64,000 nt of DNA from Escherichia phage 1-6af. The position numbers were made by a program, and so were the translations under genes. How positions within the stretch are numbered: position 1 is the first letter of the stretch; each line of letters opens with the position of its first letter. A model generated the notes under the pieces. It saw only the letters and a list, made by a program, of their open reading frames with translations. It searched no databases and had not been told where the DNA came from. The stretch lies in the sequence record OR983333.1. One strand, written 5' to 3'. Of this stretch, positions 1-64,000 are shown piece by piece.

Positions 1-1557
1 TCTGTAGACAAAACTGGCTATGTCTCAACTACTTCAGTAACTGGTAAATCTATTAAACTTACAGCTCTTCGCAAAGGTGAGATTAACATAACATGTTCTG
101 TCAGCCAAATGACACAAAGGGATTATGACGCGTTTGACGACTATCCTTGGTATCATGCTGTTATATCAAACTGTGCAGTTGCTACAACTCACTATGAAAC
201 ACCACAAGTAAAAGAATTCGAATCTGAACATTTTACTGATCTTCCGGGGTGGGGAGAACAAACAGTGGTAGATAGTGATGGGAATCCTTCAGTTAAGAAG
301 TTCAACTGGAAATGTGAAAGAGTTCGTTCTTTTAACAACAGGCTCTTTGCCCTGAATATGAGGGAATCAAATGCTTCTGGCGTTACAACTAACTACCCAC
401 TTCGTCTTCGTTGGTCTAATTTTGCTAATGAGAACAAAGCTCCTACACTATGGGATGACTTTGCCTATGATCGTTTAGTAACATCTGACTTAGCTTCGAA
501 CATAGTTGGGCAGACTGAGGCTCTGGAAAATGGTTATGCTGGTTACATTGATTTAGCAGACTCCAATGGCAGCTTGATTGATATCCTACCTCTTAAAGAT
601 TACTTGTTCGTTTACACGGAGTTTGAAACGTACATTGGTTCTCCGACTAATAACACGTATCAACCACTGATGTTCAAGAAACTCTTTAATGACTCTGGTA
701 TCCTTGCTCCTGAGTGTGCAGTTGAAGTAGAAGGTAGCCATTTCGTTGTTACTCAGAACGATGTGATCTTACATAACGGCGCAACTAAGAAGTCAATCGC
801 TTCCAACCGTGTCAAGAACATGCTGATTAATGAGATCTGTCTGGTCAACCCGTTAGCTACCAGAGTTCACTTACATCAAGATAAAAAGGAGGTTTGGATT
901 CTTTATGTAGGTCCGGGAGAGCCTAAGGAAAGTTATGCTTGTACTAAAGCTGCTGTATGGAATTACGAGTTTGATACTTGGTCTTTCCGTACTATCCCAT
1001 ATGCTCAGTGTATTGGTTTGGTTGATCCTCCTGTCCTTGAAAGGGGTCCAATTTGGGCTGACTTCCAAGAAATCACTTGGGATGACCCATCGATCAAAGA
1101 GCTTGTTTGGAGAAAGGATGCAACAAACTTCAGACAGAGGATTACGATAGTAGGTTCATTCTTGAGGGGATTCTACCAAGTGGATGTAGGCGCTCTTGAC
1201 TATTTCTATGACAGATTAAATGATGCTGTTATAGAGAAGCCTCTGGAAATGAGGTTGGAGAGGACTGGTATAGATTTTGATAATGTGACGAATGAGTGGA
1301 ATCAGAAGCATGTTAATAGATTCCGTCCTCAGACAACTGGCTCAGGCACCTATACCTTTGAAGCTGGAGGTAGTCAATTCTCAAATGAATATGGACACCC
1401 ACACACATCTAAGACTTATACAATCGGTGTTGACAGACATGTCTCGGTGAGACTGAACCATCCATACCTTTTCTATAATGTTATAGATAATGATGTTAAC
1501 AGTAATGCTGCTATCAATGGGTTAACGATAGAGTTTGCTGTTGGCGGACGGAGATAA
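1..1557 (+). CDS. virion structural protein (tail-associated), probably 5'-partial
   Basis: Frame open from window position 1 into the ORF whose first ATG is at 109; no in-frame stop and no SD before 109; Ig-like strand motif in first 36 codons; terminator follows. Confidence 0.5.
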   Translation, partial: SVDKTGYVSTTSVTGKSIKLTALRKGEINITCSVSQMTQRDYDAFDDYPWYHAVISNCAVATTHYETPQVKEFESEHFTDLPGWGEQTVVDSDGNPSVKKFNWKCERVRSFNNRLFALNMRESNASGVTTNYPLRLRWSNFANENKAPTLWDDFAYDRLVTSDLASNIVGQTEALENGYAGYIDLADSNGSLIDILPLKDYLFVYTEFETYIGSPTNNTYQPLMFKKLFNDSGILAPECAVEVEGSHFVVTQNDVILHNGATKKSIASNRVKNMLINEICLVNPLATRVHLHQDKKEVWILYVGPGEPKESYACTKAAVWNYEFDTWSFRTIPYAQCIGLVDPPVLERGPIWADFQEITWDDPSIKELVWRKDATNFRQRITIVGSFLRGFYQVDVGALDYFYDRLNDAVIEKPLEMRLERTGIDFDNVTNEWNQKHVNRFRPQTTGSGTYTFEAGGSQFSNEYGHPHTSKTYTIGVDRHVSVRLNHPYLFYNVIDNDVNSNAAINGLTIEFAVGGRR

Positions 1558-1561
1558 CAAC

Positions 1562-1590
1562 AAGGGGCTTCGTGCCCCTTTTATTGTTTT
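1562..1590 (+). terminator. intrinsic terminator
   Basis: AAGGGGC-ttcgt-GCCCCTT hairpin followed by TTTTATTGTTTT, directly after the stop at 1555-1557. Confidence 0.6.
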
Positions 1591-1600
1591 GGAGGAACTT

Positions 1601-2569
1601 ATGGGTGCAGGTGGTTTTCGTAAGAACACTGGTCGTAATAACACCACACTCCCGTACAACGTTGGGTTTCTCAATAATGTACAGGACACAGAAACATATA
1701 ACGTAGCCGTATATGACGAGCTACAGAAAGTTAGTACAGCTACTAACCAAATGTTCCAAGCTATTGATGAGATTCACGATGAGATTGATGTTCGTATCAA
1801 AGCTCTTCATGCGATGAATCTACAATTTGATGAGCTTGAGAATAGAGTTACTACAGAGATAGAGACAGCTATTGCAGATATCCAAACTCAGATGGGGAAC
1901 TTATCCACTGAAGATATTTGGGATAATTCTGTTCAACCTCCTGTAAAATTAGAAAGCACTGTATCTGGCTTTAAAACTAGTATTGAAGGTAACACAACTA
2001 AGATTCAAACGGTAGAAGGGATTGTTAACGACCAAGGTCAAGAGATCGCTTTAGTTCAGACAGAGATTCAAAATATCAACGGAAGCCTTTCTCAGTATAT
2101 GAAACTCTCTGAGTATGAAGCTACGTGGGGTGTTAACTCTACAATCAACGGAAAATATGCTGGGGTCAAGCTAACTAACAACGGAACAAACAGTCAATTC
2201 CAAGTAACAGCTAACAAATTTATTGTTGGTGATGGCAGCTCCGGTAACACTCCTTTTGTTTTTGAAAACGGTAGAGCGAAGATGGAGTTTGCTGACATAA
2301 AGAATGTCAACATTACAACTGCTATGATTGCTGACGCTAGAATACAGTGGGCACAAATTGATAATGTCAACATCACAAACGCACAGATTCAGAGTTTGTC
2401 TGCTAATAAAATTACCGCTGGTTCTATGAGTGGTACAAACTGGAGATTGACTGTTGGTGGTGATTTTGTTATGGGTGGTACTGGTGGTTCTCAGCTATGG
2501 ATGAATGGGAACAGGATAGATTTTTATGATGGAAGTGGTACACTCCGTATCAGAATAGGGAGTTGGTAA
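1601..2569 (+). CDS. tail fibre / receptor-binding-like protein
   Basis: ATG 1601 preceded by GGAGGA; coiled-coil N-terminus then repeated NVNIT-type motifs; ORF-track start 1535 overlaps the upstream gene and terminator. Confidence 0.5.
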   Translation: MGAGGFRKNTGRNNTTLPYNVGFLNNVQDTETYNVAVYDELQKVSTATNQMFQAIDEIHDEIDVRIKALHAMNLQFDELENRVTTEIETAIADIQTQMGNLSTEDIWDNSVQPPVKLESTVSGFKTSIEGNTTKIQTVEGIVNDQGQEIALVQTEIQNINGSLSQYMKLSEYEATWGVNSTINGKYAGVKLTNNGTNSQFQVTANKFIVGDGSSGNTPFVFENGRAKMEFADIKNVNITTAMIADARIQWAQIDNVNITNAQIQSLSANKITAGSMSGTNWRLTVGGDFVMGGTGGSQLWMNGNRIDFYDGSGTLRIRIGSW

Positions 2570-2570
2570 T

Positions 2571-3605
2571 ATGGCATATGGAATATGGACAACGCCAGTT
2601 GGACCGGGACCAGCTTCTCCGGCTGAGATTTTTATTGATAGTAATTCCACTTTCCCTCAATTCAAGAATAGGGTCAGTGGTAATTACAACTTTAATGGAG
2701 GTAGTAGAGATTTCCCTATTTCTGGATGGGATGGCTCAGGCCAAATTGTTGTAGTCCCAACCGGCTCTTTGTGTTGGCAATGGGAAGTCCCTCCTAACCT
2801 TGTCCCTGATGTGTATGTTGTAAATAACATAAGTATTGTGAATAACTCAACTTTTAGGGTTAGCATAAATATGAATCCCGGAAGTAACCCATTGTTTGAC
2901 GTGGCTTTCAATGTATATCAAATATGGCCTAGAGCTAATAGAAACTACGGGATAACCTTTTCAAACACAGCTGATTACTTCTCTATATCAGATGCTGGGG
3001 TTGTTGGTCAATGTATTTGGGCTTGGGAAGGAAACATTAATGGTTCTATGCAAATACCAGCCATCAGTGGTTTTGATATGTCAAGAGCTTCTGTGTTTGC
3101 TAACTGGTCTGGAGGGCAAGGTTTACTGTACGATGCAGGGAGTCGTAATATCAGAGTTTATCAAAACAGAACATACGACAATGGAAACAACAACCAAACA
3201 GGTACAATCAACAATGTGAGAGTTGCAGTGTTCTGTGATGGGGCTGGTGTTCCTACTCACAATGGTGGATTGAACATCTACTCACCTAATGGTTCTCAAT
3301 GTGTATTCTCTACTTACAGAACACCTTTTATGGTTGATCGCTTTATGGCTATGAGTGGAGGAGACACTGGACTATCCTATCCTATGATTCCTCTGACGAA
3401 TGGGGCTGGTTCAATTAGAGGCCAAGCTGGTAGTTGGTATTTCCAACACGCAAGATCTCATATAATGAACGGGTCTTCTTTTGGCACAGGGTATGGTCGA
3501 TATATGTTCCAGTGGAGTAGAAACTACGATATGGGTGGTGGTGGGGCTATCTCCCTTCAGGTTCCAGTACTAGATGCTAGGAAGATTTTTAGAAGCATAC
3601 AATAA
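2571..3605 (+). CDS. virion structural protein (putative fibre/adhesin component)
   Basis: Operon position among tail genes; Gly/Asn/Ser-rich beta-type composition. Confidence 0.35.
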   Translation: MAYGIWTTPVGPGPASPAEIFIDSNSTFPQFKNRVSGNYNFNGGSRDFPISGWDGSGQIVVVPTGSLCWQWEVPPNLVPDVYVVNNISIVNNSTFRVSINMNPGSNPLFDVAFNVYQIWPRANRNYGITFSNTADYFSISDAGVVGQCIWAWEGNINGSMQIPAISGFDMSRASVFANWSGGQGLLYDAGSRNIRVYQNRTYDNGNNNQTGTINNVRVAVFCDGAGVPTHNGGLNIYSPNGSQCVFSTYRTPFMVDRFMAMSGGDTGLSYPMIPLTNGAGSIRGQAGSWYFQHARSHIMNGSSFGTGYGRYMFQWSRNYDMGGGGAISLQVPVLDARKIFRSIQ

Positions 3606-3614
3606 GGAGAGCTT

Positions 3615-4397
3615 ATGGCAATTAGAATGGATATAGAAGAACTAGACCCGATGGTTCAACAGGCTTCAAAGAAGTATGGAATCCCAGCTGCTTTGATTCA
3701 TGCTGTAATCCAAAGAGAGTCTAGCGGACGTCCTAAGGTGGCTTCCGGAACTGGTCCTGTCGGTTTGATGCAGATCAGTAAAGGGTTAGCCAAAGACTAT
3801 GGTTACAAACTAGAAGATAGACTTGATCCAGCAAAGAATATCGACATGGGTGCTCGTTACATCAGAGACAACCTGAAAGCTTTTAATGGTGACGTTAAGA
3901 AGGCAATGGTCGGTTACTCAGAGGGAACTGGTGGTGCTAAGCAGATGTTCGCTGGTAAGAAAGGATTTACCCCTCAGGCTCTAGATTCAATGAACAACAA
4001 ACACTTTCTTCCTTTTTATGGTGATGCAGCTTCTCAGATTGCTAACCCTGTTGGAGCTTTGCAAGCTGTTCAACCAGTCAATCAGTTTAGTCCTGACTTA
4101 TTAGATAGAGAGAAGGCCGCACAAGCTCCGACTCAGGCAGAAATTGCTGCTTCTAAGACTGGTGCTTTAGGTGGCAATCCAGTAGAGTTTTACTCTGATG
4201 AAGCACAAGAAGGGGAAGATCAGAAGCCTCAACAGAACTTTGGTAATGCAGTATTAGGGGTAGCTGCTATGCTTGCTGGTAAACCTCCTACTTCTCAAAC
4301 AGTTCAGAGGGCAAGTGCACCACATGCGGCAGGTTCTCAGTACAGTCCACAAACACAAGCAGTGCTCAGACGTTTGGCTAGCATTGGTGTAAAGTAA
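3615..4397 (+). CDS. lytic transglycosylase (SLT domain), virion-associated
   Basis: SLT motifs IQRESSG ... GLMQI ... Y..G; AAGGAG RBS. Confidence 0.75.
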   Translation: MAIRMDIEELDPMVQQASKKYGIPAALIHAVIQRESSGRPKVASGTGPVGLMQISKGLAKDYGYKLEDRLDPAKNIDMGARYIRDNLKAFNGDVKKAMVGYSEGTGGAKQMFAGKKGFTPQALDSMNNKHFLPFYGDAASQIANPVGALQAVQPVNQFSPDLLDREKAAQAPTQAEIAASKTGALGGNPVEFYSDEAQEGEDQKPQQNFGNAVLGVAAMLAGKPPTSQTVQRASAPHAAGSQYSPQTQAVLRRLASIGVK

Positions 4398-4416
4398 TAA
4401 TCTTTAAGGAGGACTT

Positions 4417-5469
4417 ATGTCTTTATTTGGAAAATCAGCTTCTAGCAAAATCACAGTGGCCCCTTCCTCTCAGGTTGATGCCCTGCTGAAGCAGATTGTT
4501 GCTAATGCTCAGAATATGCAGAACAACGATCCGGGATTCATCTCCCAACAACTGGCTGGGTTTAATGGCAACCAACAAGGTGCTCTGAATAACTTAGCAG
4601 CTTCTACTACTCAGAAGCAATTGGCTGATATGTACACACCTCGTACACAGCAAGGGTTGGACCAATTAAACTCTCTTGCACAGCAGTATCAGAATATTGT
4701 CAACAGTGGTGGGGTTACAGCTGATGGTGTTAATAATTTTAGCAAAGGTTTGAACAATTCAGCTTTAGCTCAAGCTACTAGCAAAGCAGCTTCCAACGTA
4801 TCTCTCGGAAATGGTTCTGACTCAGGTTCTCTTCGTAGAGCTGCTGCTCAGGGTGCTGCTTTGAATGGTGCTAATACAAATCTATCTCGAACTATCAATG
4901 GAAAGAATATGGGAATTAATGCCCTTCAACAAGACCAAAACTTCCAGAGAGGCTTACTTGGTGCTCAGTTGGGGTTAGCTGGACAGAACCTTAATCTTGG
5001 TGCACAAGGTGTTCAGGCAACCCAACAAGCTATCCAGAATCAACTCTTGGCTGGTAATTTACAACAGCGACAAGATCAAGCTCAAGCTGACATTAATTGG
5101 CAGAATGCTATTGGCTCTAGGCAGTATGGGTGGAATCAGCTTAACAACCAGCTTAATGTATTAAACAGTGTAAGCCCAATGGCTGGGTACACAATTAAGA
5201 ATGCCGCTCCGGGTATTAACACAGGACAGCAGATTCTCGGTGCTGGTATCACTGGATTAGGTATTGCAGGTCGTATGGGTGCTTTCTCTCCTAACCAACA
5301 GACTCAGAATGCTTGGAGTTCCTATAACAACTCAGGTGGGCAATCTGGAATGGCTGGTCCTATGATTGGAGGTTCTAATCTTTCTCAACAGAAAGGTCAG
5401 TCTAACTGGTTATCCACAGCAGGTAGTAATATCTTAGGTGGTGTCTTAGGGGCATTCGGAGCAAACTAA
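4417..5469 (+). CDS. Gln/Asn/Gly-rich virion internal protein
   Basis: Low-complexity Q/N/G/A-rich ORF with AGGAGG RBS; paralogous to the next gene. Confidence 0.4.
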   Translation: MSLFGKSASSKITVAPSSQVDALLKQIVANAQNMQNNDPGFISQQLAGFNGNQQGALNNLAASTTQKQLADMYTPRTQQGLDQLNSLAQQYQNIVNSGGVTADGVNNFSKGLNNSALAQATSKAASNVSLGNGSDSGSLRRAAAQGAALNGANTNLSRTINGKNMGINALQQDQNFQRGLLGAQLGLAGQNLNLGAQGVQATQQAIQNQLLAGNLQQRQDQAQADINWQNAIGSRQYGWNQLNNQLNVLNSVSPMAGYTIKNAAPGINTGQQILGAGITGLGIAGRMGAFSPNQQTQNAWSSYNNSGGQSGMAGPMIGGSNLSQQKGQSNWLSTAGSNILGGVLGAFGAN

Positions 5470-5481
5470 AGGAGATTTAAT

Positions 5482-6450
5482 ATGGCTTTATTTGGAGGAG
5501 GGAATAGTAAAACTACTTCCCAAATGATTCGCCCTGAATACATTCAACAGTATATTGACCAGCTTAATAAGCAGATTGGTAATACCAGTTCAGGGGATTA
5601 TGTTTATCGAGATAATGTAGGGTTTAATAACAACCAGACGGAGGCACTTAATAACTTAGCACAATCTGGTGCTCTAGGAACTCTCTCACAGCAATATATG
5701 GATGCAGCAGGTCAAGGGTTAGGGTATCTGGATAATGCCTATAAAGGTTATCAGAGCCTCTCTGGACAAGGTGGGATTACTGGAGAACAGATCGGTGCTC
5801 TCGCTGGTCAACTGTATGATGACGATGCTGTGCAAGCAGCTATTACAGCTAATAATGAGCAGGTTCAACAGAACTTGGCACGTAATGCGCTTCCTCAGTT
5901 AGCTCAACAGTTTGCTGGTCAACAAGGCTCAGGTGCTCGTATGGCTAAGTCTTTTGCCCAAGGTGATGCTCTGAATCAGATGCAAGGGCAAGCAACAGAC
6001 ATTACCAATAGTGCCTATAACTCTGCTATTAGCCAAGCTGAAAGTATCCTCTCTGGTAATAGGCAGAATCAGGCAGCTGCTCTCTCAGGTCTTTCTAATA
6101 TTGGTTCTAACCTTTCTAACCTAGGTCAACAGGGTGCTAATTTGTCTCAACAGCAAATGATGAATCAATGGAATGCAGGGTTGCAGCAACAACAGCAACA
6201 ACAGAATGAATATGATAATGCCTACCAGAATGCTCAGAATGCAGCTAATTGGGGATGGCAGGATATCAACAACCAACTCGGTGCAGCAGGTGTACTTAAC
6301 GGCGCTCTCGGACAAACTACAACTACTAAAACATCTGGTGGCAAAGGTGGTTTCCTTGGTGGAGCTATGAGTGGTGCAGCAGCAGGTTCTTCCTTTGGGC
6401 CTTGGGGTGCATTAGCTGGGGGTGTAATCGGTGGGTTGGCTAGTACTTAA
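5482..6450 (+). CDS. Gln/Asn/Gly-rich virion internal protein (tandem paralog)
   Basis: Shares N-terminal pattern M(S/A)LFG...FNxNQ..ALNNLA with 4417..5469. Confidence 0.4.
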   Translation: MALFGGGNSKTTSQMIRPEYIQQYIDQLNKQIGNTSSGDYVYRDNVGFNNNQTEALNNLAQSGALGTLSQQYMDAAGQGLGYLDNAYKGYQSLSGQGGITGEQIGALAGQLYDDDAVQAAITANNEQVQQNLARNALPQLAQQFAGQQGSGARMAKSFAQGDALNQMQGQATDITNSAYNSAISQAESILSGNRQNQAAALSGLSNIGSNLSNLGQQGANLSQQQMMNQWNAGLQQQQQQQNEYDNAYQNAQNAANWGWQDINNQLGAAGVLNGALGQTTTTKTSGGKGGFLGGAMSGAAAGSSFGPWGALAGGVIGGLAST

Positions 6451-6463
6451 TTAGGAGATAAAT

Positions 6464-8119
6464 ATGCAACAGACAACTTACGCTCAGGTTAGAAGTCGTG
6501 ACCCGAGAAATACTTTCTATGGTGTTAATCCAGGAGCGGCTTCGGCCTCTCCTTATATGGCTAGACCGACTCAGACAGCAGACATTTCTATGTACCAACG
6601 TCCTGCTGTACCTTCATCTCTTGCGGGTCTTGTCTCTCAGGCAGAAGAAGATCAGAATGCTATGATTAATCCGGGATTCCAGCAACGTCTTATGGAACAG
6701 CAGAATCAAGGAACCCCTACCAGTCTTCAGGGTATTGATATTGGAGCACCAGCCCCTGTAGCGGCTAATCCTAACCTATCCACTGATCAAGGTTTACAAG
6801 ATGCAGGGCTTATGCCTAGTGACCCTCTTCCGGTAACACCTCCCCCTAAACCACTAGAAGCTGGTCCTATGGAGTTTACTCCTTCTCAGGTGGAACAGGC
6901 ACAAGGTGTGATTAACACTCTTGCTCAAGGACAAGACACTGGTGATGGAATGGCTGCTGCTACTCGTGCTAAAGATCAGGAACGTGTTAACAATGATATC
7001 TTGCAAGTTGCTAAAGCTAAAGACCCTTCAGAAGCTTGGAACAAACTACAGAAAGAACCGTTCTATCAGAACTCTAGTTTCTACACAGGTTTGATGGGTG
7101 TAGGTCTTTCAATCATGTCAGGTAAGTCTCCTATCGAAGCTTTCCAGATTGGTCAGGGAATGGCTAATCAAGATGAGACTAAGAAGCAACTGGAAGCTAA
7201 CCGTGATGCCCTGATTGAACAAGGTTTCTCTCAAGACTCGATCGCAGCTGCTATTGCTAACGGAGACCCTTCTCTGCTGAAGATGAAAGCTGTAGACCCT
7301 GCTCAGAAAGAAGCGTTGTATGCTGCTCGTGAAGAACGACAGAATGCTGAATGGGATAGACGTCAACAGATTCAAGAGCAGACTATGCGTGAGCGTGCTG
7401 AGGAAACTCGTCGAGCCGCTGAAGAAAGAGCTAATATGAACTTTGAACGTCAGAAAGAGTTGATTGGGTATCGTGATAAAGTTAAGGCTGAACGTGCTGA
7501 ACAAGCTGCTCAGAGTTTTAACTTTAACCCGAAAGAAGTTCGTCTTGCTCAGAATACAGCTGAAGGTACGGTTGCTAAGCAGTGGGCAGAGAAAGGTGGT
7601 CTGTTTAACCAGTCTAACAAAGACTTGGATTTGGCTGATAAGGCTGTTAAGGATAAAGACTATCAGACAGCTCGTTCTGCTTACATGCAGGCTATCATGA
7701 ACTCCGCAAGGGCTGAAATCGGTGCTACTCGTTCTCTTACCGAAGAAGATTTGGGGCACTTTGCAGAAGACCCATCAATCTTCATTCGTGTTGGCAACAA
7801 GTTTGCACTTAAATCTGGATGGCGTCCTACTGATTCTGCTCTTGCTTATGCTCGTAAGCAAGCTAACGTTGGTCACACCTCTGCAATGAAAGGTGTTGCT
7901 GATGCTAAGAGAGCTACGATTGAAGCTTACATCGGTTCTGGTATGGATAAGAAGAGAGCTACTGCATTGGTTAACCGTGCAATCCCTTCTGGCGGTTTCT
8001 ACGATCCTCTAGGTGTTTTCTCTGAACAAGCGGAAGAAGCAGTTGGTGGTGCAGCAACCAATCCTAAGCTTAATGGTGCTTTATCAGCTGTCGAAGACAC
8101 TAGCTGGTTCACGCAATAA
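6464..8119 (+). CDS. virion internal / ejection protein
   Basis: 551-aa ORF in structural operon; Pro-rich linker and Arg/Glu-rich coiled coil. Confidence 0.35.
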   Translation: MQQTTYAQVRSRDPRNTFYGVNPGAASASPYMARPTQTADISMYQRPAVPSSLAGLVSQAEEDQNAMINPGFQQRLMEQQNQGTPTSLQGIDIGAPAPVAANPNLSTDQGLQDAGLMPSDPLPVTPPPKPLEAGPMEFTPSQVEQAQGVINTLAQGQDTGDGMAAATRAKDQERVNNDILQVAKAKDPSEAWNKLQKEPFYQNSSFYTGLMGVGLSIMSGKSPIEAFQIGQGMANQDETKKQLEANRDALIEQGFSQDSIAAAIANGDPSLLKMKAVDPAQKEALYAAREERQNAEWDRRQQIQEQTMRERAEETRRAAEERANMNFERQKELIGYRDKVKAERAEQAAQSFNFNPKEVRLAQNTAEGTVAKQWAEKGGLFNQSNKDLDLADKAVKDKDYQTARSAYMQAIMNSARAEIGATRSLTEEDLGHFAEDPSIFIRVGNKFALKSGWRPTDSALAYARKQANVGHTSAMKGVADAKRATIEAYIGSGMDKKRATALVNRAIPSGGFYDPLGVFSEQAEEAVGGAATNPKLNGALSAVEDTSWFTQ

Positions 8120-8186
8120 GACCTAAGTCCTGCCTTCTATAATGTATATAGGGGGTAGGACATTTTTATTTATAAAAGGAGACGTT

Positions 8187-11100
8187 ATGGCTAACATTAA
8201 ACCGTGGGAAGAAGCTTCCAAAGCTCCTGCGTATCTGAATGCCTCTCCGGAGCAACAAGCTCAAATGAGAGAACAATATAAGGCAGCAGGTGGCTCTATT
8301 CCTGAGGAACAACCAGTAGCACAACCACAACAAGAAGAACGTGGTGCTATAGGTGAGTTTGCTCAAGGTGTGTCAAATGCTCTTCAATCTGGTGGTGCAA
8401 ATATTGCAGCTAGTGCTGCTAAAGGTATTGGTGGTTTAGTTGAGATTGGTGAGAATCTAGCTGGAGCACAAACTAGTTATGGTAAGCGTATCCAAGAGAA
8501 CTCTCAGAACCTTCTGAAAGAACGTATGGATAAGATTGAGGATGGGATTGGTAAAACTGTTGGTCAGTATGCTGGCGTTGCTGGTGATATTGGTATGACT
8601 GTTGCTAACCCATTGGCTGCTGCTGCTATCATCGCAGGTCGTGAGACAGGTCGTGCATATGCAGACCAAACCCCTGAAGAGGGAGAAGATAAATCTATTC
8701 TAGATGCGGCCTTAGTTGGTGGTGCTAACTATGCGGCTCAGAGAATTCTTCCGGGCGCTGTTGGTACAGCTGAGTCCACACTTGGACGTATCGGTCAGAA
8801 CGTTGCTAGTAACGCAGTGGCTGGTGCTAAAGGTGGCGCTCTTGTAGGTGCTGCTGAAGCTCAGAACAAGCATGGAGATGATACAACCTTTGCTAATGTA
8901 TTAGAGGGTGCTATCGAAGAAGGTGCTATGGGTGCTGCATTTGGTGGTGCAGTTGGTGGGGTTCATGGTTTGATTAGCCGTCCAGACTCTGCTGTCTTCA
9001 AGAATACTCCAGAGTATGCGAAGACTGATATTGCTGCTGATGACGAACTAATTCGCAGTGCTAAGAATATTGATGAATTGAAAGAAGCCTACTCTAAAGC
9101 TGAAACTGCTAACGCTGCTTCTGCTCTGAATCTTCTGGATGAGAATGGATTCCGTATTACAGATGCTGTTGCTGTAGATTCTCCTGCTGCTCAGCGTATC
9201 CTCAATACTGACCAAGCTCGCGCTGAGAAAGCTGCTTCCGTTCAGAAAGAACATTCCAACATTCCGGGCCTTAACCCTTTAGCTTCTCCTGCTAAAACTC
9301 GTGGTAAAGCATTCGCTGATAACGAGCACAACCAGAAGCAGGCTGTTGCTATGAAGGATGCAATGGCTGATTATACCAAAGACAACACGAAAGCTCTTAC
9401 AGATGTTCTAGATAATCTAGACCGTGAATTAACATCTCTCCGAGCTTCTGGTGATTTTACTGGTAGTCCGATTGATATTAAGAATCGTACACAAGCTGAC
9501 CGTGATTTCATTGATGCTTACAAGACTTTCTACAATGAAGCAAATCGATTCAAAGCTCGTGATGGTGAAGACTTTAATAACTTTGTAGAGAAAGCTGCTG
9601 AACTACAGAAGATGGCTGATAATGTTTCTCCAGAGATGAAGAAAGCTATCGGTGGGTTGAAGAAACTGAAAGGTATGCCTGAAGGTTTTAATCCTATCCA
9701 AGATGCTTACACTCTGAACAATACAGCTAAGTTCATGAGCAATCAAGACCGTGGTTGGACTTCCCTGACTGATGATGGATTCCGTGAGGCTTCTTCACCT
9801 AGTCTGGTAATGAATACTCTCGGTGCTGCTAAGTATGCTCTGAATCGCTTCTCTTCTCAGCGTGCTCGCTCTCAACGTGTTAAGCAACAAGAATCTAACA
9901 GTGAAGCTATCCGCTCTCTTGCTCGTGGTGATTTGGAAGTTGCTCGTGCTAAATCTACTGCTGATGAAGCTCGTGCTAAGATGGAAGAAGAACCAGTTGT
10001 TGATGACATTAAATTTAAGACGCAAAATGACGTGGAAACCGAACCGGTTCGGGAGTCTTCTTCTAGTACTGTGACAGAAGAAAATCCTCCTTCTTCTGCT
10101 CCTCAAGAAACTCCTCTTACAGCTCGTGATTTAGTTGCTCAAAGACGTGCTATCCGTCAGGCTGAACAGCGTCGTGCTGAAGAAGAGGCGTTGGCTGCTC
10201 AAGAAGCTCCGGTCGAACAAGCTCCACAGGCTGAACCTCTCCCTGCTCGCAACCCTTTAGAGGAGCGTCGTGCAATGGAACAGCAACGTGCTCAAGAAGA
10301 GGCCGCACAAGCTCCAGAACCAACCGTAGAGGAACCAACAGTCAAAGCTGAGCCATTACCTGCCCGTGCTCCTAAAGCTCCTAAGGAGGCTGTACAGGAT
10401 GTTAAACCGGCAAGTGGTGTAGAACGTTTAGCTGCTATGTCTAGTGCTGCCCGTCAGGCTACTAAAGATCGTGCAGAACGTTTTGCTCGTTCTCTGTACT
10501 CTAAGGCTGCTAAGGCTAAAGCTACCGCTGAAAACTTCTTGGCTTATAAAGGTGATCCTAAGGAATTGATGCGTCGTATTCGTCAGGAAGACAATGCTAT
10601 CAACACTGAACGTCATGAAGAAATGGCTCGTAACCAGCTGGCTTCACAGCAAGGTATTGCTACTGCTAAGAACAACACTGTACGAACTAATTTTGCTGAA
10701 TGGGTTAAGGAACGTGGTCTGCCAGAAGACATTGCTACTAAGGCATTACGTGCTGAAGAGAAAGGTTTAGGTGGGAACGTTACTAACTTGGATAGTCTGA
10801 AACGTCGTGCTGAAAGGTTGTATCAGAAGCAGCGTGAAGATGAGTTTGATAGATTGTATCAACAAGCTCTAGAAGAGAACAAAGCTTTCGATAATAAGAA
10901 TGCTCCTAAACTGGTTGACCAGAAGAAAGAGCTTCAGTCTGAGATTGATGCTTTGATTGATTCAGAACCTTTACGTCCTGCTCAGAAAGATGCTATGCGC
11001 AAGTTGATGAATGACTTTGTAGATGGAAAGTTTAAATCTTCAGAGAAAGCTGGTAGGGAAGAGGCTTTGGAAGTTGGTCAGATGAAGGATATTTGGGATG

Positions 11101-12608
11101 GGTTTATTAACACCTATAACAGAGAAGTGAATGCCTTCAACAAAGCCAACAAGAACTCTCAATACGAAGCTGCTGCTAAGCATTTACAGGCTCGTGAAGA
11201 ACGTCTTGCTACCCTCAGGAAAAAGGCTCAGGCTCGTTCGGATGCTAAAGCTGCTGTTGAGAATGAACGTAAAACCCTAGAGGCTATTGCAGCTCAGAAG
11301 AGTGAGATTGAGAAGATGATGGAAGGTTTACCTAAACCTGTTCGTGAGGCTCAGGAATCTCGTACATTGAAACAGTTGGCTGCTCACCACGATAAGAACT
11401 CTCCGGTTCCTCCAGAGAAGTTCCGTAGTTATATTGAACGTATTCACAACGCCGAGTCAGATTACCTTGATCGTCAGCGTCGTTTAACTGATGCAGAGGA
11501 AGATGCTCGTCAGGCTAAGTGGAATAAGATGTATGAGCAAGCGGAAGAGATGAACCGTAAGTTTGATGTGGACAAGAGAGTTAAGCGCAGTGAAGAGCTT
11601 AAAGCGGCCCAAGAGCGAGAGAATGACCTTATGGCAGTACAACGTCAACGTGATGACATTCATCGCCGTCTGATGCGTACTATGGAAGATAAGGGCATAT
11701 CTAGAGAGGATGCTGAAGCGTTTGCTGGTTCCTACATGGATAACCGTTATGCACTTCTCGAGAAGCCTATGACTCCAACTGAACATCAGAATGCTCGCTC
11801 TCGTATTGAGGCTGATGTTGAGAAGTTCGCTAAGAAGTACGAATCAATGACTCCTATCGAGAAAGAGATTGTTAAGGTTACTGGGGATACTGAAGGTAAG
11901 CTTGATAACTTGGATGCTGATACTAGGAAGGCTATTGAGGAGGCTCAGAAGGTTGACTCTGATATTAAGAAACTGCAAGAGGAAGAGTTGGAGATGGAGA
12001 AGATTCGTTCTGCTCTGCCTGACGATGAAAGATCTCAAGCAAATTCTGATATCTTGGAAAGCATTAAACAACAGGAAGAGGTCTTTGCTGATAAAGTAGA
12101 GAAAGCTTTCTTGAGTGGTAAAAGCTTGGATGAGTTGGCTAGTGTGGCTGAAGTTTTAGACAGGGTTCATGGTGCAGATAAGGCTGGTAACAACCGTCGC
12201 TTTGTACGTGCATTGCAGACTGCTGCTGAAAACAAGAAGAAGTATGGTGATAATCCAGTAGCTTGGTTTAGTGCTGATGATTATTCTGCTATTGCTAAAC
12301 TTGGTGCTTCTTCCGCAGGTGGTAACAAATCCAGAGCACTGGAGAAGATCTTTGGTTCTACAGCTGAACAGGCTAAGAGTAAGTTGCTTGGTAGGGATGA
12401 TGTAGCGAAGATGAGACGTGTAATTGAAGAGAACCCTGATATTAAGATTCCTTCTTACAAGACAACGAACCGTACTGAGTACTTGAAGTTCTTGGAGAAG
12501 TTTAATGACGAAGGGAAGCCGAAGATTAAACGTGGCTCATTGTCAGAGAAGCTTGAACGCAGTAAGCGTCAATCGAGACTCCGTGTAAGAGTTCGACCTA
12601 AGGAGTGA
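8187..12608 (+). CDS. large internal virion protein (ejection or tape-measure-like)
   Basis: About 1474 aa, Ala/Glu/Lys/Arg-rich coiled coil; ATG 8187 with AAAGGAG RBS (ORF-track start 8142 lacks an RBS). Confidence 0.45.
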   Translation: MANIKPWEEASKAPAYLNASPEQQAQMREQYKAAGGSIPEEQPVAQPQQEERGAIGEFAQGVSNALQSGGANIAASAAKGIGGLVEIGENLAGAQTSYGKRIQENSQNLLKERMDKIEDGIGKTVGQYAGVAGDIGMTVANPLAAAAIIAGRETGRAYADQTPEEGEDKSILDAALVGGANYAAQRILPGAVGTAESTLGRIGQNVASNAVAGAKGGALVGAAEAQNKHGDDTTFANVLEGAIEEGAMGAAFGGAVGGVHGLISRPDSAVFKNTPEYAKTDIAADDELIRSAKNIDELKEAYSKAETANAASALNLLDENGFRITDAVAVDSPAAQRILNTDQARAEKAASVQKEHSNIPGLNPLASPAKTRGKAFADNEHNQKQAVAMKDAMADYTKDNTKALTDVLDNLDRELTSLRASGDFTGSPIDIKNRTQADRDFIDAYKTFYNEANRFKARDGEDFNNFVEKAAELQKMADNVSPEMKKAIGGLKKLKGMPEGFNPIQDAYTLNNTAKFMSNQDRGWTSLTDDGFREASSPSLVMNTLGAAKYALNRFSSQRARSQRVKQQESNSEAIRSLARGDLEVARAKSTADEARAKMEEEPVVDDIKFKTQNDVETEPVRESSSSTVTEENPPSSAPQETPLTARDLVAQRRAIRQAEQRRAEEEALAAQEAPVEQAPQAEPLPARNPLEERRAMEQQRAQEEAAQAPEPTVEEPTVKAEPLPARAPKAPKEAVQDVKPASGVERLAAMSSAARQATKDRAERFARSLYSKAAKAKATAENFLAYKGDPKELMRRIRQEDNAINTERHEEMARNQLASQQGIATAKNNTVRTNFAEWVKERGLPEDIATKALRAEEKGLGGNVTNLDSLKRRAERLYQKQREDEFDRLYQQALEENKAFDNKNAPKLVDQKKELQSEIDALIDSEPLRPAQKDAMRKLMNDFVDGKFKSSEKAGREEALEVGQMKDIWDGFINTYNREVNAFNKANKNSQYEAAAKHLQAREERLATLRKKAQARSDAKAAVENERKTLEAIAAQKSEIEKMMEGLPKPVREAQESRTLKQLAAHHDKNSPVPPEKFRSYIERIHNAESDYLDRQRRLTDAEEDARQAKWNKMYEQAEEMNRKFDVDKRVKRSEELKAAQERENDLMAVQRQRDDIHRRLMRTMEDKGISREDAEAFAGSYMDNRYALLEKPMTPTEHQNARSRIEADVEKFAKKYESMTPIEKEIVKVTGDTEGKLDNLDADTRKAIEEAQKVDSDIKKLQEEELEMEKIRSALPDDERSQANSDILESIKQQEEVFADKVEKAFLSGKSLDELASVAEVLDRVHGADKAGNNRRFVRALQTAAENKKKYGDNPVAWFSADDYSAIAKLGASSAGGNKSRALEKIFGSTAEQAKSKLLGRDDVAKMRRVIEENPDIKIPSYKTTNRTEYLKFLEKFNDEGKPKIKRGSLSEKLERSKRQSRLRVRVRPKE

Positions 12609-12616
12609 TAAAAGAA

Positions 12617-12657
12617 AAGCCCTCAAGGAGAAATCCAAGAGGGCTTTATTTGTTTCT
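12617..12657. terminator. terminator at convergence of rightward and leftward blocks
   Basis: AGCCCTC / GAGGGCT stem followed by TTTATTTGTTT, at the point where the plus and minus gene blocks converge. Confidence 0.5.
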
Positions 12658-12971
12658 AAGTTTTAAAAACCATCAAATTCGTCATACATCCCAATTCTCT
12701 TCAGAAGTCTGGATGTTCATCTTCAAAGCATCCTGAGATGCCTCCGTAGAACCAATCTGATTTACTACCAAGAATAACAACTTCTTCATTCATATAACCC
12801 CCTAGATTGTGTTTATAAAATTAATAAGCTTCTCTTCACTTTCATCAAAAGCTTTTCCAGCTGCTTCCATCTCCCAAGTGTCGGCGTTGTTGATAAAACT
12901 CTGAGCTTCTAATAGGTCGTGGATTAAGTCGAAGAGTTTATTTTTATCTGCTTGTGTGATCATGTCAGTTC

Positions 12972-13199
12972 CTAGATTAAATCGTAATACTGAATAATAT
13001 CAGAGAGTTTGAACTCTCGAATCTCATCTTTCTCTACATCTATTGCTGTCATAATCCAACAAGGTTTGCCACCGTTATGAAAACGGGAGCTAGCAACGGA
13101 GGTTCGGAGTGGAATAACGGACCGGTCAGCAACCTCGCCTCTCCAATTGCGATAGCGAAAGCGAAGCACTTGTTGCGTAGATTTTTGATCATCACTCAT
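12972..13199 (-). CDS. hypothetical protein
   Basis: ATG 13199 overlaps the stop of the HNH gene (ATGAGTGA); the open frame extends to 13334. Confidence 0.35.
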   Translation of the reverse strand: MSDDQKSTQQVLRFRYRNWRGEVADRSVIPLRTSVASSRFHNGGKPCWIMTAIDVEKDEIREFKLSDIIQYYDLI

Positions 13200-13593
13200 T
13201 TCCTTTTTTGAATTGTTTTCTTGCATCATTCTCTTCTTTTGTTTTAATCTTATGACAAGGGTCTTTACATAGAACCTGAAAACCTTCTTTCTCACACAGA
13301 GCACGAGAGATGATTTCATCCCAAGTTGCTTCATGATCTAAGGGAACTATAGGCTCTATGTGGTCAATAGCCATATCCTTTACAGGGTGGTCAGAACCAC
13401 ACATGGCACATTTAAAGTGCATTGCCAGTCTTCCTGTCTTCGGATTAATCTTCTGCTCTGTCTTGGCGTCTGCTAGTGCATCGAACATGGGCTTCCACTT
13501 TCTAGTCAGAGAACGAATCCCTGACTTGATGAAAGAGTTGTAACGAGCTTCAGTCCACATTCCACTACAGCGAGTCTTCTCAGACTTCGCCAT
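13192..13593 (-). CDS. HNH homing endonuclease
   Basis: CxxC ... DHIEP ... C..CH zinc/HNH motifs. Confidence 0.7.
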   Translation of the reverse strand: MAKSEKTRCSGMWTEARYNSFIKSGIRSLTRKWKPMFDALADAKTEQKINPKTGRLAMHFKCAMCGSDHPVKDMAIDHIEPIVPLDHEATWDEIISRALCEKEGFQVLCKDPCHKIKTKEENDARKQFKKGNE

Positions 13594-13759
13594 AATCAGC
13601 TTCTTCCCAAACTCGTTTGTTTACACGATGACTCACTTTGCCCTCACGAGGAATACGACCAGTTCGCTGATCAAACAGTTGATGTTTAATCTTTTGATCT
13701 TTACGAGATTCACGATTGGATGAGTTTTCATCATATGAACGATAATCAAATTTACCCAT
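13580..13759 (-). CDS. hypothetical small protein (59 aa)
   Basis: Below ORF-track cutoff; ATG 13759 with AAGGA RBS; hand translation. Confidence 0.3.
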   Translation of the reverse strand: MGKFDYRSYDENSSNRESRKDQKIKHQLFDQRTGRIPREGKVSHRVNKRVWEEADYGEV

Positions 13760-13772
13760 TATAATATCCTTA

Positions 13773-14615
13773 TTACCAAGATTTATCTAACCATGTCCAG
13801 TCGAACAGGTCTTCCGGAGCCTGACCAACAAAGAGCAGCCGAGCATTCTCAAGCATCTTCTCTTCATCTTCAGTATCGAACTTCTTATAGTATTCCATTC
13901 GTACTATATGATACATGGTCCACTTATCTGTAACACCAGCCAACAATTTAGCTGCTGCCTTCTTCCCTATTCCTTGACGTCGAAGCTGAAGCTTACCGCC
14001 CCACATAACTTCTTTACGTTCCCCACATCCGGGGATATTATCCGTACCATCTCCAATCAACATTTGATAGAAGAAGTTTTGCCATGAGACTAAATCGGAT
14101 ACATAGTGAGGAGGAACTTCTTTCTGTCTTTCTCCACAAGCCCAGCGATAATGCCATCCGGGAGTTATCAACAAATCCTTGTCTCTAGTACAGATGATAG
14201 TATTCTTATCCCTACGTTGTCTTTCAGCTAGTGCATCATCAGCTTCTCTCCCAAAGACCTCAATGTATTCGTACTTGGCTTTAATGTAATCACCAACGTT
14301 TTGCCAGTGAAAAGGTCTTTCTCCGGGAGGTCTGTTTGCCTTGTAGTCTTGCTGCTTAGCAACATCAAAACGGAAGTTACCGCCTTCGCTGAAGTAGAAC
14401 ACAACCTTACTGCAACCTGAGCGAGCAATGATTGTATCTATCTTGTACTGAAGTCGTTCAATCATGAAATTGTAATCAACTGGAACACGTCCTGTGTCAA
14501 GAAAGGGATGCTCCTGAGTAAGAGCACCCACTTCATATCGAAGAACGTCAGCATCCACTATAGCAACTTCAGGGAGCTTAACTTCTTCCATAAATATCAT
14601 CCTGAGCTTGAGCAA
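13773..14615 (-). CDS. 5'-3' exonuclease / flap endonuclease (FEN, RNase H-like)
   Basis: C-terminal GDGTDNIPG motif and acidic DKD cluster typical of phage FEN. Confidence 0.7.
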   Translation of the reverse strand: MLKLRMIFMEEVKLPEVAIVDADVLRYEVGALTQEHPFLDTGRVPVDYNFMIERLQYKIDTIIARSGCSKVVFYFSEGGNFRFDVAKQQDYKANRPPGERPFHWQNVGDYIKAKYEYIEVFGREADDALAERQRRDKNTIICTRDKDLLITPGWHYRWACGERQKEVPPHYVSDLVSWQNFFYQMLIGDGTDNIPGCGERKEVMWGGKLQLRRQGIGKKAAAKLLAGVTDKWTMYHIVRMEYYKKFDTEDEEKMLENARLLFVGQAPEDLFDWTWLDKSW

Positions 14616-15467
14616 TAATCCAATCTAGATCTGAGACTGCTGATTCGATGGTTGAGTCATTAAACAGTAGATATGTTTTTCTCTGTTCGCCTTCAATATA
14701 TGAACGAGAGTCTCCATCAAAAGAGCAACCATCTCTAAGAACTTGGACAACTTGGACATGGAAATTCTTTTCTAGTTCTCGTACCTCTGCATCAAAACCT
14801 CCGTCAGTAAACACGACAATATCATCCTGACCTAGCCCTTCTTGTTTGATACTTTTTACAGCAAGATTCCCCATATGATTGTTGCCAAACATAGGTTTTA
14901 AGAAGTCTTCACTTGTAGAAATCATCAAATCTCTTACAGACTTCCCTCCCCATTCTGGTCTATGTTTTTCTTTCCATTCACGATCTTCATAGCGTGCTAG
15001 AAAATTTTCTAGAGGTATTCCTAGTGCAGCAGCAGCTACTCTGTACATTGGCTCCTTGAAGGATTTGGTTGAATATCCGTGGTGGTATGAATGGGCATTG
15101 ACCCAAGCATTGGCTATCGTATCTTTACCACAACCCGGAGGCCCATTAAGAATTACTACTAAAGGCTTATAGTGGGAATCTCCCACCATATTGGTCAGTG
15201 CTGGATTGCCTTGAGATTCCATTTCTAATTGCTCCGTGTGGTCATGTGAGTAATCTACTGGAGAAGTTTTGTTACCAGTAACTTTAGGTAAAATCGCTCT
15301 AGTTGTTTCTACGTATCTACCGCCATCAACATTGATTTGAAACTCTACAAGTTCATTCTGTAATTCATACCCTGATAAGTTGGATAGCTCCTCCAACTCA
15401 TCTCTGACGAAATTTAAATGTTTGATTTTAATTGCAAGAGCTTTCTTTAAAGCTTTTACCTCTTCAT

Positions 15468-15477
<10 letters not shown>
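14578..15477 (-). CDS. P-loop deoxynucleoside monophosphate kinase-like protein
   Basis: GPPGCGKDT P-loop and FTDGGFDAE / VQVLRDG motifs resembling T4 gp1; about 100-aa N-terminal coiled-coil extension. Confidence 0.5.
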
Positions 15478-16963
<1,486 letters not shown>

Positions 16964-16964
<1 letters not shown>

Positions 16965-17224
16965 TATTTTATTCCACGTTCTTTCAGAGCTTCTAACAAT
17001 CCATTGTGATTGGCAGCACATTCTGTGTACTGGTCCTGATACCACTCCAATGTAGTGGCTAGTGCTTTTCCTTGAGCACTCTCTAAAAGAGGTAGGTCAA
17101 CCCTACATTCAGCTTTTAGGTTTGTTGGTAAGGGCATTGATTGCCTGCTGTTGTCGCTCATTGAACAAGCTGACATACTCATCACTAGCGCAGACATTAT
17201 AAAAAACTGGTTTAGTTTTCTCAT
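16964..17224 (-). CDS. o-spanin (Rz1-like lipoprotein) candidate
   Basis: Signal/lipobox-like MSALVMSMSAC, Pro-containing periplasmic segment; overlaps the 3' part of the i-spanin ORF in another frame. Confidence 0.4.
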
Positions 17225-17459
17225 AATGCATCTCTTTATAAACGGTTTCCGTGTTCTTCTTCCAGTTAGATAAACCGGTAAGAACTCTCTGAGCAACTTC
17301 ATCAGCTGCTCTATTTCTTTCAATCTCTAACTCTTGTTGATGTTTCTCTTTATCCAGATTACTACTGTCTGTTTGGTACTCGTTAAACTTCATACCACCA
17401 AAGAACACAAGAGCTGAGAAAACGATAAACCCTAAGTTATCACTTAATGTGTTTTGCAT
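17109..17459 (-). CDS. i-spanin (Rz-like) candidate
   Basis: N-terminal TM helix then coiled coil; ATG 17459 with GGAGA RBS. Confidence 0.45.
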   Translation of the reverse strand: MQNTLSDNLGFIVFSALVFFGGMKFNEYQTDSSNLDKEKHQQELEIERNRAADEVAQRVLTGLSNWKKNTETVYKEMHYEKTKPVFYNVCASDEYVSLFNERQQQAINALTNKPKS

Positions 17460-17470
17460 GTTGTCTCCAA

Positions 17471-17495
17471 CGAAAAAAGCCACCCGGAGGTGGCT
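17471..17495 (-). terminator. intrinsic terminator
   Basis: GCCACC-tccg-GGTGGC hairpin followed by TTTTTT on the minus strand. Confidence 0.55.
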
Positions 17496-17517
17496 AAGCT
17501 ATAACAAGGAGAGTTAT

Positions 17518-17931
17518 TTATATGAATTTCTGCATACCTTTGATACGAGGGTTATCATCACCAACTCTCGATTTACAGTAAGCGATAAAAGATTCAGTAT
17601 TGAGGTTATCTTTTTGGGAACCCCACTGAAGGTTGTCTGCTCTATTGTTGCTCGGATTATCATCCAGATGCATAACAACAGCGTTAGGAAAAGGTTTATC
17701 ACCGTGAAAAGTCTCACACACTAAGATATGAATCCTTTTCTTAAACTTTCTTTTCTTGTTTACAAACACCATTCTTCCATCTTTCTCTCTATATCCGCTA
17801 TATGGTTTTCCTACGAAAAGCCTAACTCCACCATTATTCATTATGGCTGTGAAAGGCTTAATCTTAACTCTACCAAAAGATGATACGGAAAGGAAATCAT
17901 AATAGGGATGATCTTTCCAGACTTCTTCCAC
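17518..17931 (-). CDS. HNH homing endonuclease
   Basis: HxxxxN...N HNH core (HLDDNPSNNRADNL). Confidence 0.7.
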   Translation of the reverse strand: MEEVWKDHPYYDFLSVSSFGRVKIKPFTAIMNNGGVRLFVGKPYSGYREKDGRMVFVNKKRKFKKRIHILVCETFHGDKPFPNAVVMHLDDNPSNNRADNLQWGSQKDNLNTESFIAYCKSRVGDDNPRIKGMQKFI

Positions 17932-17940
17932 TATTTATCC

Positions 17941-18687
17941 TCAAAATGGGCTATCGTTGTCGTCTTCATAAGTAGAAGCAGGCTCTTTATCAATCGTAGG
18001 GATTGAAGGAGTAGCTTCTTTCTGATCTGTTTCAGAAGCACGAGTAATTTCACGACCAGCCAGAGGCATGTTCTTAGCGTCATTAGCTTGAGTAAGCAGG
18101 TTGCGCTGGAACGGGAACATCAGTTGATAGGATGCTACGTTCTCATCGGTTTCAGCATACGGTTCGAAGAATACCAGAGGACTACGAGCTTCACCAACTG
18201 CTGCACGATATTTGGTTGGGATTGGAGAAATGGTCTTGATGGAGTTTTTAACTTCACCAGCTTTGTTAGTGTAAGAGTTAACCAGAATGTTAACAGGCTG
18301 ACCTAACAGAACATCCTTGAACCAAGACAGATCACCTTTCAGTGCTTGAATACTTGGGTCAATCATCTTGCAAAGATCAAGAATACCAGAGTTCTTAGCT
18401 CGTGGGTTTACATCATAGCTCTTGAACTGGCAAGCCGGACGTGGTTCTAATGCCTTACCATCGGAATCTTTACCAGTAGCATCAACACCAATCAGCTCGA
18501 AAGCTAAATCCATACGGAAAGCCGGATTCTTAGGAGTTACTGCTTTGGTCTTCGGGTCAATCCAAGGGTCACGATTGTGAACACCCAAACCTACTACACG
18601 AACGATACGTGCTTCGTACTCACCATCAGGGATTACATCGTAGTTGGATTTACGGGAAGAAGTTGCGATAGTTGGAATCATAGACAT
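17941..18687 (-). CDS. single-stranded DNA-binding protein
   Basis: Acidic C-terminal tail ending DDNDSPF (SSB-type); sits in replication block; AAGGAAAT RBS. Confidence 0.55.
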   Translation of the reverse strand: MSMIPTIATSSRKSNYDVIPDGEYEARIVRVVGLGVHNRDPWIDPKTKAVTPKNPAFRMDLAFELIGVDATGKDSDGKALEPRPACQFKSYDVNPRAKNSGILDLCKMIDPSIQALKGDLSWFKDVLLGQPVNILVNSYTNKAGEVKNSIKTISPIPTKYRAAVGEARSPLVFFEPYAETDENVASYQLMFPFQRNLLTQANDAKNMPLAGREITRASETDQKEATPSIPTIDKEPASTYEDDNDSPF

Positions 18688-19103
18688 ATTTTAATTTCCT
18701 TATTTAATTTGAAAGATTGTTGCTCTCTTTGAGCGGTTATGTATAGTATACATTACGCTTATACCGATAAGAGTACTATATAATATAAGTATCTTTGGTA
18801 GTAGATATAACACACTAGTAATGTATATATTGTATAGCTGATAAAGTTATTGCAGGCTTGTATATTGGGCAATTCACAGAATCCCTTGCAAGTACCGAAG
18901 GGCAGGAGCCACCTGCGAGATAAAAATAGAGAATTAAGGAATCCTTGATTTAGGTTGTAGGGACTCCTAGGGACTTTGATTCTCTATTTAAAAGAATATT
19001 AATTACTTATTACCTAAATAATTAACTAACTTACTTAAACCAAATTCAAGAACAATAGATAAAAAGATTATTCCTAAGAAAGCTAAAAAGTAAAGGATAT
19101 AAG
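18688..19103 (-). promoter_or_regulatory. AT-rich intergenic control region upstream of the SSB gene
   Basis: 416-bp ORF-free AT-rich region with short inverted repeats (AGAGAAT ... ATTCTCT). Confidence 0.3.
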
Positions 19104-19352
19104 TTACCATTCAAGTAAACCTTTAAAGTTAGATTGTTCTACTATCCTCTGATAGTGAAGATTAGAATCAGCTTGTTTCTTTAACATCTCATTATATTGA
19201 TCTCTGATAGAGTCTTTATAAACTACAGGTTCTTTAAATAATGAGATCTTGTTCTTTTCTTCTTTCATCGAAAACCTTCCTAATCTCTTGCAGAGAAACA
19301 GCTTTATAATTAATTTGCTCCATTGATGTACAGAAATATCTCCAATCATCAA
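19104..19352 (-). CDS. hypothetical protein
   Basis: ORF in operon; 5' end overlaps the upstream gene, start may be internal. Confidence 0.3.
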   Translation of the reverse strand: MMIGDISVHQWSKLIIKLFLCKRLGRFSMKEEKNKISLFKEPVVYKDSIRDQYNEMLKKQADSNLHYQRIVEQSNFKGLLEW

Positions 19353-19737
19353 TTACATGATTATGGGTATGAGCATAAATATTAAACTTCCCTCTCATTT
19401 CATCAGTGTGAATAGGAATATGAGTTACCCAAAACTCTTTATATTTATAATCACCAGAGATTCTACGGAAGACTTTCATCATATCAGGGAGAAGTTCTAA
19501 CCTGTCATGGTTCCCTAAGACTAGATGCTTCTCTCCTTTTACTTCAGCGATGATATCAAGGGCATACTTTTCAAACACCCAATCACCGGTAAAGAATATT
19601 TTGTCTCGCTTAGTTACATGATCAAATGCAGCTAGAATTGCTTTGTCATGTTCTTCGATGGTTTTAAATTGCTTACGAAAACTACAGATGTTGCGATGAC
19701 CTAAGTGACCATCTCCTGCAAAATAAACTTCAGCCAT
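19234..19737 (-). CDS. calcineurin-like metallophosphoesterase
   Basis: GDGHLGH ... GDW ... GNHD metallophosphatase motifs. Confidence 0.6.
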   Translation of the reverse strand: MAEVYFAGDGHLGHRNICSFRKQFKTIEEHDKAILAAFDHVTKRDKIFFTGDWVFEKYALDIIAEVKGEKHLVLGNHDRLELLPDMMKVFRRISGDYKYKEFWVTHIPIHTDEMRGKFNIYAHTHNHVIDDWRYFCTSMEQINYKAVSLQEIRKVFDERRKEQDLII

Positions 19738-19746
19738 AAAGACCTC

Positions 19747-19962
19747 TTAGATAGTACACCCATCACAAGTTAAGTCACCTAGCAGGGATAGGGAAAGTAA
19801 TCTGGATTGCTCATCACTATATAGTTGATCAATCTCTTCTTTAAGTTTTGCCAACTCAATGAAATTGATAAGTTGACCATGTTCGAGACAGTCTGTTTTT
19901 AGTATAAATAAAACTTCAGCGTCTGTTGAATCTTCACTTGAATATTTATCAATGTATTCCAT
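19747..19962 (-). CDS. hypothetical protein
   Basis: Acidic 71-aa ORF with C-terminal CDGC; operon context. Confidence 0.35.
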   Translation of the reverse strand: MEYIDKYSSEDSTDAEVLFILKTDCLEHGQLINFIELAKLKEEIDQLYSDEQSRLLSLSLLGDLTCDGCTI

Positions 19963-20117
19963 TTTTACTCCTATTAATTATGACCAAGATTTAGCTTTTA
20001 CTTCGACGTATGTTTTAACTTCACCTTTCAAGACTTCCTGAGAAGCAATTGCACTTTCCTCAGAGTGATGTACAACGGTGATCTCTTTCTTTCCAATCTT
20101 ATAAGTGTGAATCCAAA

Positions 20118-20318
20118 TCATACTTCTTCCTCATATTCCCAATTTCTTTCATAATATCCAGAGTTGTAGTTTAGGGCGCACTTCTCAGCCTCTTCTATGT
20201 CGTCAGTGTTTAGGATATTTACCCACCCTCCAACTTCATCAAAACCTTCTTCTTCTTCGTTAAACCATACACTATACTTTTTCATCGAGAAGTTCTTCCC
20301 CAATCTTTTACATAGCAT
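20118..20318 (-). CDS. hypothetical protein
   Basis: Acidic 66-aa ORF; operon context. Confidence 0.35.
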   Translation of the reverse strand: MLCKRLGKNFSMKKYSVWFNEEEEGFDEVGGWVNILNTDDIEEAEKCALNYNSGYYERNWEYEEEV

Positions 20319-20454
20319 CGACCGTTAACCCACTTTGTCTCTGACTTAAACTCTTGAGACAATCTCACTTCACAGTCTTCTCTACTGGCATCTCCTCCGA
20401 TATCAATCAGATACAGGAATAGAGCTATACCTAAAGCCCAAAGAATTATCTTCT

Positions 20455-20847
20455 TCATCGAATCACCAAAGGCTCTTCAGAGTACACAGGAGCGGCTATT
20501 TCTACAGGAGGTGCTGCCCTAAGGTCATTAAGTCTTACACCCTTCAGCATCCCATCTAGGTGGTCCTTTTGGGGGATTCCAACAGGGAAGTCGTCAATCC
20601 AGATATCTACAAAGAAACCTAGCTGCCGACATACCTCATCCTTCTGTACACCATTGCAAAAGATGATAGGAATTTGCAAACACTCTGCATCAATCTTAAT
20701 GTCGTGATTATCATACCCATTAGGCTCTGCAAAGCGATAAGTTACAAAACGTACATCATAACCTTTGGCTTGCATTAATGCCACCACAGAGCGCCACAGC
20801 TTTTTATCTGAGGTGTAAGTGTCATCGTAATCTAAACCAATATTCAT
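20455..20847 (-). CDS. HAD-like phosphatase (nucleotidase-like)
   Basis: N-terminal IGLDYDDT (DxDxT) and WIDDF motifs. Confidence 0.45.
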   Translation of the reverse strand: MNIGLDYDDTYTSDKKLWRSVVALMQAKGYDVRFVTYRFAEPNGYDNHDIKIDAECLQIPIIFCNGVQKDEVCRQLGFFVDIWIDDFPVGIPQKDHLDGMLKGVRLNDLRAAPPVEIAAPVYSEEPLVIR

Positions 20848-20863
20848 ATCTAAATCCTTTAGA

Positions 20864-20888
20864 CAAGAAAAGCCGCCCGAAGGCAGCT
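20864..20888 (-). terminator. intrinsic terminator
   Basis: GCTGCC-ttc-GGGCGGC hairpin followed by TTTTCTTG on the minus strand. Confidence 0.5.
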
Positions 20889-20894
20889 TCTTAT

Positions 20895-21092
20895 TTAACT
20901 GTTCACTTTAGCTTCAAGTGTTTCATTTTCAATACTCAAGTCAATCACTACACCAGTAAGCTCAACGACTGCTTGGCGAAGGGCATCTTTACCCATAGAG
21001 TGTACTTGAGATAAGAAGAAAGCTTTACCTTCTTCAGTGGATATGGTTTCTTTCAGTTCAGTTGCAGTCATTCTTTTTCTCTCTCTTTCCAT
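20895..21092 (-). CDS. hypothetical protein
   Basis: 65-aa ORF; operon context. Confidence 0.35.
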   Translation of the reverse strand: MERERKRMTATELKETISTEEGKAFFLSQVHSMGKDALRQAVVELTGVVIDLSIENETLEAKVNS

Positions 21093-21248
21093 AATTCAGC
21101 CAGTTCTAAATAATATTGTGCTTCATCAGCACGTCCTTGTTCACTACAGATGGCGCTTTGACGATAACACCAATCCGATGGCATCTCTTCCACTTCAATC
21201 TCCTTGTTACGAACCAATCAATAAGAATAGTTCATTCGTCTTATTTAT

Positions 21249-21440
21249 TCACTCTGCCAATGCAGGTATCTCTAATCTCTTAATTGTGAATGCTTTGTCT
21301 GGAAACTTTCGAACTAGCTCCGCTGCTTTGCTAATTGCTAAGTTCTCTGTTTCAAAGATACAGAATTGACTATTCAGCGCGGTAATAGTGGAGCCACCAC
21401 TGAAGATGGCCCAAGATTTATAATAATCACGAACACTCAT
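21249..21440 (-). CDS. hypothetical protein
   Basis: 63-aa ORF starting right after the polymerase C-terminal exon. Confidence 0.35.
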   Translation of the reverse strand: MSVRDYYKSWAIFSGGSTITALNSQFCIFETENLAISKAAELVRKFPDKAFTIKRLEIPALAE

Positions 21441-21448
21441 AACCCACC

Positions 21449-21601
21449 TTAGTGCGTATGCATCCAGTTAAGTCCAATCTGACAATCAGATGCCAGAGGA
21501 CATTCCATGTTCAAGTACTCACCAGCTTTCTTAACGCAAAGCTCAGTGTGCTCTTTGAGTTTCTGTACATCGTTACGATTAACTGAGAACTGGCCCTCAT
21601 C
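21449..21601 (-). CDS. DNA polymerase (family A) C-terminal exon / segment
   Basis: Hand translation DEGQFSVNRN ... GLNWMHTH*; continues exon 1 as ...VIDMH|DEGQ..., restoring an HDE motif-C-like sequence and a T7-like C-terminal ...G.NW...H. Confidence 0.6.
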   Translation of the reverse strand, partial: DEGQFSVNRNDVQKLKEHTELCVKKAGEYLNMECPLASDCQIGLNWMHTH

Positions 21602-22208
21602 CATTTATGTTATTCCCAAATTACTTCGGGTATCGGACTATATCATAACAGCATAGCTAATTTGCTGTTGTTGGCGCTTCGAGGGTTTCCCTGTTAACCC
21701 CCTACTCCCGCAGGATAGTCTCTACACTTTCCACTTTCGAATCCATCTACAAGCGATTCCAAAGCTCACACCAAACCTTTCTGCAAGAGCAACACCAGTG
21801 CATTCATTGTTAAGCCAGAACTCTTTAGCAGCATTCTGTCTTTCTCTGTTTCTGCCAGTGTTTGACTCGATAGCATGTGCACTACCTTCTAAGATTTCTA
21901 GATGGTCAGTATTGCAACAAGCTCTATTCTTGCATTTATGGTTAACTTCATAACCGTCAGGGATGTTTCCAAATTTCTCTTCCATGACGTATCTGTGATA
22001 CATGACCCATTTGCCATTTATCATTTTTCGAAAGTAACCATCTTTATTTAGTTTGTGTGAGATAGGGATGATACATCCTGTGCTAGTTGTTTCTAGCACT
22101 AGATCTTTCTTAGCCATATCACCTCCTAATAGCTTAGCTCGGTATTGCCCTCAACTTAATGGTCGGGTTTCACCGAGTTCACCAACTTTTACATGCACAA
22201 TGAAGTTT
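21602..22208 (-). mobile_element. putative group I intron carrying an HNH homing-endonuclease ORF
   Basis: Exon 1 ends ...AUGCAU; intron nt 11-16 GUGCAU can pair with it (P1) giving a U.G at the splice site; intron ends in G; reading frame is restored across the junction. Confidence 0.5.
21722..22117 (-). CDS. HNH homing endonuclease (intron-encoded)
   Basis: HNH motif YEVNHKCKNRACCNTDHL; own AGGAGG RBS; lies inside the polymerase interruption. Confidence 0.7.
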   Translation of the reverse strand: MAKKDLVLETTSTGCIIPISHKLNKDGYFRKMINGKWVMYHRYVMEEKFGNIPDGYEVNHKCKNRACCNTDHLEILEGSAHAIESNTGRNRERQNAAKEFWLNNECTGVALAERFGVSFGIACRWIRKWKV

Positions 22209-23900
22209 ATGCATATCAATTACCTTAGCACAACGAACCCCATCCCTCTCAATCCACTTGTTAAGGAACATCATAGCATATTTCATAACAACAGCACCAG
22301 CACATTGCAGGAGTGTGTTAAGGGCTTTATGAACCATAACTTTACCAGTGGCATCTCGTCTCATTGTAATCTTACGACCATCAACACCAATCAAGTATCC
22401 TTGAGCAGCCTTTTCTGTCATACGATCAATGAGGATTGCAATACATGGGTTCTCTGCCAAGAAACGTGCTCGCATCACTGAACCTTCGTCAGCCCCACCA
22501 CCTACAATTGAACCAAGCTTAGCATCGCCAGCACCGTAGTTGAATGCATAGATAAACGTTTTAGCGTTGTCACGAGTAGGAAGACCAGCAAGTTTCTGGT
22601 TGTGGGAGTGGATATCACCTTCAAGGAGAATATCACGATACATAATAGCAGAAGCTAAACCACGTTCTGCCAGAGCTTTCTTAGCTGGGTTGTTCTCTTC
22701 AATTGCCTCAGCAAGCATATCCCTACACTCTTTAATGAGGTAGTGAGCGAGCATACGAAGTTCAAGCCCAGAACCATCATACCCTAAGAATACTTCTTTA
22801 CCAGCGGGTATGTAATATTTGTAAGCACCTACAGGTTTGTCTTTCTTCCCCGGTTTACCTTTCTCATAAATTACGTTAGTACCTTTTCGTATATAACAAC
22901 CATCAGGAACAACGTTAGTAATAACGAAAGGACGAGAATGATCACTGTCTGAGTTATAGTCAGACTCAAACAAACTGCGACACTCGTGACCAAACAAACC
23001 ACGGGAGGGAATATTAACCACGATACGATGTTTGAATCGAAAAGTCGGCGTAGCGCAGCTGTTAGCTTCTGCCGAAAGTTTACCATCTTCGCGTTCCTTT
23101 GCTATGAGTCCACTGATAAGACCTAGCCTGTGAGCCGCTACAACGCGTCTCTTAAGCAAACTTCCGACACTCCCTAGCTCACCCCCTAACCCTTCTTCAA
23201 GAGTCTCCTCGAGGTTTGTAGGAGCTGTAGGCCACTTGTTTGAAGTGGCTAGTGCTTTCTTAATCTCATCAAACGTTACAGGATTACGTCGATTCGGGTT
23301 TAATCCCAAACCAAACACGTAAGCCTTCATATAGTTCTTAGTTTTAAACCTAAAATGCTTTTCTAAGAACTTCTTAATATCAGCGTCAACCATCTCGGCT
23401 GTCTGCTTCTGCTTAGCATTTCCTCGCATCCAAGCAGTATACCATGCTTGGTATGTTCCATACTTTCTCATATCTTTCTTAATTTCGAAAGTATTCCAAG
23501 GCTTCTTAGATACGTTAAACTCTGGAGGAAGAAAGCCCTCATCCATAAGAGCTTCTTTAACTCGTGCATCTTTCGATGGGTCAAAGTCTACGTATTCGAC
23601 ACAGGTGAAAGCTCCACCAATGTCTTCTCTCTTCAGCCCAACTCTATCACAATAGGCTTGAGGCCACTTCTGCAAAGCTCCAGACTTCTTAAACGGCTTC
23701 ATATAAGTAGAGCCATCTAATCTCATCTTAGGTAAGAGAGGAATCAACTCTCTGTCAATATTAACAATAATCTCTTTAAGGAGGTGAACATACCACCGAG
23801 CATTTCTTCGGTTGAAACTCACTCCGTGCTTTGCTTGCTTAGAGATTATATCAGCGACAGTCATCTCTGTCAAAAATGGAAGAGCGTCCGGGTTGCTCAC
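22209..23900 (-). CDS. DNA polymerase family A, polymerase-domain exon 1
   Basis: Motif A YDGSGLELRMLAHY and motif B RDNAKTFIYAFNYGAGDAKLG; the open frame runs 10 codons into the intron to a stop at 22179. Confidence 0.8.
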
Positions 23901-23916
23901 TTTATACTCCTTTAAA

Positions 23917-24339
23917 TTATTGGTAAAGTAAATCTGTAAATGCTTGGTTATCTTCTACTACATTCAACATGGTGGCTTCATCACTATAAGCCCTAACCGT
24001 CCCGTTGACAACTGTCCAAGGAGGAGGTGGAGGTGGTGCATGGTTAGCCCTAGCTTCACGAGGTTGCTCTCGTACTAAATGAGCCACAACCCTTTGGTTA
24101 GCGACTTCTTCTCTTTCTCGGATAGCTCTTTGGATGTAAGCCAGCTTCATACCCCAAGCTTCTTCAAACTCTTGAGGGTGTTTATCACTGATAACCACAT
24201 ATTGACGTTCAGGAATACCAGATCGAATCTCCGATAATAATTCATGGAACAGATCTAGTTCGTGCTCAGTGAGATTCATTTCGATATCATCCCACTTAAG
24301 AACTAAGAAACGGTTTTGGTGTCTAGCTGGTAATGGCAT
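23917..24339 (-). CDS. hypothetical protein
   Basis: 140-aa ORF with poly-Pro stretch; operon context. Confidence 0.4.
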   Translation of the reverse strand: MPLPARHQNRFLVLKWDDIEMNLTEHELDLFHELLSEIRSGIPERQYVVISDKHPQEFEEAWGMKLAYIQRAIREREEVANQRVVAHLVREQPREARANHAPPPPPPWTVVNGTVRAYSDEATMLNVVEDNQAFTDLLYQ

Positions 24340-24342
24340 AAC

Positions 24343-24618
24343 TCAACCTTTTGGGAATGGCATTAAAGATTCCATAGCAGATTTAATTTCGTTATTGATT
24401 CGTGAGTCACGATAAGAGATAAACTTACCTTTGCTATCACGTAACATCACATTAGTTCTGGCTGTTAAATGAGGGAGTAATGTAATACTGGTTGGGATAG
24501 TATCAATCCCTACAGAACATCTGTCAATAGTTTTGCTTTCAGTTAACAAATAAGACCAAGTCTGCTCTGGATGGTTGGGGTATGTGTCTCGAATCTGTAC
24601 CATAGCTAACTTATTCAT
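24343..24618 (-). CDS. hypothetical protein (tandem paralog A)
   Basis: Shares ARTNV.LR...GKFISY....PFPKG with 24620..24877. Confidence 0.4.
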   Translation of the reverse strand: MNKLAMVQIRDTYPNHPEQTWSYLLTESKTIDRCSVGIDTIPTSITLLPHLTARTNVMLRDSKGKFISYRDSRINNEIKSAMESLMPFPKG

Positions 24619-24619
24619 G

Positions 24620-24877
24620 TTAAACTCCTTTAGGGAATGGGATGAGGTTTTCTACTGCAACACGATATTCTTTCTCTACATCTTTATTCTTATAAGAAAT
24701 GAATTTCCCATCAGCCCCACGGAGGATTACATTAGTACGAGCTGTTTTTGGATTATGACCAATCTGGTTTGCAATTAGGCTGATGTTGTGTTTGACATCA
24801 TGGTTATTAGTGAATTTCCACTTAGCCAGACGGTTAGTCCAAACATCAATGATAGTTACGGTTTTTACAATAGACAT
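24620..24877 (-). CDS. hypothetical protein (tandem paralog B)
   Basis: Paralog of 24343..24618. Confidence 0.4.
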   Translation of the reverse strand: MSIVKTVTIIDVWTNRLAKWKFTNNHDVKHNISLIANQIGHNPKTARTNVILRGADGKFISYKNKDVEKEYRVAVENLIPFPKGV

Positions 24878-24910
24878 AATTATTACCTAAGAAGTTTAAT
24901 TTGGTTTATA

Positions 24911-24940
24911 TAAAAGAAAAGGCCACCCAAGTGGGCAGCC
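24911..24940 (-). terminator. intrinsic terminator
   Basis: GGCTGCCCA-ctt-GGGTGGCC hairpin followed by TTTTCTTTT on minus; near-identical to the terminator at 25157. Confidence 0.5.
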
Positions 24941-24958
24941 TATTGTACTAGAACTGGA

Positions 24959-25144
24959 TTACTCTTCGATGACATTTAATAACAACTTCTGACGGACAAC
25001 TCTTCTCACATATCTATGCTCTTTTTTAATACCGAGAGCACGCTGTCGAACTGAACGCCTGTTTTTGTATTTGTCACACGGATATTTGTCATGACCGGGG
25101 CAGCAATTTCCAGGGTTGATAAAATTGATAATTTCTCTCTTCAT
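24959..25144 (-). CDS. small basic Cys-rich protein
   Basis: 61-aa ORF with CCPGH...C motif, flanked by two near-identical terminators. Confidence 0.4.
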   Translation of the reverse strand: MKREIINFINPGNCCPGHDKYPCDKYKNRRSVRQRALGIKKEHRYVRRVVRQKLLLNVIEE

Positions 25145-25156
25145 CTAATTGCCCTT

Positions 25157-25185
25157 TAATGAAAAGGCCACCCATTTGGGTAGCC
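25157..25185 (-). terminator. intrinsic terminator
   Basis: GGCTACCCA-aat-GGGTGGCC hairpin followed by TTTTCATT on minus. Confidence 0.5.
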
Positions 25186-25190
25186 TCATG

Positions 25191-25508
25191 TTATGATGAG
25201 CTTAAAGCTCCTTTGCGTGCTCCAGCTGCTTTTCCAGCTCGATCACCACTTTTGCCGCCGTTTGAACGGTTTGAGCTGACTGATTCAACACGTAAGTTGC
25301 TTGACGCATTAGAACCTCCAGACTTGACAGCTCGTTTGTGTCCAACGTCTTTACCTCTGACAGCAGCTTTTCCATCGCGCTTTTCAACGATGCGACGTGC
25401 ACGGTGGCGCTGAGCATCTCCGCTCTTGCTCCCAATTCCCGTTTCACCGCGCTTGATCGCAGTCCTTCTTTCTTGTGCATAATCTCTTTTTCCTACATGA
25501 TCTGCCAT
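25191..25508 (-). CDS. basic low-complexity protein (frame uncertain)
   Basis: ATG overlaps the HNH stop (TAATG) with AGGAGA RBS; an alternative overlapping frame 25202..25480 encodes a helical protein. Confidence 0.3.
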   Translation of the reverse strand: MADHVGKRDYAQERRTAIKRGETGIGSKSGDAQRHRARRIVEKRDGKAAVRGKDVGHKRAVKSGGSNASSNLRVESVSSNRSNGGKSGDRAGKAAGARKGALSSS

Positions 25509-25837
25509 TAGATTTCTCCTGATTCTCTTTGATTAAAGGTGTGGATGGCGTGGCAATTAGCACACAATATCCTGCACTTCCTCATCTCTTCTTTTACTTG
25601 AGATAAAGATCTGGTGTGCCCTTTGGAGAGTTCGAATGACTTAGTTAATGGATTTAAATGATCAAACTGAAGAGCAGATGCGTGGCCCTTAAAGCCACAC
25701 TCAGAGCATCCATAGAATGTTTTAACTCTACGAATAAAAGCTAGTTGCCTAACTCTTCTTCTCTCGTTATCTGCCTTTCTCTTATCTCTATTTCCTGGGT
25801 CGGCCCATCTACACGAGTCATTGCAAAACCTCTGCAT
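25508..25837 (-). CDS. HNH homing endonuclease
   Basis: CSECG ... FDHLNP ... CANCH zinc/HNH motifs. Confidence 0.65.
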   Translation of the reverse strand: MQRFCNDSCRWADPGNRDKRKADNERRRVRQLAFIRRVKTFYGCSECGFKGHASALQFDHLNPLTKSFELSKGHTRSLSQVKEEMRKCRILCANCHAIHTFNQRESGEI

Positions 25838-25952
25838 TATATACTTCGTTACAAATGGTACCTTACAGGTTTCACATTCCTTGTGGTAGGTTGCTATTTG
25901 GACCTCCTACTCAGTGTAAATAAAACCCTCTTCTATCATTGACTTTTGAGTA

Positions 25953-26132
25953 CTAATCACTCCACCCTCCCGGTGGTTCAAAATTTTCTTGAACATCCAG
26001 AACCTCTACATCATCACTCAGGTAGGTACTCTTGCCAAAACCTAAAAGCCAGCGAGCTTTATCAATATCTTTATAAAAATTAAGAGCTGCACTACCATCA
26101 TAACACTCACGAACTATAATACCGATTTTCAT
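25953..26132 (-). CDS. hypothetical small protein (59 aa)
   Basis: Below ORF-track cutoff; start overlaps the PhoH stop (TAATG); hand translation. Confidence 0.3.
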   Translation of the reverse strand: MKIGIIVRECYDGSAALNFYKDIDKARWLLGFGKSTYLSDDVEVLDVQENFEPPGGWSD

Positions 26133-26872
26133 TAACTGTTTACCTTTTCCATTGCTTTAACAATCGCCTTACAGAAACCAGAACGAACAATATCATCTGA
26201 CTCACCGTCTACAATCTCAGCGAACTCATACAGATCATGTTCATCAATAAAATTAGTAGCCCAAGTTAGGCCACTCTCACGACCACGCATATCATGCTGG
26301 TTAGTATCACCCATGCAGAACAGCTGAGAGGTTTCTCCCAATCGAGTCATGATTGAGAAGGCTTCATCTTTAGTGGTGTTCTGGAACTCATCAACAATAA
26401 CAATAGCATCATTGAAAGAACGACCACGGAGATATTCCAGAGGTACAAATTCAATGTTACCATTTCCGATTTGGCATTCATAGAATCCCTTACCGTATCG
26501 CTGAGTAATAACATCAATGATAGGCATCAGGTAGGGTTCAAACTTCTCGCGCATTCCTCCCGGAAGTAACCCAAGAGAGTTACCCATGCCGACCGAAGGG
26601 CGACTCAGAATGATCTTCTGAATCTTACCGCTTTTCAGTGCATCAATAACCGTGGAAGTGATTACAAAGGTCTTACCACAGCCCGCAGGAGCATCTGTGA
26701 ACACAACTTGTTTAGTCTTGATAGCATTGAGTAGCTCAGACTGAAACTGGTTCTGAGGGACTACAGGCTTTGCTAAAACCACCTCTTCATACTCTCGCTT
26801 ACCTTTACGAGTAACAAGTGCTTCTCGACGAAGGTCTTTCCGTGATTCTTTCCGTGATTGACGACGACTCAT
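26132..26872 (-). CDS. phoH: PhoH-like ATPase
   Basis: Walker A APAGCGKTF and PhoH-like architecture. Confidence 0.75.
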   Translation of the reverse strand: MSRRQSRKESRKDLRREALVTRKGKREYEEVVLAKPVVPQNQFQSELLNAIKTKQVVFTDAPAGCGKTFVITSTVIDALKSGKIQKIILSRPSVGMGNSLGLLPGGMREKFEPYLMPIIDVITQRYGKGFYECQIGNGNIEFVPLEYLRGRSFNDAIVIVDEFQNTTKDEAFSIMTRLGETSQLFCMGDTNQHDMRGRESGLTWATNFIDEHDLYEFAEIVDGESDDIVRSGFCKAIVKAMEKVNS

Positions 26873-27054
26873 TTACGCTCTCCAATTTCTTCGTAATGAC
26901 ACTCAGTAGTTAAGCAGTCTTTACAGATTGCTGTATAAACCCTGACGTTAGTAAATCGTTTGTTCTTCCCTTTGGTTGGAGAGCCTTTGGCAAGCTCTCT
27001 GATAACCTTGTTACTTAAATGAAGGTTTGTTCCTTCACATTTAGAGCACTTCAT
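26869..27054 (-). CDS. zinc-ribbon protein
   Basis: CSKCEG ... CKDC Cys pairs. Confidence 0.4.
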   Translation of the reverse strand: MKCSKCEGTNLHLSNKVIRELAKGSPTKGKNKRFTNVRVYTAICKDCLTTECHYEEIGERK

Positions 27055-27062
27055 TGTTTACC

Positions 27063-27308
27063 TCAGAAATTATAAGGGTCATAATCAAGAGAATCAAACC
27101 CATAATCTGAGCTATTAAGGTATCGGCGCTTTAATCCGAAATCTTCGTAGTGAGGTTTTCCAGGAACAGTTTTGCCTTTGGTTATGTTCGTTACTTGACT
27201 AGAAGAGAAAAGGTGAACCCCTTCAGAAGTCCTAGCAGAAGATTTTTCTCCTTTCTTAACCACTTTTCCTTTTTTGGCCCATCCTTCGAATGTTCTATAT
27301 TGCATCAA
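27063..27308 (-). CDS. hypothetical protein
   Basis: 81-aa ORF; operon context. Confidence 0.35.
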   Translation of the reverse strand: MMQYRTFEGWAKKGKVVKKGEKSSARTSEGVHLFSSSQVTNITKGKTVPGKPHYEDFGLKRRYLNSSDYGFDSLDYDPYNF

Positions 27309-27314
27309 AACTCC

Positions 27315-27515
27315 TTACCACAATGTCCATTCAGTAAGGGACCACAGAGAGTCCCCTATGTGGGTGTTGTCATGTCGGATGAGATCTTTGATTTTATCAA
27401 CATCAGTCAAGTGAGTTACATTCAAGATATCCTCAACATCTGGAACATGTTTGAATATGGCAACAATGTTATTACCATCATCAGAAAACTCCTCAAGCAC
27501 ATAAACTACACTCAT
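27315..27515 (-). CDS. hypothetical protein
   Basis: 66-aa acidic ORF; operon context. Confidence 0.35.
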   Translation of the reverse strand: MSVVYVLEEFSDDGNNIVAIFKHVPDVEDILNVTHLTDVDKIKDLIRHDNTHIGDSLWSLTEWTLW

Positions 27516-27835
27516 GCGACATTAGCCTCTTTATGAAGTCTATAAATAGCTGTCGCCATGCAAGCAACAGCCTCGTTGTGTGGGAGGTGCATCCCTGTAG
27601 AACCATCCCAATCTTTGAACTCACTGTCAAAGACTCCGGTAGGCTCTGGATACAGAGCTTGCAGCTCCACTAGATCGTTAGCAACTTGTTGCCATTTATC
27701 GTCAGACCAGATAGGGTCATCCAACCAGTAATACAAATAGGAATGGATGATCAATTGCCTTCTGTGCCGATTAATTACTTCAGCGGGACTTATCTCACTT
27801 CCATTTGAAGTCCTAAATGTATTACTGTCAATCAT
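27512..27835 (-). CDS. hypothetical protein
   Basis: 107-aa ORF; start/stop overlap with neighbours. Confidence 0.35.
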   Translation of the reverse strand: MIDSNTFRTSNGSEISPAEVINRHRRQLIIHSYLYYWLDDPIWSDDKWQQVANDLVELQALYPEPTGVFDSEFKDWDGSTGMHLPHNEAVACMATAIYRLHKEANVA

Positions 27836-28038
27836 TACGAAAATTCCCGTTCTGTTAAAGAGTGCTGAACTTCATTATCCGGAGACCAAACCTTTTCTCC
27901 ATTTACCAATTTCTTAGCATCTTCATCTGAAGCACAATCTAAAGCAGGATTATCAGGTGTTGGCTTCTTTGGAAATCTTTTCCAAGTCCAAAAATATCCG
28001 TCATCGTCTTGGCAACCAAGAGTCCACAAAGTTTTCAT
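27835..28038 (-). CDS. hypothetical protein
   Basis: 67-aa ORF; operon context. Confidence 0.35.
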   Translation of the reverse strand: MKTLWTLGCQDDDGYFWTWKRFPKKPTPDNPALDCASDEDAKKLVNGEKVWSPDNEVQHSLTEREFS

Positions 28039-28053
28039 TTCACAACCTTAAAT

Positions 28054-28296
28054 TTAAATGTTGTTGGGTGAGAATAATTCCACACAGTCAAGCATGTAGT
28101 AGGAGTAACCAAAGGGTTTGGCTGTTAAGTTGGAAACCATTTTATCAAAAAGGGATTGAGAAACATCCTCTTCTACTCCAACATCCTCAAGCTGCTGCTT
28201 TGTAGGATAGTCAGTGAAAGAGCAAAGAATTTCTGTATCCTCTCCTCTGTCTGCATCCTCAACACGACTCAGAATCCAAATATTCTTCCTAACCAT
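28054..28296 (-). CDS. hypothetical protein
   Basis: 80-aa ORF; operon context. Confidence 0.35.
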   Translation of the reverse strand: MVRKNIWILSRVEDADRGEDTEILCSFTDYPTKQQLEDVGVEEDVSQSLFDKMVSNLTAKPFGYSYYMLDCVELFSPNNI

Positions 28297-28297
28297 T

Positions 28298-28954
28298 TTA
28301 ATTCTCCAAAGTTTTCTTCAGAGCTGCCCACGAGATTGGGTAGAGCTTAGCCATCTCTTCATCTACGGATTTAGCAAACACTCGAACTTCATATTGAGCG
28401 TGAGAGGATAGTCGCTGACGGCACAACTCAAACCAGCCATACAAAGAACCAGTCCACACCCACTCAGTGATCATCCCCTGAGGAAGAACAAATCGAGCTT
28501 GCTCTGGTGCAATAAATTCAATCAACTTATCATATGCTGCTAAAGAAGCTTCATATGCATCATTAATCAACATTAATGCTTCAGCTCGCTCTCCGTCGAT
28601 GAGTTGAATCCCTGAACCTGCATGGAGGTCCGAAGGTCTCGCAAAAATCTCTTTAGGGATGAAGACTTCAACTGCTCCATCTTTATACCGCCGGGACATT
28701 TCGTTCCACGAGAATCCAACCTGATGCTTTCCCAGCTGTCTCGCAATTGCGATAGGTGCTTTGCATCGGAAACTGACTTGCGGGTGTCGGAATGGAGTAC
28801 AGTGTTTTTCCCGTGCAAGGAAGTTGATAAGTTTTGTGTCTCTCTCATTTAAGTCACCTTCTCGAACAACACCGAAAGATACTCTAGCTGCATTGACTAC
28901 AGATTTGTCACTTCCCATAGCTTCGATTAATGTTGCTTGTAGTTGTTCATTCAT
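28298..28954 (-). CDS. thyX: flavin-dependent thymidylate synthase ThyX
   Basis: Matches ThyX along its length by eye: AARVSF, HCTPF.H...F.CKAPIAIARQ, SRRY, SHAQYEVR. Confidence 0.9.
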   Translation of the reverse strand: MNEQLQATLIEAMGSDKSVVNAARVSFGVVREGDLNERDTKLINFLAREKHCTPFRHPQVSFRCKAPIAIARQLGKHQVGFSWNEMSRRYKDGAVEVFIPKEIFARPSDLHAGSGIQLIDGERAEALMLINDAYEASLAAYDKLIEFIAPEQARFVLPQGMITEWVWTGSLYGWFELCRQRLSSHAQYEVRVFAKSVDEEMAKLYPISWAALKKTLEN

Positions 28955-28969
28955 CCGTGAATATCCTTA

Positions 28970-29245
28970 TTATTTATTGCTCAGGGCTGTATCCAAAAAA
29001 GCTTTCAGGTTTGCTTCAGTCTGCATACCAGAGAGGCTGTAGTGTGCACCACTGTTACGGTCAGGCACAACGAAAGCAGGGATGCTTCGTACACCATACT
29101 TAACAGCTTGCTCACGACCATCACCTTCAAGGATGTTAATCTCTTCCACTTCTACATCAAACTCCTTAACAACCTTCTCAAAGGTAGGAGCCATTGCTTT
29201 ACATGGAGCACACTGATCACTATAAAACTTAATTACTTTAGACAT
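28970..29245 (-). CDS. thioredoxin/glutaredoxin-like protein
   Basis: CAPC redox motif in a thioredoxin-fold-sized protein with cis-Pro-type IPAF segment. Confidence 0.65.
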   Translation of the reverse strand: MSKVIKFYSDQCAPCKAMAPTFEKVVKEFDVEVEEINILEGDGREQAVKYGVRSIPAFVVPDRNSGAHYSLSGMQTEANLKAFLDTALSNK

Positions 29246-29253
29246 GTAAATCC

Positions 29254-29433
29254 TTATGCAGTCAGGAGGTGAAGCAGGAATGGGATAACAACAGCTATGA
29301 TAACCATGATGGTTGATGCTGTTTGAATCTCACCTTTCTTATCAGGGGTTTCTTCAATAAGCTTCCCAGAAGCCCAATAAATACCACCACCAATAAAGAT
29401 AGCCCAAATACCCCATACGATTGCTGATAACAT
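29254..29433 (-). CDS. small membrane protein (2 TM helices, 59 aa)
   Basis: Below cutoff; ATG 29433 with AAGGA RBS; hand translation; the ORF-track frame 29295..29567 is probably a shadow. Confidence 0.35.
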   Translation of the reverse strand: MLSAIVWGIWAIFIGGGIYWASGKLIEETPDKKGEIQTASTIMVIIAVVIPFLLHLLTA

Positions 29434-29493
29434 ATATCTATATCCTTATAAATAAGTTCGCCCCACCTCGGGTTAGGAGACAGGGCGGAGGTT

Positions 29494-30057
29494 TTAGTAA
29501 GACACATCACCACTTGAATGGGACATGTTGCTCTTGACGAAGTAGCAATACTTGCCAAGACCTTCATTAATTTCTTGAAGCATACTCTGATCGACAGGGT
29601 AGGTGGCTAAATCACCATCAAACTCATCCATCTTCTCAATAATACACATCAAGGTCATGCACATATCAGAGAGCATACCGTCCATGTCTAGATCAGCATT
29701 ACCCTCTGAGAACCAAGCATGAGAGAGGTAGTTAGCTGCTGTAGCATCCACTTTAACACAGTGGTAACGCATACGTTCAGCAATACGATCTCCTACCTGT
29801 CGTGCGTAATCTTCCAGCTCATCAAACATACCATGAACACCTTGAAATCCTGCACCAGAGACGTTCCAGTGGTAGTTTTTAGCTTTGATATGCAAGAGTT
29901 CCATGTTAGCTTGTAAGCAGCTCAGGATGTGTTCTAGGCTGTTTCCACTAATCATACCCTGCATTGTTTCAAGGCGAGAGATTGATAGGTCGGACCGGTC
30001 TAACATGCTATAACTGTCACGACCGATCTCAGGTAAATCAAAAACATTCTTATGCAT
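29494..30057 (-). CDS. Dps-like ferritin-fold protein
   Basis: Dps signature region HIKAKNYHWNVSGAGFQGVHGMFDE...IAER; start at Met 30057 with GGAG RBS (ORF track extends to 30096). Confidence 0.6.
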   Translation of the reverse strand: MHKNVFDLPEIGRDSYSMLDRSDLSISRLETMQGMISGNSLEHILSCLQANMELLHIKAKNYHWNVSGAGFQGVHGMFDELEDYARQVGDRIAERMRYHCVKVDATAANYLSHAWFSEGNADLDMDGMLSDMCMTLMCIIEKMDEFDGDLATYPVDQSMLQEINEGLGKYCYFVKSNMSHSSGDVSY

Positions 30058-30379
30058 TTGGGTTTTCTCCATCCAGTTCAACTGAGTTAGCAACATTACG
30101 TGCGATATTATCCATTACCTGCTGAGTAATTACGATGCAGTTCTGTGGGTCTACTGACTTAGAACGCCCCATTTCAGGGTCATACACCTTAACTCGCTTA
30201 GCAGTTGAACCTGTAACCTGAAGAACCTTCAACAGATATCCCTGATTACCAATAGACCAAGCAACAACATCACGATTCTTGATAAAGCGACCAAGCATAT
30301 CACGATGATAAAACTGTTGCATCACCTTGGATTTTGTAATCTCTTCAGTGGGCGGGGCCACTTTACTCAAATCTAACAT
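30050..30379 (-). CDS. hypothetical protein
   Basis: 109-aa ORF; operon context. Confidence 0.35.
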   Translation of the reverse strand: MLDLSKVAPPTEEITKSKVMQQFYHRDMLGRFIKNRDVVAWSIGNQGYLLKVLQVTGSTAKRVKVYDPEMGRSKSVDPQNCIVITQQVMDNIARNVANSVELDGENPNA

Positions 30380-30451
30380 AACTCTCTCCTGTAAAATACA
30401 AATTCTTGTTGTACTCTATATACATTTGAGAGTTACCATATCTACTACCAA

Positions 30452-30661
30452 TCAGTAATAAATTACTTTAGACATAAAAGAACCCGAGTTAGGGTCTTCG
30501 TACCAGCGATGAATGTCAGCACTTTTAACTGTTCCAATTAAAGTTTTCATCTTCTTCTTAGCAATACGAGCATCTTTACGGGTGTCAAATAATTTGATAT
30601 TATCTTTACCTAGATGGTGTCCATCTTCCCAAACAACACGAACAGCCCATATCTTTTTCAT
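30452..30661 (-). CDS. hypothetical protein (tandem paralog)
   Basis: Shares MxxxWxxxxxW start and xYY/HY end with 30661..30855. Confidence 0.4.
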   Translation of the reverse strand: MKKIWAVRVVWEDGHHLGKDNIKLFDTRKDARIAKKKMKTLIGTVKSADIHRWYEDPNSGSFMSKVIYY

Positions 30662-30855
30662 TAGTAATGTACCTTTCCGCTGATATAAACACGACCAGAG
30701 GAATACTCTCTGGCCTTATGAATGCTAATACTCTTAGTTAAGTCCATATTGAACATAGACTTTTTAAACTCTCGAGCTTGTTGGCGGGTAGGTAGTGCAG
30801 TCATAGTCATACCACCTGATGCCCACTTAATCTTCGCTAACCAGAATTGTCTCAT
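30661..30855 (-). CDS. hypothetical protein (tandem paralog)
   Basis: Paralog of 30452..30661. Confidence 0.4.
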   Translation of the reverse strand: MRQFWLAKIKWASGGMTMTALPTRQQAREFKKSMFNMDLTKSISIHKAREYSSGRVYISGKVHY

Positions 30856-30908
30856 TTATCTTTCATCCACATTAAAGGAGAGATGAAGTCTACTTCTCAT
30901 AGACTTCG

Positions 30909-31379
30909 CTAGGAGTTTTGCCTCTTCAAGAGTTTTACTCCATACACAGACTCACGTTTACCATCTTTTTGAACAGATACACAGAACGTCCCGCCCTTCT
31001 CTTGGTAGACATTCTTAACTCCTAGCTTGTTATCAACCCTTGTCTTAGCATTCTGACTGTTCTCAGAGTGAGAGCACTTTCTCAGGTTAGTTTCTTCTAG
31101 GTTTTCTCTGTTACCATCGGCATGATCTATTTGATATTCATCCGATAAATCCTCACCAGTATAAAGAACAAAAAGAATCCTATGATTATGGACACGAACT
31201 CCTCCTAAGGGAATTTGATAATACCCATCTTTTGTGAGCTTGCCATCAGGTTTACCTACTATATCATTAGCAAACTTACTAGGCTTCCTTTTCCAAGAAA
31301 GCCCTGAAGGGGATGACATGTCTATATTAAAGAGATCAACTACTTCATCATAGCATATCAGCATGATTTGTTCCACCAA
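30909..31379 (-). CDS. HNH homing endonuclease
   Basis: HNH motif YQIDHADGNRENL...N. Confidence 0.65.
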   Translation of the reverse strand: MVEQIMLICYDEVVDLFNIDMSSPSGLSWKRKPSKFANDIVGKPDGKLTKDGYYQIPLGGVRVHNHRILFVLYTGEDLSDEYQIDHADGNRENLEETNLRKCSHSENSQNAKTRVDNKLGVKNVYQEKGGTFCVSVQKDGKRESVYGVKLLKRQNS

Positions 31380-31902
31380 AAGCTTTTGTTGGCCCTTGTT
31401 GGTTATTGTATGAACCTTTAGTTGCGTAGCTATCCTCTTCCGAGGATGAGTGTTTAAAGAATTCCATCTGACCGATACGCATTCCCGGCTTGATCAGCAG
31501 AGAGTGGTGCTGTAGGACGTTCTTGAATTCCATAGTTAACTGACTGCCATGCCAACCACCGTCAGCATGACCAGCGTGCATGTGCTCTAAGAAGCAACGA
31601 CCGACAGTAGATCGTAGCATGAAGTCACAGCTAATGTTGTCTGGAAGGTTGAATGTCTCCACTGTATGAGCTAAGAAACACTCACCCGGTTTGATCACCA
31701 ACCCTTCCTCTGGAATCATAACCTCATTGAAATTAGGGGATTCTTTAGCAGAGATATCAACAACCCCATTAGCTGCACCTTCCATCAGAACACGATCTCC
31801 AATACGAACATCAATGCTGGAGGAATTAACAGCTGAGTGTGGTGCATCAATAACACCATCATCAATTAATTTATGTAACTCTGGGCTTCCTAGTAAACTC
31901 AT
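31348..31902 (-). CDS. dcd: dCTP deaminase
   Basis: Length about 184 aa and C-terminal KGSYNNQQG resemble bacterial Dcd. Confidence 0.7.
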   Translation of the reverse strand: MSLLGSPELHKLIDDGVIDAPHSAVNSSSIDVRIGDRVLMEGAANGVVDISAKESPNFNEVMIPEEGLVIKPGECFLAHTVETFNLPDNISCDFMLRSTVGRCFLEHMHAGHADGGWHGSQLTMEFKNVLQHHSLLIKPGMRIGQMEFFKHSSSEEDSYATKGSYNNQQGPTKAFGGTNHADML

Positions 31903-31911
31903 TCTTATTCC

Positions 31912-33225
31912 TTAGTTATTTGTTTCCATGTCAAAAGAGATTCCACGACCCGCTTCATCGGCAAACCGAACTGTACGGGTTTGAGGTTCTAATACTTCAG
32001 GGTTGTTGGCAATAAAGCGATCAGCGAGATTATCTACCACATCTTGGGCCACACCTTCATCAGTCCACACAGCCCTAACAGGTGCGTTGATATCACCAAC
32101 AGCAAAACCCTGACCAGAGAACTGGTGACGGCTAACAGTCAAGCCGTTTGATCGACCACGAGAAGGACTAGACATCCATTGCTCCATAGAATCACTTGTA
32201 ATACCAAGAGCTTCTTCAAAAGATGTTCTACGAGAAGAGCTTAGATTTCGTGCTTCATTTGCTCGACGTCTTGTAGGGGCTACAAACACCCCTTCAATTG
32301 CATTGTGTCGGTTAGGTTCGTCTTCTCTACCAAGCAGATCACCACCTGTATTAGTTGTTAAATTTGTCAACCCTTCAGACCAATACGCATGAATCTGACC
32401 GGAACCGTGAAGACTAGACATAATCTGAATCTCTTCATAAGGGATTCCAAAAAATCGACTCATGTCTCGGTTAACACAATATAGAGCACTTGTTGTATCC
32501 TCAATAAGAGCAACCTGACCTATTTCATTAACAAGATGACTGACTGGCTGAGGTGTAGGAAGGTATCGAGTTTGGGCCATATATTGATATGCAACAGATG
32601 GGGCTGAGAATCTTAACACTTGTGAATTAGGCCACTTTTTGTGAACGTATCTGATTTCACGACTAGAAACAACCACAGGGCAAGGGGCGGTCATAGCTAA
32701 ATACCCATGAGGGGTCATGAATAAGTTGTCAAGAGTCATCGCACCACGGCACATCATAGGAAAGTTATCCAATACCTCTTCGATAGAAGTAGGATAATTA
32801 AACATGAATTGGATACGAACCCCATTCCACTGAAACTCAATAATATCAGTGAATGTTAATTGAGAACCCCCAGCATAGGATTCGTTTGTAGCTTCAGCAA
32901 GAAGAGATGAATACTCAATATCTTGAGACTCAAGCCACTCTTTAACGTTACTTTCAACTTCTCGTCCGAGATCTTGCCACTGCTCATGACGGATGAAAGT
33001 ATTTCGAGTTCTTGGGGCCTGTCCTCTGACAATAAAGATATCAATGTCATGCGGAGCTGTGTTATTAAGCACAGCATCACGAATAGCCCCACCAGTGATG
33101 ATAGGACAAATACAGTCTGGAATCAAGTTGTTGTTAATCAGCTGTTCAATGAAGTGACGACCAACAGTGATATCCGGTTGTTGAGCAACCTTATCTTCAA
33201 TTCGGTTAATCGGGATAACAATCAT
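31912..33225 (-). CDS. Pol-beta-superfamily nucleotidyltransferase (CCA-adding enzyme / poly(A) polymerase-like head)
   Basis: GGAIRDAVL...DIDIFI NTase motif; Ser/Arg-rich C-terminal half; ATG 33225 overlaps upstream stop. Confidence 0.5.
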   Translation of the reverse strand: MIVIPINRIEDKVAQQPDITVGRHFIEQLINNNLIPDCICPIITGGAIRDAVLNNTAPHDIDIFIVRGQAPRTRNTFIRHEQWQDLGREVESNVKEWLESQDIEYSSLLAEATNESYAGGSQLTFTDIIEFQWNGVRIQFMFNYPTSIEEVLDNFPMMCRGAMTLDNLFMTPHGYLAMTAPCPVVVSSREIRYVHKKWPNSQVLRFSAPSVAYQYMAQTRYLPTPQPVSHLVNEIGQVALIEDTTSALYCVNRDMSRFFGIPYEEIQIMSSLHGSGQIHAYWSEGLTNLTTNTGGDLLGREDEPNRHNAIEGVFVAPTRRRANEARNLSSSRRTSFEEALGITSDSMEQWMSSPSRGRSNGLTVSRHQFSGQGFAVGDINAPVRAVWTDEGVAQDVVDNLADRFIANNPEVLEPQTRTVRFADEAGRGISFDMETNN

Positions 33226-33226
33226 T

Positions 33227-33784
33227 TTACATTTTCCAATATAATGAAGGTGGGTCGTAAGGGTCAAATCCTGTGATTTCACACAAGAAAAGATAAACCT
33301 TAACAGTTAAGTTAACGTCCTGTTCACAATAAGTAAACATATCTTCAGTGAAAGCATCCCATGCTTCCTCTTGCTCACCATAATCGCCCTTAAGTTCTCC
33401 TAAGAACTCACCCCACTGCTTCAAACCATGACCCCTTGGGCCACGTCTAGGGTCGCCTTTCGGATACTCAGGACTGTCACCAATACGGTCAGGTTTAAGA
33501 TATCGACTAAGACATAAAGTGTCAAAGACGTTAAAATTATATTTAATCAAAGAGGGATACATCTTCTTCAGAGCAGGTAAGTCGAAGTCAATAATATTAT
33601 GACCCACGAGCACATCTGCTTCTGTCAGTTTACGAATCCCGTCTTCGATTTGGTGAGGCCGATAGCCCCACCTTTCACCAGTTTCAACATCGAAGATATA
33701 AATACACCATACTTTAGTTATGTCATCGTACAGTGCATTACTCTCGATATCGAATGCAAACACTTTCTTCTTTTTCTTTACCAC
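33227..33784 (-). CDS. 3'-5' exonuclease (family-A polymerase exo domain encoded as a separate gene)
   Basis: Exo I FDIESNAL, Exo [14 protein letters not shown], Exo III-like YCEQDV, matching the T7 polymerase N-terminus. Confidence 0.8.
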
Positions 33785-35568
33785 GGTGAAGCTCCATCTG
33801 CTTGGTTGACGAGAGAAGCTGCATCCTCTCCATTAGTTAAAACGAATGGATTATCTTCATCAACTTCAAAGTCTTCCCTCTCTACAAGTCTACCGGTTTC
33901 ACTGATATACTTAGTATAACAGACACCTGTCTGACCGTAGTTGCGTTCTTTCAGTAATCGAATGACTGAGAGGTTCTTAGCTAAGCCGTCAGCTTGCTTG
34001 TCACGCTCAAAACCAATGATACACTGACACCAACGCATAAGAGAACGAGAGCCAGTGAACTGCACTTCACGTACCTGTCCACCTTCTTCATGAGGAGCAC
34101 CACCTGCCGGAGCATTAAGGTGAGATAACACGAAAGCGGTAAAGTCTAGTTCTTTACACATACCAGCAAGCTCGGAAGCAATCTTACTGATTTCAGTGTT
34201 AATCTCTGAAGGGGTTAAATGAGACACCAGAGCGGTAATGTTATCAAGGATGATGAACTTACACTGGTTTTCAACTACCCAGAAACGAATACACTGTTTA
34301 ATGTCTTCCCACTCATTCTGTCCGAAGTTGTCATACAAGAAGAATTTGTCTGCATAACGAAGTGCTTCATTACGCAAATCCTCCTCATCATATTCAACAT
34401 CGGGTCGGTGGAAAGGAATTGATGCTGACTTACCAGCAATGTTCTTAACAGACATGCCTACCTTCTCTTCCAAGAAGAAGCCACCTCCATTAAAACCATG
34501 CTCTAAGCACAGATGAGCAACCAGCTCGTGAGCAATGAGTGTTTTACCACTACCAACCCCACCACCAATTGCTACCACCTCTCCCCATCGAATACCGAAG
34601 GTCATCTCATTCAGAGTCTTCCACGGATATGGGATACCCCACTCCGCTTTCTTCAGAGCATCATCAAGGCAATCAAAGATTGTTACAGCTCCAGCAGGAG
34701 ATTCCCGCTTTGCTGAATACTTGAGAATGTTGAATAACTCTTGACCACGACCAGACAGAAGCATATCATTCGCATCCTTAATCTCTTTCTCCACACCGTT
34801 GTATGGGAAGGTTCCTTTAGGGATACGAGCAAACTTGACATGAGGGAATAAAGAACGACCTTTTGTTAAAGCTATCTCACCTGCATCATCGTTGTCCATG
34901 CAGAGCACAACCTCCTCAAAACCATTTACGAAGTCTCGATTACGAGACAACACAGAAGAGATTGAACCTGCACCGAACGGTAAAGAAACACAGGCTGGTT
35001 TAATGTTTGTTGCATTTGTAAAAGCTGTAAGGACATGGAAACCAGACATACAAGATAGCGGGTCTTCAAAAATGAAGAGCTTCTTGTTGTACACATCTCC
35101 ACGTTGAGCTTGTGCCATACCAAATAAATCTGCTTCTTTCACACTGCCGACATAATAAAACTTCTTATTATCTAGCAGCTTAACCTCGTAACCAACAATG
35201 TTTCCATCACGTTCGCGAGGAAAGAAGTAGCTGTCTGGAGTCTGACCGTCAGTTTGACTGAGGCCAATACGACACTCAAAACGCTCTGATACAGCTTTTG
35301 GGATTAAACGTCGAGTAAGCTCTCCCTGAGGAAGCTCTAAGCAATCATCTAAGACTTCTCTCAACTCTTCAGGGGATAACTCTTTTCTCTCGTTTGGAGT
35401 AGGTGTAGTGCCCTTTTCGAACACTTCGTAATTCCCACAACGGTTACAACTTCCCCACTCCTCACCTGTCTCTTCGTTACGGAAGAGAATCATGTGGTTG
35501 TGGGTTTTATCACGACCATGAGAGATACATTCCTTACAACCTGTGTCTCCCAAAATGATCTTTGACAT
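33778..35568 (-). CDS. DNA primase-helicase (T7 gp4-like)
   Basis: N-terminal zinc ribbon, [16 protein letters not shown], helicase Walker [10 protein letters not shown] and Walker B IILDNI. Confidence 0.85.
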
Positions 35569-35594
35569 GCTCTTCCTCCTTGGAATCCTTGAGC

Positions 35595-35798
35595 TTAGTA
35601 GAACGAACGAATTTCATCCCACACTTGTTCCTGTTCTTTCCTATAAAAAGAAAGTTGGGTCTTGAACATCTCCACTGATGATTCAAAGTTTTTGGTTTGT
35701 GCAGCTTCAACGAAACGTTCATGTCGGTTGATTTTGCACCGTAGCATTAAATACTTGGCTTCAAGTCTCCGAAGAGCCTGCCTTTTCTCAAGATTCAC
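35595..35798 (-). CDS. hypothetical protein
   Basis: 67-aa helical ORF; a second overlapping frame 35534..35722 exists. Confidence 0.3.
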   Translation of the reverse strand: MNLEKRQALRRLEAKYLMLRCKINRHERFVEAAQTKNFESSVEMFKTQLSFYRKEQEQVWDEIRSFY

Positions 35799-36207
35799 TT
35801 TTCAGATACTCTGACCAGTCGCCAGATTCAACCAGAACGTCTTGTTCTTCGTCGATGTGATAAATCCAAGCGATAACAGTTTCACCTGAGTCCATCTTAA
35901 CAGCAATCTGAGTACGCTGATAGAAGCTGTCTTCAGGGCTATGTTTGTTGTAACCTTCCAGACGGTCATACGGACCTTCCAGACCTGCTTTGTCAGTAGC
36001 AAACACTTCTACACGAACAGGCTTATTATTATTGCTGTGTGTGAGAGAGATGCTTGGGAAGTAGGAACCACCATAACGGAACAGATCGAAGTTGTCTTCA
36101 GTCCAACCTTCACCAATTGACTTAGCACCAGCTCGGTCATTAACTAAATAGTTAGCTTGACCACGACGAAGAGAACCATAAGTTGCTACGTAAATTACTT
36201 CTGACAT
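35788..36207 (-). CDS. GGCT/AIG2-like (gamma-glutamyl cyclotransferase fold) protein
   Basis: N-terminal YGSLRRG and ...AWIY pattern of the AIG2/GGCT family. Confidence 0.65.
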   Translation of the reverse strand: MSEVIYVATYGSLRRGQANYLVNDRAGAKSIGEGWTEDNFDLFRYGGSYFPSISLTHSNNNKPVRVEVFATDKAGLEGPYDRLEGYNKHSPEDSFYQRTQIAVKMDSGETVIAWIYHIDEEQDVLVESGDWSEYLKSES

Positions 36208-36276
36208 TATCTATACCTTTGTTGGTTTGTTTAGTTTATCCGAACTAGCCTCCTCTTTCGAAGAGGCTAAAGCAGA

Positions 36277-36462
36277 TTACTCTGTAATAAAGATTTTGAT
36301 TACGCCACAGATCGCTGCACTTTCAAACACTGCAATAGCTTCACTTCCTTGAAAGAAGGCCACTTTGCCATCAGTGAAGTTAAACATATCAGCATCGAGG
36401 TCCATAGCTCGCATTTCACCAGCTGCATTGGTATCTTTAAACAGAACTTTATACTTATTCAC
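36277..36462 (-). CDS. hypothetical protein
   Basis: 61-aa ORF inside the ligase operon. Confidence 0.35.
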   Translation of the reverse strand: MNKYKVLFKDTNAAGEMRAMDLDADMFNFTDGKVAFFQGSEAIAVFESAAICGVIKIFITE

Positions 36463-36707
36463 AGATAGGTCACTCCTTTGTCTTGTTGTGCTTCAGTGAT
36501 GATACGTTCTACACATTCCATAGAATACTTATCACCACGTTTCAGGAAAGTTACAATTGCAGAGAATTGATTACCAATCATTCGCTGATTAGTAATACCC
36601 CACTCCTCACACAATTTACGCAACTCTTTACGAGAGCCTACAATAAGAGGCTCTTTTTGTTCTATCATTCCATTTTGTACTAGATCTTCCAATGAAAACA
36701 TATCCAT
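36459..36707 (-). CDS. hypothetical protein
   Basis: 82-aa ORF; start/stop overlap. Confidence 0.35.
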   Translation of the reverse strand: MDMFSLEDLVQNGMIEQKEPLIVGSRKELRKLCEEWGITNQRMIGNQFSAIVTFLKRGDKYSMECVERIITEAQQDKGVTYL

Positions 36708-36713
36708 ATATCC

Positions 36714-37910
36714 TTAGTAGTTTACAACAGTGCCATCATTCAGGGTAATGCTATTAATCTGCAACACACGACCAAGCTGACGATCACTAATTGGAGCATT
36801 CCAGCCAGAGCGGTAGAAGTTACGACCGCAGAAGAAAACAATTACGTTACTTGCTACAGTTGAACCGTTTTCAGGATGCTTGATGTTAGCGATGTAATAA
36901 CCACGACGCAGATTACGACGGGTGATCGGGGTGATCTCTAACCCTTGCTCTTCAACTTGCATCGTTTCAGGAACAGGTTCCGAAGATTCTTCAGCAACTG
37001 GCTCAGCTGTTAATGCAAAGTTCTCATCATCTGCTGATTCAGCAAATTCTTCTTCCGCTTCTTCAACAGGCAGTTGGTAAGCAACACGATAGTCAGGTTC
37101 AACACCAGAGAAGCTCTTAACAAACTCAACGATATTGTGAGTGTAAGTCTCCAGAGTTGTACCAGTCAGTCCCGGAGCTGTATTTACTTCCAGAACCCAA
37201 GCGTTATTCCCTTTACTAATCAGATCAACAGCACCGAAGTTTAAGCCCAGAGCAGATACAGCTTTGTGAGCTTGAATCAGAACTTGATCAGGAGGAGCTT
37301 CAGTGAATGCGTTAGAATAAACCCAACCAGTGTGATGGTTACGAATATCTTCACGGTAGCTTTCCAGTTCACGATATCCATTACGACGAATCTTCTTCTG
37401 AACGTAAGTGATAACACCTTCAAACACATGAACACGCCATTCACGACGTGGGCCTTGAATACCTTTCGTATACAGAGGAGCACTTGCAACACCTTCTCCC
37501 GGAAGACGAACGGTGATACCTTCACCAGAGTGACCAGTTAAGGTTGCACGTTCATAAACAATTTCGGTTCGGTTCCAGTTCAGAGCTAATTCGTGATCGA
37601 TAGTGTATTCAACAGTCTTAACTTCAGCCAAACGCAATGCGTTGAACGCTGCAATCTTGTTAGCCGCTCGGTTCAGAGCTTCAACAGGGTTCAATACGGT
37701 TGCACCACCAAAGAAAGAAGCATCATAACGGCGGTTGCCATAGTTTACAACAATATCACCAGCTCGAGAACGATAACGAGAGCCTTCTGATACCAAAGAC
37801 ATTACGTTAGCATTTAAGCGGAGTTCCTGAATCTTAGTATTAATTGCAGAAGTAAGTTCACGAACTGAATCGGAAGGGCCATAAGGAAGAACACGGATAC
37901 GAGTAGTCAT
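36714..37910 (-). CDS. RimK-like ATP-grasp ligase
   Basis: ATP-grasp motifs EWRVHVFEG and FGAVDLI...WVLEVNTAPGL; acidic linker and C-terminal extra domain. Confidence 0.75.
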   Translation of the reverse strand: MTTRIRVLPYGPSDSVRELTSAINTKIQELRLNANVMSLVSEGSRYRSRAGDIVVNYGNRRYDASFFGGATVLNPVEALNRAANKIAAFNALRLAEVKTVEYTIDHELALNWNRTEIVYERATLTGHSGEGITVRLPGEGVASAPLYTKGIQGPRREWRVHVFEGVITYVQKKIRRNGYRELESYREDIRNHHTGWVYSNAFTEAPPDQVLIQAHKAVSALGLNFGAVDLISKGNNAWVLEVNTAPGLTGTTLETYTHNIVEFVKSFSGVEPDYRVAYQLPVEEAEEEFAESADDENFALTAEPVAEESSEPVPETMQVEEQGLEITPITRRNLRRGYYIANIKHPENGSTVASNVIVFFCGRNFYRSGWNAPISDRQLGRVLQINSITLNDGTVVNY

Positions 37911-37912
37911 TG

Positions 37913-38137
37913 TTAGATACCTTTAAGTTTAAGAATTTCGTTACGAGTTTTTTGAATCTGAGCTTCAATTTCGAAGTAGTCGTTGAACGCATCGTTCTCT
38001 ACTTCATCGGATGGTGCATCAATCAGACCGAAAGCGAACGGATACAGCTTTCGCTGCTCCGTTACTAATTCGATATGAACTCCCATATAATACTGTAGGA
38101 GAGTGATCTTTGGTTTCTTAGGAACCAGATTTGACAT
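37913..38137 (-). CDS. hypothetical protein
   Basis: 74-aa ORF in the ligase operon. Confidence 0.35.
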   Translation of the reverse strand: MSNLVPKKPKITLLQYYMGVHIELVTEQRKLYPFAFGLIDAPSDEVENDAFNDYFEIEAQIQKTRNEILKLKGI

Positions 38138-38351
38138 GAGGTTCTACCTTAATGCCTTTGATTTTTACATAATCAGCAAGCACGTTGTTGATCACCGTTG
38201 GGAAAGGAACCTCAACCTGTGTTTCAAGTACTTGACCAATACCAGCTTGCATCCACTTTTGGATTGCACGAAGGTTATCACATCCTGTGCTCGTCATCGG
38301 GATACGTCGAGTAGTTACAACGTTATCCAGCATCATCTTACGAATTTCCAT
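38118..38351 (-). CDS. hypothetical protein
   Basis: 77-aa ORF in the ligase operon. Confidence 0.35.
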   Translation of the reverse strand: MEIRKMMLDNVVTTRRIPMTSTGCDNLRAIQKWMQAGIGQVLETQVEVPFPTVINNVLADYVKIKGIKVEPHVKSGS

Positions 38352-38353
38352 AC

Positions 38354-40384
38354 TTAACCTCTATTCAATGAACATTTAGGAGAATTACAATAAACTTGAT
38401 TCATAGAACCAAGCGTACAACTTTCAGCATCGCGCCACGGAATCTGCTTAAAACACTCTGAGCAGTATCCAAGGGTTGACCACATGGCTTTGGTGAAGTC
38501 AGTGCTTCGGTTTCCGTCGAAGCTGACAACAGTTTTGCGGAGAGTTGTTCGTGATTCAGGAAACACACCTGCTTTCTCAGCAGGTTCCTCCTTTTTTGGC
38601 TTAGTTGAGATTGCAAAAATACTGTTGCTACGTTTCTCAACATAAGCATCAACAACATCCTCCAGAGTGATGCCTGTCTGTTTCGCTGAGGAAGGTAATA
38701 CAGTCATACGACCAATCATATCTTCAGTTACACGTAAAGCAAACTCAGGACGACGGGCGTTTGTTGTATCTGTTGCTTTAATCCATACATAACCATCTTT
38801 GATCGTAGCATTAGATACTTTCTTCTTTACCTCTACAGCGCAGGCTTTACAGATATCTTCACCGCGAAGACGACTAAGTTCATCATCGAACTCATTCTCT
38901 GTTTTAACTTCACCACAGATTTCACAAACACCAATAGGAGTCTCCTCCTCTTCTTCCTCTTTAGGTTTAGTCAAACCTTCCAGACATTCAGGATGCCAGT
39001 AGCACTGATATGCGAAGACTGCTTTAGGTGCATCCTTCCAATCAATGTGTTTGTCACAACCACCACAATCACCATGAGAATGTGCTTCCCAGAATTTACG
39101 AGTGATAGTAACGCCATTCTTGTTGACGAAACTATCATTCATGTCAAAAGGGATATCATCATCAAAGTCAGCAGTAGTAGACTCAGGCTCCTTTTTCTCC
39201 AGAGATGGGTCAACAAAACGACCTGCTGTGATCACTAAGCGAACCATAGCATTAACTTCGGAGATACAGGATACTGTCCCACGGTAAACAATTTTAGGGT
39301 CTTTCAGGGCATCCTGATAAGCCTTAATATCTACGTTATGGACATCACCTTCGATATACTCTTGAGATTTCTCATCGTAGATATAACCAATCATCTTACC
39401 ACGAGAAGGAACAGCACCAGCAGTTGCATAAGGAACAAACTCATGCGGAGTGATTTCCACAGTCATATCGCGGCGAATATCAATGTTTCGATCACTTGCG
39501 ATTTTGTTTTGACTTACCACTGCGTTTCTTCGACGAACATCTGCCGCTGTCACTCCCGGCTTCGTGTCGTAGGGATTGCTTGTACTGCTTTTTGAGGAAC
39601 TTTGATAGTTGCTTTGGCTGTAGTTGTTCGAGTAATAACTGCCCCAACGATTGGCTACCGTAAAAACCGGAAGCTCGTGGGCGACCTCTTCAACCAGAGT
39701 CATGCCGTTGTTTGACATATCAAAGATATACTCTGTACCAACTTTACATTCAAAATGCTCGTCAATACGGTTCTTATGAGACTTAGAACGCTTCAGAATC
39801 CACATCAACATATCTTCTTCAGAAGCACCAAACCAATCTCTGTTACAACGTGCGAGGTGGAAAGGACGCTCTTCGTTACGAATGATATGAAGGCGGTTAT
39901 CAGAAGCATCATGCCAGATTAAGGTGAAAGCACCATCCAGCTTTTGAATAGTCTCTGCTGCACCGATAGTGTTAATAGAGTGGCAGATGTTCTCGCTGTC
40001 TACCTCGAAGCTTTTGCTGTCAGGTAACAGATCTTGGTCCATCAAGGTTCCATTATGAACCAGAGTGATGTTACCATGTTGGAAAGGATGGGCGTTCTTG
40101 GCGTTAACTGCACCTTTCGTTGCATGACGACTGTGACCAACAATCCATGAAGGTGCTACAGTGTAAGCTGTTTCACCAGTGGTGTGCTTCTTGTACTCAT
40201 CTTGTAGGATGAATGCGAAAGAAGGAAGAGCTTCTTTATAAGTGAAGACTTCCTTAGTGCTTTTACGCTGACCAAAGATACCGGAGGAATGTTGTCCTCG
40301 GAATACTCCAGCATAAAAGAGTTGGTTGAATACGTCTAAATCAGTGCTTGACAGATTACCGCCAGCTAATACGATGCCACAAAT
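38354..40384 (-). CDS. class-II (Ntn) glutamine amidotransferase-domain protein with non-canonical start
   Basis: Upstream of the ORF-track start the same frame encodes (I)CGIVLAGG...FRGQHSSGIFG...GHSRHATKG...HNGTL; the catalytic Cys codon follows ATT; no ATG/GTG/TTG between an in-frame TAG (40388-40390) and 40045. Confidence 0.65.
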   Translation of the reverse strand: MCGIVLAGGNLSSTDLDVFNQLFYAGVFRGQHSSGIFGQRKSTKEVFTYKEALPSFAFILQDEYKKHTTGETAYTVAPSWIVGHSRHATKGAVNAKNAHPFQHGNITLVHNGTLMDQDLLPDSKSFEVDSENICHSINTIGAAETIQKLDGAFTLIWHDASDNRLHIIRNEERPFHLARCNRDWFGASEEDMLMWILKRSKSHKNRIDEHFECKVGTEYIFDMSNNGMTLVEEVAHELPVFTVANRWGSYYSNNYSQSNYQSSSKSSTSNPYDTKPGVTAADVRRRNAVVSQNKIASDRNIDIRRDMTVEITPHEFVPYATAGAVPSRGKMIGYIYDEKSQEYIEGDVHNVDIKAYQDALKDPKIVYRGTVSCISEVNAMVRLVITAGRFVDPSLEKKEPESTTADFDDDIPFDMNDSFVNKNGVTITRKFWEAHSHGDCGGCDKHIDWKDAPKAVFAYQCYWHPECLEGLTKPKEEEEEETPIGVCEICGEVKTENEFDDELSRLRGEDICKACAVEVKKKVSNATIKDGYVWIKATDTTNARRPEFALRVTEDMIGRMTVLPSSAKQTGITLEDVVDAYVEKRSNSIFAISTKPKKEEPAEKAGVFPESRTTLRKTVVSFDGNRSTDFTKAMWSTLGYCSECFKQIPWRDAESCTLGSMNQVYCNSPKCSLNRG

Positions 40385-40463
40385 TTTCTAATCCACCTGA
40401 AGGGTAAACCCTTTCATCTAATTAACCTTTAAATTGTGCCCCTTTGTCAGAGGCACCCATTGA

Positions 40464-41567
40464 TTACAGCGCTTGTTCTAACTGATTTTCCAGATGGTCT
40501 GGAATGTACCCTGTGATATTGCTATCACTGTGACCTGACTCACGTAGTAAGTCAAAAATAGCACGGATACGTTGTTCTGGAGCGTGTCTTACTTGAGATA
40601 GGTCTGCTGTACGAAGCATAACCAAAATCTCTTGATACAAGTTGTTAGCGTTCCCTCGGACATAACCAAGGAATCCATAGAAGTCTGACATAAGACGCAA
40701 GTCAACAAGAACATCTCCGTTGGAGTTGGTTCGACGTAAACGAATACGACCAGACTGTTCTACTTCATGAGAACGACAATACAAAACATCACGGGCCATA
40801 CAATAACCTGAATGCAAATCCGATTCATCCAGATTGTAATCCAGAGGAAGGTAAGGAAGCATTGGGGCAAATCGTACAGTATTTAAATGCTCAACAAACT
40901 GATCGTTGCTCATATCTGCGTTATCTAAAGCCAGCTTCTTCAGCATCAAGAAGCGGTTAACCAGATTGAGAAGTTGACCACGTTTCCACTTAGGCTCGCT
41001 GATACGGAACTCAATCGAACCGTATTGGGCAAGTGGCAGAAGGTTCAGGGATGTATACTTATCCCATGAACGAACCAGACGGTTGAAGAACTCTTCACCA
41101 TCGTAGTTAAATGCGTCAGAGGCATTCATTACCTGTGCTTGTACCACTGCAAACGCAGGGCAGAAATTGCTACGGTAACGATGGTAGCCTGAGCACTTGA
41201 ACAACATCTTTTCGTAGAAGGTCCAAGCGAGAATGGTTTTCTTGAGGATATTACTATCAGCATCCCTCATATCCATATGAACGTGAGTAGAGCAACGCCA
41301 AGTCCCCTCGGCGTGCGATTCAGCTACTGCTTCACTCAGGTTGTTGATAGCGTCTAACAACTCCTGTCCGTTGTAAGGTCGTGAACATACCATTTCACAA
41401 CCATTACGCAGGGAACCATCCTCTGTACAATCCCACATATCTGCTTCGATATGATCGGAACCTTCGAGTTCAAGTTCAATACCGACACCGCACTGAAGTG
41501 CAATTGAACTATGCGCCTCAGTTAAACGTCCTTCTCGATATCCAAAAGTTTGCGCTACAGTTGTCAT
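40464..41567 (-). CDS. GS/GCS2-like carboxylate-amine ligase (amidoligase)
   Basis: GIELELEG and STHVHMD motifs resembling the YbdK/GCS2 family. Confidence 0.6.
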   Translation of the reverse strand: MTTVAQTFGYREGRLTEAHSSIALQCGVGIELELEGSDHIEADMWDCTEDGSLRNGCEMVCSRPYNGQELLDAINNLSEAVAESHAEGTWRCSTHVHMDMRDADSNILKKTILAWTFYEKMLFKCSGYHRYRSNFCPAFAVVQAQVMNASDAFNYDGEEFFNRLVRSWDKYTSLNLLPLAQYGSIEFRISEPKWKRGQLLNLVNRFLMLKKLALDNADMSNDQFVEHLNTVRFAPMLPYLPLDYNLDESDLHSGYCMARDVLYCRSHEVEQSGRIRLRRTNSNGDVLVDLRLMSDFYGFLGYVRGNANNLYQEILVMLRTADLSQVRHAPEQRIRAIFDLLRESGHSDSNITGYIPDHLENQLEQAL

Positions 41568-42181
41568 AACGAATCCACCAACGTAATATTATAATTGCTA
41601 AGGTTTTCAGAGATGTGATGAAAATGCTCCAGAAGTCGCATCGGTTGCTGACCGTAAGAGTCACGAGGTGCTTCCAGATCTACTTGTCCTACCAGTGCAC
41701 CTTTATAATGCACCTTACCATCCGTAGGGTTGATGTAAATGTAACGAGTAACCAATCCATCAAATTCAGGATTGAACAGACTGTAAACCATTTCACCAGA
41801 GATCGAACGACCAATCCCAGGAGCGTTTCGAATCTTGTTACCCATCAAACCCTTCGCTCTCTGACGAACAGGGTTGATGTGAGTCCAGCTTACAGTGTTA
41901 CCGTTATGGAACAGATAACCAACATCAGGCGATTCAAGAATCAAGGTTGGGTCGAACACTGGAATATTCATCGTAGTGTTTCGAAGATTCCCTTGCTCAT
42001 TCTTGTACCACTGCTCTACAACAAAGTACAAAGCCTGTTCTGCTTCGTGAGAGAAGTCATCGCTGCGGAAGTTACCGCTCTGCTCAACACCAATCACAAA
42101 ACACGGAAGGTTGATATTGCCTGCCCGTTTAGCAATCCATGTACCATTATAGTAATGAGAAAAATCAGCTACTAAGCTCAC
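41564..42181 (-). CDS. hypothetical protein (ligase operon)
   Basis: 205-aa ORF; start/stop overlap with neighbours. Confidence 0.4.
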   Translation of the reverse strand: MSLVADFSHYYNGTWIAKRAGNINLPCFVIGVEQSGNFRSDDFSHEAEQALYFVVEQWYKNEQGNLRNTTMNIPVFDPTLILESPDVGYLFHNGNTVSWTHINPVRQRAKGLMGNKIRNAPGIGRSISGEMVYSLFNPEFDGLVTRYIYINPTDGKVHYKGALVGQVDLEAPRDSYGQQPMRLLEHFHHISENLSNYNITLVDSL

Positions 42182-42190
42182 GATAACCTC

Positions 42191-42997
42191 TTATGCTACC
42201 TGAAGGAGTTTGATCTGCTGGTCAGCTTCTTTAACGTTGTTCCCGTTAATGATTTCATGAAGCTTCTCAATCGGAAGGCGAGAGTGCAATGCCATCAGAG
42301 TGGACATATCACACTGCTGAACAACCTTGTCAACCTGATCGTAAACAAACTTACGGTTTTCACGATCACTAATCCAGAAGTTAGACAGAGAGCGGTATTC
42401 AATACCATAGTCTTTATAACGGATTGCAGATGCTTTACCGTAGAGTTCTTTACGGCGAGTATCTTTGTCCATAATTACTGCTGGGAGAGACAGGAAGTAG
42501 TCACACAGCACACCAAGCATCATCTGAGTTTGCAAAGTGATATCCAAAGCACCAACTACACCAAGATGTACGTGACCACCGGCAGTACGAAGCCCCTTAT
42601 TCTGGGAAGTCGGGGATGGGTTCTTCTGACCAGTGAAGGCGTTGAAATCAGGAGTGCACCCGAAGATGAACGCTGATTCATTAAAGGTCTTCATCTCTTC
42701 TTCAGTGAAGATGTGAGAGCTAACACCAGGAGCTGTTTCCATGTCCAGTTTGTTCAGGACATTATTGGTGAGATCAATACCACGTTGCATGTTATCGTTA
42801 AACGCTTCAAAACCGCTCTGTGGGTCAATATCAAACTCAGCCAATACGTTGTCCTCTTGGAGACGAACATCCTTAGCCAGAGCGATCTTATCGTCCTTAG
42901 AGCAGCCTAATAAACCGGCTACAGAAGTGATGATACCATTGCTAGTACGAACAAACATTTCAGGGTCAGAGCCGATAAGGAATTTGCGCTTAGTCAT
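42191..42997 (-). CDS. amidoligase-like protein (second GS-like paralog)
   Basis: N-terminal GSDPE and GGHVHLG motifs. Confidence 0.5.
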   Translation of the reverse strand: MTKRKFLIGSDPEMFVRTSNGIITSVAGLLGCSKDDKIALAKDVRLQEDNVLAEFDIDPQSGFEAFNDNMQRGIDLTNNVLNKLDMETAPGVSSHIFTEEEMKTFNESAFIFGCTPDFNAFTGQKNPSPTSQNKGLRTAGGHVHLGVVGALDITLQTQMMLGVLCDYFLSLPAVIMDKDTRRKELYGKASAIRYKDYGIEYRSLSNFWISDRENRKFVYDQVDKVVQQCDMSTLMALHSRLPIEKLHEIINGNNVKEADQQIKLLQVA

Positions 42998-43961
42998 TGT
43001 AATACTCCACTAGTTCAGAAAAGAGAGATGAGATTGTGTTACCAACTTCTTCAAGAGTAAGACCGGAATCTGCTCCAGTTCTCTGAATCAGTCGGGCTGT
43101 AAAGTTTTGTACTGTAATGTTTCCCAACTTGTCATCTATTGTTTCACGTTTGTGACCATAACAGTTGGACCAGAGTCTTAACCACTCTGACATTGTTTCA
43201 TACTCGTCTGGGTCTTGATCTTTAGCACGAGCAAATCTTCGTAAGGCATCTTGGTTATGGTTACGAACATAACCATGCCCGTTGTCGCCAACACCGAAGG
43301 GGTTTTGAACCCATACTTGTTTCGTGTATTCATCAGAGTCAACAACCAAAGGAAGGAATGCTGCTGCTGACATATTGTTGTTAATAACAATAGAGGTGCT
43401 CTCGCTACTCCCATTGGCTCTTCCTCGTTGAGACCATCCACCGAAGAAGTCACGACCCAACCCAGCTAACACTAGAGCGATGCCGATGCGTTTACGCTTA
43501 AGCCACTCTTCCCTGTCTTCAATTCCTTCTGCTAGGAAATCCATTCCACGATACTGCCCTTCCAGAATGCTACGGAAGAGCATGAGTCCTGTGAAGATCT
43601 GATCTGCTGGATGCTCACGAAGGTTGACAGCAACACTATTCGCTGAAGTGATCGTAAATACGTCACGATAGCAAGACATGGAGTTCATAATGTCTGCTGT
43701 TTCAACCAAATTCTTTTCAATATCAGATGTAACATGACCATGAAAAGAGTGAGTCCAGTAATTCAACATCTCCAGTTGCAAGTTGATATCACGGTTGAAG
43801 CGACGATAGCGCCCTTCTTCCGTGATAACTTCACCATTAATGTCATTTACACACTGGCCTTGCATGTAGTTGTGGATACCGAAGCACCCACGACCTAAGA
43901 ACTTCTGTTCCCCTAAATCCTGTTGAAGATTCTGAGGTACGATCGTTGTGGAGATTGACAT
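42990..43961 (-). CDS. hypothetical protein (ligase operon)
   Basis: 323-aa ORF; overlapping start/stop. Confidence 0.4.
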   Translation of the reverse strand: MSISTTIVPQNLQQDLGEQKFLGRGCFGIHNYMQGQCVNDINGEVITEEGRYRRFNRDINLQLEMLNYWTHSFHGHVTSDIEKNLVETADIMNSMSCYRDVFTITSANSVAVNLREHPADQIFTGLMLFRSILEGQYRGMDFLAEGIEDREEWLKRKRIGIALVLAGLGRDFFGGWSQRGRANGSSESTSIVINNNMSAAAFLPLVVDSDEYTKQVWVQNPFGVGDNGHGYVRNHNQDALRRFARAKDQDPDEYETMSEWLRLWSNCYGHKRETIDDKLGNITVQNFTARLIQRTGADSGLTLEEVGNTISSLFSELVEYYND

Positions 43962-43971
43962 AACTAACCTT

Positions 43972-45171
43972 TTATTTTCCTAAAAATAATCCGCTCATAA
44001 CACCATCCCACTCAGAGGATGGAATCACTGAATACTCCGAACTTTGGTCCAGAGTTCCACTACTAAATCGCTGAACAATGTTGTAGATGTTGAACAGGTC
44101 TTTAGCCTCGGCACGAATGCCATATACTAATTTATTTGCTGTTCTTTCATCTTTAGAGACACGACGAGCAAAGTTAACCAAAAGGTTATCACATTTCAGG
44201 ATTTCTGATTCACTCTCTACTAGATCGGGGTGCATTACTGGCAAGAACATTGAGTTGTTAACTCGCAATTCTGCTGTTTCGTCGTTCTCATAATGAATCC
44301 ACTTAAAGTCTTCATCACGGAAGTGACCGCATCCATCTCTGTATGACTGTTGACGCCAAGGCACTTGAAATGCTTCAGCGTATTTATCAGCCATACCAAC
44401 TGTAAATAGCGACGCTGGGAAGATACAAGCATCCCAATCATTACCAACCAGAGTTGCTTTCGTTTCACCCAAGAGGTTAGTGTAAGTGCTAACCATTCGT
44501 GAGTAAACATAAGCCTGAAGGATTGTCCAGCCTTCAACCAACCATTTGTGGAGGAAGGTTTCAACTTGACTCTCTTCATCTTCACAATAGAAGGTTCGAT
44601 CTAACATCAAATAGAATAGACAACGATCAGCAGGAACATTTTCAGTTGCTACCCCCATAAAACCTTTATCGTGCCAGCGTAAACAGGAGGGACGATCTTT
44701 GTCCACAAATGCTTCCATAGCTTCCAGTACAGCACGAGGTGTGGTTCGATGTTCAGGGTTTTTGTCGTTCCAACGTTCAATGTTATTCTTAGGGGGCGTG
44801 TCTTCATCTTCATACGAACACCAACTTAAAGCTTCAGCTACATGCTTTTCATCACGCCAACTTCTAAAGCCTAACATCTTCATATGAGTTCCAGAGTTCC
44901 AGATATGCTTGATTTTACACATATCCATCTCTCGGCTTAACAGGAACTCTTCCCCATCAGCACTACGAACGTTAGATTCTTCATGCCACACTCGAACGTG
45001 CATATTCCATCCATGAGTTGCCTCATACATGTTAGGGTCGAAGTAGTCATCATATTCTTCGTCGTCTTCATCAACGCCACCATTATAGTTGCGAAGCTGA
45101 AGGAACCCATAACAAGGAGGACTAACCGTTAAAACATTACCTTCAGTATCTTCTAATGTTACTGGAAACAT
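43972..45171 (-). CDS. hypothetical Trp-rich acidic protein (ligase operon)
   Basis: 399-aa ORF; operon context. Confidence 0.4.
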   Translation of the reverse strand: MFPVTLEDTEGNVLTVSPPCYGFLQLRNYNGGVDEDDEEYDDYFDPNMYEATHGWNMHVRVWHEESNVRSADGEEFLLSREMDMCKIKHIWNSGTHMKMLGFRSWRDEKHVAEALSWCSYEDEDTPPKNNIERWNDKNPEHRTTPRAVLEAMEAFVDKDRPSCLRWHDKGFMGVATENVPADRCLFYLMLDRTFYCEDEESQVETFLHKWLVEGWTILQAYVYSRMVSTYTNLLGETKATLVGNDWDACIFPASLFTVGMADKYAEAFQVPWRQQSYRDGCGHFRDEDFKWIHYENDETAELRVNNSMFLPVMHPDLVESESEILKCDNLLVNFARRVSKDERTANKLVYGIRAEAKDLFNIYNIVQRFSSGTLDQSSEYSVIPSSEWDGVMSGLFLGK

Positions 45172-45182
45172 TATACCAACCT

Positions 45183-45545
45183 CTATTGGTTTTTAATTAA
45201 CTCAATCGACTTACGGATATAAAGAATATCTCGGAAGTTTCGATAGTTGTTCATAAATTGATGCTTCTGGAACTCAGCTTCTTCCAGAGCTTTCTTTGCT
45301 TCTGCGTAGTTTTTACGGGCAAGATGTACAACCCGCTCTGGTAACACGTTTGCACGATGGATTAGATACTTATGAGCTTTCATGTTACTTTGCTCACGAG
45401 CAATCTTACCTTTAGCAACCTTGATACCATTTGCAATCCAAGCAAGTTCTTGCTCAAGCTCATCGTTGGACATTCCACCGAGGTTTGATGCAACCTTGTT
45501 CAGAGTTTCAATATTAACGTTGCCCTTGATGGGACGTGTATTCAT
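45183..45545 (-). CDS. hypothetical protein
   Basis: 120-aa helical ORF, first gene of the ligase operon. Confidence 0.4.
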   Translation of the reverse strand: MNTRPIKGNVNIETLNKVASNLGGMSNDELEQELAWIANGIKVAKGKIAREQSNMKAHKYLIHRANVLPERVVHLARKNYAEAKKALEEAEFQKHQFMNNYRNFRDILYIRKSIELIKNQ

Positions 45546-45547
45546 AC

Positions 45548-45700
45548 TTACTCCTGTTGTTTACACTCGTCAATAACCCACTGATAAGTGGATTGCCCAG
45601 AAAAGAAACACTGAATAAATCCAGATGTTCTCTGCGTTACCAGTGCTAGTGCACAAATCACTACCGCTGCTGCTAGCAGTTTTAAATCTAATTTAGACAT
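45548..45700 (-). CDS. small signal-peptide-like protein (50 aa)
   Basis: Below cutoff; ATG 45700 with GAGG RBS; hydrophobic N-terminus; hand translation. Confidence 0.3.
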   Translation of the reverse strand: MSKLDLKLLAAAVVICALALVTQRTSGFIQCFFSGQSTYQWVIDECKQQE

Positions 45701-45926
45701 ATTTCCTCTCGTTGAATTTAAAAAAGGACTCTCCGAAAAGAGTCAAGCTTTAAATACAAAAAGATATTACCCAATATCTGTGGATAACCTGCTCTTAAAA
45801 TATCTATCCGACGGATGTTCGAGGAATGTTCCTCTCCCTAGCATCGGCCCCATACGGGAAATATATTAAGATTAGGTTAGTTGAGTCAGAATAACTCACA
45901 TAGCCCTCCGAAGAAGGCTATAGGTG

Positions 45927-46160
45927 TTACTCGCCTTTCTTAGCACGGTCTTTGGCAGTCTTGCCAGTGCGGATGCGGTGTGAAACGTTAACCAGAGTGC
46001 CACCTTCAACTACAGTAACGCTCTTGTTTTTAGCCAGATCAAACACAGTCTTCTCTGTGCCGCCCAAGCGAATTTGCTTAGGCTCACTGAAGGTTTGGGT
46101 TGATTTAGATTGGAACTGGAATGGTTGACGGATTGCATCAATTGCGCTTACTTTAGACAT
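45927..46160 (-). CDS. hypothetical protein
   Basis: 77-aa basic ORF with AAGGAA RBS. Confidence 0.4.
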   Translation of the reverse strand: MSKVSAIDAIRQPFQFQSKSTQTFSEPKQIRLGGTEKTVFDLAKNKSVTVVEGGTLVNVSHRIRTGKTAKDRAKKGE

Positions 46161-46266
46161 AGGGGAAATTCCTTAAAAAGTCATGGCTGCGTAGAGGGAA
46201 TTCCCTACGCAAATTGGGCCGCCCACAGAGAGGCGTCATAGTACTAAAAGGAGGAGAGAAGAAGGC

Positions 46267-46383
46267 TTATTTAGCTACCTTTTTCTGTCCATTTACGAAC
46301 CAGATAATTGAACCATCAGGCTGTCGTTGACCGAAGCCTTTCTGGTTAATCATATCGTCATAAGAATATGCTTTACGTCTCAT
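46267..46383 (-). CDS. hypothetical small protein (38 aa)
   Basis: Below cutoff; AGGAAAA RBS; hand translation. Confidence 0.25.
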   Translation of the reverse strand: MRRKAYSYDDMINQKGFGQRQPDGSIIWFVNGQKKVAK

Positions 46384-46394
46384 TTGTTTTCCTA

Positions 46395-46607
46395 TTAACA
46401 GGCGTAGTTACTTAGATACACATGCCGATCTCTCAGCACCTCACCAAGAAAAGATTTGTAATCTTCTGTTATGTCAGAATAAAACTTCTCTTTAGCTTCT
46501 TCCTCAGACACTTTCCACAACTTAGAAAGTTGGTTGAACAATACTTCCTCAGAGGAGAACAGTAGGTATGCATTCTGGATGAGTATATCTTTCTCTTCTT
46601 GAGTCAT
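46395..46607 (-). CDS. hypothetical protein
   Basis: 70-aa ORF; operon context. Confidence 0.4.
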   Translation of the reverse strand: MTQEEKDILIQNAYLLFSSEEVLFNQLSKLWKVSEEEAKEKFYSDITEDYKSFLGEVLRDRHVYLSNYAC

Positions 46608-46614
46608 AGATCAC

Positions 46615-46863
46615 CTATGAAGTTAAAATAATCTCAGCCTTAATAAACTTCTCACCAACAACCATATCTCCAGACACAGGACGAACTTCTCCAGTTCCTA
46701 AGTTAACAGCTCCAGCAGGTTGACAACCTATGCTCTTAGCTGTCAGCATGTAAATCTTTTGAAGATGGCACTCTTGGAGAGTGAACACATCTGACATGTT
46801 TAGATCTTTAACACGGAGGACTGTTTCCTCTTTGCTCTTAACTTTAATATGAATAGTGCTCAT
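46615..46863 (-). CDS. small beta-rich protein (paralog family member)
   Basis: About 80 aa; shares a loose motif with the family described in findings. Confidence 0.4.
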   Translation of the reverse strand: MSTIHIKVKSKEETVLRVKDLNMSDVFTLQECHLQKIYMLTAKSIGCQPAGAVNLGTGEVRPVSGDMVVGEKFIKAEIILTS

Positions 46864-46865
46864 AA

Positions 46866-47111
46866 TTACTCCTGAACCACTGACATACGAATCATTTCAA
46901 CCTGAGTATCACTTTTCATAACACCCAGAACACCAGTCATAAGATTAACTGTAGTAATCCAACCTTCTTCGACAGAGATCTTATTGGATACATTGGTAAC
47001 TCGCATATAATACTGAGGCGATGCTAAACCTTGTTGGATTACGAAAGGGTTTCCGGGAATAATTGTATCCAGTGAAACAGTTTTATCTTTAATCTTGGGA
47101 AGGATCTTCAT
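46866..47111 (-). CDS. small beta-rich protein (paralog family member)
   Basis: LxxIPGNPF motif; tandem with neighbours. Confidence 0.45.
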   Translation of the reverse strand: MKILPKIKDKTVSLDTIIPGNPFVIQQGLASPQYYMRVTNVSNKISVEEGWITTVNLMTGVLGVMKSDTQVEMIRMSVVQE

Positions 47112-47359
47112 TATGTGTTATCCACCAAAAGTTCTGCTGACACAGGAACAACTCGGCACCAGATAGAAGGTGCTGTTACGTTACCATCGGATAAACGAAG
47201 GGTAATTGCTCGATCAGAGTTAACGGTTACATTAGGACTTTCAGACACAGACCCTTTAACATAGAGAGTAGCACTCTCAGGGAATTTAAATACTGCTCCG
47301 CTGGGAAGGGAGTTGATATCAACCGTGGTCACTTCTTCTTTCTTGTGAGTAATCTTCAT
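47111..47359 (-). CDS. small beta-rich protein (paralog family member)
   Basis: INSLPSGAVF motif; ATGA overlap with neighbour. Confidence 0.45.
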   Translation of the reverse strand: MKITHKKEEVTTVDINSLPSGAVFKFPESATLYVKGSVSESPNVTVNSDRAITLRLSDGNVTAPSIWCRVVPVSAELLVDNT

Positions 47360-47367
47360 ATTGATTC

Positions 47368-47679
47368 CTATTTAAGTTTGAGGCTAATATTAAGGTGCAT
47401 ACATGCCCTGTTCTGTACAGCAGCATAGCTTCTACCGAGCATGTCAGCCATTCTCTGAATAGACATGAACCCAGCATTACGGATAAGGAACTGGTCTTCT
47501 TCTTCAGACCATTTAACTCGGATTGAAGCTCTTGATATTCCGAATTTAGTGCAAGCTGTATTAACTGCATTCTCCGTTACATTCATAATCTGAGCAACTT
47601 CTTTAACCGAGTACTCTTTGATTAGTCTCCGAAGATTTTCAATCTGCATCGGAGTCCATATAGTTCTTCGTGCTTTCAT
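47368..47679 (-). CDS. HTH DNA-binding protein (two tandem HTH-like repeats)
   Basis: Two repeats of W..E......S..E.A.....AV pattern (sigma region-4 / Myb-like); GGAGG RBS. Confidence 0.45.
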   Translation of the reverse strand: MKARRTIWTPMQIENLRRLIKEYSVKEVAQIMNVTENAVNTACTKFGISRASIRVKWSEEEDQFLIRNAGFMSIQRMADMLGRSYAAVQNRACMHLNISLKLK

Positions 47680-47706
47680 ACATCCTCCAATTAGATATTA
47701 TTCGAT

Positions 47707-47853
47707 TTGGTTACAGGTGTAGGATTCGAACCTACGCTCGGACTCCCTAGCCATCACCAAAGGAATGCATCCAATGGGCATACGGTCATTTGACCACGGG
47801 CGACTGCTTTACCGTAGGCTCTGCATTAGTGAGCCTCATAAGCTATACCTGTA
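47707..47853 (-). other. tRNA-like element of non-canonical length
   Basis: Minus strand reads GTAGG-TTCGAAT-CCTAC (T-arm), ACCTGTA, A, CCA; the only complementary 5' acceptor (TACAGGT) lies about 147 nt upstream, so no standard cloverleaf. Confidence 0.3.
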
Positions 47854-47982
47854 ACTAATTGCCAGGGATTCCACCTGGCTCCATCTGTTTTTAAAGTCAC
47901 TCAGATATCGTCCGGACTCTTTGCTGAGGGCCGTACAGGCTACTTCAAGTAACTGCTGTAAAGATTATTCCACAGCTTACCA

Positions 47983-48081
47983 CGATGAGGAGGTGCCTCA
48001 TCAGGAGAGTACACTAGCTCTGGGCCACGCCGTAGATATCGGCCTCCCTTCTACAGCTAATCAGCTAGTGTACTCTCCTGA
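47983..48081. repeat. nested inverted repeats (7-bp hairpin plus 20-bp perfect inverted repeat with 43-nt spacer)
   Basis: GATGAGG-aggtg-CCTCATC, then ATCAGGAGAGTACACTAGCT ... AGCTAGTGTACTCTCCTGAT. Confidence 0.6.
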
Positions 48082-48327
48082 TAATTTATAAATAGGGGGA
48101 GGGGACGAATCCTCCCTTATCCTATTAATTAGTATTGCATGTAAGATCTAACAATCGGTTGCCTTTGTAGGAATAAGCGTTATGCTAATCCAGCACTAAA
48201 CTCCCGCCCCCTTAGTGGGCTGGGTTATTAAAGGGTAACGCCCTTATGGGCTAGTTACATGAATGTTAGTTTGATAGGAGATCTGAAGTCCTATCTCAAA
48301 GGACTCTCGTAAGAATCCTTCACGATA

Positions 48328-48459
48328 TTACTTATTCATCTCTCGTCGGCTATCTCTCCAAGCCAACCAAGTGTAGGTTTTCAGTTCTTCAAAGTCTTCT
48401 GGAGAGAATAGATACTCTTTGAAGGTATCACCAAACCACTTTAAAAATTCTTCAGTCAT
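48328..48459 (-). CDS. hypothetical small protein (43 aa)
   Basis: Below cutoff; hand translation; weak AAGAGA RBS. Confidence 0.25.
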   Translation of the reverse strand: MTEEFLKWFGDTFKEYLFSPEDFEELKTYTWLAWRDSRREMNK

Positions 48460-48468
48460 AATATTCTC

Positions 48469-48642
48469 TTAGCAAGACTGGTCACACGGCTGATCACCGC
48501 ATGTTTTACAAATTACTGGTGAATAACTACAGGCAGGGTAGACAGAAACCCCATCCCATGTCTCACACCCACAATCAGGACATGTGCCGTTTGATTCCAT
48601 GTCATCATCGTCATCTACTTCACCGCCACCAAAACAACTCAT
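48469..48642 (-). CDS. small Cys-rich zinc-binding protein (57 aa)
   Basis: Below cutoff; ATG 48642 with AAGGAG RBS; CPDCGC ... CKTCGD..C pattern; hand translation. Confidence 0.4.
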   Translation of the reverse strand: MSCFGGGEVDDDDDMESNGTCPDCGCETWDGVSVYPACSYSPVICKTCGDQPCDQSC

Positions 48643-48651
48643 ACAGGCTCC

Positions 48652-48873
48652 TTAGTAAACTAAACCTATAGCCTTTGCATCGGGCTGAGGGACTACCTTT
48701 GCGCTAGGGCGATAACCATCCACTGAACCATTCCAAAGGTTGACACAGGTAATATACCCATCGTCTATGATGTCTGTTTTAATCCAGAAGTGTTTATCAT
48801 GACCAAAGATACTTCCGTTTGGCAGCGTGGACAGTTCAGCGGTTTTAAGTGACTGCTTAGAGTCTAGTTTCAT
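48652..48873 (-). CDS. small beta-rich protein (paralog family member)
   Basis: LSTLPNGSIFG..KHFWI motif. Confidence 0.45.
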   Translation of the reverse strand: MKLDSKQSLKTAELSTLPNGSIFGHDKHFWIKTDIIDDGYITCVNLWNGSVDGYRPSAKVVPQPDAKAIGLVY

Positions 48874-48880
48874 AATAACC

Positions 48881-49129
48881 TCAATTATCGTAGCATGTAT
48901 TCCAATACATGTAGTTAACGTACGTTCTCGGTTTGATTCCGTACATGATGAAGTGAGTCTTCTTGATCCTTTCCTTCAGCGTGTAATAAAGGCCATCACT
49001 GAAGTTACCAATCTTTACTTGGAAGCGTAAGGAGCGAGCATCCATTCGAAGCATGGAGATTAGCTGTACCCTACTACCTCCAGCCATCTCTTCAAGAAGC
49101 TTCTTTGTATTCCAATAATGAGCTGTCAT
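48881..49129 (-). CDS. hypothetical protein
   Basis: 82-aa ORF; operon context. Confidence 0.35.
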   Translation of the reverse strand: MTAHYWNTKKLLEEMAGGSRVQLISMLRMDARSLRFQVKIGNFSDGLYYTLKERIKKTHFIMYGIKPRTYVNYMYWNTCYDN

Positions 49130-49130
49130 A

Positions 49131-49412
49131 TTACCACTCCTTACCGGTTGTTGTTACAGAACCACCACACCACTGTGCATCTGACAAGGTTTTAGTTTCC
49201 TCATCTACTGCTGCACCGTTCAGGCATGAGATACCACTGTAACGCATATCAATTTCACCAGAAGGAACCTTCTCACCTTTGTGCCAGCGAGAAACACAAA
49301 CACCTTCCACTGCTACTGCACACCATCCATCAGGACGGCTCTGTACGCAGCCTGTAAGGGCTATGCAGACAAGGAAGATACATATTAAGGATATTACACC
49401 ACCCCATGACAT
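49131..49412 (-). CDS. lipoprotein
   Basis: Signal peptide with lipobox LTGC from internal Met; GGAGG RBS; ORF track extends to 49469 over the palindromic element. Confidence 0.45.
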   Translation of the reverse strand: MSWGGVISLICIFLVCIALTGCVQSRPDGWCAVAVEGVCVSRWHKGEKVPSGEIDMRYSGISCLNGAAVDEETKTLSDAQWCGGSVTTTGKEW

Positions 49413-49420
49413 AACACACC

Positions 49421-49510
49421 TCCAAGAGCCTCTAGCGAGGATGACAGGGTTCGAACCTGCATACTCCAATTACTTCTTTAACGACCGCTTAGAAGGCGGG
49501 GAAGATACAT
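49421..49510. repeat. palindromic tRNA-like intergenic element
   Basis: 13-bp perfect inverted repeat TCTAGCGAGGATG ... CATCCTCGCTAGA enclosing GGTTCGAACC and a CCGC-CTTCTAA-GCGG stem-loop (minus sense). Confidence 0.45.
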
Positions 49511-49525
49511 CCTCGCTAGAAGCTC

Positions 49526-49966
49526 TTATTTATTATTGAAACCCTTGCTCCAGTAATACTTACCGTTGCAAGACCTACTACAAAAATGGTTTTGGTTTTC
49601 TTTGTGGACCTTGTTACCCCTTCTCTCAAAAGATGTGCCACAATTACTACAAATCAAAGTAATGACCACACCCTTAGGTCTGTTCTCTAAGGTCTTCTTT
49701 AGGTGATCATTTGTGCTTAGAATCTGAAGGTTAGATATCTCATCATTGGTTGGATTTTGATCAACATGATCTACCTCTTCCTCCGCAGTAAGATACCTCC
49801 CTACATGGCAAGACATTAAATACCTTGCATAAGAGATCGTAGTCCTATCTGTGTTAGAATTGAATAGGTCAACACGCCTCCTCCCATCCTTACTTGTCCT
49901 TAAATACCCCAACCTCCAGTCATTGATGAAGGGGTATTCCAACTCTATTTTCAATACCACCTCCAT
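49526..49966 (-). CDS. HNH homing endonuclease
   Basis: HNH motif EEVDHVDQNPTNDEISNL...NDH plus C-terminal zinc ribbon. Confidence 0.65.
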   Translation of the reverse strand: MEVVLKIELEYPFINDWRLGYLRTSKDGRRRVDLFNSNTDRTTISYARYLMSCHVGRYLTAEEEVDHVDQNPTNDEISNLQILSTNDHLKKTLENRPKGVVITLICSNCGTSFERRGNKVHKENQNHFCSRSCNGKYYWSKGFNNK

Positions 49967-49989
49967 TGAGCTAAGGGTGCTAGATTTGT

Positions 49990-50199
49990 TTAACTAAAGA
50001 TACGAATGGCTACATCGTGACCAATATGACCGGGAACTTTATGCTGTTCTATTTTCAAACAGTGTTTACAGATACGAGATACACGAGATTCTTTTCTCTC
50101 GACCGGAGTGTCTTTAGCGTGGGTGATATGTAGGTTCTCAGTGATCACCCACTCGTGTTTACATCCAGAATCTTCGGGCTTTTTCTTACGAAAGAACAT
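49990..50199 (-). CDS. small zinc-ribbon protein (tandem paralog 1)
   Basis: MFFRKKKP...CKHEW...CKHC; start at internal Met of ORF 49990..50241. Confidence 0.4.
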   Translation of the reverse strand: MFFRKKKPEDSGCKHEWVITENLHITHAKDTPVERKESRVSRICKHCLKIEQHKVPGHIGHDVAIRIFS

Positions 50200-50207
50200 A
50201 ACACCCC

Positions 50208-50372
50208 TTAGATCAGATCTGTTTTCTTGTGCAGACCACACACTTTACAGCGAGAGTAGATACGCAACCCTTGTCGCTCTCTGTCAGTAAGTTTATTTGT
50301 GATCGTCAGTTCATAAGTATGAAGATCTTCCCACTCATGGAAATGAAAGAAGCGTTTGAACCATTTGATCAT
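50208..50372 (-). CDS. small zinc-ribbon protein (tandem paralog 2, 54 aa)
   Basis: Below cutoff; hand translation MIKWFKRFFHFHEW...CKVCG. Confidence 0.35.
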   Translation of the reverse strand: MIKWFKRFFHFHEWEDLHTYELTITNKLTDRERQGLRIYSRCKVCGLHKKTDLI

Positions 50373-50381
50373 AATGATTCC

Positions 50382-50543
50382 TTAGATTACATCACGATGA
50401 CTAACATCACCACACACCTTACACTGAATAACGTAACGTGTGCCCTTGTCGTTATTCCCATCTGAATCTGTATAGACCAGAGGGCGAGTATTAATAATCT
50501 TCCAATCATGACAATGAAAGACACGCTTTAGCCACTTGAACAT
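50382..50543 (-). CDS. small zinc-ribbon protein (tandem paralog 3)
   Basis: MFKWLKRVFHCHDW...CKVCG from internal Met; the N-terminal 58 codons of the ORF-track call look non-coding. Confidence 0.35.
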   Translation of the reverse strand: MFKWLKRVFHCHDWKIINTRPLVYTDSDGNNDKGTRYVIQCKVCGDVSHRDVI

Positions 50544-50550
50544 ATTAACC

Positions 50551-50802
50551 TCAAGCACAAGCAGGGAGAGTGATGATTTTATACTGACCATCAAACTCAC
50601 TAAACAAACCCAAGAATGTAGGACTGTACGTACCAGTGCAAACAAACTCATCAAACAATGCGTTATAGCTAGGCTTAATCTTCCAAGCCCATACATAACC
50701 CATCTTGTCAATTGCAATGTAACGAGTGTTCAGAGGAACAGTCATCATCACACCGTCAACTTCGATCACTTTAGTGATTGGTGCAGCTTGAAAGTTTTTC
50801 AT
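50551..50802 (-). CDS. hypothetical protein
   Basis: 83-aa ORF; operon context. Confidence 0.35.
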   Translation of the reverse strand: MKNFQAAPITKVIEVDGVMMTVPLNTRYIAIDKMGYVWAWKIKPSYNALFDEFVCTGTYSPTFLGLFSEFDGQYKIITLPACA

Positions 50803-50984
50803 ACTTTACCTTTGATAAAAATATCATTACCACAGACACAGCATGAACGAACAACAGTAGCGCCACGCTGAACGATACGAACCTCTTCCTTAACCAGATT
50901 AATACGAGCACCGCAGCAAGGGGAGTTGACATAAGAGTAACCAGCTTGCGTATGTTTTATTGTTTGCTTAGACATTTTATTCAA
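50799..50984 (-). CDS. zinc-ribbon protein
   Basis: CCG ... CCVCG Cys clusters. Confidence 0.4.
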   Translation of the reverse strand: MNKMSKQTIKHTQAGYSYVNSPCCGARINLVKEEVRIVQRGATVVRSCCVCGNDIFIKGKV

Positions 50985-51321
50985 GATCTCTCAGTTGTTC
51001 AGCCATTTGTTCGCATTCGTTGATGCAGAAAGCTTCTGTTCTTGGAACCCCGTTAGGGTTGAACCGTGTCTTATCACCTGCATGGGCACAATCAAATCCG
51101 ATTGTATTTAAACCACCCATCTCTTCAAGGGTGTCTTGCCATGTGACACCACCATGAACACTTACATAACAAACCTTTTCCTTTCCGTTATATCCGGTGA
51201 AGTTTTTATGTTTTAAGCTGTCTGGTAGCTCTACATATCCACAAAAATGGGAGTCGTTCATGTGCATAATCACAGCACGAAGACCTGATTTAGTGACCCA
51301 ATCTTTAACCATGCGTCTCAT
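50977..51321 (-). CDS. hypothetical protein
   Basis: 114-aa ORF with His/Cys/Asp-rich segments. Confidence 0.4.
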   Translation of the reverse strand: MRRMVKDWVTKSGLRAVIMHMNDSHFCGYVELPDSLKHKNFTGYNGKEKVCYVSVHGGVTWQDTLEEMGGLNTIGFDCAHAGDKTRFNPNGVPRTEAFCINECEQMAEQLRDLE

Positions 51322-51365
51322 ATAAGCACCTCTTGTTAGTTTAAGTAAGAGTTGTCCCTTAATTA

Positions 51366-51393
51366 AAACAACAAAGGCCGCCCGAAGGCAGCC
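51366..51393 (-). terminator. intrinsic terminator
   Basis: GGCTGCC-ttcg-GGCGGCC hairpin with T-rich runs on both sides. Confidence 0.5.
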
Positions 51394-51402
51394 TTTTATT
51401 TA

Positions 51403-51543
51403 TTAACTGTTATACGTCCAACCACCTTGCTTGTTACGAATGGCTGACATTGCATGAATCCAAAAGCCTTCCAGTTTCAGAGCACCGTTAGCTACTGCAT
51501 CCATACGTTCAGGGCGGTTCATACGTTTGGTTGATACTTTCAT
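51403..51543 (-). CDS. hypothetical small protein (46 aa)
   Basis: Below cutoff; hand translation. Confidence 0.3.
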   Translation of the reverse strand: MKVSTKRMNRPERMDAVANGALKLEGFWIHAMSAIRNKQGGWTYNS

Positions 51544-51901
51544 ACCTATCTCTCTTTGTTAGTGGAGGCATTATTGCCAGTTGATATAAGGAATAGCCCT
51601 AGTCAGTAGACTAATCCTGACCGCGTACTCATTGCCGACCTTCTCTGCCTAAGAGTTCAGGTTCTAGAGCTATCTCTTATTCCAACTGGTGAAGACTCCC
51701 TACCCCTAGGAAGTCTCCTGAATCCCAAACTAATACGTACCCCTACATATCAGAAAGTCTTTCGAAAATTAACAGGTTTTAGTCTAGCACCGGATGTTCG
51801 AGCAAGCTCTCCCTAGCGGTGTGGCATATGCCTGAATTAATAAGTTAATGAGGAACACCCTCACATAGCCCTCTGATAAACACAAGGGCTATAAGTCGGT
51901 G

Positions 51902-52120
51902 TTACTTTTGAGTCAAATACAAATCAGGGCGAGGCATAACAGTGGTTGATGGATTGAAATTACCAACATAACCAGTGCTTAGATTGGCAGCCCTGCGTAG
52001 TCCATTAGAGAGATCATCATCTAGCATCAGCCAGAATTTTTGATCATAAGAGAAAACATCTCCCCCTTTAAGATCTTCCACATTTGCATATTTAGGAGTC
52101 TCAACTACTTTAATTTCCAT
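51902..52120 (-). CDS. small beta-rich protein (paralog family member)
   Basis: VEDLKGGDVF..QKFWL motif. Confidence 0.45.
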   Translation of the reverse strand: MEIKVVETPKYANVEDLKGGDVFSYDQKFWLMLDDDLSNGLRRAANLSTGYVGNFNPSTTVMPRPDLYLTQK

Positions 52121-52378
52121 CTACTTACCCTTGTTGGTAATAATAACATCATGAAGAAGAACAATCTTGCTTTTCGAGCTAAGCTTAAGGACTTGCTTAT
52201 TTGTCAGACTGAGGACGACACAACCACCATCAGAAGGCTTGGTCTCTTCAATCTGTGGGGTAAATAGCTGAACAACCATGTAGAAATCTGTTCGTGTTTC
52301 CCTGATTTGGAATACATCTCCAAGTTTGAGATCACCAACACACAAAGACGGTTCCTTTACTTCAAGATTAATCTTCAT
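52121..52378 (-). CDS. small beta-rich protein (paralog family member)
   Basis: VGDLKLGDVF...FYMV motif. Confidence 0.45.
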   Translation of the reverse strand: MKINLEVKEPSLCVGDLKLGDVFQIRETRTDFYMVVQLFTPQIEETKPSDGGCVVLSLTNKQVLKLSSKSKIVLLHDVIITNKGK

Positions 52379-52604
52379 CTTTAGCCTCTATATTGGTTAT
52401 GTGGAGATCACTGCGTACTTGGCAGACTTCATCTCGTTTAATAGGAATGAGCTTTCCAGTTACCACATCAACACAGTTCACATAATTTTCTGCGTATAGA
52501 CTGTCAGTTCTAATGTAAAAGAACCCTTTAGACTCAAACAGAACCCCCGGCTTCATGTTATTTAAGCGAAGCATTGTACGATCGGATTTAATATTAACTT
52601 TCAT
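52368..52604 (-). CDS. small beta-rich protein (paralog family member)
   Basis: LNNMKPGVLF..GFFYI motif. Confidence 0.45.
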   Translation of the reverse strand: MKVNIKSDRTMLRLNNMKPGVLFESKGFFYIRTDSLYAENYVNCVDVVTGKLIPIKRDEVCQVRSDLHITNIEAKDED

Positions 52605-52606
52605 CT

Positions 52607-52888
52607 TTAATCCACCTTATTGGTAAGTCGAGCATTATCAACTACCTGAACAACAGTATCTTTTCTCAACATTGTTATTCTATCCGAAGTGAGATCTACT
52701 ACTACCCTTTCATCAGACTTCCAACTAGCTGAATAAACGGTTGAGGAATCTAGCTTTACTGTAAGATATAATTTATTTTTAGGTGGCACAGTTTCAAAAA
52801 CACTTCCCACCTTCAGATCTTTCAGCTGCTTGACTACAGGGGCTGTATTAATATCATGCTTCATTGTTAATCTCCTGCTGCTTAGCAA
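52607..52888 (-). CDS. small beta-rich protein (paralog family member)
   Basis: LKDLKVGSVF...LYLTV motif. Confidence 0.45.
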   Translation of the reverse strand: MLSSRRLTMKHDINTAPVVKQLKDLKVGSVFETVPPKNKLYLTVKLDSSTVYSASWKSDERVVVDLTSDRITMLRKDTVVQVVDNARLTNKVD

Positions 52889-53150
52889 TAGCTACTCGCA
52901 AGTCTTCATTAGCACGAGCAAGGCGTAATACTTCATTGTTGAGGTTCTGAAGACGCTTGTTTCTGTCCTCTACTTGCATAATAAGATCGTTAAGTGTTAC
53001 TTTAACTTTCTCATTATACATCTCATCCACTCGAACTAGGGATTTATACATTCTCTCCCAGCTTGCTGCTTTGTTTCTGAGAATAATAAATCCTAGAACG
53101 CTGATAGTTAAACAGCTTACAAAAAGGAATTTATATACTTCTAAAGTCAT
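52854..53150 (-). CDS. membrane-anchored coiled-coil protein
   Basis: N-terminal TM helix then heptad-rich coiled coil. Confidence 0.4.
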   Translation of the reverse strand: MTLEVYKFLFVSCLTISVLGFIILRNKAASWERMYKSLVRVDEMYNEKVKVTLNDLIMQVEDRNKRLQNLNNEVLRLARANEDLRVAIAKQQEINNEA

Positions 53151-53350
53151 ATTATTTTACCCTTTATCAGAGATTAAAAGTAATATTATTTAAGTAAGTT
53201 ATATTTAGTAAACTTATTTTCTAAGAAATTTTCAAAGGGTCTATATACAGAGCATTACCCATAGTTCCAGAATACTGCCATCTTTTTCAATAAATTTACT
53301 AAGTGGTTGGTTTATAAAGGAATTTAGTTTGTCAAATCTGGCACTAGTGA

Positions 53351-53740
53351 TTATTCCCTAGAGCTATTATCGAACACTAAATCACCACAATACATAGGAT
53401 TGGCATACCATTTTGGCACCCCTTCGCTCTTACTCTGAAAGTAAGTCCCACTATACAGCGGAACATAATTCTTCTTAAGGGCACGTTTAGCTAACCGCTC
53501 GCTTTCTCCAATGGCTTGCTTAGTCATCGGATTTTTATCACGAATCAGCTTTACATAACGTTTATAAGGTTTCTCCTGTTTTAATAGTACCGGAATCCAC
53601 TCAAACTGGTTCTTTTGTCTTATCACCTGTTCAGCGGTCAGTTTTCGTTGGGCCATTCTATTTATCACGGTATCCGCAACTAAAGCCTTACATGCGGTTG
53701 GCTGATTCCCTGCCTCATAATAAATAGTCAATGTCAACAT
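53351..53740 (-). CDS. SleB-like cell-wall hydrolase (endolysin candidate)
   Basis: N-terminal TIYYEAGNQP...ALVADTVINRM resembles the cell-wall hydrolase (SleB-type) family. Confidence 0.5.
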   Translation of the reverse strand: MLTLTIYYEAGNQPTACKALVADTVINRMAQRKLTAEQVIRQKNQFEWIPVLLKQEKPYKRYVKLIRDKNPMTKQAIGESERLAKRALKKNYVPLYSGTYFQSKSEGVPKWYANPMYCGDLVFDNSSRE

Positions 53741-53787
53741 TAGCTGGGCCGTTGTTATCAGAACTTGCTACCTCCTGTTTTACGGGC

Positions 53788-53816
53788 ATAAAAAAGCCCC
53801 AGCCGTAGCCGGGGCA
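53788..53816 (-). terminator. intrinsic terminator
   Basis: GC-rich hairpin GCCCCGGC / GCTGGGGC followed by TTTTTT on minus. Confidence 0.5.
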
Positions 53817-53875
53817 AACCTGAAAGCAACACATGACCGTTGCTATAAATACACTCGCAAATGCACTTACAGCAA

Positions 53876-53900
53876 CGCAAAAAGCCGCTCAAAGGCGGCT
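53876..53900 (-). terminator. intrinsic terminator
   Basis: AGCCGCC-tttga-GCGGCT hairpin followed by TTTTTGCGTT on minus. Confidence 0.45.
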
Positions 53901-53956
53901 ATGCGGAAGCTTCAAATGGGGAGAGGGCACGACGCTACAGAAAGAGCGTCATAGTA

Positions 53957-54130
53957 CTAAAAAGAGAGGCTATTGGAGAGGTTACTTATTGCCTTCCTTA
54001 ATGCCTTGTTTTCTTGTTTAACCAATTCGTTTTCTTCTTGCAAGGATGCTACCAGATGGACCAGAACATCAACTACTGCATCACCTTGCCGCATCTCTCT
54101 GACTTTATTTAGAATCTCTGAATAAATCAT
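53957..54130 (-). CDS. hypothetical small coiled-coil protein (57 aa)
   Basis: Below cutoff; ATGA overlap with upstream stop; its stop lies inside a conserved motif. Confidence 0.3.
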   Translation of the reverse strand: MIYSEILNKVREMRQGDAVVDVLVHLVASLQEENELVKQENKALRKAISNLSNSLSF

Positions 54131-54570
54131 TTTACCCTCGCCTCTTTGATGGGGTCAATGTATTTCTCAACGCCCCATTTATGTTTACTATCTGCGTAGA
54201 AAACATCAGGCGCACACTGACTTGTCTTAGGGAATGCTTGCGGGTCTTTCGTGCTACCTTTAAACTTCTGCTTACCACGGGTGCGACCATTACAGAAGAT
54301 TTCTAACTTCTTCTCTTCTTCTGTTTTAGCGCCCCCGCTCTGTAACAAAGAACGTTTATGATCAGCTAACAACAACGCATCAGCACGATGGACACGATGG
54401 CCTACACGTTTTGCCACACTAGAAGGAACATGGGATTCAGCTTCAGCCTTTGCAGCACGACGTTTTAAACTACGCTTACTAACGTGATTGGTTGCCTTTG
54501 GCTTCTCTTTCTCCAATTCAGAAATAGAAAAACAACGACCGCCCTTCATGCTGATTTTAGATTTAGCCAC
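54127..54570 (-). CDS. basic protein, unknown function
   Basis: 147-aa Lys/Arg-rich ORF in a locally GC-richer block. Confidence 0.4.
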   Translation of the reverse strand: MAKSKISMKGGRCFSISELEKEKPKATNHVSKRSLKRRAAKAEAESHVPSSVAKRVGHRVHRADALLLADHKRSLLQSGGAKTEEEKKLEIFCNGRTRGKQKFKGSTKDPQAFPKTSQCAPDVFYADSKHKWGVEKYIDPIKEARVK

Positions 54571-54639
54571 AATCTTATTCCTTTCAGTGATAAGTTATAT
54601 CGGGCAAGCCCATCAAGGCGATAGGCTTGAACAAATAAC

Positions 54640-54849
54640 TTAATCAAGTAAACTAAACGATTTCCAACTACGTAGAAGGATTGTACCGTCATCCATAGTT
54701 ACACACAACTTTAGTAGTTTCTTATTGGCACTACTCACCGTTGTAATTCGTCCGGTTGTGCATTTACCTTTGTTGCTGTAAAGATATACAACACGACGAC
54801 CTAACAGTCGGGAGGGAGCTTTCTTAAACTCTGAAATATTAGTGATCAT
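54640..54849 (-). CDS. hypothetical protein
   Basis: 69-aa ORF; ATGA overlap with upstream gene. Confidence 0.35.
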   Translation of the reverse strand: MITNISEFKKAPSRLLGRRVVYLYSNKGKCTTGRITTVSSANKKLLKLCVTMDDGTILLRSWKSFSLLD

Positions 54850-55070
54850 AATGCTTGATACCTTTGGATGTGTTCAATACGGGTGGATTGAGCAAAGGAC
54901 GCTTTAACAGCCATTTTTCTAACTTCTTCTTTACGCTGATTAGCGTGTACAGTATCCCAATGATTGTCATCACGTTGGCGCTGTAATATCTTACTACATT
55001 TGCGATGGTTTCCCGTGCTGCGATGTTTCTCACAAATAGGACACTTACCAAAATTGCTACTGAATATCAT
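54846..55070 (-). CDS. basic zinc-finger protein
   Basis: CPICEKH...C motif; 4-nt overlaps with both neighbours; preferred over alternative frame 54839..55051. Confidence 0.35.
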   Translation of the reverse strand: MIFSSNFGKCPICEKHRSTGNHRKCSKILQRQRDDNHWDTVHANQRKEEVRKMAVKASFAQSTRIEHIQRYQAL

Positions 55071-55294
55071 TTTCTTAATCCCAACTTTCTTAAGATACGG
55101 CCTAACGTTGTTTCTTGCGTGATAATATAGCTGATCGCTTCACGTTCCAACGTCTCAATCTTCATTGGAGACGGATACCATTCACCGGTAATAACACATT
55201 TACATTCAACGCCATACTTTTTAGATAGGCGGTAATGTTGACCGTTGACAAGATTCCTATAGATCGTGGTATGTGTAATTAACATGATCGTCAC
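55067..55294 (-). CDS. hypothetical protein
   Basis: 75-aa ORF; operon context. Confidence 0.35.
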   Translation of the reverse strand: MTIMLITHTTIYRNLVNGQHYRLSKKYGVECKCVITGEWYPSPMKIETLEREAISYIITQETTLGRILRKLGLRK

Positions 55295-55396
55295 CTTTGA
55301 TTAGATTCTTTGATTAATGCACTGAATCAATGCACTGATAAAAGAAAAGGCGCTACCCGTTAAGATAGCGCCTTATGCTTATTTGAATTGTCTTAC

Positions 55397-56305
55397 TTAT
55401 GCCGCTTGGCGTGCCGCCATAATTTCAGCCGCTTTACGCAATACTTCTTCCTCTTCTGCTTTCGCCGCTTGTTCGGTACGGGTAGCAACCGTTGAAGAGA
55501 TACGACTGCGCAGTCCTTCTAACTTCTCCTGCATAGCTGCGATAGTCTTTTCCATTTCATCAGCGTATGAATCGAGGGATTCTAATTCCTTGCTTGATGC
55601 GTTCATCAGATAGTCATCGGAGATCGCTACCGTTGAGGCCGTTACTTTCTTGATGAGTGAGTCGAAAGACTTTTTAACCTTGCCGACTTCTTCACTTAAG
55701 GCGATAGTATTATCGCTAGTAGCGCCGTTGCGCTCATCAGCCAGCAATTTGGCTTCGATACGGATTGCATTCAAGCGTTCAACTAAAGCGTAAATATCCT
55801 GATTAAAATCTTCCTTGTTTTTCGCAGGTATTTGCAGGTGTGCCGCTACGTTGTCATTGCAACCCTTGTAAAAGTTAGGGTTATCGACTTCAATTTCACG
55901 ACCGAGGGCAAAATTTTCGAAAGCATTTGACCAGCGAGCTCGATTTTGTTCCATTTTGGCCTTAATTTGCGCTTCTTTCGCATCTTCTTTCGCTTTCGCT
56001 TCACCTTCCAGATTAATCCACTTTTTACGACCGTTTGCCGCATCAGTGTTAAACTTGATAGGAGTTAAGAAAGTAATTGCAGTGGCAATAACATCCATAT
56101 CACGGAAACGTTCAGTTAACAAGAAGTCAACCGCCGCCTGCAATACGTCCAGCTTCTTACCATTACTGCGGAAGTGCTGTAAGTGCCCTAACAGGAAGTT
56201 AGAAACATCTTGTTTGATCGCCGCGTTATTACTGCGAATGTTGTTAGCCAGAGCATTAAAACCGGATTCGTTAACCAGAGTAAAGATTTTAGCCATGATA
56301 TTCAC
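55397..56305 (-). CDS. hypothetical coiled-coil protein
   Basis: 302-aa helical ORF; AAAGGTGAA RBS. Confidence 0.45.
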   Translation of the reverse strand: MNIMAKIFTLVNESGFNALANNIRSNNAAIKQDVSNFLLGHLQHFRSNGKKLDVLQAAVDFLLTERFRDMDVIATAITFLTPIKFNTDAANGRKKWINLEGEAKAKEDAKEAQIKAKMEQNRARWSNAFENFALGREIEVDNPNFYKGCNDNVAAHLQIPAKNKEDFNQDIYALVERLNAIRIEAKLLADERNGATSDNTIALSEEVGKVKKSFDSLIKKVTASTVAISDDYLMNASSKELESLDSYADEMEKTIAAMQEKLEGLRSRISSTVATRTEQAAKAEEEEVLRKAAEIMAARQAA

Positions 56306-57118
56306 CTTTCAATTGTAAGGGCGCTATTGCCCCGCTCTCTATGAGCTTGTTTAAGTCACTATTAACTTAACTATAACCACTCGTTGTTAAGTAGTTATAG
56401 GTAAGCGGGGCGGTCTTATCAGGAGTTAACCTTGCCGCCCCCTTATCCGTGATGTTTCATCTGGTATCTTTAATTAGTCGCTATAAACGAAGCCGACCTG
56501 ATAGCGATGATCAATCATCACAATAAGGCTGTGTGTCCGACTCTAATTAGTTACATTATTGTAACCGTCGGCAATATCGTCCACTTTGCTTTCGCTCTCG
56601 CCTATCCTTTTATATCAGCTCTCTATCGCTAGTCATCGCCCACTACGGGATACTATTGCGAAAGAGTCACTAACCGCCTAATATTCCGACGTTTTATATC
56701 TTTCAGCGAGTTTACTACATTACCCGACTATGTACTTTCATCATAAGATGAATCTCAAGCCGTTCACATCGTAAACGTTCACACTAAACCTTATTGTTAA
56801 ATAGCAATTTGCCACTTTTAACCACTCCCCGCCGCCCTCAATTGGGCGTTAATTCGTCGGGATTGCCTACCCTGATTAACTTCTTTCACTGTAGCGCCTT
56901 GTTAGCGATGACCGCCGCTACCCTTAACCGTGGGCGATTAGCTTAAGCCTTTGCGTGCACTCAATGAATCCGTTTACCAGTGGTGACGTTTCCAGTAAGG
57001 GAATGTAAAACTGTTTACCCTGATAATTTAGGGAGTTTTACGCCGTTTTATCTGGTATGCTTTCCGATGGTTATTATCATCCAGCATATTCAACCGATAT
57101 AGGAGAATGTTTAAATTA

Positions 57119-57743
57119 TTAAAGAGCGGTAAATCTATCAGTGTGCTTTCTCACACTATGCAACTGTTAGCCGTTGTTACGCTTTCCTTAAGCGGTGATT
57201 TGCTTAAGTGATGCTCATTATGAATCATGTTGTTTTCGCTGTCAACCGCTTTTTAATCTTTTTTCGTCGTTCCCGCTATTGGGAGGATATATCAATCAGC
57301 TTTATTTGATTGAAGATTAAGCGGTGATGCTTAACTTATGATTCATATTGTTAAAGAGCGTTAGCCTTTTAGAGTGTCTGCTAATCACTGTCACATTTAA
57401 GGCTTACTTATTCATTAACGGGCCGCCTACACCCGAACTACTCGCTGCACTATGTGCCACTTTTCCCGCGATACGTTGATTTGGGAACTTGTTAGCGGTG
57501 TATCTGCTAACTTGTGGTTAGTATGGACTACTTTAACCACGTTTGCAACTCTTTTTATCATCTTCTTTTAATTCCTTTCCCTTATCTCGCGTGAATCTAT
57601 GCGAAAGGGCAAGATGATAAGTTTTTAAAGAGCGGGATTTTTTAAGTCATCGCTGACTATGCTCACTATATATCAGGCTGTTTTCGGTGTCAATACTCTT
57701 TTTGAGAATATTTTCACTTTCTAACCTGATTTTTAAAGAGCGG
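57119..57743. repeat. dispersed TTAAAGAGCGG repeats inside a 1.8-kb ORF-free region
   Basis: Copies at 57119, 57351, 57625, 57733 (plus strand) and an inverted GAGCGGGGCAAT copy at 56326-56338; also TWAGCGGTGW-like repeats. Confidence 0.45.
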
Positions 57744-58076
57744 GGCAATTTCTTGCCTTGTATGTTTTACATCGTACCCGATGAAATGAAGTATACGCTA
57801 ATCAGATGAGATTGCAATAGGGTAAAGCAAATTATTTTAAACTTTTTCACTATAGGAAGGTAAAAGAGCAGGCGCACGCGATACATCATAGAAAACGGCT
57901 TGTAAAGCGATATTTAGCGGCCTAAAACGCATCACAACGAGCTAAAAGGGAGTAAGGCATACACTCACCTCATAAAAGAGAAAAGCCTCACTAGGAGGCT
58001 TACAGGAAGGATTAGAGAATCAGATAGATTATGACCATAGGCATGACTACGGCACAATACAGAAGAAAGATTAAGC

Positions 58077-58442
58077 CTATGGATTTACACATTGACCGTT
58101 ACCGGATGCCATTTCATTCATAGACTCATCAAAGAGCGTCAACGATGAGCGCATCAAGTGATCGACCGTAATTTGCTTACCAGTGGTTTCATTTACCAGT
58201 TGAATAGTTTTATCATATGATTGTACATGATCGAAATCATTTACATGTAAAATAATAACTTTAGGTGACTTTTTACCAGTGTCATAGTTTTCTACAATAT
58301 AGGTGCACTGTAAACCGTCAACCGTAGCAGGGGAGAACGTTGCAGCCTTAACGCTACCCATAGCTGACAGCAGGACACCTAACAGGAGAACGACAAGGAA
58401 GAAGCCTACAATCGTTTTAACGACGAATTTAATAAACCACAT
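58077..58442 (-). CDS. membrane-anchored periplasmic protein (superinfection-exclusion-like candidate)
   Basis: N-terminal TM/signal anchor then soluble domain; early-operon position. Confidence 0.4.
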   Translation of the reverse strand: MWFIKFVVKTIVGFFLVVLLLGVLLSAMGSVKAATFSPATVDGLQCTYIVENYDTGKKSPKVIILHVNDFDHVQSYDKTIQLVNETTGKQITVDHLMRSSLTLFDESMNEMASGNGQCVNP

Positions 58443-58640
58443 AGCAATTAACCTTTAATATTGAGATTAAGCAAATCGAGAGCGGCAACAATCAGTAAAT
58501 AGTTTAAAGAAATGAAGCCCACGACAAACAAAAACAAAAACAGCACAACAGACCTTAAAGAACGTAAGAATAAAGCATGTCAGCGACGAATAACGCCACT
58601 GTAACAACGAACAAGCAACGCCAAAAATAATCATGAATCA

Positions 58641-58895
58641 TTAGTTGCCTTTACCCTTAAATAGTGCTACTCTGAGCAGTTCGATTTCTTCCAGCGATAA
58701 GAGAATCCGACGTTGCGCCAAATACTGACCAGCTAGGAGGGTATCCATGATCAAAGCAACAGCGGGAAAGCTCACCGTCTTAATATTATCGCCGACAATA
58801 AACAAGATTAGACACTTGTCAGAGTCATCAGTATATGAGAAATCAATCTCACCATAATTGTGAGTCGGAATAGTAAAGCTATGCTCTTTAGTCAT
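58641..58895 (-). CDS. hypothetical protein
   Basis: 84-aa ORF; 8-nt overlap with upstream gene. Confidence 0.4.
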   Translation of the reverse strand: MTKEHSFTIPTHNYGEIDFSYTDDSDKCLILFIVGDNIKTVSFPAVALIMDTLLAGQYLAQRRILLSLEEIELLRVALFKGKGN

Positions 58896-59139
58896 GTATC
58901 AATCTTTCACTTAACAGGTTAGCCAGTGACAAATCACCTTTGATATAGATGTCACGAAAATCAGCACGGGTAATTTCAAGGCCAGCAAATTTCAACCATT
59001 TTTTAGCTGACTGAAAATCCATTTTGCAAAAAGTGATAATAGGCACGATAAGCTGACCATCAAGCGTATTAAACATGATAGCAGTATCGCCAACAAAACA
59101 AGAAAAGTCGTTAGATAATTCAACTTCTTTAATAGCCAT
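58888..59139 (-). CDS. hypothetical protein
   Basis: 83-aa ORF; operon context. Confidence 0.4.
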   Translation of the reverse strand: MAIKEVELSNDFSCFVGDTAIMFNTLDGQLIVPIITFCKMDFQSAKKWLKFAGLEITRADFRDIYIKGDLSLANLLSERLIHD

Positions 59140-59175
59140 TATTTATACTCCCAAAAGATTGGCAAATTAATTTAT

Positions 59176-59667
59176 TCACTTACTAGCCTTAATGCAGTTG
59201 GCTAAATTAACGTGAACAGTATAAACAGCGTTGTCAGCGTTATTGTAAACAGTTGTGGCGATCATCGACTCATTAACCGGACCATAACTCACAAGATTAG
59301 TAACGGCTTTAACGTCTTCATAACGTTGTACAGTGCCAAATGTCACCATATCCATATCGTTATCGGTACGCTTAAGCACCAAATCACTGTTAGGCTGATT
59401 ATCTAGCGTTTTAGATTGAAAGAGAACGCCATCATTAGTAACGTTGCTAAATTTCATCTTTAACACGATGGAAGTGCCATCACTATCAGCACCGTTACAA
59501 ATCATCCAACCCTTATTGATGGAACTAGAGAAGACACTAGCCGCATCAGTTGCAGGAGTAGGACTAGCGATAGCCTTATCAGAAAGAGATGTGACCAGTG
59601 CACTAACACCAATCGCTGCAACTAGTGCATAACTTGCCAGATTAACTACCTGCATTGCTTTAGCCAT
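59176..59667 (-). CDS. secreted protein with signal peptide (first gene of leftward block)
   Basis: Signal peptide with AIAS cleavage-like site; GGAG RBS. Confidence 0.45.
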   Translation of the reverse strand: MAKAMQVVNLASYALVAAIGVSALVTSLSDKAIASPTPATDAASVFSSSINKGWMICNGADSDGTSIVLKMKFSNVTNDGVLFQSKTLDNQPNSDLVLKRTDNDMDMVTFGTVQRYEDVKAVTNLVSYGPVNESMIATTVYNNADNAVYTVHVNLANCIKASK

Positions 59668-59860
59668 TTCGTTACTCCTTAGATAGATTCAGTCAACTGT
59701 CATCAACTATATATTAAAGGAAAAGACTGTCAACCATCTATTTTCTAACTTTCTTGCATCCTACTGAAAACTAAAGGAATTTAATTTACTAAACTTTCCA
59801 TACTCAGAGAATCAGCTTACTTCTTATTGTTACTTTATAACACTACGGGTAACAGACCAA

Positions 59861-60330
59861 CAGACCAGGACAAACGGGGATACAACAACCGCAGGACAGA
59901 CCACGGGGAAACATGCAAGATAGTGCGGTAATAATATACCACTTAAATAATTGTATAACTCAAACATCAAAGACCATTCGCTACGCTCATGTACGCTGAA
60001 AAAAGAAAGTAATAAAAGAATATAATAACTGTTAATTACTATCTTTCCACTTAATTAATACATACATCATTATTGCACTCATAATCATTACTATTGAAAC
60101 TATTTACACTCAAACTATGGGGGGAATGCGACGCTAACGCTGCCATTGGAACGGTAACAATACGGTATTATTAGACCTGTTATGATTGTGCCTGTACTAG
60201 TTTATACAGTGCTAGCCTTTCTCTCACTCTTTAAAGGGGTACTAAATAAACGGGTAGGTAATGTATTGGGTAGTATACACGGGGGAATAATTACGGGGAG
60301 TAGGCACGGGGAAAGGTGGAACATGTAAAG
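59861..60330. repeat. CACGGGGA(A) and CAGACCA repeat cluster flanking an AT-rich core
   Basis: ACGGGGA at 59874, 59903, 60279, 60293, 60306; CAGACCA three times at 59853-59901; 300-bp AT-rich core between; divergent gene orientation on both sides. Confidence 0.5.
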
Positions 60331-60453
60331 GGAAGGTAAAGGCATTGCCAATAACCCTTTTTTAAATGAGGACTCCCCCTTTTTAGGAAACGCGCGGGAA
60401 GCGGCTAGCCCCACTCGGTCAAATCAGAATTTTAAACTCTTATATATAAGAAT

Positions 60454-60660
60454 ATGCCCCAACTTTATGTTGTGGATTTAAGCTTAAGAGAGGACTTAAT
60501 GAATCTAATTAAAGTATTTAGACGGATGAAGTGTAAGCACAATTACTATCTTCTTCGTAAAGCTTACGGGGATGAAAGAATACATGGTTTGTATCTATCA
60601 ACATGGAAGTGTAAGGAATGTGGTAAGTTGAGATTCAGTACGTGGGTGGATAAGCCTTAA
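60454..60660 (+). CDS. small zinc-ribbon protein
   Basis: CKHN ... CKECG Cys pairs; first rightward gene. Confidence 0.4.
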   Translation: MPQLYVVDLSLREDLMNLIKVFRRMKCKHNYYLLRKAYGDERIHGLYLSTWKCKECGKLRFSTWVDKP

Positions 60661-60874
60661 CGTGACATGGCCTTTATGGGGGTGCCTTAACATGAAGTCC
60701 CCTTTATGTCTTAACTTTATCAGAGGGATTTATGACTGAAGATGAATATGGTAGCTTCTCTGAAGAAGACTACGAAAATGAATACAGGTATGCTCGCGGG
60801 TGTCAATGTGAGGGTGCCTTTACGGGTAGGTCTTATGATGTGCCCTTTATACTCTTATTCAGAGGAGAAGAATT

Positions 60875-61141
60875 ATGAATTTAGTATTAGACTTTTTATC
60901 AGAGTTGATTCCACGGTTCAGAACGGAGAAATGTGCCTTCATTAAAGAATCCTCTGATAAGTATGGAGATGGTGAGATGATGGAACTCACTTGCATTGGT
61001 CGTCTGGTTGACTTAGGTGATGAAACAGATTTCGATGTTACGATGGATGTTAGCAGTTTAGGTTGGTTATTCTTCAGAGCATTCGTATCGTACAAATATG
61101 AAACATTTAAAGATTACAGCAAGGGAGGGACAGATGAATAA
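60875..61141 (+). CDS. hypothetical protein
   Basis: 88-aa ORF with AGGAGAAGAA RBS. Confidence 0.35.
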   Translation: MNLVLDFLSELIPRFRTEKCAFIKESSDKYGDGEMMELTCIGRLVDLGDETDFDVTMDVSSLGWLFFRAFVSYKYETFKDYSKGGTDE

Positions 61142-61766
61142 TAAAATAATCGCAGTTAATATGGAAGGTGTTTATGGAGGTAGCTTCCCTTCTGGTTCTC
61201 CTTTCCACACTAAAGCGATGGACCTTAACGAGTATAATTCACAGCTGTGTCGCTCTGGCTGTAGCTTACAACGTTTAGAAACTATGGGAAATGTTTCAGG
61301 ATTGGCTGTACAAGATTTATATAGTGGAAGTATTCTTAAACCAAATATTACGGAGAACAAAAACATGTTAGATTTGATTCATACTACTCGCCCTAACTCT
61401 AAAACTAAATCAGCACCATCTACTCTGGAAGTAGTTGAGTATGAGTCTACTAAACATGATCACCTCCCTGACTATGCTCGTGCAATGATTGAGATGATTG
61501 AAGAAGCTGAATATGAAATGCTCCATGATTACATTACCTCCAAAGATGAATGGCATCGTGATGTTCGAATCGAAGAAGATGGTACAGAAATAATTACGTG
61601 GATTCATAAGAGTGAGCTAGTAGACGACGCACTGCGAGACTACGAAAAATTTTTGGTCGACGGCTCTATTCTTTTAGAGGAAGAGAAGGGTGTAGAACTT
61701 CCGTGGGAAGGTGAGACGATTGCTCTAGGTAAGATGTTTAACCTGTCCGTTGGTGATTGTAAGTAA
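61134..61766 (+). CDS. hypothetical protein
   Basis: ATG 61134 preceded by AAGGGAGGGA; ORF-track start 61098 lacks an RBS. Confidence 0.4.
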   Translation: MNNKIIAVNMEGVYGGSFPSGSPFHTKAMDLNEYNSQLCRSGCSLQRLETMGNVSGLAVQDLYSGSILKPNITENKNMLDLIHTTRPNSKTKSAPSTLEVVEYESTKHDHLPDYARAMIEMIEEAEYEMLHDYITSKDEWHRDVRIEEDGTEIITWIHKSELVDDALRDYEKFLVDGSILLEEEKGVELPWEGETIALGKMFNLSVGDCK

Positions 61767-61822
61767 TATTTGCCTCCATTGGGAGGCTTTTTGTGTTGTT
61801 GATAATGTAGAAGGAGTATAAA

Positions 61823-62296
61823 ATGTTTGGAGAAAACGGAGAACTCACGCCTGCACAGGTAGCTGAGATTACAGGAAGATTACCCGGAGTAACGGAAGAA
61901 CTTGAAGGCCGTGGTATGAACCCAAGCAATGGGAAGTTTCAAAAGGGAAATAAATTCGGACGACCCAGAGGTAGTAGAGGTAAACTGACACAATTAATGT
62001 TGGACCGTGTTGCTGCAAGTCATTTGTCTCCTGATGAAGTGTTAATTCAAATTTACGAAGATCCTAATATTCCACCTGATCTTAGATTCAAGGCTGCATC
62101 AAAAGTTGCAGATCTGGTATATCCTAAGGCGGCCTCTGTTGAAGTTAAGATTGAGGAAGAGAATGTAATCAACGAAGAATCATTGAATGCACAAATCAAG
62201 GACTTCTTGACTGGAGCACTTGGTATCGACGTTATGCCTCCAGAAGAAGACAACTCTGAGGACGCTGAAAAGGGGGAGGAAGCGGACGAGAGTTAA
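61823..62296 (+). CDS. putative terminase small subunit
   Basis: 157-aa ORF immediately upstream of terL with basic N-terminal region and acidic C-terminus; assignment by position only. Confidence 0.3.
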   Translation: MFGENGELTPAQVAEITGRLPGVTEELEGRGMNPSNGKFQKGNKFGRPRGSRGKLTQLMLDRVAASHLSPDEVLIQIYEDPNIPPDLRFKAASKVADLVYPKAASVEVKIEEENVINEESLNAQIKDFLTGALGIDVMPPEEDNSEDAEKGEEADES

Positions 62297-62457
62297 GTAA
62301 AGGAAACAGGGAGCTGTCGAAGAACATCTGATTAGCAATCTGAGGATTGTTATAGTTTTATTGCCACGATGTTCTTTTACAGTGTACCCTTGTAGTGGAG
62401 AGGGGAGGTTCTTTGACGAAGGGACTTTCCCTTTTCTATTTTTAAACTGGAGGAAGT

Positions 62458-63999
62458 ATGTCATTAGATAAACAAATTTATGAAGCTCTAACTGGTAACA
62501 ACCTTAGTGTAGACGAAAAGAAAGCACTATTGAATATGTTGAAAGAGCGTGACCAATGGAGGAAGTATAATAGGATTTTGTCTTTCAAGGCGTACGACTT
62601 CCAAAAGAAATTTTATGCAGCAGGATTGAAGCATCGCTTTAGATTCTTGTGTGCAGCGAACCGTGTTGGTAAATCTTACAGCGAGGCATATGAGTTTGCT
62701 TGTCATGTCACAGGTCGCTACCCAACTTGGTGGACAGGATATAAATTTAAAAGACCTATCTTAGCATGGGCAGTTGGTATTACAGGGGATTCCACAAGGA
62801 AAGTATTGCAAAAGGAATTGTTTGGTACACCTATCGGAAAGGATACAAACTTATTGGGGACAGGTGTCATTCCTCGTGATGCTATCGTCATTGACACGAT
62901 AGAACGAGATGGTAACAAACTTCAAATCGTACAAATTAAACATCAAAATGAGAGAGGAGAATTTGACGGTTTAAGTACATTAGAATTCCGTTCAACCCAA
63001 CAGGGTGAACACACATTGATGGGTGCGACAGTTGACTACATTTGGTTAGACGAAGAAGATCCATACGAGTCTATGGCTATATTCGCACAGTGCGTCACAC
63101 GTACACTCACAACTAAAGGTCTAGTTACAATTACAGCTACACCAGAGAACGGTTTAACGGAACTGGTAGATAAATTTATGAAAGGTGAAGGGGATGAGAA
63201 CACAGGTTCTCTATATTTCCAGAATGCTTCTTGGTGGGATGCTCATGTAGACCTAGGTGGACATATCACTGACCAAGATATAAAAGATATGACTGAAGGT
63301 ATTCCAGCGTGGCAATTAGAAATGCGTTCGAAAGGTATGCCATTGTTAGGAAGTGGTTTGATATATGATGTATCGGATGACACAATTAAATGTGAGCCAT
63401 TCGAAATTCCCGATACGTGGAAACGTGTCTGTGCAATTGATATTGGTATTGATCACCCAACTGCTGCTGTTTGGACAGCTTACGACGCAAACACGGATAC
63501 TATCTATGTTTACGACTCATATAAAGAAGGTGGCTTTACTCCAGTGTATCATGCTCCAGCTATTAATGGTCGTGGTCAGTGGATTCCTGTCATCCTACCG
63601 CACGATGCGGACAATATTGAGAAAGGTAGTGGCTCATCTGTTGCTCAATTCTATAAGAATGCAGGGGTTAACGTACAGAGTGAGACCTTCTACAACAAAA
63701 TTGGAATGGATGGTAAAAAGAACTTCTTTGTAGAACCGGGAATCACAGATATCCGAGAAAGAATGATGAGTGGACGCTTTAAAATCTTTAACACAGCCGC
63801 TAACGCTAAGCTATTCGAAGAGAAAGCTAGATATCACCGTAAGGTTGGTAAGATTATTAAAGAATATGATGACTTAATGGATGCAATGCGCTATTCAGCG
63901 TGCTCTGTTACACATCGTGGTCGCTCTAAACATGATGTTAGCTACGGAAGTGCTTCTCTGTATGAGGCAAACGTAAGCAGATGGAATCAGAGTTACTAA
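62458..63999 (+). CDS. terL: terminase large subunit
   Basis: Walker A AANRVGKSY, Walker B YIWLDEED, C-terminal RNase-H-like nuclease segment AIDIGIDHPTAA. Confidence 0.8.
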   Translation: MSLDKQIYEALTGNNLSVDEKKALLNMLKERDQWRKYNRILSFKAYDFQKKFYAAGLKHRFRFLCAANRVGKSYSEAYEFACHVTGRYPTWWTGYKFKRPILAWAVGITGDSTRKVLQKELFGTPIGKDTNLLGTGVIPRDAIVIDTIERDGNKLQIVQIKHQNERGEFDGLSTLEFRSTQQGEHTLMGATVDYIWLDEEDPYESMAIFAQCVTRTLTTKGLVTITATPENGLTELVDKFMKGEGDENTGSLYFQNASWWDAHVDLGGHITDQDIKDMTEGIPAWQLEMRSKGMPLLGSGLIYDVSDDTIKCEPFEIPDTWKRVCAIDIGIDHPTAAVWTAYDANTDTIYVYDSYKEGGFTPVYHAPAINGRGQWIPVILPHDADNIEKGSGSSVAQFYKNAGVNVQSETFYNKIGMDGKKNFFVEPGITDIRERMMSGRFKIFNTAANAKLFEEKARYHRKVGKIIKEYDDLMDAMRYSACSVTHRGRSKHDVSYGSASLYEANVSRWNQSY

Positions 64000-64000
64000 A

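What the first reader, a model, noticed from the sequence alone, without database searches (positions are those of the whole stretch)
35788..45545. Amidoligase / GAT-II / ATP-grasp / GGCT operon: predicted amide-bond ligation system with unknown target
Nine to ten co-directional genes with overlapping stops and starts encode a GGCT/AIG2-like protein (YGSLRRG), a RimK-type ATP-grasp ligase (VLEVNTAPGL) with an acidic extension, a class-II Ntn glutamine amidotransferase (Cys1, RGQ..SGI, GHSRHAT, HNG), a GCS2/GS-like carboxylate-amine ligase (GIELEL, HVH), a second ligase-like paralog (GSDPE, GGHVHLG) and several conserved unknowns. Together these families make, transfer and trim gamma-glutamyl or isopeptide amide bonds. 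Related gene sets have been predicted computationally in phages, but I know of no experimentally defined product or target (virion protein tag, nucleotide/DNA adduct, or small metabolite).
Basis: partly seen in the sequence, partly recalled or inferred. Interest (0 to 1): 0.85.

Follow-up and report, generated by a model that had tools for sequence, protein, structure and literature searches.

The report
Phage amide-bond ligase gene cassette
This is the E. coli Kuravirus copy of a gene cassette first pointed out by computer analysis in 2009: three ATP-driven amide-bond ligases plus enzymes that cleave glutamine or gamma-glutamyl bonds. It is widespread in phages and made early in infection, but what it builds, and on what target, has still not been determined by experiment.

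Summary
Window 35788-45545 (minus strand) holds 13 tightly packed co-directional genes. They encode a GGCT/AIG2 cyclotransferase, a RimK-like ATP-grasp ligase, a Cys1 class-II glutamine amidotransferase (GAT-II), two GS/GCS2-type ligases (Amidoligase_2 and phiEco32-type COOH-NH2_lig) and eight proteins of unknown function.

The window is a Kuravirus, 99% identical to phage FH3. The cassette is the phiEco32-type amidoligase system predicted by Iyer et al. in 2009. It gave Pfam PF14395 its name and is called a "peptidoglycan modification cassette" in later genome papers. No experimental product or target turned up in the literature I could search.

New details:
- The core order COOH-NH2_lig, X3, Amidoligase_2, GAT-II, ATP-grasp recurs across 88 loci, nearly always just upstream of primase/helicase.
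- GGCT and a gamma-glutamyl hydrolase (Peptidase_C26) mostly replace each other. That implies a gamma-glutamyl amide is cleaved in the pathway.
- X3 models as tandem SH3/Tudor-like barrels.
- GAT-II has no synthase domain, only zinc-ribbon repeats.
- GAT-II starts at ATT, behind a conserved 9-codon upstream ORF.

I favour early-infection peptide or glutamyl modification of a macromolecular target. Peptidoglycan-precursor or small-metabolite chemistry remain live alternatives. DNA hypermodification looks unlikely.

The parts
45727..45744 (-). Terminator-like hairpin followed by a T-run, just upstream of the operon; the likely 5' boundary of the transcription unit
   Evidence: SU7 annotators placed a terminator at the equivalent position, upstream of the 120-aa gene.
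45183..45545 (-). First gene of the block, 120 aa, function unknown (phrog_11370)
   Evidence: The SU10 orthologue gp91 was detected by mass spectrometry among 'early gene products'.
43972..45171 (-). X1, 399 aa, unknown and fast-evolving; a probable distant paralogue of X2
   Evidence: No Pfam or NCBIfam hit. Only 20 clusters among 1.84 billion representatives. Identity is 41-45% between Gordonclarkvirinae genera. hhalign f60~X1a gives 67% probability.
42990..43961 (-). X2, 323 aa, unknown. Invariant residues include C26-F-G, A119-D120, R130, E187 and Y231. It sits in the slot that Peptidase_C26 occupies in other lineages.
42191..42997 (-). Phage phiEco32-like COOH-NH2 ligase type 2 (GS/GCS2-superfamily carboxylate-amine ligase), 268 aa
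   Evidence: PF14395 E 2.3e-8. 38 invariant columns across 7 lineages, including D11, E13, H142, H144, E200 and R202.
41564..42181 (-). X3, 205 aa, a core non-catalytic subunit predicted as tandem SH3/Tudor/KOW-like beta-barrels. R106 and G111 are invariant across 63 sequences; K160 and G165 are invariant in the 8-lineage alignment and nearly so across 63.
40464..41567 (-). Amidoligase_2 (GS-like carboxylate-amine ligase), 367 aa
   Evidence: PF12224 E 5.3e-8. Invariant E31/E33/E35, D50-G-S-L-R54, H95, H97, E186 and R188. The SU10 orthologue gp86 was detected by MS.
40385..40463 (-). 79-nt leader. It holds a hairpin (about 40457-40436) with one compensatory change between genera, then a 9-codon upstream ORF MKGFTLQVD* (40417-40388) and the Shine-Dalgarno AGGTGG. 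About 57 nt are 100% identical across three genera.
38354..40384 (-). Class-II (Ntn, Cys1) glutamine amidotransferase-type protein, 676 aa, with an ATT start. The GAT domain spans about aa 1-215. It is followed by a low-complexity linker, a beta-rich region and copies of a ~55-aa CxxC...CxxC zinc-ribbon repeat: two match the repeat profile and a third CxxC pair is visible by eye. There is no synthase domain.
   Evidence: Invariant C1, R28, G82-H-x-R85-x-A-T88, N96-A-H-P-F, H109-N-G111 and D128. Zinc-ribbon repeat family. SU10 gp85 detected by MS.
38118..38351 (-). DUF7195 small protein, 77 aa, conserved between GAT-II and ATP-grasp in Kuravirus, P59 and LAh_6; the Clew-1 protein at that position aligns at 22% identity
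   Evidence: PF23825 E 4.7e-17; alignment A3.
37913..38137 (-). 74-aa protein, unknown (phrog_13464), specific to Gordonclarkvirinae
36714..37910 (-). RimK-like ATP-grasp ligase, 398 aa: catalytic module about aa 1-265, acidic linker about aa 270-316, and a C-terminal beta-rich domain (phrog_20552)
   Evidence: Invariant S128-G-x-G131, K173, D229 and E241-x-N243. SU10 gp82 detected by MS.
36459..36707 (-). 82-aa protein, unknown (phrog_8339)
36277..36462 (-). 61-aa protein, unknown (phrog_8591)
35788..36207 (-). Gamma-glutamyl(amine) cyclotransferase, AIG2/GGACT family, 139 aa, with the YGSLRRG and RLEGY motifs
   Evidence: PF06094 E 3.4e-17; phrog_2520 1e-44; SU10 gp78 detected by MS.
35595..35798 (-). 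67-aa conserved protein that overlaps the GGCT stop and bridges to the primase/helicase gene
33778..35568 (-). T7 gp4-like primase/helicase, given as context: the cassette lies directly upstream of it in almost every lineage

Best explanation
This is the Kuravirus copy of the phiEco32-type amidoligase cassette, an operon made early in infection.

Shown here:
- It encodes three ATP-dependent carboxylate-amine ligases with intact catalytic motifs: one RimK-like ATP-grasp and two GS/GCS2-superfamily enzymes.
- It encodes a Cys1 Ntn glutamine-amidotransferase domain that keeps the glutamine/gamma-glutamyl-binding residues but has no synthase domain.
- It encodes a gamma-glutamyl cyclotransferase.
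- It encodes non-catalytic partners.

Inferred:
- The ligases build a short, glutamate-containing amide adduct (gamma-glutamyl or isopeptide, possibly extended by an alpha-linked Glu) on a cytoplasmic acceptor.
- The GAT-II domain either feeds ammonia from glutamine to one ligase or, like EgtC, hydrolyses a gamma-glutamyl amide.
- GGCT then removes a gamma-glutamyl group as 5-oxoproline. In other phage lineages the unrelated gamma-glutamyl hydrolase Peptidase_C26 does this job.

My preferred acceptor is a macromolecule, a host or phage protein or peptide. It would be recognised through the SH3/Tudor-like X3 subunit and the zinc-ribbon and beta-rich appendages on the enzymes. This would make the cassette an early host-takeover or counter-defence protein-modification system. 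The acceptor's identity is unknown.
For: - Families and catalytic residues.
- The core order COOH-NH2_lig, X3, Amidoligase_2, GAT-II, ATP-grasp is conserved across 88 loci from several phage families.
- GGCT and Peptidase_C26 are close to mutually exclusive: 37 loci have GGCT only, 33 have C26 only, 4 have both. A non-homologous replacement like this argues that cleaving a gamma-glutamyl amide is an integral step.
- GAT-II keeps the residues that hold the free alpha-amino and alpha-carboxyl groups of a glutamyl moiety (residue roles come from established GlmS/PurF/EgtC knowledge). Its C-terminal part is only zinc-ribbon repeats.
- X3 is a core subunit that models confidently as tandem small beta-barrels of the Tudor/SH3/KOW kind. 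These typically bind peptides or nucleic acids and are not catalytic.
- The accessory parts (X1, X2, the enzyme extensions) evolve fast and differ by lineage, as expected for host-interaction modules.
- Expression is early. The SU10 orthologues were detected by MS as 'early gene products'. The HP1 cassette is transcribed immediately on infection.
- RimK-clade ATP-grasp enzymes that have been characterised add amino acids to carboxylates of proteins or glutamate tails. Related R2K enzymes in phages are predicted to modify host proteins.
Against: - No acceptor or tag was identified.
- No small protein with a conserved C-terminal Glu/Gln or Gly-Gly is present in all cassette types.
- The SH3-like and zinc-ribbon parts could simply hold the enzymes together as a complex working on a small molecule.
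- The ATP-grasp scores far below the RimK family cut-offs, so no substrate can be transferred from RimK.
- The only published hypothesis is peptidoglycan modification, and my data do not exclude it.
- The role of GAT-II, ammonia donor or hydrolase, is unresolved.
Confidence: 0.4

Rival explanations
1. Peptidoglycan-precursor remodelling, the published hypothesis. The ligases and GAT-II would add or amidate residues on cytoplasmic UDP-MurNAc-peptide, and GGCT or C26 would recycle gamma-glutamyl pieces. The cell wall would change early in infection, for example to block superinfection or tune lysis.
For: - The hypothesis is attributed to Iyer 2009 and Hardies 2013 and repeated.
- The ATP-grasp also hits the D-Ala-D-Ala ligase C-terminal model (1.6e-3; PDB Ddl 1.4e-3).
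- Stem peptides carry free carboxylates and a gamma-glutamyl bond, and ATP-grasp and glutamine-dependent enzymes are known to modify them in other bacteria (established knowledge: D-Asp ligase, MurT/GatD, LtsA).
- Expression is immediate-early.
Against: - No Mur-ligase, MurT, GatD (class I) or asparagine-synthase domain was found.
- GGCT-family enzymes act on L-gamma-glutamyl groups, whereas the wall has D-isoglutamate (established knowledge).
- The model has no need for a Tudor/SH3-like core subunit or zinc-ribbon repeats.
- No muropeptide data exist.
- The cassette is linked to the replication module, not to lysis or envelope genes.
Confidence: 0.25
2. Small-metabolite pathway. An amine or amino acid would be gamma-glutamylated, as in the Puu, ergothioneine, butirosin or methylamine pathways, then extended or amidated, and the glutamyl mask removed. 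The result would be a peptide-like metabolite or re-routed nitrogen, that is, an auxiliary metabolic function.
For: - The enzyme set (GS-like ligase plus a GAT-type hydrolase or C26 or GGCT) is the signature of gamma-glutamyl-masking pathways (established knowledge: PuuA/PuuD, EgtA/EgtC, BtrJ/BtrG).
- The GGCT/C26 swap fits this.
- Several genome papers treat the genes as auxiliary metabolic genes.
- In LAh_6 the cassette sits next to genes annotated as PRPP synthetase and nicotinate phosphoribosyltransferase.
Against: - No decarboxylase, oxidase, aminotransferase, transporter or other tailoring enzyme recurs in 88 loci.
- The core includes a non-enzymatic beta-barrel protein.
- The enzymes carry variable binding-type appendages.
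- The accessory proteins evolve quickly, which is unusual for metabolism.
Confidence: 0.2
3. DNA or nucleotide modification. The cassette would attach an amino-acid or amide group to a base or nucleotide, which would explain why Gordonclarkvirinae resist restriction-modification systems.
For: [quoted passage not shown]
- Sites are plentiful in the window: 32 EcoRV, 11 EcoKI, 85 EcoP1I.
- The cassette is always adjacent to primase/helicase and the DNA polymerase genes.
- GAT-II carries zinc-ribbons.
Against: - Nanopore native-versus-amplified comparison of Rembedalsseter, a Vicosavirus, showed only nicks and no base modification. Its close relative UFV-P2 carries the complete cassette.
- The window encodes ThyX plus dCTP deaminase, an ordinary dTTP route.
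- No ThyA-type hydroxymethylase, 5-hmdU kinase, aGPT-Pplase or DpdA appears in the RefSeq annotation of SU10.
- The cassette also occurs in many phages not reported as restriction-resistant.
Confidence: 0.08
4. A covalent tag or cross-link on the phage's own virion proteins.
For: GS-like and ATP-grasp ligases can form isopeptide bonds.
Against: - Expression is early, not late.
- The cassette sits in the replication module, on the opposite strand to the structural genes.
- The cryo-EM and MS papers on SU10 and the Bruynoghevirus Pa223 contain no match to my search terms for covalent modification (isopeptide, post-translational, glutam-, extra/unassigned density). This is absence of evidence only.
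Confidence: 0.05

Closest known systems
phiEco32-type phage amidoligase cassette (Iyer, Abhiman, Burroughs & Aravind 2009, Mol Biosyst; Pfam PF14395 and PF12224; the 'peptidoglycan modification cassette' of RIO-1/HP1 papers)
   Same: It has the same five enzyme families and the same gene order, and 95% DNA identity to the SU10/ES17/MN03 Kuravirus group that includes phiEco32. phiEco32's own X2, X3 and COOH-NH2_lig proteins are 95.7-100% identical. This is a member, not an analogue.
   Different: There is nothing essential. The window lacks a 69-aa gene that SU10 has between the 61-aa gene and GGCT. Details added here (X3 fold, the X1/X2 family, the C26 swap, the ATT start with upstream ORF) are not mentioned in the papers I could read. 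The 2009 paper itself was not available to me.
Pupylation (PafA ligase, Dop deamidase/depupylase, Pup tag) in actinobacteria
   Same: Both use GS/GCS2-superfamily ATP-dependent ligases that form gamma-glutamyl-lysine isopeptides, paired with an enzyme that deamidates or removes the glutamyl link. Here there are two GS-like paralogues.
   Different: No Pup-like disordered tag with a C-terminal GGQ/GGE was found. There is no proteasome link. The eraser here is an Ntn GAT-II, GGCT or C26 rather than a GS-like paralogue.
RimK / RimB glutamylation of ribosomal protein S6, and the LysX-LysW amino-group carrier system
   Same: The ATP-grasp belongs to the same broad clade. Both involve an acidic tail next to the enzyme and have a partner peptidase.
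   Different: Scores are far below the family cut-offs (29 versus 143 bits for rimK_fam). No LysW-like carrier with a fixed C-terminal Glu was found.
Gamma-glutamyl masking pathways (PuuA/PuuD, EgtA/EgtC, BtrJ/BtrG)
   Same: These also combine a GS-like or ATP-grasp gamma-glutamyl ligase with a GAT-type (class I C26 or class II Ntn) hydrolase or a GGCT-type cyclotransferase. There is a weak NCBIfam EgtC hit of 2.5e-4.
   Different: The middle-of-pathway tailoring enzymes that give those pathways their purpose are absent. Non-catalytic adaptor proteins are present.
MurT/GatD and LtsA peptidoglycan amidation
   Same: Both carry out glutamine-dependent amidation of a stem-peptide carboxylate using a ligase plus an amidotransferase.
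   Different: The folds differ: a Mur ligase with a class-I GATase, or an Asn-synthase domain, and none of these is found here.

Membership tests
phiEco32-type phage amidoligase cassette | COOH-NH2 ligase type 2 (PF14395) | tested here: met
   34 bits against a cut-off of 25, E 2.3e-8
phiEco32-type phage amidoligase cassette | Second GS-like ligase, Amidoligase_2 (PF12224) | tested here: met
   33.5 bits against a cut-off of 22
phiEco32-type phage amidoligase cassette | Class-II GAT, ATP-grasp and AIG2/GGCT genes in the same co-directional block | tested here: met
   The same order is seen in SU10, SU7, EP335, Clew-1 and UFV-P2; in LAh_6 GGCT lies upstream of the block; in P59 no GGCT homologue was detected.
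Class-II (Ntn) glutamine amidotransferase | N-terminal Cys1 nucleophile exposed after Met removal | tested here: met
   The start codon lies directly before TGT in all 8 lineages: ATT in Gordonclarkvirinae, ATG or TTG elsewhere
Class-II (Ntn) glutamine amidotransferase | Glutamine-binding and oxyanion residues (GlmS Arg26, Arg73, Thr76, Asn98, Gly99, Asp123) | tested here: met
   Invariant R28, R85, T88, N110, G111 and D128 in A8. The mapping to GlmS numbering comes from established knowledge, not a computed superposition.
Class-II (Ntn) glutamine amidotransferase | Fused or dedicated synthase (acceptor) domain that receives ammonia | tested here: not met
   The C-terminal part has no Pfam or NCBIfam domain. 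The only conserved element is a zinc-ribbon repeat. An acceptor acting in trans cannot be excluded.
RimK family alpha-L-glutamate ligase | Score above the curated family cut-off | tested here: not met
   TIGR00768 scores 29 against 143.4 bits, PRK10446 16.7 against 331, PF08443 16.9 against 21. The P59 orthologue passes PF08443 only.
RimK family alpha-L-glutamate ligase | ATP-grasp catalytic motifs (Gly-rich loop, Mg-binding E-x-N) | tested here: met
   Invariant S128-G-x-G131, D229 and E241-x-N243
GGCT / GGACT (AIG2-like) | Pfam model above threshold, with the YGSL motif and the conserved Glu | tested here: met
   63.6 bits against 22.8. YGSLRRG and RLEGY are visible in the sequence. Activity was not tested.
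Pup-like tagging system | Small tag protein with a conserved C-terminal Gln/Glu, present wherever the ligases are | tested here: not met
   The C-termini of DUF7195, of the 61-, 74- and 82-aa proteins and of X3 are not conserved, and none of these small proteins is universal
Thymidine/cytosine hypermodification pathways | ThyA-type pyrimidine hydroxymethylase, 5-hmdU kinase, aGPT-Pplase or DpdA | tested here: not met
   The thymidylate synthase is ThyX (PF02511, 3.3e-43). None of the others appears in the SU10 RefSeq annotation. I did not run every window ORF through HMMs.
MurT/GatD-type peptidoglycan amidation | Mur-ligase domain plus a class-I GATase | tested here: not met
   No such hits. 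Whether the cassette works like MurT/GatD remains open.

The most novel reading that the evidence does not exclude
The cassette is a phage-encoded, ATP-dependent peptide-tagging or glutamylation machine. X3 (tandem Tudor/SH3-like barrels) would dock it onto a specific host protein, for example a component of translation, transcription or an immune system. The three ligases would write a short Glu-based isopeptide mark within minutes of infection, and GAT-II with GGCT or C26 would edit or erase it. This would be the first Pup/RimK-like covalent host-takeover system in phages.
Probability: 0.22. Interest if true: 0.85.

Novelty: already known. Interest (0 to 1): 0.45.

Why it matters
The cassette costs a phage about 10 kb, roughly 13% of a Kuravirus genome. 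Its five-gene enzyme core is kept in order across very different podophages of E. coli, Pseudomonas, Vibrio, Aeromonas and marine bacteria: at least 570 IMG/VR stretches and 306 sequenced phage records.

Its product has been unknown for more than fifteen years. The chemistry on offer is rare in phage biology: three ATP-dependent amide ligations plus glutamine or gamma-glutamyl cleavage.

Kuraviruses that plate on E. coli K-12 now exist (BASEL Bas86-94), and LUZ24-type phages are genetically tractable. The question can therefore be tested directly by deletion, muropeptide analysis, metabolomics and open-search proteomics.

Tried and rejected

3. Sequence searches of PDB with the COOH-NH2_lig profile, the ATP-grasp, GAT-II and GGCT gave only marginal hits.

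4. Searching for a Pup- or LysW-like tag. In C26-type loci, small zinc-ribbon proteins with acidic tails sit between ATP-grasp and primase/helicase (family 13). Their C-termini are not conserved and they are absent from Kuravirus. I rejected them as a universal tag.

5. Homology of the two Bruynoghevirus genes upstream of COOH-NH2_lig to X1/X2 is not supported (hhalign probability about 1%). I treat them as positional analogues only.

6. A conserved catalytic C-terminal domain on GAT-II is rejected. Only zinc-ribbon repeats are shared.

7. The idea of dU-DNA or hypermodified DNA from the neighbouring dCTP deaminase is weakened by ThyX and by the Nanopore data on a Vicosavirus.

8. Literature. 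The 2009 prediction paper and the phiEco32 genome paper were not held. One broad search returned nothing useful.

9. I did not run the expensive genome contigs or metagenome scans, because the viral collection already gave ample diversity.

Full report
**What the window is**

The 9.8-kb region matches 98 phage records. It is 99.0% identical to Escherichia phage FH3 and about 95% identical to SU10, ES17, MN03 and the BASEL phages Bas90/Bas91. These belong to the genus Kuravirus (Gordonclarkvirinae), the phiEco32 group. phiEco32's own X3, X2 and X1 proteins are 99.0%, 95.7% and 95.2% identical. GC content is about 0.42-0.44 throughout, and strand skew shows that 12-60 kb is transcribed on the minus strand.

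**Checking the observation**

Between 45545 and 35788 there are 13 ORFs on the minus strand.

| Coordinates | Length | Assignment |
|---|---|---|
| 45183-45545 | 120 aa | unknown |
| 43972-45171 | 399 aa | X1, unknown |
| 42990-43961 | 323 aa | X2, unknown |
| 42191-42997 | 268 aa | COOH-NH2_lig |
| 41564-42181 | 205 aa | X3, unknown |
| 40464-41567 | 367 aa | Amidoligase_2 |
| 38354-40384 | 676 aa | GAT-II |
| 38118-38351 | 77 aa | DUF7195 |
| 37913-38137 | 74 aa | unknown |
| 36714-37910 | 398 aa | ATP-grasp |
| 36459-36707 | 82 aa | unknown |
| 36277-36462 | 61 aa | unknown |
| 35788-36207 | 139 aa | GGCT |

Five junctions overlap. The other gaps are 2-11 nt except a 79-nt gap before GAT-II and a 69-nt gap before GGCT.

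HMM results:
- GGACT 3.4e-17
- Amidoligase_2 5.3e-8
- COOH-NH2_lig (PF14395, 'Phage phiEco32-like') 2.3e-8
- DUF7195 4.7e-17
- GATase_6 1.7e-14 on the full-length protein

The ATP-grasp is divergent. Pfam RimK (5e-3) and Ddl_C (1.6e-3) are sub-threshold. NCBIfam gives MptN 2.6e-8 and rimK_fam 6.6e-7, far below the cut-offs. PDB sequence hits to Ddl and alpha-L-glutamate ligases are marginal. The P59 orthologue does pass Pfam RimK.

Alignments over seven distant lineages show that the catalytic residues are invariant in all four large enzymes.

**The GAT-II start**

After an in-frame TAG the sequence reads AAA ATT TGT. The only possible start that exposes Cys1 is ATT at 40384-40382, with AGGTGG 8 nt upstream. 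The TAG is the stop codon of a 9-codon upstream ORF (ATG at 40417; MKGFTLQVD).

About 57 nt including this upstream ORF and the ATT are 100% identical in Suseptimavirus SU7 and Nieuwekanaalvirus EP335, although the flanking coding DNA has diverged. A hairpin just after the Amidoligase_2 stop keeps its pairing through a U-A to C-G change. Other lineages use ATG or TTG before Cys. This looks like termination-reinitiation or IF3-sensitive control, but that is inference only.

**Anatomy across phages**

COOH-NH2_lig is found by tblastn in 306 phage records, including Pseudomonas 121, Escherichia 93, Vibrio 22 and Aeromonas 11. X3 is found in 115 records.

Annotated loci of Clew-1 (Bruynoghevirus), UFV-P2 (Vicosavirus), P59 (Privateervirus), LAh_6, PA11 and a Vibrio phage show the same arrangement.

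A scan of IMG/VR returned at least 570 relatives, and I analysed 80 loci. Clustering all ORFs gives a core order of COOH-NH2_lig, X3, Amidoligase_2, GAT-II, ATP-grasp. GAT-II and Amidoligase_2 each occur in 84 of 88 loci. The core almost always lies a few genes upstream of primase/helicase and the DNA polymerase genes.

Two cassette types emerge:
- **Type K** includes this window, the P59-like and LAh_6-like phages and a marine clade. It has an X2-family gene directly upstream of COOH-NH2_lig and usually GGCT, most often downstream of ATP-grasp (LAh_6 has it upstream; none was detected in P59-like loci).
- **Type Z** is Zobellviridae-like and includes PA11. It has a Peptidase_C26 gene in the upstream slot (Pfam 1e-16 and 4e-14), no X2, and usually no GGCT.

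Counts are 37 loci with GGCT only, 33 with C26 only, 4 with both and 14 with neither. The X2 motif never co-occurs with C26. GGCT and C26 are unrelated folds that both cleave gamma-glutamyl amides. Their near-exclusive alternation is the strongest new clue that such a bond is made, or taken from the host, and then broken in the pathway.

**The unknown proteins**

X3:
- Iterated searches collected 64 homologues.
- R106 and G111 are invariant across them. K160 and G165, in a YKG..VG motif, are invariant in the 8-lineage alignment and nearly so across the 64.
- AlphaFold2 gives pLDDT 87.1 and pTM 0.75.
- I read it as an adaptor or binding protein, not an enzyme.

X2:
- It has 18 homologues.
- The model has pLDDT 72.6 with a disordered first 60 residues.
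- In the viral-structure library it matches only uncharacterised proteins of LAh_8, GAP52, CVT22, CW02, RIO-1 and LAh_6, two proteins each in LAh_8 and GAP52. RIO-1 and CW02 are reported to carry the cassette, LAh_6 is confirmed and GAP52 has the COOH-NH2_lig and X3 genes.

X1 and the X2 family:
- X1 has only 20 representative clusters among 1.84 billion proteins.
- Profile comparison links X2 (Kuravirus), the marine X2c group and the P59 group at 92% probability, and links the P59 group to X1 at 67%.
- The two Bruynoghevirus upstream genes are not detectably related.

GAT-II C-terminal region:
- Beyond the amidotransferase domain, the only element shared across lineages is a ~55-aa CxxC...CxxC repeat in one to three copies.
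- No synthase domain was found.

**Expression**

SU10 proteomics detected the ATP-grasp, GAT-II, YtfP/GGCT, gp86 (Amidoligase_2) and gp91 (the 120-aa protein) orthologues, listed as 'early gene products'. In Pseudoalteromonas phage HP1 the cassette is transcribed immediately on infection. A terminator-like hairpin at 45744-45727 precedes the block, matching the SU7 annotation.

**What is known**

Secondary sources state that Iyer et al. 2009 suggested cell-wall modification to prevent superinfection for phiEco32. Duhaime et al. 2017, citing Hardies 2013, call it a seven-gene peptidoglycan modification cassette conserved in RIO-1, phiEco32, 7-11, PA11, tf, MR299-2, LUZ24, PaP3 and CW02. Genome papers merely list the genes. 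Only nine papers in the library mention either ligase family by name, and none reports an experiment. Other searches found none either. The primary 2009 paper was not readable here.

**Weighing mechanisms**

What is shown:
- three intact ATP-dependent ligases
- an Ntn amidotransferase-type domain whose glutamyl-binding residues are intact but which lacks an acceptor domain
- a gamma-glutamyl-cleaving enzyme supplied by either of two folds
- a beta-barrel adaptor in the core
- early expression

From this I infer a ligation-and-trimming pathway that uses a gamma-glutamyl amide.

I lean towards a macromolecular acceptor, for three reasons. Non-catalytic binding modules are abundant and vary by lineage (X3, zinc-ribbons, the ATP-grasp C-terminal domain, disordered extensions on Amidoligase_2 in P59 and LAh_6). 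No tailoring enzyme recurs in 88 loci. X1 and X2 evolve fast. This is inference, and I put it at about 0.4.

The peptidoglycan-precursor hypothesis stays plausible at about 0.25, and a small-metabolite pathway at about 0.2.

DNA modification deserves separate mention. The BASEL study found Gordonclarkvirinae unusually restriction-resistant with no known mechanism, and the window carries many EcoRV, EcoKI and EcoP1I sites. Against it:
- Nanopore comparison of a Vicosavirus showed only nicks, and its close relative UFV-P2 carries the full cassette.
- The nucleotide genes nearby are ThyX and dCTP deaminase.
- No known hypermodification enzyme is annotated.

I put DNA modification at about 0.08.

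A virion-protein tag is unlikely given early expression. The cryo-EM papers also contained no match to my search terms for covalent modification.

**Verdict**

The cassette is already known as a computational prediction, and the window is an ordinary member of a heavily sampled phage genus. Its interest lies in being a large, widespread and now experimentally accessible 'known unknown'.

Noticed in passing
window 40382-40463 (minus strand): The GAT-II gene starts at ATT. It is preceded by a 9-codon upstream ORF (MKGFTLQVD) whose stop lies 3 nt before the ATT. About 57 nt are 100% identical across three genera. A hairpin after the Amidoligase_2 stop shows a compensatory base change. Several GenBank annotations truncate the gene, for example EP335.
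   Followed up: partly
whole window: Palindromic hexamers are depleted overall (677 observed against 1079 expected), and 14 GC-rich ones are absent. Yet there are 32 EcoRV, 11 EcoKI and 85 EcoP1I sites, while the BASEL study reports this subfamily as strongly RM-resistant with no known mechanism.
   Followed up: partly
window 28298-28954, 31348-31902, 31912-33282 (minus strand): ThyX (Thy1, 3.3e-43), dCTP deaminase (1.3e-31) and a 456-aa protein with a weak CCA/poly(A)-polymerase head domain lie just downstream of the replication genes. ThyX argues against the dU-DNA idea raised for these phages. The role of the nucleotidyltransferase is unexplained.
   Followed up: partly
window 30909-31379 (minus); L007 9976-10446; L010 10667-11071: HNH homing endonuclease genes are inserted at different places in and around the cassette in different phages: between X2 and COOH-NH2_lig in SU7, between Amidoligase_2 and GAT-II in UFV-P2, and next to dCTP deaminase in this window.
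   Followed up: no
window 36208-36276: The window lacks a 69-aa gene of about 200 bp that SU10 and several relatives carry between the 61-aa gene and GGCT. This accounts for the two-piece alignments in the DNA search.
   Followed up: partly
window 48469-48642 (minus); L004 7111-7305: A 57-aa cysteine-rich, acidic ORF (CPDCG...C.YSP..C.TCG..PC) resembles, by eye, a 64-aa ORF that lies between the cassette and primase/helicase in phage PA11.
   Followed up: no
IMG/VR loci, e.g. L049 13624-13833, L081 13666-13884: In C26-type cassettes, 16 loci encode a 60-110-aa protein (median 69 aa) between ATP-grasp and primase/helicase, with an N-terminal CxxC...CxxC zinc ribbon and a long D/E-rich tail. It is reminiscent of LysW, but its C-terminus is not conserved.
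   Followed up: partly
window 29494-30096 (minus strand): A 200-aa protein has a ferritin-like domain hit (2.8e-7) among the replication genes. RefSeq annotates the SU10 gene at the corresponding position as a 'DNA binding protein'.
   Followed up: no
L006 16009-18792 (Aeromonas phage LAh_6): In LAh_6 the cassette is followed by genes annotated as ribose-phosphate pyrophosphokinase and nicotinate phosphoribosyltransferase, which suggests an NAD-salvage module next door.
   Followed up: no

What the first reader, a model, noticed from the sequence alone, without database searches (positions are those of the whole stretch)
40040..40417. Amidotransferase catalytic Cys is preceded by AUU and an in-frame UAG: non-AUG initiation or coupled re-initiation
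The conserved N-terminal domain (CGIVLAGG...RGQHSSGIFG...GHSRHATKG) lies upstream of the first ATG/GTG/TTG of the ORF, in frame. Class-II amidotransferases need Cys as residue 1 of the mature protein. The Cys codon (40381-40379) directly follows ATT, which follows AAA and an in-frame TAG. A 9-codon mini-ORF (ATG 40417 ... TAG 40388) ends 3 nt before that ATT and contains a strong SD-like AGGTGGA 8 nt upstream of it. This suggests initiation at AUU, termination-reinitiation coupling, or a cleaved propeptide made by UAG read-through.
Basis: seen in the sequence. Interest (0 to 1): 0.75.

Follow-up and report, generated by a model that had tools for sequence, protein, structure and literature searches.

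The report
AUU start codon of phage amidotransferase
A phiEco32-like coliphage starts its glutamine amidotransferase gene at the rare codon AUU so that the catalytic cysteine ends up first in the protein; this start is already in the phiEco32 GenBank annotation, but the 56-base leader in front of it is unusually conserved and unexplained.

Summary
On the minus strand the sequence reads ATG(40417) AAA GGG TTT ACC CTT CAG GTG GAT TAG AAA ATT(40384-40382) TGT(40381-40379). The TGT is the Cys1 nucleophile of a class-II (Ntn) glutamine amidotransferase. No ATG, GTG or TTG lies between the in-frame TAG and the Cys.

The window is a Kuravirus, 100% identical over this locus to Escherichia phage 1-6bf. 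phiEco32 gp83, SU10 gp85 and Bas86_0076 are already annotated from this ATT. Other records (ECBP2, SU7, EK010, KBNP1711, EP335, BUCT695) call truncated genes that lack the Cys.

AUU initiation is the best explanation. ATT is invariant in every relative examined, and close homologues have ATG at exactly that codon. About ten other metagenomic phage lineages of the family have ATT or ATC before the Cys with no alternative start and stronger Shine-Dalgarno sequences.

UAG read-through is not supported: there is no tRNA gene and the genetic code is standard. Coupling to the 9-codon mini-ORF is plausible but untested. Its stop, 3-nt gap and AUU match the E. coli thrS-infC junction.

New here: a 56-nt leader (40432-40377) is the longest invariant run in 3.7 kb across three phage genera. 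It also persists in Aeromonas phage BUCT695. Its function is unknown.

The parts
38354..40384 (-). Glutamine amidotransferase CDS read from the ATT start: 676 codons plus stop. It has an N-terminal class-II/Ntn glutaminase domain and a C-terminal half with CxxC motifs. Equivalent to phiEco32 gp83 and SU10 gp85.
   Evidence: Translation; Pfam GATase_6/7/4; PDB profile alignment to GlmS/PurF; model and fold search; same 2031-nt CDS annotated in phiEco32 and SU10.
40382..40384 (-). ATT, the inferred AUU initiation codon.
   Evidence: It is the only near-cognate start codon between the in-frame TAG and the Cys codon. It is invariant in all relatives that carry this leader. Close homologues have ATG at the identical position. 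It is the annotated start in phiEco32, SU10 and Bas86.
40379..40381 (-). TGT, the Cys1 nucleophile codon.
   Evidence: It aligns with Cys1 of E. coli GlmS (1xff) and PurF. It is invariant in the family alignments. One metagenomic relative has the synonymous TGC (L119).
40388..40390 (-). In-frame TAG. It is the stop of the mini-ORF and excludes any upstream canonical start for the amidotransferase.
40392..40398 (-). Shine-Dalgarno-like AGGTGGA, 7 nt upstream of the ATT and inside the mini-ORF.
   Evidence: Duplex with the 16S 3' end is -7.0 kcal/mol. BUCT695 has AGGCGGA here.
40388..40417 (-). Mini-ORF ATG AAA GGG TTT ACC CTT CAG GTG GAT TAG (MKGFTLQVD*), in frame with the amidotransferase and ending 3 nt before the ATT.
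   Evidence: The same 9-codon ORF occurs in BUCT695 as MKGLTLQAD*. It has zero nucleotide variation across three Gordonclarkvirinae genera.
40400..40413 (-). Palindrome or hairpin AAGGG-TTTA-CCCTT within the mini-ORF. It occurs once in the window.
   Evidence: The only difference in BUCT695 falls in the loop (TTAA). The fold is not more stable than shuffled sequences.
40426..40429 (-). AAGG, a possible SD for the mini-ORF, 8 nt before its ATG.
   Evidence: Read from the sequence. It is absent in BUCT695, which has AAATGTAATATTAG before the ATG, so its status is uncertain.
40377..40432 (-). 56-nt invariant leader: TTAAAGGTTAATTAGATGAAAGGGTTTACCCTTCAGGTGGATTAGAAAATTTGTGG.
   Evidence: It is the longest invariant run in a 3.7-kb alignment of Kuravirus, Suseptimavirus and Nieuwekanaalvirus; the next longest is 23 nt and only 59% of columns are invariant overall. 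Identity to BUCT695 is 88.6% over 79 nt, against 65-68% in the best-conserved coding parts.
40436..40456 (-). Stem-loop GUGCCUCU-GACAA-AGGGGCAC directly after the amidoligase stop codon. It is terminator-like but lacks a proper U-tract.
   Evidence: Fold. Compensatory changes among genera: GCGCUCU/AGGGCGC in Suseptimavirus and GUGCCUC-GAAA-GGGGCAC in Nieuwekanaalvirus. It is annotated as 'terminator' in phage WFI101126.
40043..40045 (-). TTG, the first canonical in-frame start. An ORF finder calls the resulting 563-aa truncated ORF, which lacks the glutaminase active site.
   Evidence: SU10 proteomics listed 63.8 kDa, which matches this truncated form.
40464..41567 (-). Upstream amidoligase gene (PF12224). 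Its stop codon lies 79 nt before the ATT.

Best explanation
The amidotransferase is translated from the AUU codon at 40384-40382. A 30S subunit is positioned by the AGGUGG Shine-Dalgarno sequence 7 nt upstream, and fMet-tRNA reads AUU as a near-cognate start. Deformylase and methionine aminopeptidase then remove fMet, since Cys is a permitted second residue, exactly as in E. coli GlmS, PurF and AsnB. This exposes Cys1 as the N-terminal nucleophile. The weak start codon probably keeps expression low and makes it sensitive to IF3 and to the state of the host translation apparatus. The 9-codon mini-ORF that stops 3 nt upstream probably adds ribosomes by termination-reinitiation, as at the thrS-infC junction. 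What is shown: the anatomy, the conservation, the fold, and the position-equivalent ATG in homologues. What is inferred: initiation at AUU, Met removal, the contribution of the mini-ORF, and the regulatory purpose.
For: (a) Between the in-frame TAG and the Cys there are only AAA and ATT.
(b) The Cys aligns with Cys1 of GlmS and PurF. The catalytic motifs (R28-G29, H83-x-R85-x-x-T88-x-G90, H109-N110-G111, D128-S129) are invariant. The domain models as an Ntn fold.
(c) Homologues at 71%, 63-64% and 51% identity have ATG at exactly the ATT position. So do 70 of 87 surveyed viral loci and 7 of 8 cultured phages sampled, with TTG in the eighth.
(d) ATT is invariant across three genera plus BUCT695 and contig L011.
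(e) ATT or ATC immediately before the Cys recurs in L047, L051, L063, L065, L067, L069, L070, L074 and L104. None has an in-frame canonical start after the upstream stop, and each has GGAGG, AGGAG or AAGGA 5-9 nt upstream. Every non-canonical case is ATT (12) or ATC (2), never another codon.
(f) SD duplexes are stronger in the ATT/ATC class: median -7.8 versus -6.2 kcal/mol, one-sided Mann-Whitney p=0.0024.
(g) The protein is expressed: SU10 gp85 was detected with 9 peptides.
(h) Curators of phiEco32, SU10 and Bas86 chose this ATT.
(i) The stop, 3-nt gap and AUU match the infC junction, where reporter data attribute about half of translation to reinitiation (PMC3592434).
Against: There is no direct evidence for the N-terminus. 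The SU10 mass-spectrometry table lists 63.8 kDa, which corresponds to the truncated 562/563-aa ORF rather than the 76.2-kDa full-length protein. N-terminal-domain peptides were therefore probably not searchable. AUU is a poor initiator, six to eight times below AUG in one reporter. The SD here (-7.0 kcal/mol) is among the weakest of the ATT class. The extreme nucleotide conservation of the leader is not explained by a plain SD-plus-AUU site. The SD comparison is not corrected for phylogenetic relatedness.
Confidence: 0.85

Rival explanations
1. Obligatory termination-reinitiation. Ribosomes reach the AUU essentially only after translating the mini-ORF MKGFTLQVD and terminating at UAG 3 nt upstream. 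The post-termination ribosome is held by the internal SD and restarts at AUU, and de novo 30S binding contributes little. The start codon is the same as in the best explanation; only the route of ribosome delivery differs.
For: The mini-ORF, its frame, its 9-codon length and the UAG-AAA-AUU junction are conserved from phiEco32-like phages to Aeromonas phage BUCT695. The two lineages that carry the mini-ORF have the weakest SDs of the ATT class, -7.0 and -5.8 kcal/mol. Their genes lie 45-79 nt from the upstream gene's stop (74-79 nt in the phiEco32-like phages), behind a hairpin in the coliphages. By contrast, ATG-type homologues mostly overlap or abut the upstream gene, with a gap of -1 to +2 nt. 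The geometry equals the thrS-infC junction.
Against: About ten other ATT/ATC lineages have no such mini-ORF. BUCT695 has no recognisable SD for the mini-ORF ATG. In the infC-type reporter, reinitiation and de novo initiation contributed about equally, so reinitiation was not exclusive. Zero synonymous change in 9 codons points to a nucleotide-level constraint, not merely 'an ORF must be here'.
Confidence: 0.35
2. UAG read-through propeptide. Translation starts at the mini-ORF ATG and reads through UAG, and a 12-residue propeptide is removed autocatalytically to expose Cys1, as with the 11-residue propeptide of B. subtilis PurF.
For: The mini-ORF is in frame with the amidotransferase in both phiEco32-like phages and BUCT695. 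Ntn amidotransferases with cleaved propeptides exist (established knowledge: B. subtilis PurF).
Against: ARAGORN finds no tRNA gene in the window or in the remaining 13 kb of the genome. Stop-codon usage is ordinary and coding density is normal under the standard code. No Rfam recoding element is found. Other ATT lineages have unrelated upstream sequence with no in-frame start. L104 shares the same GGATTAGAAAATTTGTGG string without the ATG mini-ORF; only a 4-codon TTG-initiated frame with no SD of its own lies upstream. Basal read-through in E. coli is far lower than AUU initiation (established knowledge).
Confidence: 0.03
3. The N-terminal domain is not made. The real product starts at an internal canonical codon such as TTG 40045, as several GenBank records annotate, and the upstream part is a decaying remnant.
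For: ORF finders and several records (ECBP2, SU7, EK010, KBNP1711, EP335, BUCT695) call truncated genes. The SU10 proteomics table lists 63.8 kDa.
Against: The 113 upstream codons are free of stops and carry all the invariant catalytic residues. They vary mainly at wobble positions among genera that are only 59% invariant overall. They fold confidently as the first half of the Ntn domain. The truncated form would begin in the middle of that domain. The 63.8-kDa figure is a database value, not a measured size.
Confidence: 0.02
4. The 56-nt invariant block is conserved mainly for a reason other than AUU initiation. Candidates are an operator for an RNA- or DNA-binding regulator (the AAGGGTnnACCCTT palindrome), an RNA processing or stability site, or a promoter. 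The AUU start merely sits inside it.
For: Nucleotide-level invariance exceeds that of any nearby coding sequence. The palindrome is perfect in BUCT695 (AAGGGTTAACCCTT). Predicted RNA structures are no more stable than shuffles, which suggests sequence-specific recognition. An upstream motif, TTTAAAtGTaaAtTAGA, is shared with ATG-type relatives and resembles the phiEco32 gp36 promoter consensus tAATGTAtA (PMC8948821).
Against: The palindrome occurs once in the window. No TAATGTATA-type element lies within the leader. Published gp36 promoters are upstream of genes 6, 13, 26, 40, 58 and 68 only (PMC4331800). No Rfam family matches, and there is no similar sequence in E. coli genomes. No covariation data are available because nothing varies.
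Confidence: 0.2

Closest known systems
E. coli infC (IF3) AUU start and the thrS-infC junction
   Same: Both use AUU as the initiation codon, preceded by an SD that lies inside the upstream reading frame. In both, the upstream ORF's stop is separated from the AUU by exactly 3 nt: UAA GGU AUU in infC and UAG AAA AUU here (PMC3592434).
   Different: The upstream ORF here is a dedicated 9-codon mini-ORF rather than a full gene. The downstream product is an amidotransferase, not IF3, so no autoregulatory loop is evident. IF3 dependence is untested.
phiEco32 gp83 (ABY52884.1 / YP_001671828.1) and SU10 gp85 (AIF71837.1)
   Same: This is the same gene, with 97.7-98.7% nucleotide identity around the start. 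Both CDSs are annotated from this very ATT and are 2031 nt long.
   Different: Nothing substantive differs. The papers that could be read (the SU10 and SU7 genome papers) do not mention the start codon. The phiEco32 papers of Savalia 2008 and Pavlova 2012 were not available.
Class-II (Ntn) glutamine amidotransferases GlmS, PurF and AsnB
   Same: They share the N-terminal Cys nucleophile, the catalytic motifs and the fold. The mature N-terminus must be Cys, produced by Met removal in E. coli GlmS and PurF or by propeptide cleavage in B. subtilis PurF (established knowledge).
   Different: The acceptor domain is unrelated: a C-terminal half with CxxC motifs and no Pfam match. The gene sits in a phage cluster with amidoligase, COOH-NH2 ligase and ATP-grasp genes. 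The start codon is non-canonical.
Short upstream ORFs that couple or gate translation of a downstream cistron in bacteria and phages
   Same: A short ORF with its own ATG ends next to the downstream start and contains that start's SD.
   Different: No regulatory signal, stalling motif or alternative structure could be demonstrated here, and the fold energies are unremarkable.

Membership tests
Class-II (Ntn) glutamine amidotransferase | Cysteine nucleophile at the position of Cys1 of GlmS/PurF | tested here: met
   The profile of 30 family members aligns its M-C start with residue 1 of 1xff (CGIVG...) and with PurF, E=2.7e-21 to 4.5e-15.
Class-II (Ntn) glutamine amidotransferase | Conserved catalytic and oxyanion motifs (R-G, H-x-R-x-x-T-x-G, H-N-G, D-S) | tested here: met
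   Invariant columns are C1, G2, R28, G29, H83, R85, T88, G90, H109, N110, G111, D128 and S129. They align with the GlmS motifs.
Class-II (Ntn) glutamine amidotransferase | Ntn alpha-beta-beta-alpha fold with the first strand starting at the nucleophile | tested here: met
   AlphaFold2 model with pLDDT 93.8 and pTM 0.92, with strand E2-7 directly after Cys1. Top Foldseek hits are GlmS, PurF, GFAT, ASNS and EgtC, E down to 1e-14.
Class-II (Ntn) glutamine amidotransferase | Cys is residue 1 of the mature polypeptide; glutaminase activity | not testable with these tools
   This needs N-terminal sequencing and an enzyme assay.
Genes initiated at AUU (infC/pcnB type) | No canonical start codon available in frame upstream of conserved, essential N-terminal residues | tested here: met
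   TAG AAA ATT TGT.
Genes initiated at AUU (infC/pcnB type) | Shine-Dalgarno sequence at functional spacing | tested here: met
   AGGTGGA ends 7 nt upstream; duplex energy -7.0 kcal/mol.
Genes initiated at AUU (infC/pcnB type) | AUU conserved in orthologues, with AUG at the same position in others | tested here: met
   ATT is invariant in all leader-bearing relatives. ATG occupies the same codon in L010, L018-L022 and most of the family.
Genes initiated at AUU (infC/pcnB type) | Direct demonstration of initiation (N-terminal peptide, toeprint, or TIS profiling) and IF3 sensitivity | not testable with these tools
   Published SU10 proteomics used the truncated 63.8-kDa sequence.
Termination-reinitiation coupling (thrS-infC-like) | Upstream ORF stop within a few nt of the downstream start, with the SD inside the upstream ORF | tested here: met
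   UAG, a 3-nt gap, then AUU; the SD lies in codons 7-9 of the mini-ORF. Compare UAA GGU AUU.
Termination-reinitiation coupling (thrS-infC-like) | The upstream ORF is itself translated (own SD and start) | tested here: inconclusive
   The ATG is conserved. AAGG lies 8 nt upstream in the coliphages, but BUCT695 has no SD there.
Termination-reinitiation coupling (thrS-infC-like) | Downstream translation depends on upstream translation | not testable with these tools
   This needs reporter mutagenesis.
Programmed stop-codon read-through or recoding | Suppressor tRNA, reassigned code, or a known read-through signal | tested here: not met
   No tRNA gene in the whole genome. Stops of long ORFs are TAA 30, TGA 11, TAG 1. 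No Rfam hit above noise.
Known cis-regulatory RNA families (Rfam 15) | Match to a covariance model at or near the gathering score | tested here: not met
   The best hits score 13-17 bits against gathering scores of 44-70.

The most novel reading that the evidence does not exclude
The invariant 56-nt leader (mini-ORF, palindrome, SD and AUU) may be a dedicated translational control module that gates a deliberately weak AUU start. It could do so in response to IF3 availability, ppGpp or nutrient state, or a bound regulator. It has been maintained from E. coli Gordonclarkvirinae to an Aeromonas Grimontviridae phage. More broadly, AUU/AUC starts may be positively maintained in phage Ntn amidotransferases: about 13% of surveyed lineages use them, against well under 1% of E. 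coli genes. The purpose would be to throttle or condition a glutamine-consuming enzyme.
Probability: 0.25. Interest if true: 0.6.

Novelty: new member of a known kind. Interest (0 to 1): 0.35.

Why it matters
There is a practical consequence. Many GenBank records of phiEco32-like phages and BUCT695 annotate an amidotransferase that lacks its catalytic cysteine, because gene callers ignore ATT. Proteomics searched against those models cannot see the active-site domain.

There is also a biological lead. AUU starts are very rare in E. coli, with infC and pcnB as the classic cases. Here an AUU start is fixed in a whole phage subfamily and sits inside the most conserved non-coding block of the region. 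ATT and ATC starts also recur in unrelated lineages of the same enzyme family. That makes this gene a convenient natural system for asking why a weak start codon is selected and whether a short upstream ORF assists it. It does not overturn anything known about initiation.

Tried and rejected
- Rfam scan of the leader at a permissive E-value: only noise.
- RNA folding of the leader and flanks: z-scores from -1.85 to +0.59, no better than shuffles. RNAalifold gave two small hairpins, an outer stem and no covariation. The outer stem pairs with ATCGTATTAGC, which is also conserved in ATG-type homologues that lack the leader, so it was not pursued.
- Search for further copies of the leader, its palindrome or the upstream motif in the window: none beyond chance.
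- gp36 promoter consensus TAATGTATA near the leader: absent.
- Sigma-70 and terminator scan: it found only an antisense TTGACA-16-TACGAT at 40348-40375 on the + strand. Its -35 element is not conserved in Suseptimavirus, so it was treated as chance.
- Suppressor tRNA or code reassignment: none.
- T4 gene 60-type bypass and frameshifting: considered and rejected from the sequence. There is no matching landing codon before the Cys, and the mini-ORF is already in frame.
- Metagenome scan for the hairpin pattern: it returned only phiEco32-like phages plus unrelated elements, with no new leader variants.
- Host origin of the leader: no match in 5,426 E. coli genomes.
- Literature: the SU10 and SU7 papers do not mention the start codon. 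The phiEco32 papers PMC2587145 and PMC3275717 are not held.
- A single-sequence PDB search found nothing; the profile search was needed.
Full report
**Identity of the window.** The region is 100% identical to Escherichia phage 1-6bf. It is 97.7-98.7% identical to phiEco32 and SU10 (Kuravirus, Gordonclarkvirinae). The genes on the minus strand form the known phage cluster:
- COOH-NH2 ligase (PF14395)
- a hypothetical protein
- amidoligase (PF12224)
- glutamine amidotransferase
- DUF7195
- a small ORF
- an ATP-grasp enzyme

**Check of the observation.**
- ATG at 40417-40415
- eight further sense codons
- TAG at 40390-40388
- AAA
- ATT at 40384-40382
- TGT at 40381-40379, followed by CGIVLAGG

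The SD-like AGGTGGA at 40398-40392 ends 7 nt before the ATT, not 8. The first canonical in-frame start is TTG at 40045, which gives a 563-aa ORF.

**The Cys is the catalytic nucleophile.**
- A profile of 30 family members aligns its Met-Cys start with residue 1 of the E. coli GlmS glutaminase domain and with PurF, with E down to 2.7e-21.
- The catalytic motifs are invariant.
- The 240 residues from the Cys give a confident Ntn-fold model: pLDDT 93.8, with the first strand starting directly after Cys1.
- The best PDB matches of that model are GlmS, PurF, GFAT, ASNS and EgtC.

**Is it real and translated?**
- The same ATT-TGT occurs in every relative inspected. These comprise GenBank phages of three genera, IMG/VR contigs and metagenome contigs, so a sequencing error is excluded.
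- From the Cys codon onward, substitutions among genera fall mainly at wobble positions: GGC/GGT, GCT/GCA, GGC/GGT/GGG, and once TGT/TGC.
- The SU10 orthologue was detected by mass spectrometry with 9 peptides. However, the tabulated 63.8 kDa equals the truncated 562/563-aa form, not the 76.2-kDa full-length protein. That experiment therefore says nothing about the N-terminus.

**Which codon starts the protein?** After the in-frame TAG only AAA and ATT precede the Cys, so ATT is the only candidate that leaves Cys at position 2.
- Homologues settle the position. A 71%-identical protein (L010) has AAAGGAAAAGATA-ATG-TGT.
- Relatives at 63-64% and 51% identity, including Salmonella phage 7-11, have ATG-TGT.
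- Seven of eight cultured phages sampled from other hosts have ATG-TGT; the eighth has TTG.
- phiEco32 gp83, SU10 gp85 and Bas86_0076 are annotated from this ATT. ECBP2, EK010, SU7 and BUCT695 start 30-33 nt too late, and KBNP1711 and EP335 start 135-174 nt too late.

**ATT and ATC starts recur in the family.** I surveyed 87 viral loci encoding this domain. The codon before the Cys is ATG in 70, TTG in 2, ATT in 12 and ATC in 2. One further locus reads ATG-TGC-TGT.
- In L047, L051, L063, L065, L067, L069, L070 and L074 there is no in-frame ATG, GTG or TTG between the upstream stop and the Cys. Each has GGAGG, AGGAG or AAGGA 5-9 nt upstream.
- L104 reads TAAGCTTGAAGGAGGATTAGAAA-ATT-TGT-GGC. It shares the 18-mer GGATTAGAAAATTTGTGG with the coliphages but lacks the ATG mini-ORF and the hairpin.
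- L011 has AGGTGA-CTAAA-ATT-TGT.
- These lineages are scattered over a neighbour-joining tree and interleaved with ATG lineages.
- All non-canonical cases are third-position variants of ATG that are known near-cognate initiators.
- SD duplex energies are stronger in the ATT/ATC class: median -7.8 versus -6.2 kcal/mol, one-sided Mann-Whitney p=0.0024, not corrected for phylogeny.
- ATG-type genes mostly overlap or abut the upstream gene, with a gap of -1 to +2 nt. ATT/ATC-type genes lie 13-141 nt from it in 14 of 15 cases (median gap 45 nt); L063 overlaps the upstream frame by 13 nt.

**Read-through is not supported.**
- ARAGORN finds no tRNA in the window or in the remaining 13.4 kb of the genome.
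- Long ORFs end with TAA (30), TGA (11) and TAG (1).
- No recoding element is found.
- The upstream sequences of the other ATT lineages are unrelated and lack starts.

**The mini-ORF and the leader.** In a 3.7-kb alignment of Kuravirus, Suseptimavirus and Nieuwekanaalvirus, only 59% of columns are invariant. Yet a 56-nt block from -48 to +7 relative to the ATT (window 40432-40377) has no change at all. The next longest invariant run is 23 nt.
- The block contains a possible SD (AAGG), the mini-ORF, the palindrome AAGGG-TTTA-CCCTT, the SD, TAG, AAA, ATT and TGTGG.
- Aeromonas phage BUCT695 belongs to a different family, Grimontviridae, and its GATase domain is 52% identical. It keeps the block with two changes. 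One is in the palindrome loop (TTTA to TTAA) and one is in the SD (GGTGG to GGCGG). Identity is 88.6% over 79 nt, against 65-68% in the best-conserved coding stretches.
- Its mini-ORF is again 9 codons (MKGLTLQAD*), but its ATG has no SD.
- No further variants were found in IMG/VR or JGI metagenomes.
- Predicted RNA structures are not more stable than shuffled sequences and cannot be tested by covariation.
- The palindrome is unique in the window. No gp36-type promoter element lies there. E. coli genomes contain nothing similar.
- The reason for the nucleotide-level invariance therefore remains open.

The geometry of stop, 3-nt gap and AUU is that of the E. coli thrS-infC junction, UAA GGU AUU. 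For that junction, reporter work attributes roughly equal shares of translation to reinitiation and de novo initiation (PMC3592434). The two lineages with the mini-ORF have the weakest SDs of the ATT class. This fits a helper role for the mini-ORF but does not prove it.

**Upstream hairpin.** A stem-loop sits directly after the amidoligase stop, at 40456-40436. It shows compensatory changes among genera: GUGCCUCU/AGGGGCAC, GCGCUCU/AGGGCGC, and GUGCCUC-GAAA-GGGGCAC. One record annotates it as a terminator, but it lacks a U-tract. ATG-type relatives have a hairpin followed by TTTAAA at the same place.

**Mechanism proposed.** SD-directed initiation occurs at AUU with fMet-tRNA. Deformylation and Met removal then expose Cys1. 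The weak codon probably limits expression and makes it dependent on the state of the initiation machinery. AUU mRNAs compete poorly with AUG mRNAs and are sensitive to ppGpp and nutrient limitation (PMC5499595). The mini-ORF probably supplies some ribosomes by reinitiation.

I rate AUU as the start at about 0.85. I rate a substantial contribution from the mini-ORF at about 0.35-0.5, and read-through at about 0.03.

**Novelty.** The start codon is already in the public annotation, so the core of the finding is known at that level. I found no paper discussing it among those I could read. As far as I could establish, two things are not described: the recurrence of ATT/ATC starts across this phage enzyme family, and the exceptional conservation of the leader. 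Both are comparative observations that still need experimental support.

Noticed in passing
window 40436-40456 (minus strand): A stem-loop directly after the amidoligase stop codon shows compensatory base changes among Kuravirus, Suseptimavirus and Nieuwekanaalvirus and has variable loops, including a GAAA tetraloop. It is terminator-like but has no U-tract, so it could be a processing or stability element within the early operon.
   Followed up: partly
window 40417-40433 (minus); L009 about 3001-3020; L018, L019, L020 and L129 upstream of the ATG: The motif TTTAAAtGT(a/t)AAtTAGA upstream of the amidotransferase start is shared by ATT-type and ATG-type relatives. AAATGTAAA resembles the phiEco32 gp36 promoter consensus tAATGTAtA, but the coliphage version (AAAGGTTAA) is degenerate and gene 83 is not among the published gp36 promoters.
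   Followed up: partly
GenBank records ECBP2, EK010, SU7, KBNP1711, EP335, BUCT695 (loci L004-L007, L009, L122): The amidotransferase is annotated 30-174 nt too short, starting at an internal ATG or GTG, so the deposited proteins lack the catalytic Cys. The SU10 proteomics table also used the truncated 63.8-kDa form.
   Followed up: yes
window 40348-40375 (+ strand): A sigma-70-like TTGACA-16-TACGAT lies antisense to the gene, and its transcript would begin at about the ATT/Cys codons. The TTGACA is not conserved in Suseptimavirus, so it is probably a chance match.
   Followed up: partly
L114, L118, L120, L121 (Ga0224511 metagenome contigs): Four contigs share a conserved ~90-nt element beginning AAACTGATGAAAGGGAAAGCCCTTCAGGAAGCATAGC.... 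It is unrelated to the phage leader and contains a hammerhead-like CUGAUGA. It was picked up only because it matches the hairpin pattern.
   Followed up: no
viral loci L023-L102: ATG-type amidotransferase genes mostly overlap or abut the upstream gene, with a gap of -1 to +2 nt. ATT/ATC-type genes are separated from it by 13-141 nt in 14 of 15 cases. This suggests that tight coupling and a weak start codon with a strong SD are alternative arrangements.
   Followed up: partly
window 38354-39660 (minus strand): The C-terminal ~435 residues of the amidotransferase have no Pfam match. They contain several CxxC pairs (zinc-ribbon-like) and a low-complexity Ser/Asn/Tyr and Glu-rich linker. The acceptor or synthase function of the protein is unknown.
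   Followed up: no
L012 (Logan SRR24115948 contig, 64.9 kb) and L009 (BUCT695): The cluster COOH-NH2 ligase, hypothetical protein, amidoligase, amidotransferase, small ORFs including DUF7195, and an ATP-grasp enzyme (in BUCT695) is syntenic across distant phages, so it behaves as one functional module.
   Followed up: no

What the first reader, a model, noticed from the sequence alone, without database searches (positions are those of the whole stretch)
45701..45926. Conserved intergenic module, copy 1: covarying nested stems around conserved single-stranded motifs
Two intergenic regions (this one and 51543-51901) share the same layout after a gene stop: a hairpin with a conserved ATAGCC(C)T/AGGGCTAT stem but different loops (one closes on a UUCG tetraloop in RNA sense), then about 40-50 nt on an element where GGATGTTCGAG and CTCTCCCTAGC are conserved while the enclosing stems differ with compensatory changes (CCGA/TCGG and GAGGAA/TTCCTC here; CACCG/CGGTG and GAGC/GCTC in copy 2). 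Such covariation argues for a selected RNA structure. This copy also has a single perfect DnaA-box-like TGTGGATAA at 45779-45787.
Basis: seen in the sequence. Interest (0 to 1): 0.6.

Follow-up and report, generated by a model that had tools for sequence, protein, structure and literature searches.

The report
Folded phage RNA cassette, anti-nrdD arm
Two spacers between early genes of a phiEco32-like coliphage encode the same conserved folded RNA cassette, and one copy continues into a stretch complementary to the leader of the host's anaerobic ribonucleotide reductase mRNA (nrdD), so it is probably a phage small RNA aimed at host DNA-precursor synthesis.

Summary
The window is a phiEco32-like (Kuravirus) coliphage whose early genes lie on the minus strand. 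Both spacers carry the same unit in gene sense: stop codon, hairpins H1 and H1b, a G-free A/U linker, a small hairpin H2, then the module H3, which has an invariant 7x7 internal loop (CUAGGGA/GAACAUC).

Across 26 distinct sequences from Kuravirus, SU7-like and Salmonella 7-11-like phages, 99.8% of stem cells pair, and 9 of 22 pairs show double-sided changes. Recurrent G.U pairs mark the sense strand as the folded one. There are exactly two copies per kuravirus. There is no Rfam match, no gp36 promoter motif and no origin signature.

New finding: the 'DnaA box' in copy 1 lies inside a ~34-nt stretch complementary to the E. coli nrdD mRNA leader (-44 to -10, beside the Shine-Dalgarno sequence). 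The predicted duplex is -48 kcal/mol, and the stretch is followed by an Hfq-type intrinsic terminator.

Best reading: a structured early-transcript cassette, with copy 1 yielding an anti-nrdD riboregulator. The biochemical role of H3 itself is unresolved. Rival readings are a put-like antiterminator, plain RNA processing, and a DNA-level DnaA site.

The parts
45927..45929 (-). Copy 1: stop codon (TAA) of the upstream gene, embedded in the conserved RTAAC string that starts the unit
   Evidence: RNAalifold pairs this string with GUUAUUC downstream of H1
45900..45922 (-). Copy 1 H1: UAUAGCCUUC-UUCG-GAGGGCUAU hairpin
   Evidence: 8 pairs, 100% paired, 2 with double-sided changes
45883..45897 (-). 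Copy 1 H1b: GAGUUA-UUC-UGACUC hairpin (alternative to the extended base of H1)
   Evidence: SU7 lineage has GAGCUA/UGGCUC (compensatory); copy 2 has GAGG/CCUC at the same place
45859..45882 (-). Copy 1 G-free A/U-rich linker (AACUAACCUAAUCUUAAUAUAUUU). Its UAACCU..CUUAAU part is the 5' strand of the junction-closing helix and resembles the nrdD leader in sense
45849..45858 (-). Copy 1 H2: CCC-GUAU-GGG
   Evidence: variants CCC/GGG, GCC/GGC, GGC/GCC; 2 of 3 pairs change on both sides
45808..45847 (-). Copy 1 H3, the 'module': outer stem CCGAUG/CGUCGG, invariant 7x7 internal loop CUAGGGA/GAACAUC, inner stem GAGGA/UCCUC, hypervariable apical loop
45770..45803 (-). Copy 1 stretch complementary to the host nrdD mRNA leader (-44..-10): AUAUUUUAAGAGCAGGUUAUCCACAGAUAUUGGG. 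It contains the DnaA-box 9-mer at 45779-45787, and its 5' part is the 3' strand of the junction-closing helix
45720..45744 (-). Copy 1 intrinsic terminator GACUCUUUUCGGAGAGUC-C-UUUUUU, preceded by an A/U-rich tract; the RBS and start of the next gene follow at 45710-45698
   Evidence: annotated as terminator in the SU7 and 7-11 records; conserved with compensatory changes
51902..51904 (-). Copy 2: stop codon of the upstream gene within the conserved AGUAACAYC string
51865..51893 (-). Copy 2 H1: UAUAGCCCU..AGGGCUAU hairpin with a long loop
51850..51862 (-). Copy 2 H1b: GAGG-GUGUU-CCUC
51833..51849 (-). Copy 2 G-free A/U-rich linker
51823..51832 (-). Copy 2 H2: GGC-AUAU-GCC
51788..51821 (-). Copy 2 H3 module: outer stem CACCG/CGGUG, the same 7x7 loop, inner stem GAG/CUC with a CUUG loop
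51568..51753 (-). Copy 2-specific leader hairpins. H5 (51730-51753) and H6 (51691-51718) both have UAGGGGUA loops. H7 is a long hairpin (51578-51688) whose apex 51600-51666 is homologous to the N-gene leader of P22-like phages. H8 is 51568-51577. The RBS and a 46-aa gene follow
51373..51396 (-). Intrinsic terminator after the 46-aa gene that follows copy 2

Best explanation
Both spacers encode, on the gene-sense (minus) strand, a conserved folded RNA cassette that is part of the early transcripts made by host RNA polymerase. The cassette consists of the stop codon, H1/H1b, a G-free A/U linker, H2 and H3. H3 is a weak hairpin held together by an invariant, probably non-canonically paired 7x7 internal loop, the kind of site that a protein or a tertiary contact recognises. 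In copy 1 the cassette is the 5' part of a non-coding RNA of roughly 150-210 nt. After H3 comes a ~34-nt stretch complementary to the leader of the host nrdD (anaerobic ribonucleotide reductase) mRNA, ending next to its Shine-Dalgarno sequence, and then an A/U tract and an intrinsic terminator with a U6 tail, which is an Hfq-type 3' end. In the free RNA this antisense stretch is half-sequestered in a junction-closing helix with an upstream sequence that mimics the target. Pairing with nrdD mRNA is predicted to displace that helix. I therefore read copy 1 as a 3'-UTR-derived or processed phage small RNA that base-pairs with nrdD mRNA and alters its translation or stability. Repression is the default expectation, because the duplex reaches -10. 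The shared H1-H3 unit is then the processing and stabilising (or protein-binding) scaffold, and copy 2 reuses it as the head of a long structured 5' leader. What is shown: the fold, its conservation and covariation, the folded strand, the copy number, the complementarity and its specificity, and the terminator. What is inferred: that the RNA accumulates, where its 5' end lies, Hfq involvement, the effect on nrdD, and the biochemical role of H3.
For: Structure: 26 distinct sequences from three lineages and two paralogous copies give 99.8% paired cells against 86.0% in shuffles and 45% or less in slid controls, 9 of 22 pairs with double-sided changes, and a covariation score of 0.357 against 0.125 (0/500). 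U.G pairs recur, which is possible only on the sense strand. The sense fold has z = -4.55 and the antisense fold z = -2.6. A non-canonical pair next to the inner stem switches A..G <-> C..A, with A..A intermediates, in both copies and in the 7-11 group (Fisher p = 1e-4). The spacer is conserved from Kuravirus to the 7-11-like Grimontviridae although the flanking genes differ. nrdD link: copy 1 matches one site in 5423 of 5426 E. coli genomes, the nrdD leader, on the opposite strand. The duplex is -48.3 kcal/mol against a shuffle mean of -16.8, sd 3.3. Co-folding gains -22.9 to -29.5 kcal/mol against -6.1 (best -13.5) for shuffled targets, with every cassette hairpin and the terminator kept. 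Kuravirus flanks outside the box match E. coli best (22/28, other genera 19 or fewer). The target motif CUGUGGAUAACCUGUUCU is conserved across Enterobacteriaceae leaders. The two single-base differences in the phage core are both wobble-compatible, and one metagenomic 7-11-like variant is a perfect 19-nt complement. In 50,697 phage records the nrdD leader matches only this phage group, on the strand opposite the early genes where the gene strand was checked (phiEco32, 1-6bf). The terminator is conserved with compensatory changes.
Against: There are no transcript data, so the 5' end, abundance and Hfq binding are all inferred. The part that is invariant in all phage lineages is essentially the DnaA box plus CC (TGTGGATAACC). 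The Salmonella-phage versions do not follow Salmonella-specific flanks and give weaker duplexes (-30 to -35 kcal/mol), so a DNA-level reading of that stretch remains open. The antisense stretch is partly buried in an internal helix that is itself supported by covariation. Nothing explains why the 14 loop nucleotides of H3 or the stem sequence of H1 are invariant. Copy 2 has no host complementarity and no terminator right after the cassette, so the sRNA reading covers copy 1 only. It is not obvious why a phage without its own reductase would repress a host one.
Confidence: 0.45

Rival explanations
1. Put-like or nut-like processive antitermination. The two adjacent hairpins H2-H3 in the nascent early transcript would bind the elongating host RNA polymerase, directly as HK022 put RNA does or through a small phage protein as at lambda/P22 nut sites, and let it read through the intrinsic terminators that punctuate the long early operon.
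For: There are two copies per genome of a ~55-60-nt, two-hairpin RNA separated by one unpaired base, with conserved unpaired nucleotides and covarying stems. That is the same general design as putL/putR. Each copy lies upstream of a strong intrinsic terminator that is followed at once by further early genes with no recognised promoter. In copy 2 the module occupies the place that nutL holds upstream of the homologous N-leader segment in P22-like phages. The purine-rich internal loop is the kind of site that arginine-rich peptides bind (my own knowledge).
Against: There is no sequence similarity to putL/putR read from the HK022 genome, no boxA in sense orientation and no boxB-type loop. Three or four strong terminators (58.0, 55.37, 53.90 and 53.81 kb) lie between the strong early promoters and the first module, so the module is not promoter-proximal to them. 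The candidate 46-aa basic protein after copy 2 has no annotated function and no homolog in the 7-11-like loci that carry the module.
Confidence: 0.15
2. Plain mRNA punctuation. The G-free A/U linker would be an RNase E cleavage site. H1/H1b would protect the 3' end of the upstream message, and H2/H3 would protect the 5' end of the downstream RNA. The resemblance to the nrdD leader would have no RNA-level role.
For: A single-stranded, G-free A/U linker bracketed by stable hairpins occurs in both copies. It sits right after a stop codon in a polycistronic early operon. The apical loop of H3 is free to vary.
Against: Protective hairpins need pairing, not sequence. Yet 14 loop nucleotides of H3 and 6 base pairs of H1 are invariant across two phage families. 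H3 is thermodynamically weak (-9 to -15 kcal/mol), which makes it a poor protective hairpin. This reading does not account for the highly specific nrdD match. As an RNase III site H3 fails: its stems are 6+5 or 5+3 bp against 9-10 bp perfect upper stems in T7 sites, and the motifs are unrelated.
Confidence: 0.2
3. DNA-level element. The invariant TTATCCACA with nrdD-like flanks would act as a high-affinity DnaA site on phage DNA, for example as a decoy that titrates DnaA (de-repressing host reductase genes or blocking host initiation), as a roadblock before the terminator, or as part of a replication start.
For: The 9-mer is perfect and invariant in all copy-1 sequences from both phage families, even where the flanks drift. 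It has the CTGTGGATAAC form conserved in nrdD leaders well beyond Enterobacteriaceae. The E. coli nrdD leader itself carries two perfect boxes.
Against: It is a single isolated box. The only other perfect box in the window is 40 kb away, there is no cluster of near-matches, and GC skew shows no inflection, so origin criteria are not met. The similarity to the E. coli leader extends about 12 nt on each side of the box in E. coli phages. Substitutions there are wobble-compatible and the same nucleotides take part in a covarying RNA helix. A DNA site does not explain the rest of the cassette or copy 2.
Confidence: 0.15
4. Promoter or recombination cassette, like the 'promoter-early stem-loop' modules of T4-type phages. 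H1 would be a stem-loop, the A/T-rich linker an early sigma-70 promoter that starts transcripts at H2, and the repeats would mediate gene shuffling.
For: Copy 1 has one weak sigma-70-like match (CTGACT-18-TATATT, 9/12). SU7-type copy 2 has a perfect TATAAT 7-8 nt before H2. The flanking genes differ between lineages while the unit is kept.
Against: The promoter-like match is within chance expectation and its hexamers are not conserved in SU7, 7-11 or copy 2. Conservation is highest in what would be the spacer, and covariation shows selection on pairing, which a promoter does not need.
Confidence: 0.05

Closest known systems
Hfq-dependent, 3'-UTR-derived or phage-encoded base-pairing small RNAs (e.g. 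CpxQ-type 3'-UTR sRNAs; lambda PreS acting on dnaN, bioRxiv 10.1101/2024.10.31.621285)
   Same: Copy 1 lies at the 3' end of a transcription unit. It ends in an intrinsic terminator with a U tail preceded by an A/U tract, and it carries a stretch complementary to the translation-initiation region of a host mRNA involved in DNA synthesis.
   Different: The complementarity is much longer (about 31 of 34 nt) than a usual seed and is half-buried in an internal helix with a target-like sequence. A large conserved structured 5' domain (H1-H3) is attached, and that domain also occurs without any antisense arm in copy 2. Expression, Hfq binding and regulation are untested. The phage is virulent, not temperate.
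HK022 put RNAs (putL, putR)
   Same: Two copies per phage genome in early operons transcribed by host RNA polymerase. Each is about 60-70 nt with two adjacent stem-loops, conserved unpaired nucleotides and covarying stems, upstream of terminators.
   Different: There is no sequence similarity. The module is not placed ahead of the first terminators. Binding to the beta' zinc-binding domain is unknown. Stem I of put forms a triplex, which has no counterpart here.
T7 early-region RNase III processing sites (R0.3, R0.5, R1, R1.1, R1.3)
   Same: Repeated hairpins with an internal loop and a family-specific conserved sequence, lying between genes of an early polycistronic mRNA.
   Different: T7 sites share AAGGUC..GGCCUUUAUGAU, with a 9-10 bp perfect upper stem and about 20 bp in all. 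The module has 5-6 bp plus 3-5 bp stems around a 7x7 loop and an unrelated sequence.
Lambdoid nut sites and the N-gene leader (P22-like phages)
   Same: Copy 2's leader contains a 67-nt segment 80% identical to the leader between nutL and gene N of P22-like phages, in the same orientation. The module sits where nutL would be.
   Different: No boxA or boxB is present. The downstream 46-aa protein is not an N homolog. The P22-like apex is present in only some kuraviruses.

Membership tests
Any Rfam family | Match to a curated covariance model at or near its gathering score | tested here: not met
   Whole window at gathering thresholds gave only a tRNA at 49436-49514. A permissive scan of 45500-52200 found nothing on either spacer's cassette.
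HK022 put RNA | Sequence similarity to putL/putR (e.g. CGAACGGC, GGUYCARGGAUGA, CAAUG) | tested here: not met
   putL and putR were read from NC_002166; they share no motif with the module.
HK022 put RNA | Two adjacent stem-loops of ~70 nt in the nascent early transcript | tested here: met
   H2 and H3 are separated by one unpaired base, span ~51 nt (copy 1) and ~45 nt (copy 2), and covary.
HK022 put RNA | Located downstream of the early promoter and upstream of all terminators it suppresses | tested here: inconclusive
   Each copy precedes one strong terminator, but terminators at 58.0, 55.37, 53.90 and 53.81 kb precede copy 2. Internal promoters are only weak predictions.
HK022 put RNA | Binds RNA polymerase beta' zinc-binding domain and suppresses pausing and termination in cis | not testable with these tools
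   Needs transcription assays.
Lambdoid nut site | boxA (CGCUCUUUA-like) followed by a boxB hairpin with a GNRA-like pentaloop, plus an N protein with an arginine-rich motif | tested here: not met
   There is no boxA in sense orientation; the only boxA-like string (TGCTCTTAAAA) is on the antisense strand. H3's apical loop is hypervariable. The adjacent small protein has no family annotation.
RNase III processing site (T7 type) | About 20 bp irregular helix with a 9-10 bp upper stem and the conserved T7 loop sequence | tested here: not met
   the module's stems are 6+5 or 5+3 bp and the sequence is unrelated.
Hfq-type base-pairing sRNA | Intrinsic terminator hairpin with a U-rich tail and an upstream A/U-rich tract | tested here: met
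   GACUCUUUUCGGAGAGUC-C-UUUUUU preceded by UUUUUGUAUUUAAAG, conserved in all lineages.
Hfq-type base-pairing sRNA | Conserved complementarity to a target mRNA near its ribosome-binding site | tested here: met
   nrdD leader -44..-10; -48.3 kcal/mol; unique site in E. coli; specific to this phage group. Weaker for the Salmonella phages.
Hfq-type base-pairing sRNA | Accumulates as a discrete RNA, binds Hfq, and regulates the target | not testable with these tools
   No transcriptome data for this phage group were found in the library.
gp36 (phage sigma) promoter | tAATGTAtA motif 6-8 nt upstream of the start site | tested here: not met
   The consensus comes from PMC4331800 and PMC4281155; it is absent from both spacers.
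DnaA-dependent replication origin | Cluster of DnaA boxes beside an A/T-rich unwinding element; skew inflection | tested here: not met
   A single box with no nearby near-matches; the cumulative skew is monotonic through 45.7 kb.
T4-type promoter-early stem-loop cassette | Stem-loop followed by a conserved sigma-70 early promoter | tested here: not met
   Only a 9/12 match in copy 1, none in copy 2, and not conserved in relatives.

The most novel reading that the evidence does not exclude
The shared H1-H3 cassette is a reusable RNA scaffold and processing unit onto which these virulent phages have grafted captured leader sequences. In copy 1 the graft is the host nrdD leader in antisense, giving a trans-acting small RNA that reprograms the host's anaerobic ribonucleotide reductase. 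In copy 2 it is a P22-type N-gene leader in sense, heading a phage mRNA. The invariant 7x7 loop of H3 would be the docking site for a still unknown host or phage factor common to both.
Probability: 0.2. Interest if true: 0.8.

Novelty: new member of a known kind. Interest (0 to 1): 0.6.

Why it matters
Regulatory RNAs of virulent phages are almost unexplored. Here a specific, testable target emerges from sequence alone: a phage RNA, conserved across two phage families and about 100 isolates, that is complementary to the most conserved part of the nrdD leader next to its ribosome-binding site. If confirmed, it would show a lytic phage tuning host deoxynucleotide supply under the anaerobic conditions of the gut with an RNA rather than a protein. 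It would also draw attention to an unstudied conserved element in the nrdD leader of Enterobacterales, which carries a perfect DnaA box. The shared H2-H3 module is a new, well-supported RNA motif with an unusually large invariant internal loop. Finding its partner (RNA polymerase, a nuclease or a chaperone) would add a new handle on how phiEco32-like phages organise their long early operon.

Tried and rejected
- **Rfam:** gathering and permissive scans found nothing on the cassette. ARAGORN found no tRNA.
- **gp36 promoter:** the motif is absent.
- **sigma-70 promoter in the linker:** only a chance-level, unconserved match.
- **Replication origin:** a single box and no skew signal.
- **Small ORF in copy 1** (ATGGGGCCG..., 28 codons): truncated in 7-11 and absent from copy 2, and stem covariation argues against coding.
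- **RNase III site:** geometry and sequence do not fit real T7 sites.
- **put family:** no sequence similarity.
- **Protein partners:** there is no ProQ/FinO homolog in this phage, although 7-11-like phages have one. The 46-aa basic protein after copy 2 is unannotated and was not found in the 7-11 loci.
- **More distant copies:** IMG/VR and metagenome pattern scans returned only kuravirus or 7-11 relatives plus a few chance hits without an outer stem. The patterns required the conserved loops exactly, so diverged relatives would be missed.
- **Host-specific tracking in Salmonella phages:** not shown. The core pairs, but the flanks do not follow the Salmonella leader.
- **Literature:** the two key phiEco32 papers (PMC3275717, PMC2587145) are not held. 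One literature search was too loose to be useful. No paper links nrdD to a phage sRNA.
- **UAGGG as a general motif:** strongly enriched in copy 2 but only modestly in non-coding DNA overall.
- **First duplex script:** it timed out and was rerun smaller.
Full report
**Setting.** The window is a phiEco32-like coliphage (Kuravirus), 99.5% identical over the tested 7.5 kb to Escherichia phage 1-6bf. All genes around the finding are on the minus strand, so I read everything in that sense. According to the literature on this group, the region belongs to a long early operon transcribed leftward by host sigma-70 RNA polymerase from strong promoters at its far end. Middle and late genes use the phage sigma gp36, whose promoters carry tAATGTAtA.

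**Checking the observation.** Both intervals are spacers between minus-strand ORFs. A profile HMM of the shared part and a covariance model run with filters off (127.6 and 113.1 bits, next best 13 bits, E about 0.6) find no third copy. In gene sense the layout is as follows:
- The stop codon of the upstream gene sits inside a conserved RTAAC string.
- Hairpin H1 follows (UAUAGCCYU...AGGGCUAU; copy 1 closes on C(UUCG)G).
- A second hairpin, H1b, comes next.
- A G-free A/U-rich linker of 17-24 nt follows.
- Then comes a 3-bp hairpin, H2.
- One unpaired base separates H2 from the 'module', H3.

H3 has a 5-6 bp outer stem, a symmetric 7x7 internal loop (CUAGGGA opposite GAACAUC), a 3-5 bp inner stem and a 4-nt apical loop.

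**Is the structure selected?** About 100 sequenced relatives carry each spacer. I collected 17 distinct copy-1 and 15 distinct copy-2 sequences from Kuravirus, the SU7/ECBP2 lineage and the Salmonella 7-11-like phages, which belong to a different family, the Grimontviridae. In the 7-11 group the flanking genes differ (an endolysin gene follows the spacer), yet the ~225-nt spacer is kept.

On a 26-sequence alignment of the shared unit, H1, H2 and both stems of H3 (22 pairs) gave the following:
- 99.8% of cells form standard pairs, against 86.0% in column shuffles (0 of 500 reach it) and 33-45% when partners are slid by 1-3 columns.
- 9 pairs have changes on both sides, covering 72 cells.
- The covariation score is 0.357 against 0.125 (0/500).

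Examples of the changes:
- **H3 outer stem:** CCGAUG/CGUCGG, UCGGUG/CGCCGA and (A/U)CACCG/CGGUG(U/A).
- **H3 inner stem:** GAGGA/UCCUC, GAGCA/UGCUC, GAGCU/GGCUC and GAGAC/GUCUC.
- **H2:** CCC/GGG, GCC/GGC and GGC/GCC.

H1b also covaries: GAGUUA/UGACUC becomes GAGCUA/UGGCUC, and copy 2 has GAGG/CCUC. Recurrent U.G pairs would be C.A mismatches on the other strand, and the sense strand folds better than the antisense strand (z = -4.55 against -2.6). So the gene-sense strand is the folded one.

The base on each side of the inner stem switches together, A..G to C..A, with three A..A intermediates. This happens repeatedly in both copies and in the 7-11 group (Fisher p = 1e-4). From my own knowledge, that set of pairs fits a sheared-type non-canonical pair, which suggests the large loop is structured rather than floppy. 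The apical loop of H3 varies freely even between near-identical phages, while the 14 loop nucleotides never change. These shuffle controls do not remove relatedness. Most double changes trace to a few events: lineage splits plus the ancient duplication that gave copies 1 and 2. Even so, no stem is ever broken.

**What the cassette is not.**
- **Rfam family:** none matches.
- **gp36 promoter:** the motif is absent.
- **sigma-70 promoter:** the only match (copy 1, 9/12) is within chance expectation and is not conserved.
- **Replication origin:** skew simply follows transcription, with no inflection at 45.7 kb. The perfect DnaA box is isolated; there are two in 64 kb and no local cluster.
- **T7-type RNase III site:** real T7 sites have their own motif and 9-10 bp upper stems, whereas H3's stems are 6+5 or 5+3 bp.
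- **HK022 put RNA:** putL and putR, read from the genome, share no sequence with the module.
- **Short ORF in copy 1:** it is not conserved.

**Copy-specific continuations.** Copy 1 continues as a three-way junction. UAACCU...CUUAAU in the linker pairs with AUUUUAAG...AGGUUA downstream of H3, with three pairs changing on both sides in the 7-11 group. Then come an invariant single-stranded UCCACAG, a small hairpin (absent in 7-11), an A/U tract and an intrinsic terminator (GACUCUUUUCGGAGAGUC-C-U6). That terminator is conserved with compensatory changes and is annotated as a terminator in two relatives. The next gene's ribosome-binding site follows within 15 nt.

Copy 2 has no such junction. Instead it runs into five more hairpins before the ribosome-binding site of a 46-aa gene. 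Two of them display a UAGGGGUA loop on arms that differ completely between lineages. The longest exists in at least four arm versions. One version has an apex 80% identical over 67 nt to the leader between nutL and the N gene of P22-like phages, in the same orientation.

**The nrdD link.** Comparing copy 1 with 5,426 complete E. coli genomes gave an unexpected result. Bases 45800-45759(-), which include the 'DnaA box', match one unannotated chromosomal site in 5,423 genomes. That site is the leader of nrdD, the anaerobic ribonucleotide reductase gene, and the match is to the opposite strand. So the phage sense RNA is complementary to nrdD mRNA from about -44 to -10, ending next to the GGAG Shine-Dalgarno sequence. 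It forms 24 consecutive pairs (one G.U), one U.U mismatch and then 6 more pairs.

The supporting numbers are these:
- **Duplex energy:** -48.3 kcal/mol, against -16.8 +/- 3.3 for shuffled phage segments.
- **Co-folding:** with the full-length copy-1 RNA, the intermolecular duplex replaces the junction helix while H1, H1b, H2, H3 and the terminator stay folded. The gain is -22.9 kcal/mol (-29.5 for an RNA starting in the linker), against a mean of -6.1 and best of -13.5 for shuffled targets.
- **Target conservation:** CUGUGGAUAACCUGUUCU is conserved in nrdD leaders of Enterobacteriaceae, and its CUGUGGAUAAC core also occurs in Serratia, Yersinia, Pectobacterium and Proteus, among others.
- **Host-specific flanks:** outside the core, the kuravirus sequence matches E. 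coli-specific flanks best (22/28, against 19 or fewer for other genera).
- **Wobble-compatible changes:** the two single-base differences between phage lineages and the host core are both transitions that give G.U in an RNA duplex. One metagenomic 7-11-like variant is a perfect 19-nt complement.
- **Specificity:** searched against 50,697 phage records, the nrdD leader hits only this phage group. In the records where I know the gene strand (phiEco32, 1-6bf), the match is on the strand opposite the early genes.
- **Other checks:** copy 2 has no host match, and the phage has no NrdD of its own.

**Limits of the nrdD reading.**
- The Salmonella enterica leader shows that the 7-11-type RNAs pair with the 18-nt core, but their flanks do not follow Salmonella-specific sequence. 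Their predicted duplexes are weaker (-30 to -35 kcal/mol).
- What is strictly invariant in all phages is TGTGGATAACC, essentially a strong DnaA box. A DNA-level function therefore cannot be excluded, for example a DnaA decoy, which could also raise host reductase expression.
- The placement of the motif inside the nrdD mRNA is inferred from its position 15-35 nt upstream of the start codon and well downstream of the NrdR-box-like promoter region. I could not confirm the transcription start.
- No transcript data exist for this phage group in the library I could search.

**Most likely mechanism.** I read the shared unit as a structured cassette within early transcripts, and copy 1 as a non-coding RNA built on it. 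It would have a scaffold (H1-H3), an antisense arm against nrdD that is masked by an internal target-like strand, and an Hfq-type terminator. That describes a 3'-UTR-derived or processed small RNA acting on host nrdD translation or stability (confidence about 0.45 for this package, and about 0.9 for 'selected sense-strand RNA structure').

The G-free A/U linker between stable hairpins is a plausible RNase E entry site that would release the RNA. The stop codon lies in a helix that competes with H1b, so a terminating ribosome could toggle the fold. Both of these points are inference. The invariant 7x7 loop of H3 and the invariant stem of H1 imply a sequence-specific partner that I could not identify. 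This phage has no ProQ/FinO homolog, and the adjacent 46-aa protein is unannotated and was not found in the 7-11 loci.

**Rivals.**
- **Put-like antiterminator (0.15).** It fits the two-hairpin, two-copy, terminator-upstream design and the nut-like position of copy 2. It is weakened by the lack of similarity to put and by three or four strong terminators that precede the first module.
- **Plain processing and stability punctuation (0.2).** It fits the layout, but not the invariance of unpaired nucleotides or the nrdD match.
- **DNA-level DnaA site (0.15).** It fits the invariant box, but not the extended flanks, the wobble pattern or the rest of the cassette.
- **Promoter or recombination cassette (0.05).** It has little support.

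These readings are not all mutually exclusive.

**Novelty and verdict.** The cassette is a new, well-supported RNA motif confined, as far as exact-pattern scans of IMG/VR and JGI metagenomes can tell, to kuraviruses and 7-11-like phages. As a kind of thing it belongs with phage small RNAs and structured UTR elements, so I file it as a new member of a known kind. The specific prediction is new, unreported in the literature I could search, and directly testable: a virulent-phage RNA targeting the conserved leader of the host anaerobic ribonucleotide reductase gene.

Noticed in passing
window 47680-48330 (-): A 650-nt stretch without ORFs in the early region. Its 3' end (about 47860-47705) looks like a tRNA with a perfect T arm, a 7-bp acceptor stem and CCA (UACAGGU...GUAGGUUCGAAUCCUAC-ACCUGUA-A-CCA), but with an insert of roughly 80 nt. 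It contains GAUGGCUAGGGAG, nearly the same string as the 5' half of the module. ARAGORN and Rfam do not call it.
   Followed up: partly
window 47860-47918 (-): Inside that gap, a 59-nt segment matches unannotated DNA (81-88% identity) in only 15 of 5,426 E. coli genomes, presumably a prophage or other mobile element.
   Followed up: no
window 49436-49514 (-): A tRNA-like gene (anticodon UCU) scores just above the Rfam threshold (29.7 bits) and is missed by ARAGORN. Compared with phiEco32 tRNA-Arg, it lacks the D arm and has an 18-nt insertion before the T arm.
   Followed up: partly
window 51600-51666 (-); L016 1501-1567; L017 1501-1567: The apex of the long hairpin in copy 2's leader is 80% identical to the leader between nutL and the N gene of P22-like phages (BTP1, ST64T, ST104, L). 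The core is UCGGCAAUGAGUACGCGGUCAGGRUUAGUC. In both phage types it caps a long helix whose arms differ. It shares short words with HK022 put stem II (CGGCAAUG, GGUYCAGGAU), but in a different order. Its function is unknown, and only some kuraviruses have this version.
   Followed up: partly
window 51691-51753 (-): Two consecutive hairpins in copy 2's leader display the same UAGGGGUA loop on arms that differ completely between lineages. UAGGG occurs 5 times in this 359-nt spacer (0.21 expected, P about 3e-6) and also in H3, in the tRNA-like element and in a hairpin at 46207. Enrichment in non-coding DNA overall is modest (p = 0.004).
   Followed up: partly
window 46233-46253 and 53946-53966: Another repeated intergenic string (sense CUCCUUUUAGUACUAUGACGC, 20 of 21 identical) lies in two other early spacers. 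One is next to the terminators at 53.8-53.9 kb and the other is upstream of a GCGUAGGGAAUUCCCUCUACGC hairpin.
   Followed up: no
L030 1488-1600; L111 640-766; L031-L110 (nrdD upstream regions): The nrdD leader of Enterobacteriaceae carries a conserved CUGUGGAUAACCUGUUCU element 15-35 nt upstream of the start codon. Its perfect DnaA-box core (CTGTGGATAAC) recurs in most other Enterobacterales leaders I printed. E. coli and Salmonella each have a second perfect box about 80-105 nt further upstream. I found no paper on it in the library.
   Followed up: partly
window 53796-53815, 53883-53900, 55347-55374, 57983-58001 (-): Several strong intrinsic terminators lie inside the supposedly single long early operon, each followed closely by the next gene. 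This suggests either many internal promoters or regulated read-through.
   Followed up: no
L020 2714-3442; L002 3008-3712: The 7-11-like Salmonella phages encode a ProQ/FinO-family RNA chaperone in their early region. The kuravirus window has no homolog.
   Followed up: partly
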